From an uncultured Solirubrobacterales bacterium (GTDB lineage: Bacteria > Actinomycetota > Thermoleophilia > Solirubrobacterales > Solirubrobacteraceae), in assembly GCA_963837655.1 (NCBI GenBank), contig CAWIOK010000013.1, forward strand, positions 54,078 through 78,077: a stretch of 24,000 bases of DNA, written 5' to 3'. The notes under the pieces are model-generated. The model had not been told where the DNA came from. It was given only the letters and a program-made list of their open reading frames with translations, and made no database searches. The position numbers were made by a program, and so were the translations under genes. This document shows positions 1-24,000 of the stretch, in pieces. How positions within the stretch are numbered: position 1 is the stretch's first letter; every line of letters begins with the position of its first letter.

Positions 1-2
1 AG

Positions 3-92
3 GCGCGCGCCGGTCGGTTCGAGGTCGTCCGCGACCTCGGGTCGATCGACCCGCAGGAGCGCCTCGTCGGCACCCCGGCCGCCGCCCGCTGA
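3..92 (+). CDS. 3' end of an unidentified gene (partial, runs off window start)
   Basis: Frame 3 is open from the window edge with GC-rich third positions (..GRFEVVRDLGSIDPQERLVGTPAAAR) and ends at TGA 90-92. No family recognised. Confidence 0.35.
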   Translation, partial: ARAGRFEVVRDLGSIDPQERLVGTPAAAR

Positions 93-138
93 CCGCGGGC
101 GATCTCGCAGTCTCGACCATCACGACAGGAGACGAACC

Positions 139-411
139 ATGCTGCTCGCAACGACGCAGGTCGAGGACTTCGACCGCTTCCTGGAGATCTTCACGACCAA
201 GGGCGCCGACAAGCGCCGCGAGCACGGCTCCAAGGAGGCCCTGGTCTTCCGCGACCCCTCCGAGGACGACCGCGTGTGGGTCCTGTTCGACTGGGACGAG
301 CAGGGCTGGCAGAGCTTCGTGACCGACCCCGAGGTCCCGGGGATCATGCGCGAGGCCGGCCACAGGGGCAAGCCGGTCAGCGCCGCGTTCGCCGGCCGCT
401 GCGACGCCTGA
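139..411 (+). CDS. small soluble hypothetical protein (possibly ABM/dimeric alpha+beta-barrel-like)
   Basis: ATG 139, 90 aa, GC3-rich codons. Sequence MLLATTQVEDFDRFLEIFTTKGADKRREHG...VWVLFDWDEQGWQSFV looks like a small alpha+beta protein; family assignment is from memory only. Confidence 0.6.
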   Translation: MLLATTQVEDFDRFLEIFTTKGADKRREHGSKEALVFRDPSEDDRVWVLFDWDEQGWQSFVTDPEVPGIMREAGHRGKPVSAAFAGRCDA

Positions 412-437
412 CCACTCGAGGCCCTGAGTAGATCGCA

Positions 438-473
438 GACCGAGCGGCGTCGCCCACGCGGCGCCGCTCGGTC
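438..473. terminator. long GC hairpin between convergent genes (bidirectional terminator candidate)
   Basis: GACCGAGCGGCG (438-449) is the perfect reverse complement of CGCCGCTCGGTC (462-473). Inner CGC/GCG pairs leave a CCAC tetraloop. It sits between 139-411(+) and the permease stop at 472. No U-tract. Confidence 0.5.
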
Positions 474-1692
474 AGTGCGCGTGAACGTGCTCGTCGTGGT
501 CATCCGACGTGGCGCCGCGACGGGAGCTCAGCCAGAACAGCACGCCGAAGACGAGCAGACCGGCGATGTTGAGGACGAGCTTGTAGTCGAGCTGGACGGA
601 GCCGAAGATGTCGGCGCGGCTCGGGCGAGCGCCGTCGGGGATGAGACCCAGGCCGCTGAACAGCCCATCGATGATCAGGGCGGCGGTGACCATGGTCACG
701 AACATGAGCGCCGTGATGCGCAGCGTGAAGGTGGTGCCGTAGTACTTGCGGTAGATGGCGAGGATGGGCAGCACGATGAGGTCGGCGAAGATGAAGGCCA
801 TCACGCCGGCGAAGGAGATGCCTCCGCTCCACAGCACTGCCGCCAGCGGCACGTTGCCGACCGAGCAGACGAAGCTCAGCACGGCGATGACCGGTCCGAT
901 GAAGGCGCCCCACACGGTCTGGACGAGCGGGGGAGCGTCCTTGAGGAACAGGCCGTTGAAGAAGCCGTCGCCGAGCTGCGCGACGAAGCCGGCCAGCAGG
1001 AACCCGGCGAGGATCTCCTTGTACAGCATCTGCCAGTCGCCTCGGAAGTTCTGTGCCACGTCCGACCAGGCGGACGCGCTTCTCAGGCGCTGGCGCCACG
1101 TCATCGTCTCGCCCGCCGAGTGGTGCTGATGGCCGCTGTCCGCCTCCTGCGCGTGGTCGCGTGCCTGCTCTTCGAGGCGGCGCGACACGAACAGCCTCAG
1201 CAGCACGGCCATAAGGCAGATCATCACGAGTCCGCCGAGGTACTCGGCGAGTGCGAACTGCCAGCCCAGGAGGACCCAGAGGACGAGGCCGAGCTCCCAG
1301 ACGAGGTTGGTCGACGCGAACTGGAAGGCGAGCGCGGACGCCGCCGACGCGCCCTTCTGGAACAGGCTCTTGGCGATGGCGACGGCGGCGTAGGAGCACG
1401 ACGAGGAGGCAGCACCGAGCCCGGTCGCCTTCGCCAGCGGAGCCACGCCGTCGCCTGCCAGGGCGTTCTGGATGCGCCCGCGCGGGACCCACGCCTGGAC
1501 GATGGCGGAGATGGCGAAGCCGAACACCAGCGCCCACCAGACCTCCCACGCCATCAGCATGGCGTCCTTGAGGCCCGACCAGACGACGTCGAGCACGTCG
1601 CTGCCCACTACTAGCTGACCGGCGCGCCGACGGCGCGCGTGATCTCTTGTGACGGGCGGCAGGCTGGGGCTCGGCTCACTCCACCTGACCAT
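472..1692 (-). CDS. multi-pass membrane permease (PF03773/ArsP-like predicted permease family)
   Basis: Hydrophobic multi-helix protein with blocks WEVWWALVFGFAISAIVQAWVPR, ASSSCSYAAVAIAKSLFQKGA and FVCSVGNVPLAAVLWSGGISFAGVMAFIFADLIVLPIL, which I remember from this family. Start is ambiguous (ATG 1692, GTG 1608 or ATG 1560); the track start at 1800 is unlikely. Confidence 0.75.
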   Translation of the reverse strand: MVRWSEPSPSLPPVTRDHARRRRAGQLVVGSDVLDVVWSGLKDAMLMAWEVWWALVFGFAISAIVQAWVPRGRIQNALAGDGVAPLAKATGLGAASSSCSYAAVAIAKSLFQKGASAASALAFQFASTNLVWELGLVLWVLLGWQFALAEYLGGLVMICLMAVLLRLFVSRRLEEQARDHAQEADSGHQHHSAGETMTWRQRLRSASAWSDVAQNFRGDWQMLYKEILAGFLLAGFVAQLGDGFFNGLFLKDAPPLVQTVWGAFIGPVIAVLSFVCSVGNVPLAAVLWSGGISFAGVMAFIFADLIVLPILAIYRKYYGTTFTLRITALMFVTMVTAALIIDGLFSGLGLIPDGARPSRADIFGSVQLDYKLVLNIAGLLVFGVLFWLSSRRGATSDDHDEHVHAH

Positions 1693-1707
1693 ACCCCCAG
1701 GGTGTAT
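1691..1707. promoter_or_regulatory. 17-bp imperfect palindrome, possible operator upstream of the permease
   Basis: ATACCCCC-A-GGGTGTAT, arms match 7/8. It overlaps candidate start ATG 1692 and lies 80-130 nt upstream of the alternative starts. The cognate regulator is unknown. Confidence 0.25.
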
Positions 1708-1892
1708 TCGAGAAACCTGCGAGATCAGAGTCCGAACCAGCGCGCGCGGCGCGACGCGCCGAACGCCGCCTTCTCGGCCGCGAACGCCGGCGACGAGCAA
1801 CGTGGTCGCGCGAGCCTACCCCCGGGTCCCGGGCCCCGGGCCGACGAGCGCCTCGAGGTGTCGGGCCCGCTGCGAGGAGTAGCGTCGATCGG

Positions 1893-2519
1893 GTGAGCTG
1901 CGACCCACTGGTGACGATCTCGGCGTCCTACGGCGCGGGCGGAAGCCGTGTCGGACCCTTGGTGGCCGAGCGGCTGGGGGTGCCTTTCGCCGAGCGGATC
2001 ATGGTGCGGGGTGTCGCCGATCGCGTCGCCAGGCCGCTGGCCGCCGCCGACCGGGACGAGCAGCCGGTCGGGCGGTCGCTCGGGCGGACCCTGCGTCAGA
2101 TCGCCGCCGAGCTCTCGCCGTCCCGGCCCGCGAGCGACCAACCCGACGCCGTCGCCGACGAGGAGTACCGGCGTGCCGGCGAGGAGGAGCTGCTCGGCTT
2201 CGTGGATGGAGGCGGCGTGATCCTCGGGCGGGCGGGCGCCGTGGTCCTGCGCGACGTGCCGCACGCGCTGCATGTCCGGATGTCCGGCCCTGTCGAGCTG
2301 CGGATCGCGCAGGCCATGCTCGTCGAGGACATCGACCACGACACCGCGCGCTGGCGCCAGGCGACCGAGGACGTCGCCCGCGACGCGTACGTGCGTCACT
2401 TCTACGGCCTCGATCCACTGGACCCCGCCCTCTATCACCTGAGCATCGATTCGACCCGTCTGCCCCTGGCGGGCTGTGTCGAGGCGATCGTCGCCGGCGC
2501 TCTCGCCGTGGCCGACTAG
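1893..2519 (+). CDS. cytidylate kinase-like family protein (P-loop-like NMP-kinase fold)
   Basis: GTG 1893, 208 aa. N-terminus LVTISASYGAGGSRVGPLVAERLGVPFAER and the tail ...HFYGLDPLDPALYHLSIDSTRL match my memory of the Cytidylate_kin2 family. Confidence 0.7.
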   Translation: MSCDPLVTISASYGAGGSRVGPLVAERLGVPFAERIMVRGVADRVARPLAAADRDEQPVGRSLGRTLRQIAAELSPSRPASDQPDAVADEEYRRAGEEELLGFVDGGGVILGRAGAVVLRDVPHALHVRMSGPVELRIAQAMLVEDIDHDTARWRQATEDVARDAYVRHFYGLDPLDPALYHLSIDSTRLPLAGCVEAIVAGALAVAD

Positions 2520-2935
2520 GACCCCGGGGTCTCCGGCGGTCGCTCGGGCGCAAGGTCGCCGAGCCGGCGTGCGAACTCCTCAGCGCGGACGAGCGTCTCC
2601 CGCAGCTGTGCACATCGCGCGCGGGCGTCCCGGGCGAACTCGGCGATGCGCTGTCGAGCTGCGCGGCGCACCGCGGCGTCGTCCGCGCTGACGTCCTCGT
2701 AGGCGGTCAGCAGCTCACCCATCTCCTGCACGGTGAACCCGAGGGGCTTCATCTGCTTGATGAGCAGGAGTCGGTCGACCTGCGCCTGGGTGTAGAGGCG
2801 AAACCCGCCTTCGGTGCGTCCGGCGGGCTGGACGAGGCCCTGTTCCTCGTAGTAGCGCACGGTTCGCAGCGAGAGGCCGACGCGCTCGGCGATCTCTCCG
2901 ATGTGCAGCGTCGCGTCGATCGGCACGGCGGGCAT
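2516..2935 (-). CDS. MerR family transcriptional regulator
   Basis: N-terminal HTH IGEIAERVGLSLRTVRYYEEQGLVQP...GFRLYT followed by a coiled-coil dimerisation helix. Its start ATG overlaps the SulP stop (ATGA at 2935-2938), implying co-transcription. Confidence 0.9.
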   Translation of the reverse strand: MPAVPIDATLHIGEIAERVGLSLRTVRYYEEQGLVQPAGRTEGGFRLYTQAQVDRLLLIKQMKPLGFTVQEMGELLTAYEDVSADDAAVRRAARQRIAEFARDARARCAQLRETLVRAEEFARRLGDLAPERPPETPGS

Positions 2936-4425
2936 CAGTGCGCCGCCGCCATCTGTCCGGACAGCGTCTGGTGCAGCTCGGCGCTCGGCTCGTTGAGACC
3001 GCTGATCTCGATCGTCGTGCCGTAGCGGGAGTAGTGCTGCTGGATGGCGTCCAGGGCGGCGACGGCTGAAGCGTCCCAGACGTGGGCGCCCGAGAAGTCG
3101 ATCAGCACACGCTGCGGATCGTTCGGGTACTCGAAGGCATCGACCAGGTCCTGATCAGAGGCGAAGAACAGCTCACCGGTCACCGCGTAGAAGACGGCCG
3201 TACCGTCGGGATCCACGACGCGCTCGACCTCGACCAGGTGGGCGACCTTGCGCGCGAAGCTGGCCATCGCCGTCAGCGTGCCGGCGGCGACGCCGACCGC
3301 GAGGTTGTTCGTCGCCACGGTTCCGATCACGGTGGCCGCCATCACCACGCTCTCGGCCGTGGGCATCCGCTTCAGGGTCGATGGCCGGATCGAGTGCCAG
3401 TCGAAGGTCGAGACGGAGACGAGGATCATGACCGCGACCAGCGCTCCCATCGGGATCGCGGCCACCAGGGGCCCCAGACCCACGATCAGCACGAGCAGGA
3501 AGAGCCCTGCGCAGAACGTCGAGATGCGGGTGCGCGCACCGCTGACGCGGACGTTGATCATCGTCTGCCCGATCATCGCGCAGCCGGGCATCCCCCCGAA
3601 GAATCCCGTCACCACGTTGGCGATCCCCTGACCGCGCGCCTCACGCTCCTTGTCCGAGCCCGTCTCGGTGATGTCGTCGACCAGCCGGGCGGTCATGAGG
3701 CTCTCGAGCAGCCCGACGGCCGCCAGGGTGATGGAGTACGGCAGGATGATGCCCAGCGTGTGCAGCGAGAACGGCACCGACGGGATGCCGAGCATCGGCA
3801 GGCTGGTGGGCAGTGATCCCTCGTCGCCGACGTTGGGTGTGTCCAGTCCGCCCGTCACGACCAGGACCGTCAGCAGCACGATCGCCACCAGCGGAGCGGG
3901 GATCGCCGTGGTCAGACGCGGGAACGTGTAGATCACCCCCAGGCCGAGGACGATCAGCGCCAAGCCGAGCATCCCGCCGTCGCGGATGTAGGGCACCTGG
4001 GCGAGGAAGATCAGGATCGCCAGGGCGTTGACGAAACCGGTCATCACCGACCGCGGGACGAACCGCATCAGCCGGGGGACGCGTAGCAGGCCGAGCACGA
4101 CCTGCAGGACCCCCGCGAGGATGCCCGCGGCGAGCAGGTACTGCAGTCCGTGCTCGCGGACGAGGCTCACGACCACCAGCGCCATCGCGCCGGTCGCCGC
4201 GGAGATCATGGCCGGCCGGCCGCCCGCGATGGCGATCGTCACCGCCATCGTGAAGGAGGCGTAGAGGCCGACCTTCGGATCCACGCCGGCGATCAGCGAG
4301 AACGAGATGGCCTCGGGGATCAGCGCCAGCGCGACCACCAGGCCGGCCAAGAGCTCGACGCGCAGGACCGCAGACGCAGGGAGGCGCGGTCGGCGCGACG
4401 CGCCGAGCCCGAGAAGTTGGTTCAT
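2935..4425 (-). CDS. SulP family anion transporter with C-terminal STAS domain
   Basis: 496 aa with many TM segments (..ALALIPEAISFSLIAGVDPKVGLYAS.., ..GIANVVTGFFGGMPGCAMIGQTMINV..) and a soluble STAS-like tail (VFYAVTGELFFASDQDLVDAF...LIDFSGAHVWDASAVAALDAI). Confidence 0.9.
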   Translation of the reverse strand: MNQLLGLGASRRPRLPASAVLRVELLAGLVVALALIPEAISFSLIAGVDPKVGLYASFTMAVTIAIAGGRPAMISAATGAMALVVVSLVREHGLQYLLAAGILAGVLQVVLGLLRVPRLMRFVPRSVMTGFVNALAILIFLAQVPYIRDGGMLGLALIVLGLGVIYTFPRLTTAIPAPLVAIVLLTVLVVTGGLDTPNVGDEGSLPTSLPMLGIPSVPFSLHTLGIILPYSITLAAVGLLESLMTARLVDDITETGSDKEREARGQGIANVVTGFFGGMPGCAMIGQTMINVRVSGARTRISTFCAGLFLLVLIVGLGPLVAAIPMGALVAVMILVSVSTFDWHSIRPSTLKRMPTAESVVMAATVIGTVATNNLAVGVAAGTLTAMASFARKVAHLVEVERVVDPDGTAVFYAVTGELFFASDQDLVDAFEYPNDPQRVLIDFSGAHVWDASAVAALDAIQQHYSRYGTTIEISGLNEPSAELHQTLSGQMAAAH

Positions 4426-4674
4426 GGAGAAGTCGTTTCAGTCGAACCAGCGCAGACGGCGGCGCATGGCGGAAAAGGGGGGGAAGAAGGGAGTGCCGGG
4501 AGCGGGGCGACGCATGGGGTGCCCCGGCAGCGCGGCAACCGCGCGCCTGACCCTACTCGCACGTGAGTGTCGGCTTGTCTGCGCCGGCGCTCCCGGGGCA
4601 TCGCGGACCAGGGCCGGTGAGTTTCGGCGAGACGCGGCCCGCGATCTGGGCGTTGTCAGTCGGCGTTCCACGGC

Positions 4675-4864
4675 TTAGGACATCCAGGGACCGATGCCGA
4701 CGATCTTCGTCGGCGTGATGTGCGTCGTCCTGCCGCCGCCGGCGGGCGGACGATCGTGAAGGCAACCCTGGGGTTGCGCTCGATCTCGCGGAGCTTCTGG
4801 TACCGAGCACCACAGGCTCGAACAGCGCGCGCGCCCGTCGTTTGAGGACGGGGCCGCTCGTCAT
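4675..4864 (-). pseudogene. heavily decayed PPOX-class (pyridoxamine-5'-phosphate-oxidase-like) gene remnant
   Basis: ATG 4864 overlaps the amidohydrolase stop (ATGA 4861-4864). Three frames carry MTSGPVLKRRARALFEPVVLG, YQKLREIERNPRVAFTIV and THITPTKIVGIGPWMS-stop (4675-4677). These resemble N-terminal, middle and C-terminal motifs of PPOX-like proteins, but only ~63 codons remain. Confidence 0.3.
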
Positions 4865-5808
4865 CCTCCGAGGTGCGGGAACAGCGCTTCCGCGTTGCCG
4901 CTGCACAGCGCAGCCGCGTCGCCCTCGTCGTAGAACGCGGTGAGTGCCGCCAGTGACGGTGGGATCGATGCCTCCGGCATGAACGGCGCGTCGCTTCCGT
5001 ACAGCCGCCGCTCCGCCGGCACGAAGGCGCTGTAGCTCTCCAGCGAGACGCGGTTGGCCACCGCGGTGCAGTCGTAGTGGATGCGTCGGAGCTGCTCGAC
5101 GATCTCGGGCGGGGTGATCGGAGGATCGAGCCTGTTGAAGTAGGGCGAGATCCCTGCGATGCGCTCGGCCAGGAACGGCATCGTTCCGCCGCCGTGGGAG
5201 GCGATGAGCTTCAGCCCCGGATGGCGACGCAGGGTCCCGGAGGCGACCAGGTTCACGAGCATCCGTGTGGTGTCGAAGGGGTACTCGAGCGCCGGCGCGG
5301 CGTACCCGACCGAGAAGCGCTCATAGCCGGCGGGAGCCACCGGGTGGGTGGAGATGACGGTGCCGCGCCGCTCGGCCTCCGCGAAGACCGCGTCGAAGGC
5401 AGGGTCGCCGAGGTACCGGCCGCCGATGCTCGTGAGCAGGCCGATGCCATCGAGCTCGAGCTCGTCGAGGGCGTGGGCCATCTCCTCGAGCGCGCCGTCG
5501 ACGTCCGGGAGCGTGAGGACGGCGAAGGCGCCCAGCCTGCCGTTGGTGCGCGCGCGGCGCTCCGCGGCCGCCTCGTTCAGGCGGCGGGCGAGCTCGCGGG
5601 ATCGTCGGCCCGACGCGAACGAGATCCCGGGCGCCGAGAACGACAGCACGGCCGCGGAGATCCCATGCCGGTCGAGCAGCTCGAGATGGCCTTCCTCGCT
5701 CCACGCCGGGATCGGGAAGCCGTCCACGTCGGAGATGCCCGCGGCTCTCATGGCCGCCAGGTAGTCCGGTGTGACCAGGTGCGCATGGACGTCGATGAGC
5801 CCGCGCAT
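4861..5808 (-). CDS. amidohydrolase_2 family protein (ACMSD / hydroxybenzoate-decarboxylase-like)
   Basis: 315 aa. N-terminal metal motif IDVHAHLVTP, later ISTHP, ASHGGG and a C-terminal GSDAPF Asp motif typical of the ACMSD/gamma-resorcylate decarboxylase branch. Its start overlaps the monooxygenase stop at 5808. Confidence 0.85.
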   Translation of the reverse strand: MRGLIDVHAHLVTPDYLAAMRAAGISDVDGFPIPAWSEEGHLELLDRHGISAAVLSFSAPGISFASGRRSRELARRLNEAAAERRARTNGRLGAFAVLTLPDVDGALEEMAHALDELELDGIGLLTSIGGRYLGDPAFDAVFAEAERRGTVISTHPVAPAGYERFSVGYAAPALEYPFDTTRMLVNLVASGTLRRHPGLKLIASHGGGTMPFLAERIAGISPYFNRLDPPITPPEIVEQLRRIHYDCTAVANRVSLESYSAFVPAERRLYGSDAPFMPEASIPPSLAALTAFYDEGDAAALCSGNAEALFPHLGG

Positions 5809-7577
5809 CAGAGGGCCAGGACGCGTCGCAGGACGTCATCGAGCACGCCGCGCGGGTCCTCAGCGGCATCCTGCGCGCGCCACGCGACGGCGCGGTCGGG
5901 GCGGACCAGGATCGCCCCGGAGCGTCCGAAGTCTCGCTGGCGAAGCCAGGCGCAGCGCGGGTCGAGCCAGTCACCCTCGAGGTGTCCGATGCGCACGGCC
6001 GTCATGTCGATCTCCATCTCGGTCGCGAGATCACGGGCCGCCGTGCACCAGTCGTCCCCGTCCTCGCCGGCGATGAGCATGAACCCGCGCGACGGGGCGA
6101 GGTCACGAAGCGCGATCCGCGTCCCGTGGCGCTCGACCCATGCGTGGGGGAGCGGCGAGCCCGGACGTGTGCCGGGCTCGTACACGCGGATCGGTTCCAC
6201 CGGCGGGACCAGCGGGCTCCCGTCGGGGACGACCGCCGCGGACTCGTAGGCGTGGCCGAACTCGACGTTCTGCTCGCTGAACTCCATCGACTGGCTCGCG
6301 ACGACGGGATGGGCCGCTTCCCGGAGCGCCTCTCCGTCCGGGCTGTCACTCCACAGAAGCCTGGATCGTTCGACGTTGACGGCCGGATCGCCCTCCGGGT
6401 CGATCCCGATCGCCCGGATCAGCGCGCCGTGGTTCATGGCGTTCTCGACCGCGCGCTGCGTGTTGCGTGCATCGATCGGGAATCGCTCGGGCTCGTAGGA
6501 GGTCAGCAGGTCCTCGCCCGCCCGCCCGTCGAGCACATGCGCGAGCTTCCAGCAGAGGTTGTAGGCGTCCTGCACGGCGCTGTTGAGGCCGAGTCCGCCC
6601 GTCGGGGGGTGGCGATGGGCGGCGTCGCCCAGCACGAACACGCGTCCGACCTGCATCGATGAGGCGAGCAATCCCTCCATCGACCAGCGCGTGACCACGT
6701 GGATCTCGGGGTCGAAGTCCGGCAGGCCGAGACGCAGGCGCATCTGCGCGAGGACCTTCGCGTCGTCGTCGTACAGCGGCTCCTCGGGCACCGGGTAGTT
6801 CATGTGGAACACCCACTCCTCCGAGCGCGTGCCCCAGTGCTCAGGCCCCATGGGGACCAGCACGCTGAAGCGGTCGCCCAGCGCCGGGTGGACGATCCAG
6901 CGGATGAGGACGTCGTCGTCGCGCATCCATGGGGAGAGGTCCGCCGAGAGGTGGACGCTGACCGAGCGCATGACGTCGCGTTGGCCCTCCATCGTCACCC
7001 CCGCCTGACGCCCGACGGTGCGGCCGCCGTCGCAGCCGAGCAGGTAGCGCGCGCGGACCGTGTACTCCACGCCTGCATCGTGATCGCGGACCGTCGCGGT
7101 GACGCCGTCGTCGTCCTGGTGCAGCGACTGCAGCTCGTGGCCGAAACGCACGCCGCCCGGGTTGAGCTCCTCGGCGCGGGCGCGCAGGAGGGGCTCGAGG
7201 CGGATCTGAGGGAGGTTGGTCTGTCGGCACGGGCTGGCGGCGACCCACGCCGGGTCGGTGTAGCCCGCCCCCCAGCACTCGAGCTTCGCGATGAGCCGCC
7301 CCGCATCGGGGTCCTCGCCCGCGACGTCGCGGTACCAGGCCGTGTGGCTCATGTGCTCGGGCGGGCACCCGCGCGCGTAGACGTCGTCGGCGACCCCGAC
7401 CTCGCGGAAGATCTCCATCGTGCGCTGGTGCAGCACGTGTGCCTTCGGCATCACCGACGTCGTCGGCAGCGCGCTGACCAGGAGCGACTCCACGCCCTGG
7501 GTGGACAGCAGCATCGAGGCGGACAAGCCCGCGCCACCACCCCCGACGATCAGCACCGGCACCTCGATCTGCGACAT
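5808..7577 (-). CDS. FAD-dependent aromatic-ring monooxygenase (phenol 2-monooxygenase / PheA-TfdB-like, class A)
   Basis: GxGxxG fold VLIVGGGGAGLSAS, GD motif VFVLGDAAHRHPPTGGLGLNSAVQDAYNLCWKL, and a ~200-aa C-terminal extension as in phenol-hydroxylase-like enzymes. Preferred start is ATG 7577 (MSQIEVPVLIVGGG), preceded by GGAGGAGAGG; the track start at 7649 is unlikely. Confidence 0.9.
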   Translation of the reverse strand: MSQIEVPVLIVGGGGAGLSASMLLSTQGVESLLVSALPTTSVMPKAHVLHQRTMEIFREVGVADDVYARGCPPEHMSHTAWYRDVAGEDPDAGRLIAKLECWGAGYTDPAWVAASPCRQTNLPQIRLEPLLRARAEELNPGGVRFGHELQSLHQDDDGVTATVRDHDAGVEYTVRARYLLGCDGGRTVGRQAGVTMEGQRDVMRSVSVHLSADLSPWMRDDDVLIRWIVHPALGDRFSVLVPMGPEHWGTRSEEWVFHMNYPVPEEPLYDDDAKVLAQMRLRLGLPDFDPEIHVVTRWSMEGLLASSMQVGRVFVLGDAAHRHPPTGGLGLNSAVQDAYNLCWKLAHVLDGRAGEDLLTSYEPERFPIDARNTQRAVENAMNHGALIRAIGIDPEGDPAVNVERSRLLWSDSPDGEALREAAHPVVASQSMEFSEQNVEFGHAYESAAVVPDGSPLVPPVEPIRVYEPGTRPGSPLPHAWVERHGTRIALRDLAPSRGFMLIAGEDGDDWCTAARDLATEMEIDMTAVRIGHLEGDWLDPRCAWLRQRDFGRSGAILVRPDRAVAWRAQDAAEDPRGVLDDVLRRVLAL

Positions 7578-7600
7578 CCGGCCTCTCCTCCGTAGTCCTT

Positions 7601-7618
7601 CTGTAACGATCGTTCCAG
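7601..7618. promoter_or_regulatory. 18-bp palindrome in the monooxygenase/TetR divergent intergenic region (TetR operator candidate)
   Basis: CTGTAACGATCGTTCCAG, with a perfect 10-bp core AACGATCGTT and 16/18 overall symmetry. It lies between ATG 7577(-) and GTG 7641(+). Confidence 0.45.
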
Positions 7619-7640
7619 ACAGAGTAGATAGGCTTGCCGC

Positions 7641-8301
7641 GTGACGCAAGCGGCCGCACGGCTGACCAAGCGCCAGGAGCTCGGGGAGCGTTCGCGGCAG
7701 GAGATCCTCGACGCCGCCTCACGGCTGATGGCGGCGCACGGCTACGACGGCGCGAGCATCTCGCACATCGCGAAGGAGTCCGGCCTGCCGGCGAGCTCGA
7801 TCTACTGGCACTTCACCTCGAAGGCGGGTGTGCTGGAGGCGGTGATGGAACGGGGCGCCGACCGGTTCTTCGCCGCGTCGAGTCGTCGTCGACGTCGTCG
7901 TCGACGTGCGCGACGGCGCCACGCCGCGGGACGTCCTGCGCGCGCAGCTGCGCCTGGCCGCTGCCGGTATCCGCCGCGACTCCGACTTCCTGCGCCTCTT
8001 CATCCTGCTGCTGCTCGCCGGCGGCCCGGACGACACCATCGTGCGGGTGCGCCGCAAGGGCCGCGAGCGCCTGCATGACCAGATCCGCACCGCGTACGCG
8101 CCCCACGGCGCGGCGACGGCGACGCTCGTCGCCGACCGGCTGGTCGACTTCGCGGTCGGCGTGTTCGACGGCGCCTTCCTGGCCGTCCAGAACGACCCGA
8201 CGCTCGACTACGAGCCGCTGCTCGTGCTCATGGCCGATGCGATCGCGGCGTTGGGCGACGAGATCGCCGCGAAGCTAGGTGACGCCCGCAGCGCGATCTG
8301 A
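7641..8301 (+). pseudogene. TetR family regulator, reading frame broken near 7879-7882
   Basis: The HTH half in the GTG-7641 frame (RSRQEILDAASRLMAAHGYDGASISHIAKESGLPASSIYWHFTSKAGVLEAVMERGADRFF) runs into an Arg-run nonsense tail. The ligand-domain half (..DGATPRDVLRAQLRLAAAGIRRDSDFLRLFILLLLAGG..FAVGVFDGAFLAVQ..) continues in the +1 frame to the stop at 8299-8301. Confidence 0.8.
7882..7905. repeat. perfect 12-bp tandem duplication GTCGTCGTCGAC x2 inside the TetR gene
   Basis: Read directly: GTCGTCGTCGAC at 7882-7893 and again at 7894-7905, encoding VVVD-VVVD in the downstream frame, immediately after the frame break. Confidence 0.9.
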
Positions 8302-8748
8302 GAGGCGTGCGAGCAGTCGATCGGCGACCTCCGTCACGGGCTCGGTCGTGCTGAGGACGAGGTCGGCGGAGCGGCGAAGCAGCGGCTCGATGTCCGCGAG
8401 ATCGGCGAGCACCTGGCTGCGCTGTGCCTGCGTTCGACCGTACGCGTTCGAGGTTCGCGTCCTGAGTCGCGTCACGATCTCGTCCTCAGGCGCGGTCAGC
8501 AGGACGCGACAGTCGAACGGCAGCTCGATCTGCTCCTCGGAGCACCCGGCGAAGAAGAGCACGTCGCCGTCGGGGACTTGGGCGAGCAACGAGGCCACGG
8601 CGTCGATGCGCCAGCCCCACCGGTCGTCGGCGCGCGGCTCGCTGAAGCCGTCGTCGTCGGCGTCGTAGGCCGCATAGCCTCGCCGGCGCAGCTCCTGCAC
8701 GAGCGTCGACTTCCCGGATCCGGACATCCCGGTGAGCAGGACGCGCAT
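8275..8748 (-). CDS. small P-loop NTPase (AAA_18/AAA_33-like kinase family)
   Basis: ATG 8748 gives MRVLLTGMSGSGKSTLVQELRRRGY.. (Walker A GMSGSGKST), 157 aa. The longer track ORF to 8988 would read through the tRNA-like repeat and is rejected. Its 3' end overlaps the TetR 3' end convergently. Confidence 0.75.
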   Translation of the reverse strand: MRVLLTGMSGSGKSTLVQELRRRGYAAYDADDDGFSEPRADDRWGWRIDAVASLLAQVPDGDVLFFAGCSEEQIELPFDCRVLLTAPEDEIVTRLRTRTSNAYGRTQAQRSQVLADLADIEPLLRRSADLVLSTTEPVTEVADRLLARLSDRAAGVT

Positions 8749-8813
8749 CGCCGGAAGGTACCTGTCGGTGCTGGTGCTTCCGCGTGACCGCGCGGGCGTA
8801 CGGCCCGCCCACG

Positions 8814-8989
8814 CATGGCGAGACCCGGACTCGAACCGGGGACACCACGATTTTCGTGGCAGTCCTCGAGGGTTTCGGGTGTCTCGGTCTGACCGCACTT
8901 TGACCTGCAAACGCAGCTGTTCTAGCTCCCGGTCGAGTCCGGCGATCTCGGGCCGTCTCGGTCGGTTCTGTTCGCAGGATGTTCGCACG
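8814..8989 (-). repeat. ~176-bp direct repeat, copy 1 (att-like: tRNA-Phe 3' segment plus conserved arm)
   Basis: Aligns by eye with 16253-16427. The first ~42 nt are identical and the rest is roughly 85-90% identical with one 1-nt indel. It contains an internal repeated 9-mer GTCTCGGTC at 8881-8889 and 8955-8963. Confidence 0.85.
8816..8855 (-). other. 3'-terminal 40 nt of a tRNA-Phe(GAA) (anticodon loop to discriminator); not an intact tRNA
   Basis: The minus strand reads GAAAATCGTG-GTGTC-CCCGG-TTCGAGT-CCGGG-TCTCGCC-A. That corresponds to GAA anticodon/loop, 3' anticodon stem, 5-nt variable loop, T-arm with TTCGAGT loop, 3' acceptor strand and discriminator A. The matching 5' acceptor GGCGAGA and D-arm are absent upstream. 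Confidence 0.75.
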
Positions 8990-9192
8990 CATGCGCGAGT
9001 CAGGTGGGCGCTCCCTCCTCCAGGAGCGCATACACCGGTACCTCATCACCGTGCTCTCGTGCTTGTCCGCCCGGCGCGCCAACGCGGGGTCGACAATCCA
9101 GCTGGCCGGGCTCCTGTGCATCGCCGCGGGATGCGGTTCCGCAAGCGGTTTACGATCCGACTCCGACCCCGAGTCACGTCCTGGGACTGACT

Positions 9193-9522
9193 GTGGCCAA
9201 GTCCGAACTCGACTTCGTCGCGGTGTTTCGCAGGAACGGAACTTCGCCTGAGTGGCCGTTAGTCGCGCGCGACCCGAACGAACTCGAGTTCAAGCTGACG
9301 GCGGGTGGCCACTTCGTTCCGCTTCCAAAGGAGCCGGCCGCGCTCGCGAACATCCTGGAAGTCTCGCTTGTCGACTTCGTCCTCGAGCGCCTCAACGACG
9401 AGGACGACGCTGAGGCGCAGCGCGCGACCGAGCGCGGATATCCGGATTTCGCGGTCACAGGGTCCCGATTCGTGTGCTTGCCTTTCGGCTTCCCATGCCG
9501 CTGGATAACGTCCTGGAAGTAG
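9193..9522 (+). CDS. hypothetical protein, probably truncated (lower-GC patch next to the repeat)
   Basis: From in-frame GTG 9193: AKSELDFVAVFRRNGTSPEWPLVARDPNELEFKLTAGGHFVPLPKEPAALANILEVSLVDFVLERLNDEDDAEAQRATERGYPDFAVTG has good GC3 bias, then degenerates into SRFVCLPFGFPCRWITSWK-stop. The track N-terminal extension from 9004 looks non-coding. No family recognised. Confidence 0.35.
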   Translation: MAKSELDFVAVFRRNGTSPEWPLVARDPNELEFKLTAGGHFVPLPKEPAALANILEVSLVDFVLERLNDEDDAEAQRATERGYPDFAVTGSRFVCLPFGFPCRWITSWK

Positions 9523-9785
9523 GGGTAACCGGACGGCGTCTGGAGGATGTGGCGCGCCTTCGCTGTCCGTCCTGACCTACCGGACGATCGCGCTGTCGAA
9601 CTGGCTCTCCGCGCGAAGACGATCACCTTGGGGGTGGGCACGCGTCCACGACGAGCGCCTCGTGCAGGGACGCTTCGACGGTGGACACGCTCGGGCTGCT
9701 GGTGGGACCGACCGCGCGATCCGGCGCCCCCGAGCTCTCGGATCAGGCTCCGGGGTCAGCGGGGCACCATGCAGCGCAGCGACGT

Positions 9786-10688
9786 TCAGGCGTCGGCGCT
9801 CGAGCGCTCGAGCGCCGCAATGAGCTGCAGCGTCTTCTCGTCGTCGAAGTTGCCGTGTTCGCGGGCGAGGATGAGGCCCGAGCGGTCGACGAGCAGGACA
9901 CCGATCGTGTCCGTGCCGGGCAGTCCCAGCTCGCGCACGGCCTTCCCGACGTCTGTGTAGACCGTGATCGTCCGGGCGCGGGCGGCGTCGGTCCCGACGC
10001 CGCGCGCCATGCCGCCGTCGATGAACCACCGGGCGGGCGAATACGCGGATGAGAGGACCGGCAGCTCGAGGACGGCGACGTCCGGGCGGCGCTCCTCCAG
10101 GTCGATCAGCCATGGAAGCCATTCGTCGACGAGCGCCTGGTGCTCACGGCGGAACGCGGCGACGATGAACGTGCGCCGCGCGCGCAGGTCGTCGGGCAAC
10201 CGGTGGTGACTGCCGTCGAGGCCCCGTCCCGACAGAGGCGGCAGCCGTCCCGGCCGGAGACTGCCGAGCGTCTCGCGCAGGCCTTCGAGGGCACGATCCC
10301 CGACGCGCTTGAAGGCGAGCCCGAGGAGCGGATCGGCGAACCGCAGTGGCCCCTTCAGGGCGAGGTCCGCGTCGTACGTGACCCGCGTGCCTCCATCGGT
10401 CGGCTCGAAGGTGATCCGGTCGAGCGAGACGACCGTCGCGTTCTCGCCCCGCAGCGTGACTGCTTCGCCCGGCTCAAATTCGACGATCCGGTAGGTGAGC
10501 GCGGCCTTGCGGCCGAGGAAGTCCGCCACGACGCGGAACTCCGTCCCCTCGCCGACCGGAGCATCGCCGAGCCGCTCCGCCTCGACGACGCCCGGATCCC
10601 ACTCCTCCGTCGTGGAGAAGTCGCTCAGGTACGCGAACGTCTCGGCCGGCGGACGCGGCGTTTCGATGCTTGCGGTGTAGCGGGCCAT
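9786..10688 (-). CDS. SRPBCC (START/polyketide-cyclase-like) domain protein with C-terminal extension
   Basis: N-terminal half MARYTASIETPRPPAETFAYLSDFSTTEEWDPGVV..GTEFRVVADFLGRKAALTYRIVEFEP.. is typical of SRPBCC ligand-binding domains. The C-terminal ~140 aa (TFIVAAFRREHQALVDEWLPW...ITVYTD...) is unassigned. Confidence 0.8.
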   Translation of the reverse strand: MARYTASIETPRPPAETFAYLSDFSTTEEWDPGVVEAERLGDAPVGEGTEFRVVADFLGRKAALTYRIVEFEPGEAVTLRGENATVVSLDRITFEPTDGGTRVTYDADLALKGPLRFADPLLGLAFKRVGDRALEGLRETLGSLRPGRLPPLSGRGLDGSHHRLPDDLRARRTFIVAAFRREHQALVDEWLPWLIDLEERRPDVAVLELPVLSSAYSPARWFIDGGMARGVGTDAARARTITVYTDVGKAVRELGLPGTDTIGVLLVDRSGLILAREHGNFDDEKTLQLIAALERSSADA

Positions 10689-10863
10689 GAGCTTTCTCCC
10701 ATCTGTGTGCGCGTGGGTCGGCGGTCGTCCCAGAAGCCGCAGGAACTCCCGCTCGGCTCGGCAGCCGCGCCGAGCCAGGCGATCGTGTCCCTTCCGGGTC
10801 GCGGGCCGCGTAGCAGCGGCCCGGTCGGCCGGATGGGGGCGGGCGGTGCAGCGCGCACGTTCG

Positions 10864-11715
10864 CTAGACGGACACCTCCTCGGCGGCCTCGATCGGGCCT
10901 CCGTCGAGCAGTCGAGCCCCCGATCGCTCGGCCAGCTCGGCGTCGGCGCCGGCGCCGGCCAGCAGGACGGGCCGCGCGGCGGCCATCCGGGCGATCTCGG
11001 TCACGGCGGCAAGGAGCGGCTCGCGCGTCAGCGAGGAGACCACGACCACGTCGGGCGCGAGCTGATCGGCCGCGGCTGCGATCGTCTCGATCGGCGTGTC
11101 GGACCCGAGGAACGTCACGCGCCAGCCGCGCTCGCGCAGCGCGAGGCCGAGGATGATGAGCCCGAGGTCGTGGCGCTCGCCTGACGGGCAGGCGAGCAGC
11201 GCGCGAGGACCGGTGCCGCGGTCCCAGCCGCGCGCCAGACCCAGCAGCCGCGCACGCAGCACGCCCGTGGCGAAGTGCTCTTGCGCCACGGAAGCGTCGC
11301 CGTTGCTCCAGCGCTCGCCGAGCGTGCGCAGGTAGGGCAGGACGGCCGTCGCGGCGACGGCCTCGATGCTGAACGTCGCCACGAGCCGATCGAAGGCAGC
11401 CTGTGCGCCCGCATCGTCGAACCCGTCGAGCGCCGACCACAGCGCTGCGGCGAGATCCGCCGGAACGCCGTCGTGACGCGCAGCCGCCGGCGCGTCGCGG
11501 GCGAGTCGCGCCGCCTCGGCGGCCGACAGCCCCTGCGCGAGGTGGGCTCGCATCGATCGCACGCGCGCCTCGTCGTCTGCGGAGTACAGCCGGTAGCCGC
11601 TCGCGGTACGCGACGGCTCGAGGAGCGCGTAGCGGCGCTCCCACGCGCGGAGGAGGTCAGCGCTGACGCCGGAGCGCCGCGCCAGCTCACCGATGCGAAG
11701 CGTGCCGTCGGCCAT
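10864..11715 (-). CDS. CarH/LitR-type MerR-family regulator with adenosylcobalamin-binding photoreceptor module
   Basis: MerR HTH LRIGELARRSGVSADLLRAWERRYALLEPSRTASGYRLYS. The W-x9-EH signature is intact (RWSNGDASVAQEHFATG), followed by a Rossmann B12 domain with E-x-H-x-x-G (PSGERHDLGLIILGLAL). Preferred start is ATG 11715 (MADGTLRIGEL); alternatives are 11727 and TTG 11751. Confidence 0.85.
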   Translation of the reverse strand: MADGTLRIGELARRSGVSADLLRAWERRYALLEPSRTASGYRLYSADDEARVRSMRAHLAQGLSAAEAARLARDAPAAARHDGVPADLAAALWSALDGFDDAGAQAAFDRLVATFSIEAVAATAVLPYLRTLGERWSNGDASVAQEHFATGVLRARLLGLARGWDRGTGPRALLACPSGERHDLGLIILGLALRERGWRVTFLGSDTPIETIAAAADQLAPDVVVVSSLTREPLLAAVTEIARMAAARPVLLAGAGADAELAERSGARLLDGGPIEAAEEVSV

Positions 11716-11731
11716 GCCGGCGAGCATAGCT

Positions 11732-11764
11732 CTTGGACAAACTCTGTGCAAACACTTGACACAA
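11732..11764 (+). promoter_or_regulatory. three 11-bp-phased direct repeats (TnnACA cores), CarH/LitR operator candidate, array A
   Basis: CTTGGACAAAC / TCTGTGCAAAC / ACTTGACACAA occupy 11732-42, 11743-53 and 11754-64. The cores TGGACA, TGTGCA and TTGACA are exactly 11 bp apart. The third core is also a perfect -35-like TTGACA (11756-11761) facing the + strand genes. Confidence 0.55.
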
Positions 11765-11783
11765 CTCCGCGACGCGTGATTAG

Positions 11784-11812
11784 CTGTTCAGGGCTTGTCC
11801 AATGTTTGTCCA
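11784..11812 (-). promoter_or_regulatory. three 11-bp-phased direct repeats in inverse orientation, operator candidate, array B
   Basis: On the + strand, CTGTTCA (11784-90), TTGTCCA (11795-801) and TTGTCCA (11806-12). On the minus strand these read TGAACA, TGGACA and TGGACA at 11-bp spacing. The outermost repeat mirrors the first repeat of array A. The array overlaps ATG 11802. Confidence 0.5.
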
Positions 11813-12926
11813 TACATCTCCTTCGAGAGGAAGGTCATGCGCCACCACCACCACCACCGCCCGCCGCGGCGCTGCCGGGTTCGTCGCCGGAGTTGCCGCT
11901 CTGGCACTCGTGGCCGCGCCGGCCGGCGCGCGTACCGCTGCCGCCGCCGGCGTCGGCGACGTGTCCAACACGGCTGCCCTGAAGAAGGCGGGTGACACGC
12001 GGCTGACCCTTGACAAGAAGACCGGCGAGGCGCTCACGTCGCTGGGCATCAGGGTCGCGCCGGTGAATCCGTCGCGGGTTGCCGCGGGTGCCGTCGTGTT
12101 CCCCATCACGAGTGGATCGGTCGATCCGAAGCTCTCCGACGGGGCACTGATCAACCACTCAGGCGGCCTGCGGCTCACCAAGGGCGCCACGACGGTCGCG
12201 CTCCGGAACCTGCGCATCCGCGTCACGAGCTCGCAGGCGACGATCTCTGCCAGGATCGGTACCACCCGCGCGACGATCATCAACCTCGACCTGGCGAAGG
12301 CCAAGGCCACCCGCCCGGCACTGAACCTCCGTCTCAGGAACGTCGGGGTCAAGCTGAACGCGACGGGTGCGTCGGCGCTGAACAAGGCGTTCAAGACGAG
12401 CGCCTTCAAGAGCGGTCTGAAGCTGGGCACGGCGGTCGTCAACGCCCGCTTCGCGCAGTTCATCGTCGAGGGCGGCGACACGAAGCTCACCCTCGATCCC
12501 GGGACGCTCGGTGCGATCACCGGCGCGGGCTACACGCCTGCGATCGTCGCGCCCGCCACGCTCGGCGGGTCGGTGGCGACGTTCCCGATCGTCAAGTCGA
12601 AGATCGCGGCGAACCTGACGTCGGGCGTGATCAGCCACTCGGGCGGTCTGTCGCTGACCAAGCCCGGCACGACGATCAGCGCGACGGACTTCGACATCGA
12701 GCTGTCGGCCAACCCGACGCTCGCGGCCTCTGTCAACGGCGCCCTGCCCAAGGCCGACATCCTGAACCTCGATCTCGCGGACCTGAAGCAGACCGTGGCC
12801 GGCGGGACGGTGACGCTGGACGGCGTCGCCGCGAAGGTCAACACGACGCTCGCCACCGCACTCGGCCTCCCGTCGGCGGACGGCGCCACGCTGGGCACGG
12901 CGGTCGTCACGGCCAACATCCGTTAG
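11802..12926 (+). CDS. secreted protein with two tandem ~150-aa repeats (family not recognised)
   Basis: Signal-like N-terminus ..TARRGAAGFVAGVAALALVAAPAGA. Two homologous units (aa ~67-218 and ~228-374) share LTLD..., FPI..., I(N/S)HSGGL(R/S)LTK, NLDLA and LGTAVV. The start is uncertain (see findings). Confidence 0.75.
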   Translation: MFVHTSPSRGRSCATTTTTARRGAAGFVAGVAALALVAAPAGARTAAAAGVGDVSNTAALKKAGDTRLTLDKKTGEALTSLGIRVAPVNPSRVAAGAVVFPITSGSVDPKLSDGALINHSGGLRLTKGATTVALRNLRIRVTSSQATISARIGTTRATIINLDLAKAKATRPALNLRLRNVGVKLNATGASALNKAFKTSAFKSGLKLGTAVVNARFAQFIVEGGDTKLTLDPGTLGAITGAGYTPAIVAPATLGGSVATFPIVKSKIAANLTSGVISHSGGLSLTKPGTTISATDFDIELSANPTLAASVNGALPKADILNLDLADLKQTVAGGTVTLDGVAAKVNTTLATALGLPSADGATLGTAVVTANIR

Positions 12927-12952
12927 CCGAACCGAGCGCGAAACACGCAGGA

Positions 12953-12980
12953 GCGAGGGCGGCTCGCGGGCGGCCCTCGC
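12953..12980 (+). terminator. GC hairpin downstream of the secreted-protein gene
   Basis: GCGAGGGC (12953-60) pairs with GCCCTCGC (12973-80) around a 12-nt loop, 27 nt after the stop at 12926. There is no U-tract, so it may be only a partial terminator before the heliorhodopsin gene. Confidence 0.35.
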
Positions 12981-13053
12981 TATCGCGTCACGCTGCGCCC
13001 TTCAGAAGCGCTGGTCGCACCGTCGTCCCGGTCCGCGTCCCTAGGCTCCGCAG

Positions 13054-13839
13054 ATGTCCCCGGCCACGCAATCGCAGCTCGACGCGGCGGCGGCCTCCCG
13101 GCTGCGTCGTCTGAACGTCATCGTCGGCTCCGCGCACGCAGTGCAGGCGGTCGTCCTGCTGGCGATCGCGACGGCCGTCTCGCTGCCCATCACGGCGTCG
13201 TTCCTGGTCGGTCCGCCGGGCGCCGGGGACTACGGCTCGGCGAGCATCGGCAGCGTGCGGATCGACTGGCTCGTCGCCGCGTTCCTGTTGCTCGCCGCCG
13301 TCGACCACCTGACCCTGAGCGGCGGACCGCCGCGCCGCTGGTACGAGACGAACGTCGCGCGCGGGATCAACCCGGCCCGCTGGTGGGAGTACTCGCTCAG
13401 CGCGTCGCTCATGATCGTGCTCATCGCGATGCTCTCCGGGGTCACCGAGCTCGTCGCCCTGATCGCCCTGTTCGGGGTGAACGCCGCGATGATCCTGTTC
13501 GGGCTCGTGCAGGAGCGGACGAACGTCGACCGCGAGGAGACCGACTGGCGGCCGTTCGTCTACGGGTGCGTCATCGGCGCCGTGCCGTGGATCGCCATCG
13601 CCGCCCAGCTCGTCGTCTCCACCACCGACGGCAACGGCGTCCCCGGTTTCGTGGTCGCGATCTTCGTCACCCTGTTCCTGCTCTTCAACACGTTCGCGGT
13701 GAACATGTGGCTGCAGTACCGCAGACGCGGCCGCTGGGCGGATCCGGTCTTCGCCGAGCGCGTCTACCTCCTCCTGAGCCTCGTCGCCAAGAGCGCGCTG
13801 GCGTGGCAGGTCTACGCCGGCGCGCTCGCCGGCAGCTGA
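13054..13839 (+). CDS. heliorhodopsin (7-TM retinal protein, inverted-topology rhodopsin family)
   Basis: 261 aa, collinear by eye with the heliorhodopsin reference 48C12 as I remember it: LPITASFLVGPPG, NPARWWEYSLSASLMIVLIA (Glu112 counterion position), ALFGVNAAMILFGLVQE, GAVPWI, VPGFV, LFLLFNTFA, and C-terminal ERVYLLLSLVAKSALAWQVYAG with the Schiff-base Lys (K246, nt 13789-13791). Confidence 0.9.
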   Translation: MSPATQSQLDAAAASRLRRLNVIVGSAHAVQAVVLLAIATAVSLPITASFLVGPPGAGDYGSASIGSVRIDWLVAAFLLLAAVDHLTLSGGPPRRWYETNVARGINPARWWEYSLSASLMIVLIAMLSGVTELVALIALFGVNAAMILFGLVQERTNVDREETDWRPFVYGCVIGAVPWIAIAAQLVVSTTDGNGVPGFVVAIFVTLFLLFNTFAVNMWLQYRRRGRWADPVFAERVYLLLSLVAKSALAWQVYAGALAGS

Positions 13840-13848
13840 CGCGGTCGC

Positions 13849-14247
13849 TCACGACGTCGCGTCCCCCGGGCGCCCGCCGTCGACGGCGATCGCGAGGGCG
13901 TGCTCCCGGGCGAGGGTCGTGAGGCGCGTGGCCTCGGCGAACGGGTCGCCGGTGAGCAGGAGCACGCCGTCCGCCTCCGTGATGCCGCTCGCGGCGGCGG
14001 CGCCGCCGAGGGCGAGGCGCTGGTGGGCGGCGAGGGCCCGCAGCTGGTCGACGACCGGCTGCACGCGCTCGTCGGTCATCGTGCTGAGGACGACCAGGGT
14101 CGGCTGGAGACGGCTGCTCGCGTCGTCGACCGTCTCGATCGGGGCGTCGGGCCCGAGGTAGAGAATGCTCCACCCCTGCGCACGCAGCGCGAGACCGAAG
14201 GCGATGAGGCCGAGGTCGTGTTGCTCGCCGGGCAGGCAGGCGAGGCG
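13849..14247 (-). pseudogene. 5'-truncated second CarH/LitR-like gene (B12-binding Rossmann domain only)
   Basis: In frame with the 76-aa track ORF but lacking any start: ..RLACLPGEQHDLGLIAFGLALRAQGWSILYLGPDAPIETVDDASSRLQPTLVVLSTMTDERVQPVVDQLRALAAHQRLALGG.. aligns with the B12 domain of 10864-11715, including ExHxxG. No MerR HTH or Wx9EH helical bundle is found in any upstream frame. Confidence 0.7.
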
Positions 14248-14675
14248 ATCTCGCCGGGCTCGAGGCGTCGCTCGCTCACGACGTGCACCTGACCGGTGAC
14301 GGGGGCGGCAAGGTTCCGGCGCTCACGCGGCCGCTGCGCGGACGCAACCGCGTCGCGAACGCGCTCATCGGCTGGTCCCGCCGAGCCGGCCGCATCCCGG
14401 GCATGTCGATACGCCCCGTCGAGGTGAACGGGGTCGCCGGAGCGCTCCATCTCGACGCAGGGCAGCGGCTGATCGCCGTCGTGGCGCTCGAGATCGCCGA
14501 CGGCCGGATCACGAGCATCAGCTCGGTCGTCAACCCCGACAAGCTCACGCACCTCGGGCCGGTCGCGGACTTCGCGCGCTGCTCAGGTCGGCGGGATGAG
14601 CGTGTCGATCGCGTCGTCCGCGGGCATGGCGGTCAGACGTGGGCGACGAGCTCGGGCGGGATGCGCCCGGCGTAG
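14244..14675 (+). pseudogene. 5'-truncated SigJ/ECF41-like sigma factor gene (C-terminal SnoaL-like part only)
   Basis: GDLAGLEASLAHDVHLTGDGGGKVPALTRPLRGRNRVANALIGW...IRPVEVNGVAGALHLDAGQRLIAVVALEIADGRITSISSVVNPDKLTHLGPVADF matches the C-terminal extension of SigJ-type ECF sigmas as I remember them (..SDGGGK.., ..VNG.PG.., ..NPDKL.HLG). Sigma regions 2 and 4 are absent. Confidence 0.6.
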
Positions 14676-15355
14676 TGGGGCTCCCAGTCGGCGGGCACGC
14701 AGCCCTCGGCCTCCATGCGCGCGAACTCGGCGGCGTCGCGGTCCAGGACCTTGGCCACGGTCGGGCGTGCCTCGCAGCGCCGCCCGTGATCGGTGCACCG
14801 CGGGAACGGTGCGGGATCCATGCCGGACCCGACCGCGCGCCACCACAGGTAGAGCATGTACACGTCGATGACCGACCAGTCGCCGAACAGCCAGTCGCGC
14901 GTCTGCAGGCGCTCCTCCAGGATGGAGAACGCGGCCGCCAGCTCCTCGCGCGCGTGCAGCCGGATGCCCTGCCACTCGGCGGGATCCTCCGACGTCGTGA
15001 AGCGCCCCGGGAAGCGGTGCCGCGCCACCGCCGGGTGCAGCCCGCTGGCGAACCACGCCATCATCTCCGCCGCGGCCGTCTCCGTGCGCTCGTCGCCCGC
15101 GGGCAGCAGCCCGGCCTGCGGGAACCGGCGGTCCAGGACCCGCAGGATCACCGGGTTCTCGGTGATCACCCAGTCGTCGAGCCGAAGCGCCGGCACCTTG
15201 CCCTTCGGGTTGACCGCCCTGAACTCCGGCGACTGCATCTCGCCCTTGAAGGCGTTGAGCGTCTGCACCTCGAACGGCTCGCCGATCTCCTCCAGCGCGA
15301 CGTAGACGACCCGCGCGCAGGTGCCCGGCCGCCAGAACAGGGTGATCGAGGTCAT
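14633..15355 (-). CDS. glutathione S-transferase family protein
   Basis: ATG 15355 (MTSITLFWRPGTCARVVYVALEE..) is preferred over the track start at 15406. It has a thioredoxin-like N-domain with NPKGKVPAL and a helical C-domain (..DWLFGDWSVIDVYMLY..). Confidence 0.85.
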   Translation of the reverse strand: MTSITLFWRPGTCARVVYVALEEIGEPFEVQTLNAFKGEMQSPEFRAVNPKGKVPALRLDDWVITENPVILRVLDRRFPQAGLLPAGDERTETAAAEMMAWFASGLHPAVARHRFPGRFTTSEDPAEWQGIRLHAREELAAAFSILEERLQTRDWLFGDWSVIDVYMLYLWWRAVGSGMDPAPFPRCTDHGRRCEARPTVAKVLDRDAAEFARMEAEGCVPADWEPHYAGRIPPELVAHV

Positions 15356-15578
15356 CGTCGCGCTCCGATCGTCGTCGGTGATGTCCGCGGGCCGGCGCTG
15401 TCGCACGTGCTCCGCGTCACATGCACCGATATCACGATCTCGTCGCCAGCGTCATGCGCGTCGCCTGGCGGCGACCGGCGAACGCCCGCGCCGCCGGGGA
15501 ACGGGCCGAAGGCGATCCGCAGCCGCTATCGCGCCGGCCGACGCCGGAAGCGGAGGGCGCGGCGCCGGTGGTCCCGGC

Positions 15579-23381: not shown

Positions 23382-24000
23382 ATGCCGAGGGGCTACGGCC
23401 TGAGTGAGGCGACGAAGGACGGGATCTGGGAGCTGCGAGCGGTGGGGCTGAGCGATCGCGAGATCGGGCGCCGGCTCGGCCTTGCGCGGGGAGCGTGAGC
23501 AACCACCTGGCGCGGACGGGAAGCATCCGGCCCAGGGCCCGCCGGCGCCCCGAGAGGTGCCTGAGCTTCGAAGAGCGCGAGGAGATCTCGCGCGCGATCG
23601 CCCGCGGGCACTCGGCCCGCGCCATCGCCCGGGCACTTCGCCGCTCCCACACGACGATCGCCCGTGAGATCAACCGCTGCGGCGGACGGCGGCGCTACCG
23701 CGCCCACGCCGCAGAGCGCGAGGCCTGGCGGCGCTCGCGGCGGCCGCGACCGACGAGGCTCGAGCTCAGTCCCGAGCTTCGCCGAGTGGTCTCAGAACGC
23801 CTCCAAGATGACCACTCTCCCGAGCAGATCGCGGGCTGGCTGCGACTCCGCTATCCCGACAATGAGGCGATGTGCGTCTCCCACGAGACGATCTACCGCG
23901 CCCGCTACGTCCAGGCGCTGAGGACGCTTCGGCGAGAGCTGATCCGGCACCTGAGGCGAGGACGGTCTAGGCGCTATGCCTGCTCTCAATCGTCAAAGGG
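23382..24000 (+). mobile_element. IS30-family transposase gene, 5' part, frame broken at a G-run, continues past window end
   Basis: ATG 23382 follows GAGGGAGG and gives MPRGYGLSEATKDGIWELRAVGLSDREIGRRLGLARG, then a stop at 23496. The -1 frame continues SVSNHLARTGSIRPRARRRPERCLSFEEREEISRAIARGHSARAIARALRRSHTTIAREINRCGGRRRYRAHAAEREAWRRSRRPRPTRLELSPELRRVVSERLQDDHSPEQIAGWLRLRYPDNEAMCVSHETIYRARYV.. to the window edge. That is the double-HTH N-terminus plus the SPEQIAGWL/VSHETIY block typical of IS30 transposases. The break is at GGGG 23488-23491. Inverted repeats were not identified. Confidence 0.8.

Follow-up and report, generated by a model that had tools for sequence, protein, structure and literature searches.

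An intact heliorhodopsin (HeR) gene adjoins the gene for a B12-based light-sensing repressor in this soil actinobacterial genome. The features that concern us lie in the middle of the window, by which we mean the whole 24,000-nucleotide stretch of DNA that was analysed. The promoters, start sites and terminators discussed here are predictions from the sequence.

9786-10688, minus strand: SRPBCC (Polyketide_cyc2) protein extended at its C-terminus, on the carH strand and downstream of carH (PF10604, 1.4e-22)
10864-11715, minus strand: predicted CarH/LitR-type adenosylcobalamin photoreceptor-repressor of 283 aa, with a MerR helix-turn-helix (HTH) domain, a four-helix bundle and a Rossmann B12 domain
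11723-11751, minus strand: putative carH promoter, overlapping repeats DR1 and DR2 of operator O1
11733-11765, plus strand: predicted operator O1, a direct-repeat array of three 11-bp units, TTGGACAAACT CTGTGCAAACA CTTGACACAAC (position-weight-matrix, PWM, score 40.4)
11781-11813, minus strand: predicted operator O2, an oppositely oriented array of three 11-bp units, ATGGACAAACA TTGGACAAGCC CTGAACAGCTA (PWM score 29.3)
11802-12926, plus strand: secreted protein Sec, a tandem of two domains with the HtaA/ChtA CR fold, encoded immediately downstream of the promoter with CarH operators
12952-12981, plus strand: GC-rich hairpin without a U-tract, 3' of the Sec stop codon, found by folding
13042-13047, plus strand: putative HeR promoter, TAGGCT, a -10-like hexamer separated from the HeR ATG by 6 nt
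13054-13839, plus strand: heliorhodopsin, intact, 261 aa (PF18761, NCBIfam HeR, alignment to 6su3)
13849-14253, minus strand: remnant of a second CarH-like gene, B12-binding Rossmann domain only
14289-14555, plus strand: remnant of a SigJ-type (TIGR02957) sigma-70 factor, C-terminal ~85 residues only, head to head with the B12 remnant

The genes at the locus

The regulator matches the Pfam families MerR_1 (9e-16), B12-binding_2 (1.3e-8) and B12-binding (PF02310, 1.6e-12), and aligns over its full length with the Thermus CarH/LitR structures 5c8d and 3whp (E=4e-41); its best NCBIfam match is TransRegCarH, at 167 bits against an equivalog cutoff of 400. Judged by the published CarH motif definitions (PMC9304148), the recognition-helix motif RxWERRY is present, with LRAWERRY opposite LRQWERRY of 3whp, and so is Wx9EH, which contacts the adenosyl group and separates CarH from the B12-independent CarA (WSNGDASVAQEH opposite WHRGEIGVAEEH of Thermus CarH). 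The Rossmann B12 motif, D/ExHxxG-x41-SxT/V-x22-27-GG, begins with ERHDLG, an ExHxxG motif that would provide the His lower ligand and stands opposite ERHEIG; by an approximate hand count SLT follows about 42 residues later, and AGAG stands where GG is expected.

HeR covers positions 1-242 of the 242 of Pfam PF18761 (4.9e-90), scores 290 bits against the NCBIfam HeR model (cutoff 100) and aligns with heliorhodopsin 48C12 (PDB 6su3) over residues 16-258 (E=7e-60). Its residues H28, H85, E112 and K246 align to H23, H80, E107 and K241 of 48C12; the first two are the conserved His residues, the Glu is the counterion and the Lys, in the last helix, forms the Schiff base with retinal. All four are invariant across 14 diverse HeRs (alignment A2). 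Heliorhodopsins as a family are characterised by retinal binding, an inverted membrane topology and a long photocycle.

The two halves of Sec share 38% identity (E=3e-22), and the protein scores 26.5 bits against Pfam HtaA, where the cutoff is 24. In Foldseek searches, the domains of its AlphaFold model (pLDDT 87) match the CR haem-binding domains of Corynebacterium HtaA/ChtA in 6jsc, 6jsa and 9o0k (E 1.6e-5 to 3.4e-5, target TM 0.65-0.72), with 6jsc as the best match (E=1.6e-5, TM 0.70). Each half of Sec has the CR fold, at an identity of only 11-14%. CR domains bind haem through a conserved Tyr/His pair, with the Tyr as axial ligand, whereas the invariant columns of the Sec alignment include H119 and H279 (HSGG) and a Phe, with no invariant Tyr. 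The N-terminus looks, by eye only, like a signal peptide. The reading frame is open from ATG 11802, and the Shine-Dalgarno-linked ATG of its relatives (11837) is out of frame here.

Homologues of the SRPBCC protein, detected by tblastn in 7 HeR loci of the GTDB set and in several close relatives, recur beside HeR and CarH. On the other side of the locus, the CarH-like remnant that converges on the 3' end of HeR is 45% identical to regulator residues 183-287, matches PF02310 (7e-10) and covers positions 170-259 of 274 of the CarH model; the HTH is missing, and frame analysis located no start codon upstream of 14079. The neighbouring sigma factor remnant matches positions 195-280 of 281 of NCBIfam TIGR02957 (3e-18). 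Streptomyces coelicolor has a light-inducible system, LitR-LitS, that pairs a MerR regulator of the B12 type with an ECF-type sigma factor gene, and the segment 13849-14555 keeps a remnant of such a divergent pair; at another HeR locus, L071, a CarH gene is likewise divergent from the gene of a sigma70_r4 protein, with HeR directly behind the latter. Unlike in S. coelicolor, both genes of the pair are truncated in the window, the live regulator would control a secreted protein rather than a sigma factor, and no crt gene was found. Direct repeats of 185 bp lie on both sides of the region.

These gene assignments agree with an earlier sequence-only reading, which had described the regulator with intact Wx9EH and ExHxxG signatures, a secreted tandem-repeat protein, a hairpin without a U-tract between Sec and HeR, the Schiff-base Lys K246 and counterion Glu112, a truncated CarH-like gene facing the HeR 3' end, phased operators in the divergent region, and a window free of retinal or carotenoid synthesis genes. 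The repeat structure of Sec, the alignment to 48C12 and the two operator arrays described below bear out the corresponding points. As for the synthesis genes, neither crt nor blh is among the Pfam-matched open reading frames (ORFs) of the window, several other ORFs having no Pfam match.

Operators, promoters and the Sec-HeR gap

Upstream of the regulator lie two arrays of three repeats that stand apart from the rest of the window: with shifted overlaps of O1 and O2 set aside, the next-best site in the 24 kb scores 8.7 with a PWM trained in part on this window. A CarH operator consists of three or four tandem 11-bp direct repeats overlapping a -35 or -10 element. The O1 repeats read CTCTTGGACAA, ACTCTGTGCAA and ACACTTGACAC, two full fits and one partial fit to nnnnTnnACAn (PMC9304148), and the third contains the -35 element TTGACA (11756-11761) of the rightward promoter. 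The -10-like hexamer of this promoter, TTAGCT (11780-11785), falls mostly within O2, and so do the predicted transcription start and the ATG at 11802. In the opposite direction, the putative carH promoter consists of a -35 element TTGCAC (11751-11746), a 17-nt spacer and a -10 element TATGCT (11728-11723) that lies only 7 nt from the ATG at 11715, implying a leaderless mRNA; relatives carry equivalent TATAGT or TATGCT hexamers.

The operator layout is kept in 13 related loci. O1 recurs in L001, L075, L047, L042, L030, L039, L071 and L003, as well as in five loci outside the PWM training (L086, L088, L163, L166 and L167), and an inverted array equivalent to O2 is found in L001, L030, L042, L086, L088, L163 and L166. 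The divergent CarH-Sec pair with its operators is present again in L163, L166 and L167.

This arrangement closely parallels the CarH systems of Thermus thermophilus (CarH, also called LitR; 5c8d, 3whp) and Bacillus megaterium, which share with it the RxWERRY-bearing MerR domain, Wx9EH, ExHxxG, an 11-bp direct-repeat operator with one repeat holding the -35 TTGACA, and a divergent, autoregulated layout. It differs in the second, inverted three-repeat array over the -10 and start region and in its apparent targets, a secreted HtaA-fold protein and a nearby HeR in place of carotenoid genes. The NCBIfam CarH score of the predicted regulator (167 bits) also lies below the equivalog cutoff of 400. 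By analogy with the Thermus and Bacillus proteins, adenosylcobalamin-loaded CarH oligomers would occupy both arrays in the dark. Occupancy of O1 would cover the -35 element of the rightward promoter and overlap the leaderless carH promoter, while on O2 the oligomers would mask the rightward gene's predicted start site and start codon together with most of its -10-like hexamer. Light would then break the Co-C bond, the CarH oligomer would dissociate, and both promoters would open. From the architecture of the locus, Sec looks like the direct rightward target of the repressor.

HeR follows Sec on the same strand after a gap of 127 bp that contains the hairpin. This hairpin stands 3' of the Sec stop codon in 7/7 Sec loci, with compensatory changes and irrespective of whether HeR lies behind it, and has the look of a terminator or of an element stabilising the 3' end. 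Collinearity with the closest relative, L163, extends to base 12980, within the hairpin, and is lost from there on; L163 has only a truncated HeR. Upstream of HeR, the -10-like hexamer TAGGCT is weak and has no clear -35 partner, and its distance of 6 nt from the ATG implies a leaderless mRNA. In 10/23 close loci including the window, or 9/22 close relatives if the window is left out of the count, the HeR start codon is preceded at 6 nt (at 8 nt in one locus) by a TANNNT hexamer. A PWM scan found no CarH operator upstream of HeR, where the best score was -9.

Recurrence of heliorhodopsin beside HTH-B12 regulators

Genes for regulators that combine an HTH with a B12 domain were found in 17/80 species-level HeR loci. 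In every one of these 17 the regulator gene is no more than 3.2 kb from HeR, and the 495 kb of flank farther out contain none, a split with a probability of ~3e-6 under uniform placement, by arithmetic on base counts; the sample of 80 is not random, being made up of the loci that match this HeR best, and related species are non-independent events. The sequence-only reading had made recurrence in related genomes a check on chance adjacency, and here the pairing extends across Actinomycetota and Chloroflexota, at least five architectures and two HTH classes, namely the MerR-type CarH/LitR class and an HTH_17-B12 class. The link between HeR and CarH is recurrent and real. Linkage to crt genes was also considered and does not account for it.

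Some of these loci are compact. HeR is the first gene behind an operator-bearing promoter in L075 and L047; in L075, only 67 bp separate the ATG codons of carH and HeR, with O1 between them and a promoter, TTGACA-17-TAGAGT, ending 8 nt before the HeR ATG. Same-strand gene strings run from the regulator to HeR in L042, L039, L030 and L003. In L166 and L001, HeR lies on the other side of carH, in convergent orientation. The locus has been rearranged in several ways among close relatives, and yet HeR, CarH, the secreted protein and the SRPBCC protein stay together.

Explanations for the linkage

We lean, with some reservation, towards a light-response neighbourhood centred on a genuine CarH/LitR-type repressor, with Sec as its direct target and HeR mainly self-promoted. 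Since HeR lies behind the Sec hairpin, has a putative leaderless-type promoter of its own and lacks an operator, it is probably transcribed mainly alone, so that light-dependent read-through from the CarH promoter would contribute at most part of its expression here. HeR may stay beside the regulator as a member of one common set of light-related genes, and in other lineages the same kind of regulator would act directly on the HeR promoter. The sequence-only reading had instead proposed a single CarH-controlled unit of Sec and HeR, in which the hairpin would merely attenuate or stabilise and B12 photolysis in the light would turn HeR on. We find this doubtful, though worth keeping in mind. Sec and HeR do share a strand and a short gap behind an operator-bearing promoter, and U-less hairpins in high-GC actinobacteria may be weak terminators, so read-through into HeR could be substantial. 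Moreover, in L100, the only other locus with an intact Sec followed by an intact HeR, the same hairpin is present and the HeR hexamer is missing, which suggests co-transcription there, and the L075 and L047 promoters and the four same-strand strings place HeR within reach of the regulator elsewhere. Against this stand the fixed position of the hairpin even where no HeR follows, the conserved spacing of the HeR hexamer, the break in L163 homology at the hairpin with a truncated HeR beyond it, and the position of HeR across carH in L166, L001 and L086, out of reach of that promoter.

Other explanations dispense with regulation of HeR by CarH. Published HeRs bind the products of neighbouring genes (glutamine synthetase, photolyase, an ABC transporter), and of the ten groups of frequent HeR neighbours that Cho et al. 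2024 (PMC11109279) propose as interaction partners, one is 'MerR family transcriptional regulator'. HeR might accordingly bind and modulate CarH or the secreted protein rather than be regulated by its neighbour, an idea with which the convergent genes of L166 and L001, which lack a regulator-target layout, would agree. We consider it improbable: CarH already carries a chromophore and is a complete light switch in itself, the operators are placed over promoters just as they are in the CarH systems characterised so far, the L075 operator overlaps the HeR promoter, and linkage to HeR is seen for two unrelated HTH classes fused to one and the same B12 module, which light-regulated transcription explains more easily than a conserved protein interface. 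A chance neighbourhood produced by local rearrangement, without functional tie, would fit the evolutionarily labile junction, the 185-bp repeats flanking the region and the scarcity of CarH genes in metagenomic data (of the 80 HeR contigs closest to this one, only 2 show such a gene, many contigs being short). It is nonetheless very hard to reconcile with 17 pairings confined to 3.2 kb, with their spread over two phyla, two HTH classes and at least five architectures, and with four genes that remain together through several rearrangements; we give it the least credence.

The sequence-only reading had called the arrangement uncharacterised, and this holds only in part: a MerR-type neighbour of HeR is already on record in PMC11109279, which treats neighbours as protein-interaction partners and mentions neither B12, CarH nor LitR, whereas the neighbour here appears to be a complete B12 photoreceptor with operators. 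Within the library searched, no paper connects heliorhodopsin with CarH. In our judgement the regulator type is already known and the target set is new.

Beyond this locus, we see about even chances that HeR is a regular regulon member of B12 photoreceptor-repressors, both MerR-type CarH/LitR and HTH_17-B12, in many Actinomycetota and Chloroflexota. HeR would then be an effector induced by light, produced only once another photoreceptor has signalled its presence, and would work alongside envelope proteins under the same control (secreted fasciclin or HtaA-fold proteins, a small GIFVGxWVPSI membrane protein, SDR-DUF2867). The window itself is the weaker case, with Sec as the direct target and HeR probably promoted separately; if the regulon reading is true, HeR function becomes more testable, and in compact loci, such as L075 with its short carH-HeR intergenic region, dark/light and B12 dependence can be tested directly. 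In published cases HeR function is tied to neighbouring enzymes or transporters, and the known CarH/LitR targets are carotenoid and photolyase genes, a set that would here extend to a retinal protein and secreted proteins. The recurrent, position-specific link to B12 repressors suggests that HeR is often made only in the light, within a wider light regulon.

A predicted B12 photoreceptor gene and the putative operators beside it

The regulator, whose domains are those of a CarH/LitR-type protein, lies in DNA of about 70% G+C and can be aligned over its full length to Thermus thermophilus CarH/LitR (5c8d, 3whp; E=4e-41). The alignment shows that it keeps the recognition helix RxWERRY (as RAWERRY), the Wx9EH motif (as WSNGDASVAQEH) and the ExHxxG lower-ligand motif (as ERHDLG), all of which serve in the CarH literature as markers that set genuine B12 photoreceptors apart from paralogues that work without B12 (PMC9304148). 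The sequence-only reading had called the Wx9EH and ExHxxG signature intact, and both motifs are indeed present. Its top NCBIfam match is the CarH model, at 167 bits, which is under the strict equivalog cutoff of 400.

Features of the regulator, the secreted-protein gene (Sec) and the heliorhodopsin gene (HeR)
10864-11715, minus strand: carH, CarH/LitR-type regulator with MerR_1, B12-binding_2 and B12-binding domains
11733-11765, plus strand: O1, predicted operator, TTGGACAAACT CTGTGCAAACA CTTGACACAAC
11781-11813, opposite orientation to O1: O2, predicted operator, ATGGACAAACA TTGGACAAGCC CTGAACAGCTA
11802-12926, plus strand: Sec open reading frame, two tandem copies of a domain of about 155 residues
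13054-13839, plus strand: HeR, matching Pfam PF18761 over the full profile (4.9e-90)

The carH ATG (11715) and the ATG at 11802 are separated by 86 bp, in which two arrays, O1 and O2, each of three 11-bp repeats, are found. With a position weight matrix built from nine loci, O1 scores 40.4 and O2 29.3, while no other site in the 24 kb window, once shifted overlaps of both arrays are excluded, scores above 8.7; the phased operators proposed for this divergent region are present and are unique peaks in the window. When O1 is set in the published register, CTCTTGGACAA / ACTCTGTGCAA / ACACTTGACAC, two of its repeats match nnnnTnnACAn fully and one matches it in part. The third repeat holds a -35 element, TTGACA, exactly as reported for Thermus CarH (PMC9304148). 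The same layout lies upstream of CarH homologues at other compared loci (L001, L075, L047, L042, L030, L039, L071 and L003), and the matrix also found it at loci outside its training set (L086, L088, L163, L166 and L167).

An E. coli-type consensus scan of 10700-14700 returned no promoter, and the promoters given here come from visual inspection and from conservation among loci; the E. coli-type terminator scan of the same interval gave a single terminator-like site, which is irrelevant here. The predicted carH promoter (TTGCAC, 17 nt, TATGCT, 7 nt, ATG) overlaps O1, and O1 and O2 flank the predicted rightward promoter (TTGACA, 18 nt, TTAGCT). Given this placement, and by analogy with known CarH systems, one bound repressor complex would shut both promoters.

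Sec, HeR and the question of a shared transcription unit

The residues assigned to HeR in the sequence-only reading were correct. Alignment to the known heliorhodopsin 48C12 (6su3) places H28, H85, E112 and K246 on H23, H80, E107 and K241, and all four are invariant in a 14-sequence alignment reaching down to 41% identity. The genomes with the nearest HeR relatives are those of uncultured Solirubrobacterales and of other Thermoleophilia.

Sec was likewise rightly described as a tandem-repeat protein, its two copies sharing 38% identity (E=3e-22). Its AlphaFold model has a pLDDT of 87, with the first ~52 residues disordered, and Foldseek matches both domains to the haem-binding CR domains of Corynebacterium HtaA/ChtA (E ~2e-5, target TM ~0.7) at just 11-14% identity. 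Invariant in Sec are the His of an HSGG motif in each repeat, and Phe; no invariant Tyr was found among the conserved columns. In relatives, Sec starts at the equivalent of ATG 11837, which has a good Shine-Dalgarno sequence; in the window this codon is out of frame (11820-11845), since comparison with L163, the closest related locus, shows a 2-nt indel on either side of it. The ATG at 11802, itself part of O2, still opens the frame, and the mismatch may reflect an assembly error, a shift of start codon or early decay.

The sequence-only reading had placed Sec and HeR together in one CarH-controlled operon, a simple model that is only partly supported. Predicted CarH operators do sit on the Sec promoter, the hairpin between the two genes (12952-12981) lacks a U-tract, so that read-through is possible, and one relative, L100, keeps the order Sec, hairpin, HeR with no -10-like hexamer before HeR. 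The hairpin, however, follows the Sec stop codon in 7/7 loci with Sec, whether HeR is next or not, and it carries compensatory changes across these loci; its conservation suggests that it behaves as the 3' end of Sec. The fold of the whole intergenic region (12924-13056) is no more stable than that of shuffled sequences (z = 0.58), leaving the local hairpin, as judged by conservation, the meaningful element there; an Rfam search with it gave no match.

HeR also has a candidate promoter of its own. The hexamer TAGGCT ends 6 nt before its ATG, and a TANNNT hexamer, mostly TACCTT, occupies the same place in 9/22 close relatives (at 6 nt from the start codon in eight of them and at 8 nt in the ninth), and near-variants occur in others. 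A hexamer about 6 nt before the start codon is typical of leaderless promoters in actinobacteria. A CarH operator at HeR was rejected for the window, the best score in 12927-13060 being -9, and none was found upstream of HeR in close relatives either. Moreover, L163, which is 96% identical to the window and collinear with it over 9555-12980, diverges after that point and keeps just the last third of HeR. These four observations argue against a simple operon: in the window Sec is the predicted direct CarH target, and HeR is probably promoted separately.

In L163 the HeR behind Sec (8443-8799) is reduced to its last ~100-118 residues, and several database members of the HeR 90% cluster are fragments of 99-143 residues, some of them from contigs as long as 160 kb. 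Contig ends may not account for all such fragments, part of which may represent genuine decay of HeR in close relatives. Upstream of HeR in two further close relatives (L087 at ~5830-5890 and L104 at ~990-1040) there are AT-rich motifs of a repeated or palindromic kind, GATACGTGATACGTATTACGTATGTCAAGG and GATACACGATTTATGTATCACG, which differ from CarH repeats and may be a site for another regulator; no obvious regulator gene adjoins HeR at either locus.

Recurrence of the heliorhodopsin-regulator linkage

Adjacency in other genomes was surveyed in a GTDB set of 80 HeR loci at species level, whose HeR is 44-70% identical to that of the window; they were chosen as its best matches rather than at random, and related species among them are not independent. 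An HMM of the B12 module, searched in all six frames, matched in 17/80 loci. Every match is at most 3.2 kb away from HeR, in a near flank totalling 441 kb, and the farther flank, 495 kb in all, has none. Under uniform placement, all 17 matches would fall in the near part with p ~3e-6 (0.471^17). By Pfam and seed alignment, all 17 are proteins with an HTH, a B12-binding_2 and a B12-binding domain, ten with a MerR-type HTH and seven with HTH_17; twelve come from Actinomycetota, four from Chloroflexota, and one (L003) from a bacterium without such assignment. The link between HeR and CarH-type regulators, proposed from a single neighbourhood, is thus real and recurrent. Among the 80 closest metagenomic HeR contigs, many of them short, CarH was found in two only.

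The HTH_17 (excisionase-like) B12 regulators lie by HeR in L010, L011, L013, L014, L023, L032 and L080, and the Wx9EH and ExH motifs are intact in L010 and L011.

At some loci the operator is close to HeR itself. In L075 (Gaiellales), just 67 bp separate the start codons of carH and HeR; this interval contains O1, and the distance from the end of TTGACA-17-TAGAGT to the HeR ATG is 8 nt. The first gene behind the operator is HeR in L047 (Anaerolineaceae) as well. Elsewhere, the genes between regulator and HeR lie on the HeR strand and encode a GIFVGxWVPSI membrane protein, at least one fasciclin or a sigma70_r4 protein. The GIFVGxWVPSI protein, of ~70-90 residues, recurs between B12-HTH regulators and HeR and matches no Pfam or NCBIfam family; tblastn detects it in 11 loci.

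Examples of the GIFVGxWVPSI protein
L042, 3231-3458
L039, 6047-6259
L010, 1877-2095
L011, 3102-3377
L003, ~7616-7753

A shared carotenoid or retinal cluster could in principle have drawn the two genes together. This explanation was rejected: crt, blh or type-1 rhodopsin genes lie near HeR in 2/167 loci, none of them with a B12 regulator, and attraction to a carotenoid cluster therefore does not explain the link.

Rearranged relatives and earlier reports

Relatives rearrange these genes, yet the gene set stays together. L163 has an SRPBCC gene, carH, Sec and the HeR remnant in the order of the window. HeR is convergent with carH in L166 and L001, and the divergent partner of carH is Sec in L166 and a fasciclin gene in L001 and L086. 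L100 (positions 1-6800; HeR 83% identical) carries Sec and HeR without CarH, adjoining genes for a type-1 rhodopsin, lycopene cyclase, a Blh-type beta-carotene dioxygenase, CrtB and CrtI. This locus combines a complete gene set for retinal supply with two neighbouring rhodopsins of different kinds. In L164, Sec adjoins phytoene synthase and a photolyase-related protein.

Remnants on the 3' side of HeR
13849-14555 region, minus strand, converging on HeR: CarH-like remnant, Rossmann domain alone (CarH model positions 170-259)
13849-14555 region, plus strand: remnant of a SigJ-type sigma factor, last ~85 residues, head to head with the CarH-like remnant

The truncated second CarH-like gene noted earlier at the HeR 3' end is present as a Rossmann domain only. 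Its partner was identified from NCBIfam, a Pfam search of the fragment giving no match. The region looks like the product of a deletion within a once divergent carH-like/sigma pair, in which each gene lost its 5' half. HeR with the converging remnant repeats the convergent layout of L166, and the remnant pair resembles the order CarH, sigma70_r4, HeR of L071. It also recalls the litR-litS pair of Streptomyces.

Direct repeats of ~185 bp (8814-8998 and 16253-16437; ~92% identical, 7.44 kb apart) flank the whole cluster, from the SRPBCC gene (9786-10688, minus strand) through a GST gene. Each copy opens with a 42-nt stretch, 100% identical between the copies, that reads on the minus strand like a tRNA T-arm and acceptor 3' end, although ARAGORN and Rfam found no gene in the repeats; L163 too has one copy of the 42-nt piece. 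The repeats may delimit a segment that is integrated or mobile.

Much is known about CarH/LitR regulators and their operators of 11-bp repeats, the usual targets being carotenoid genes (PMC9304148), and heliorhodopsins have been reported to act on the products of neighbouring genes. Cho et al. 2024 (PMC11109279), who propose protein-protein interaction between HeR and its neighbours, name 'MerR family transcriptional regulator' as one of ten groups often encoded next to HeR; B12, CarH and LitR are not mentioned, and the supplements contain no text on MerR or B12. The adjacency had therefore already been noticed at annotation level, and the arrangement is in that respect less novel than first claimed. 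Bulzu et al. 2021 (PMC8612252) do not mention MerR, B12, LitR or CarH, a full-text search for heliorhodopsin with CarH returned no paper, and no link between the two is apparent from the titles and abstracts of literature on heliorhodopsin and B12.

Overall, the elements described from the sequence and the recurrence of the link were borne out, but HeR as a direct CarH target in the window is doubtful, the predicted direct target there being Sec. As far as we searched, two points are apparently unstated in the literature: that the neighbour of HeR has the predicted make-up of a complete B12 photoreceptor with its operators, and that putative CarH operators sometimes sit on the HeR promoter.
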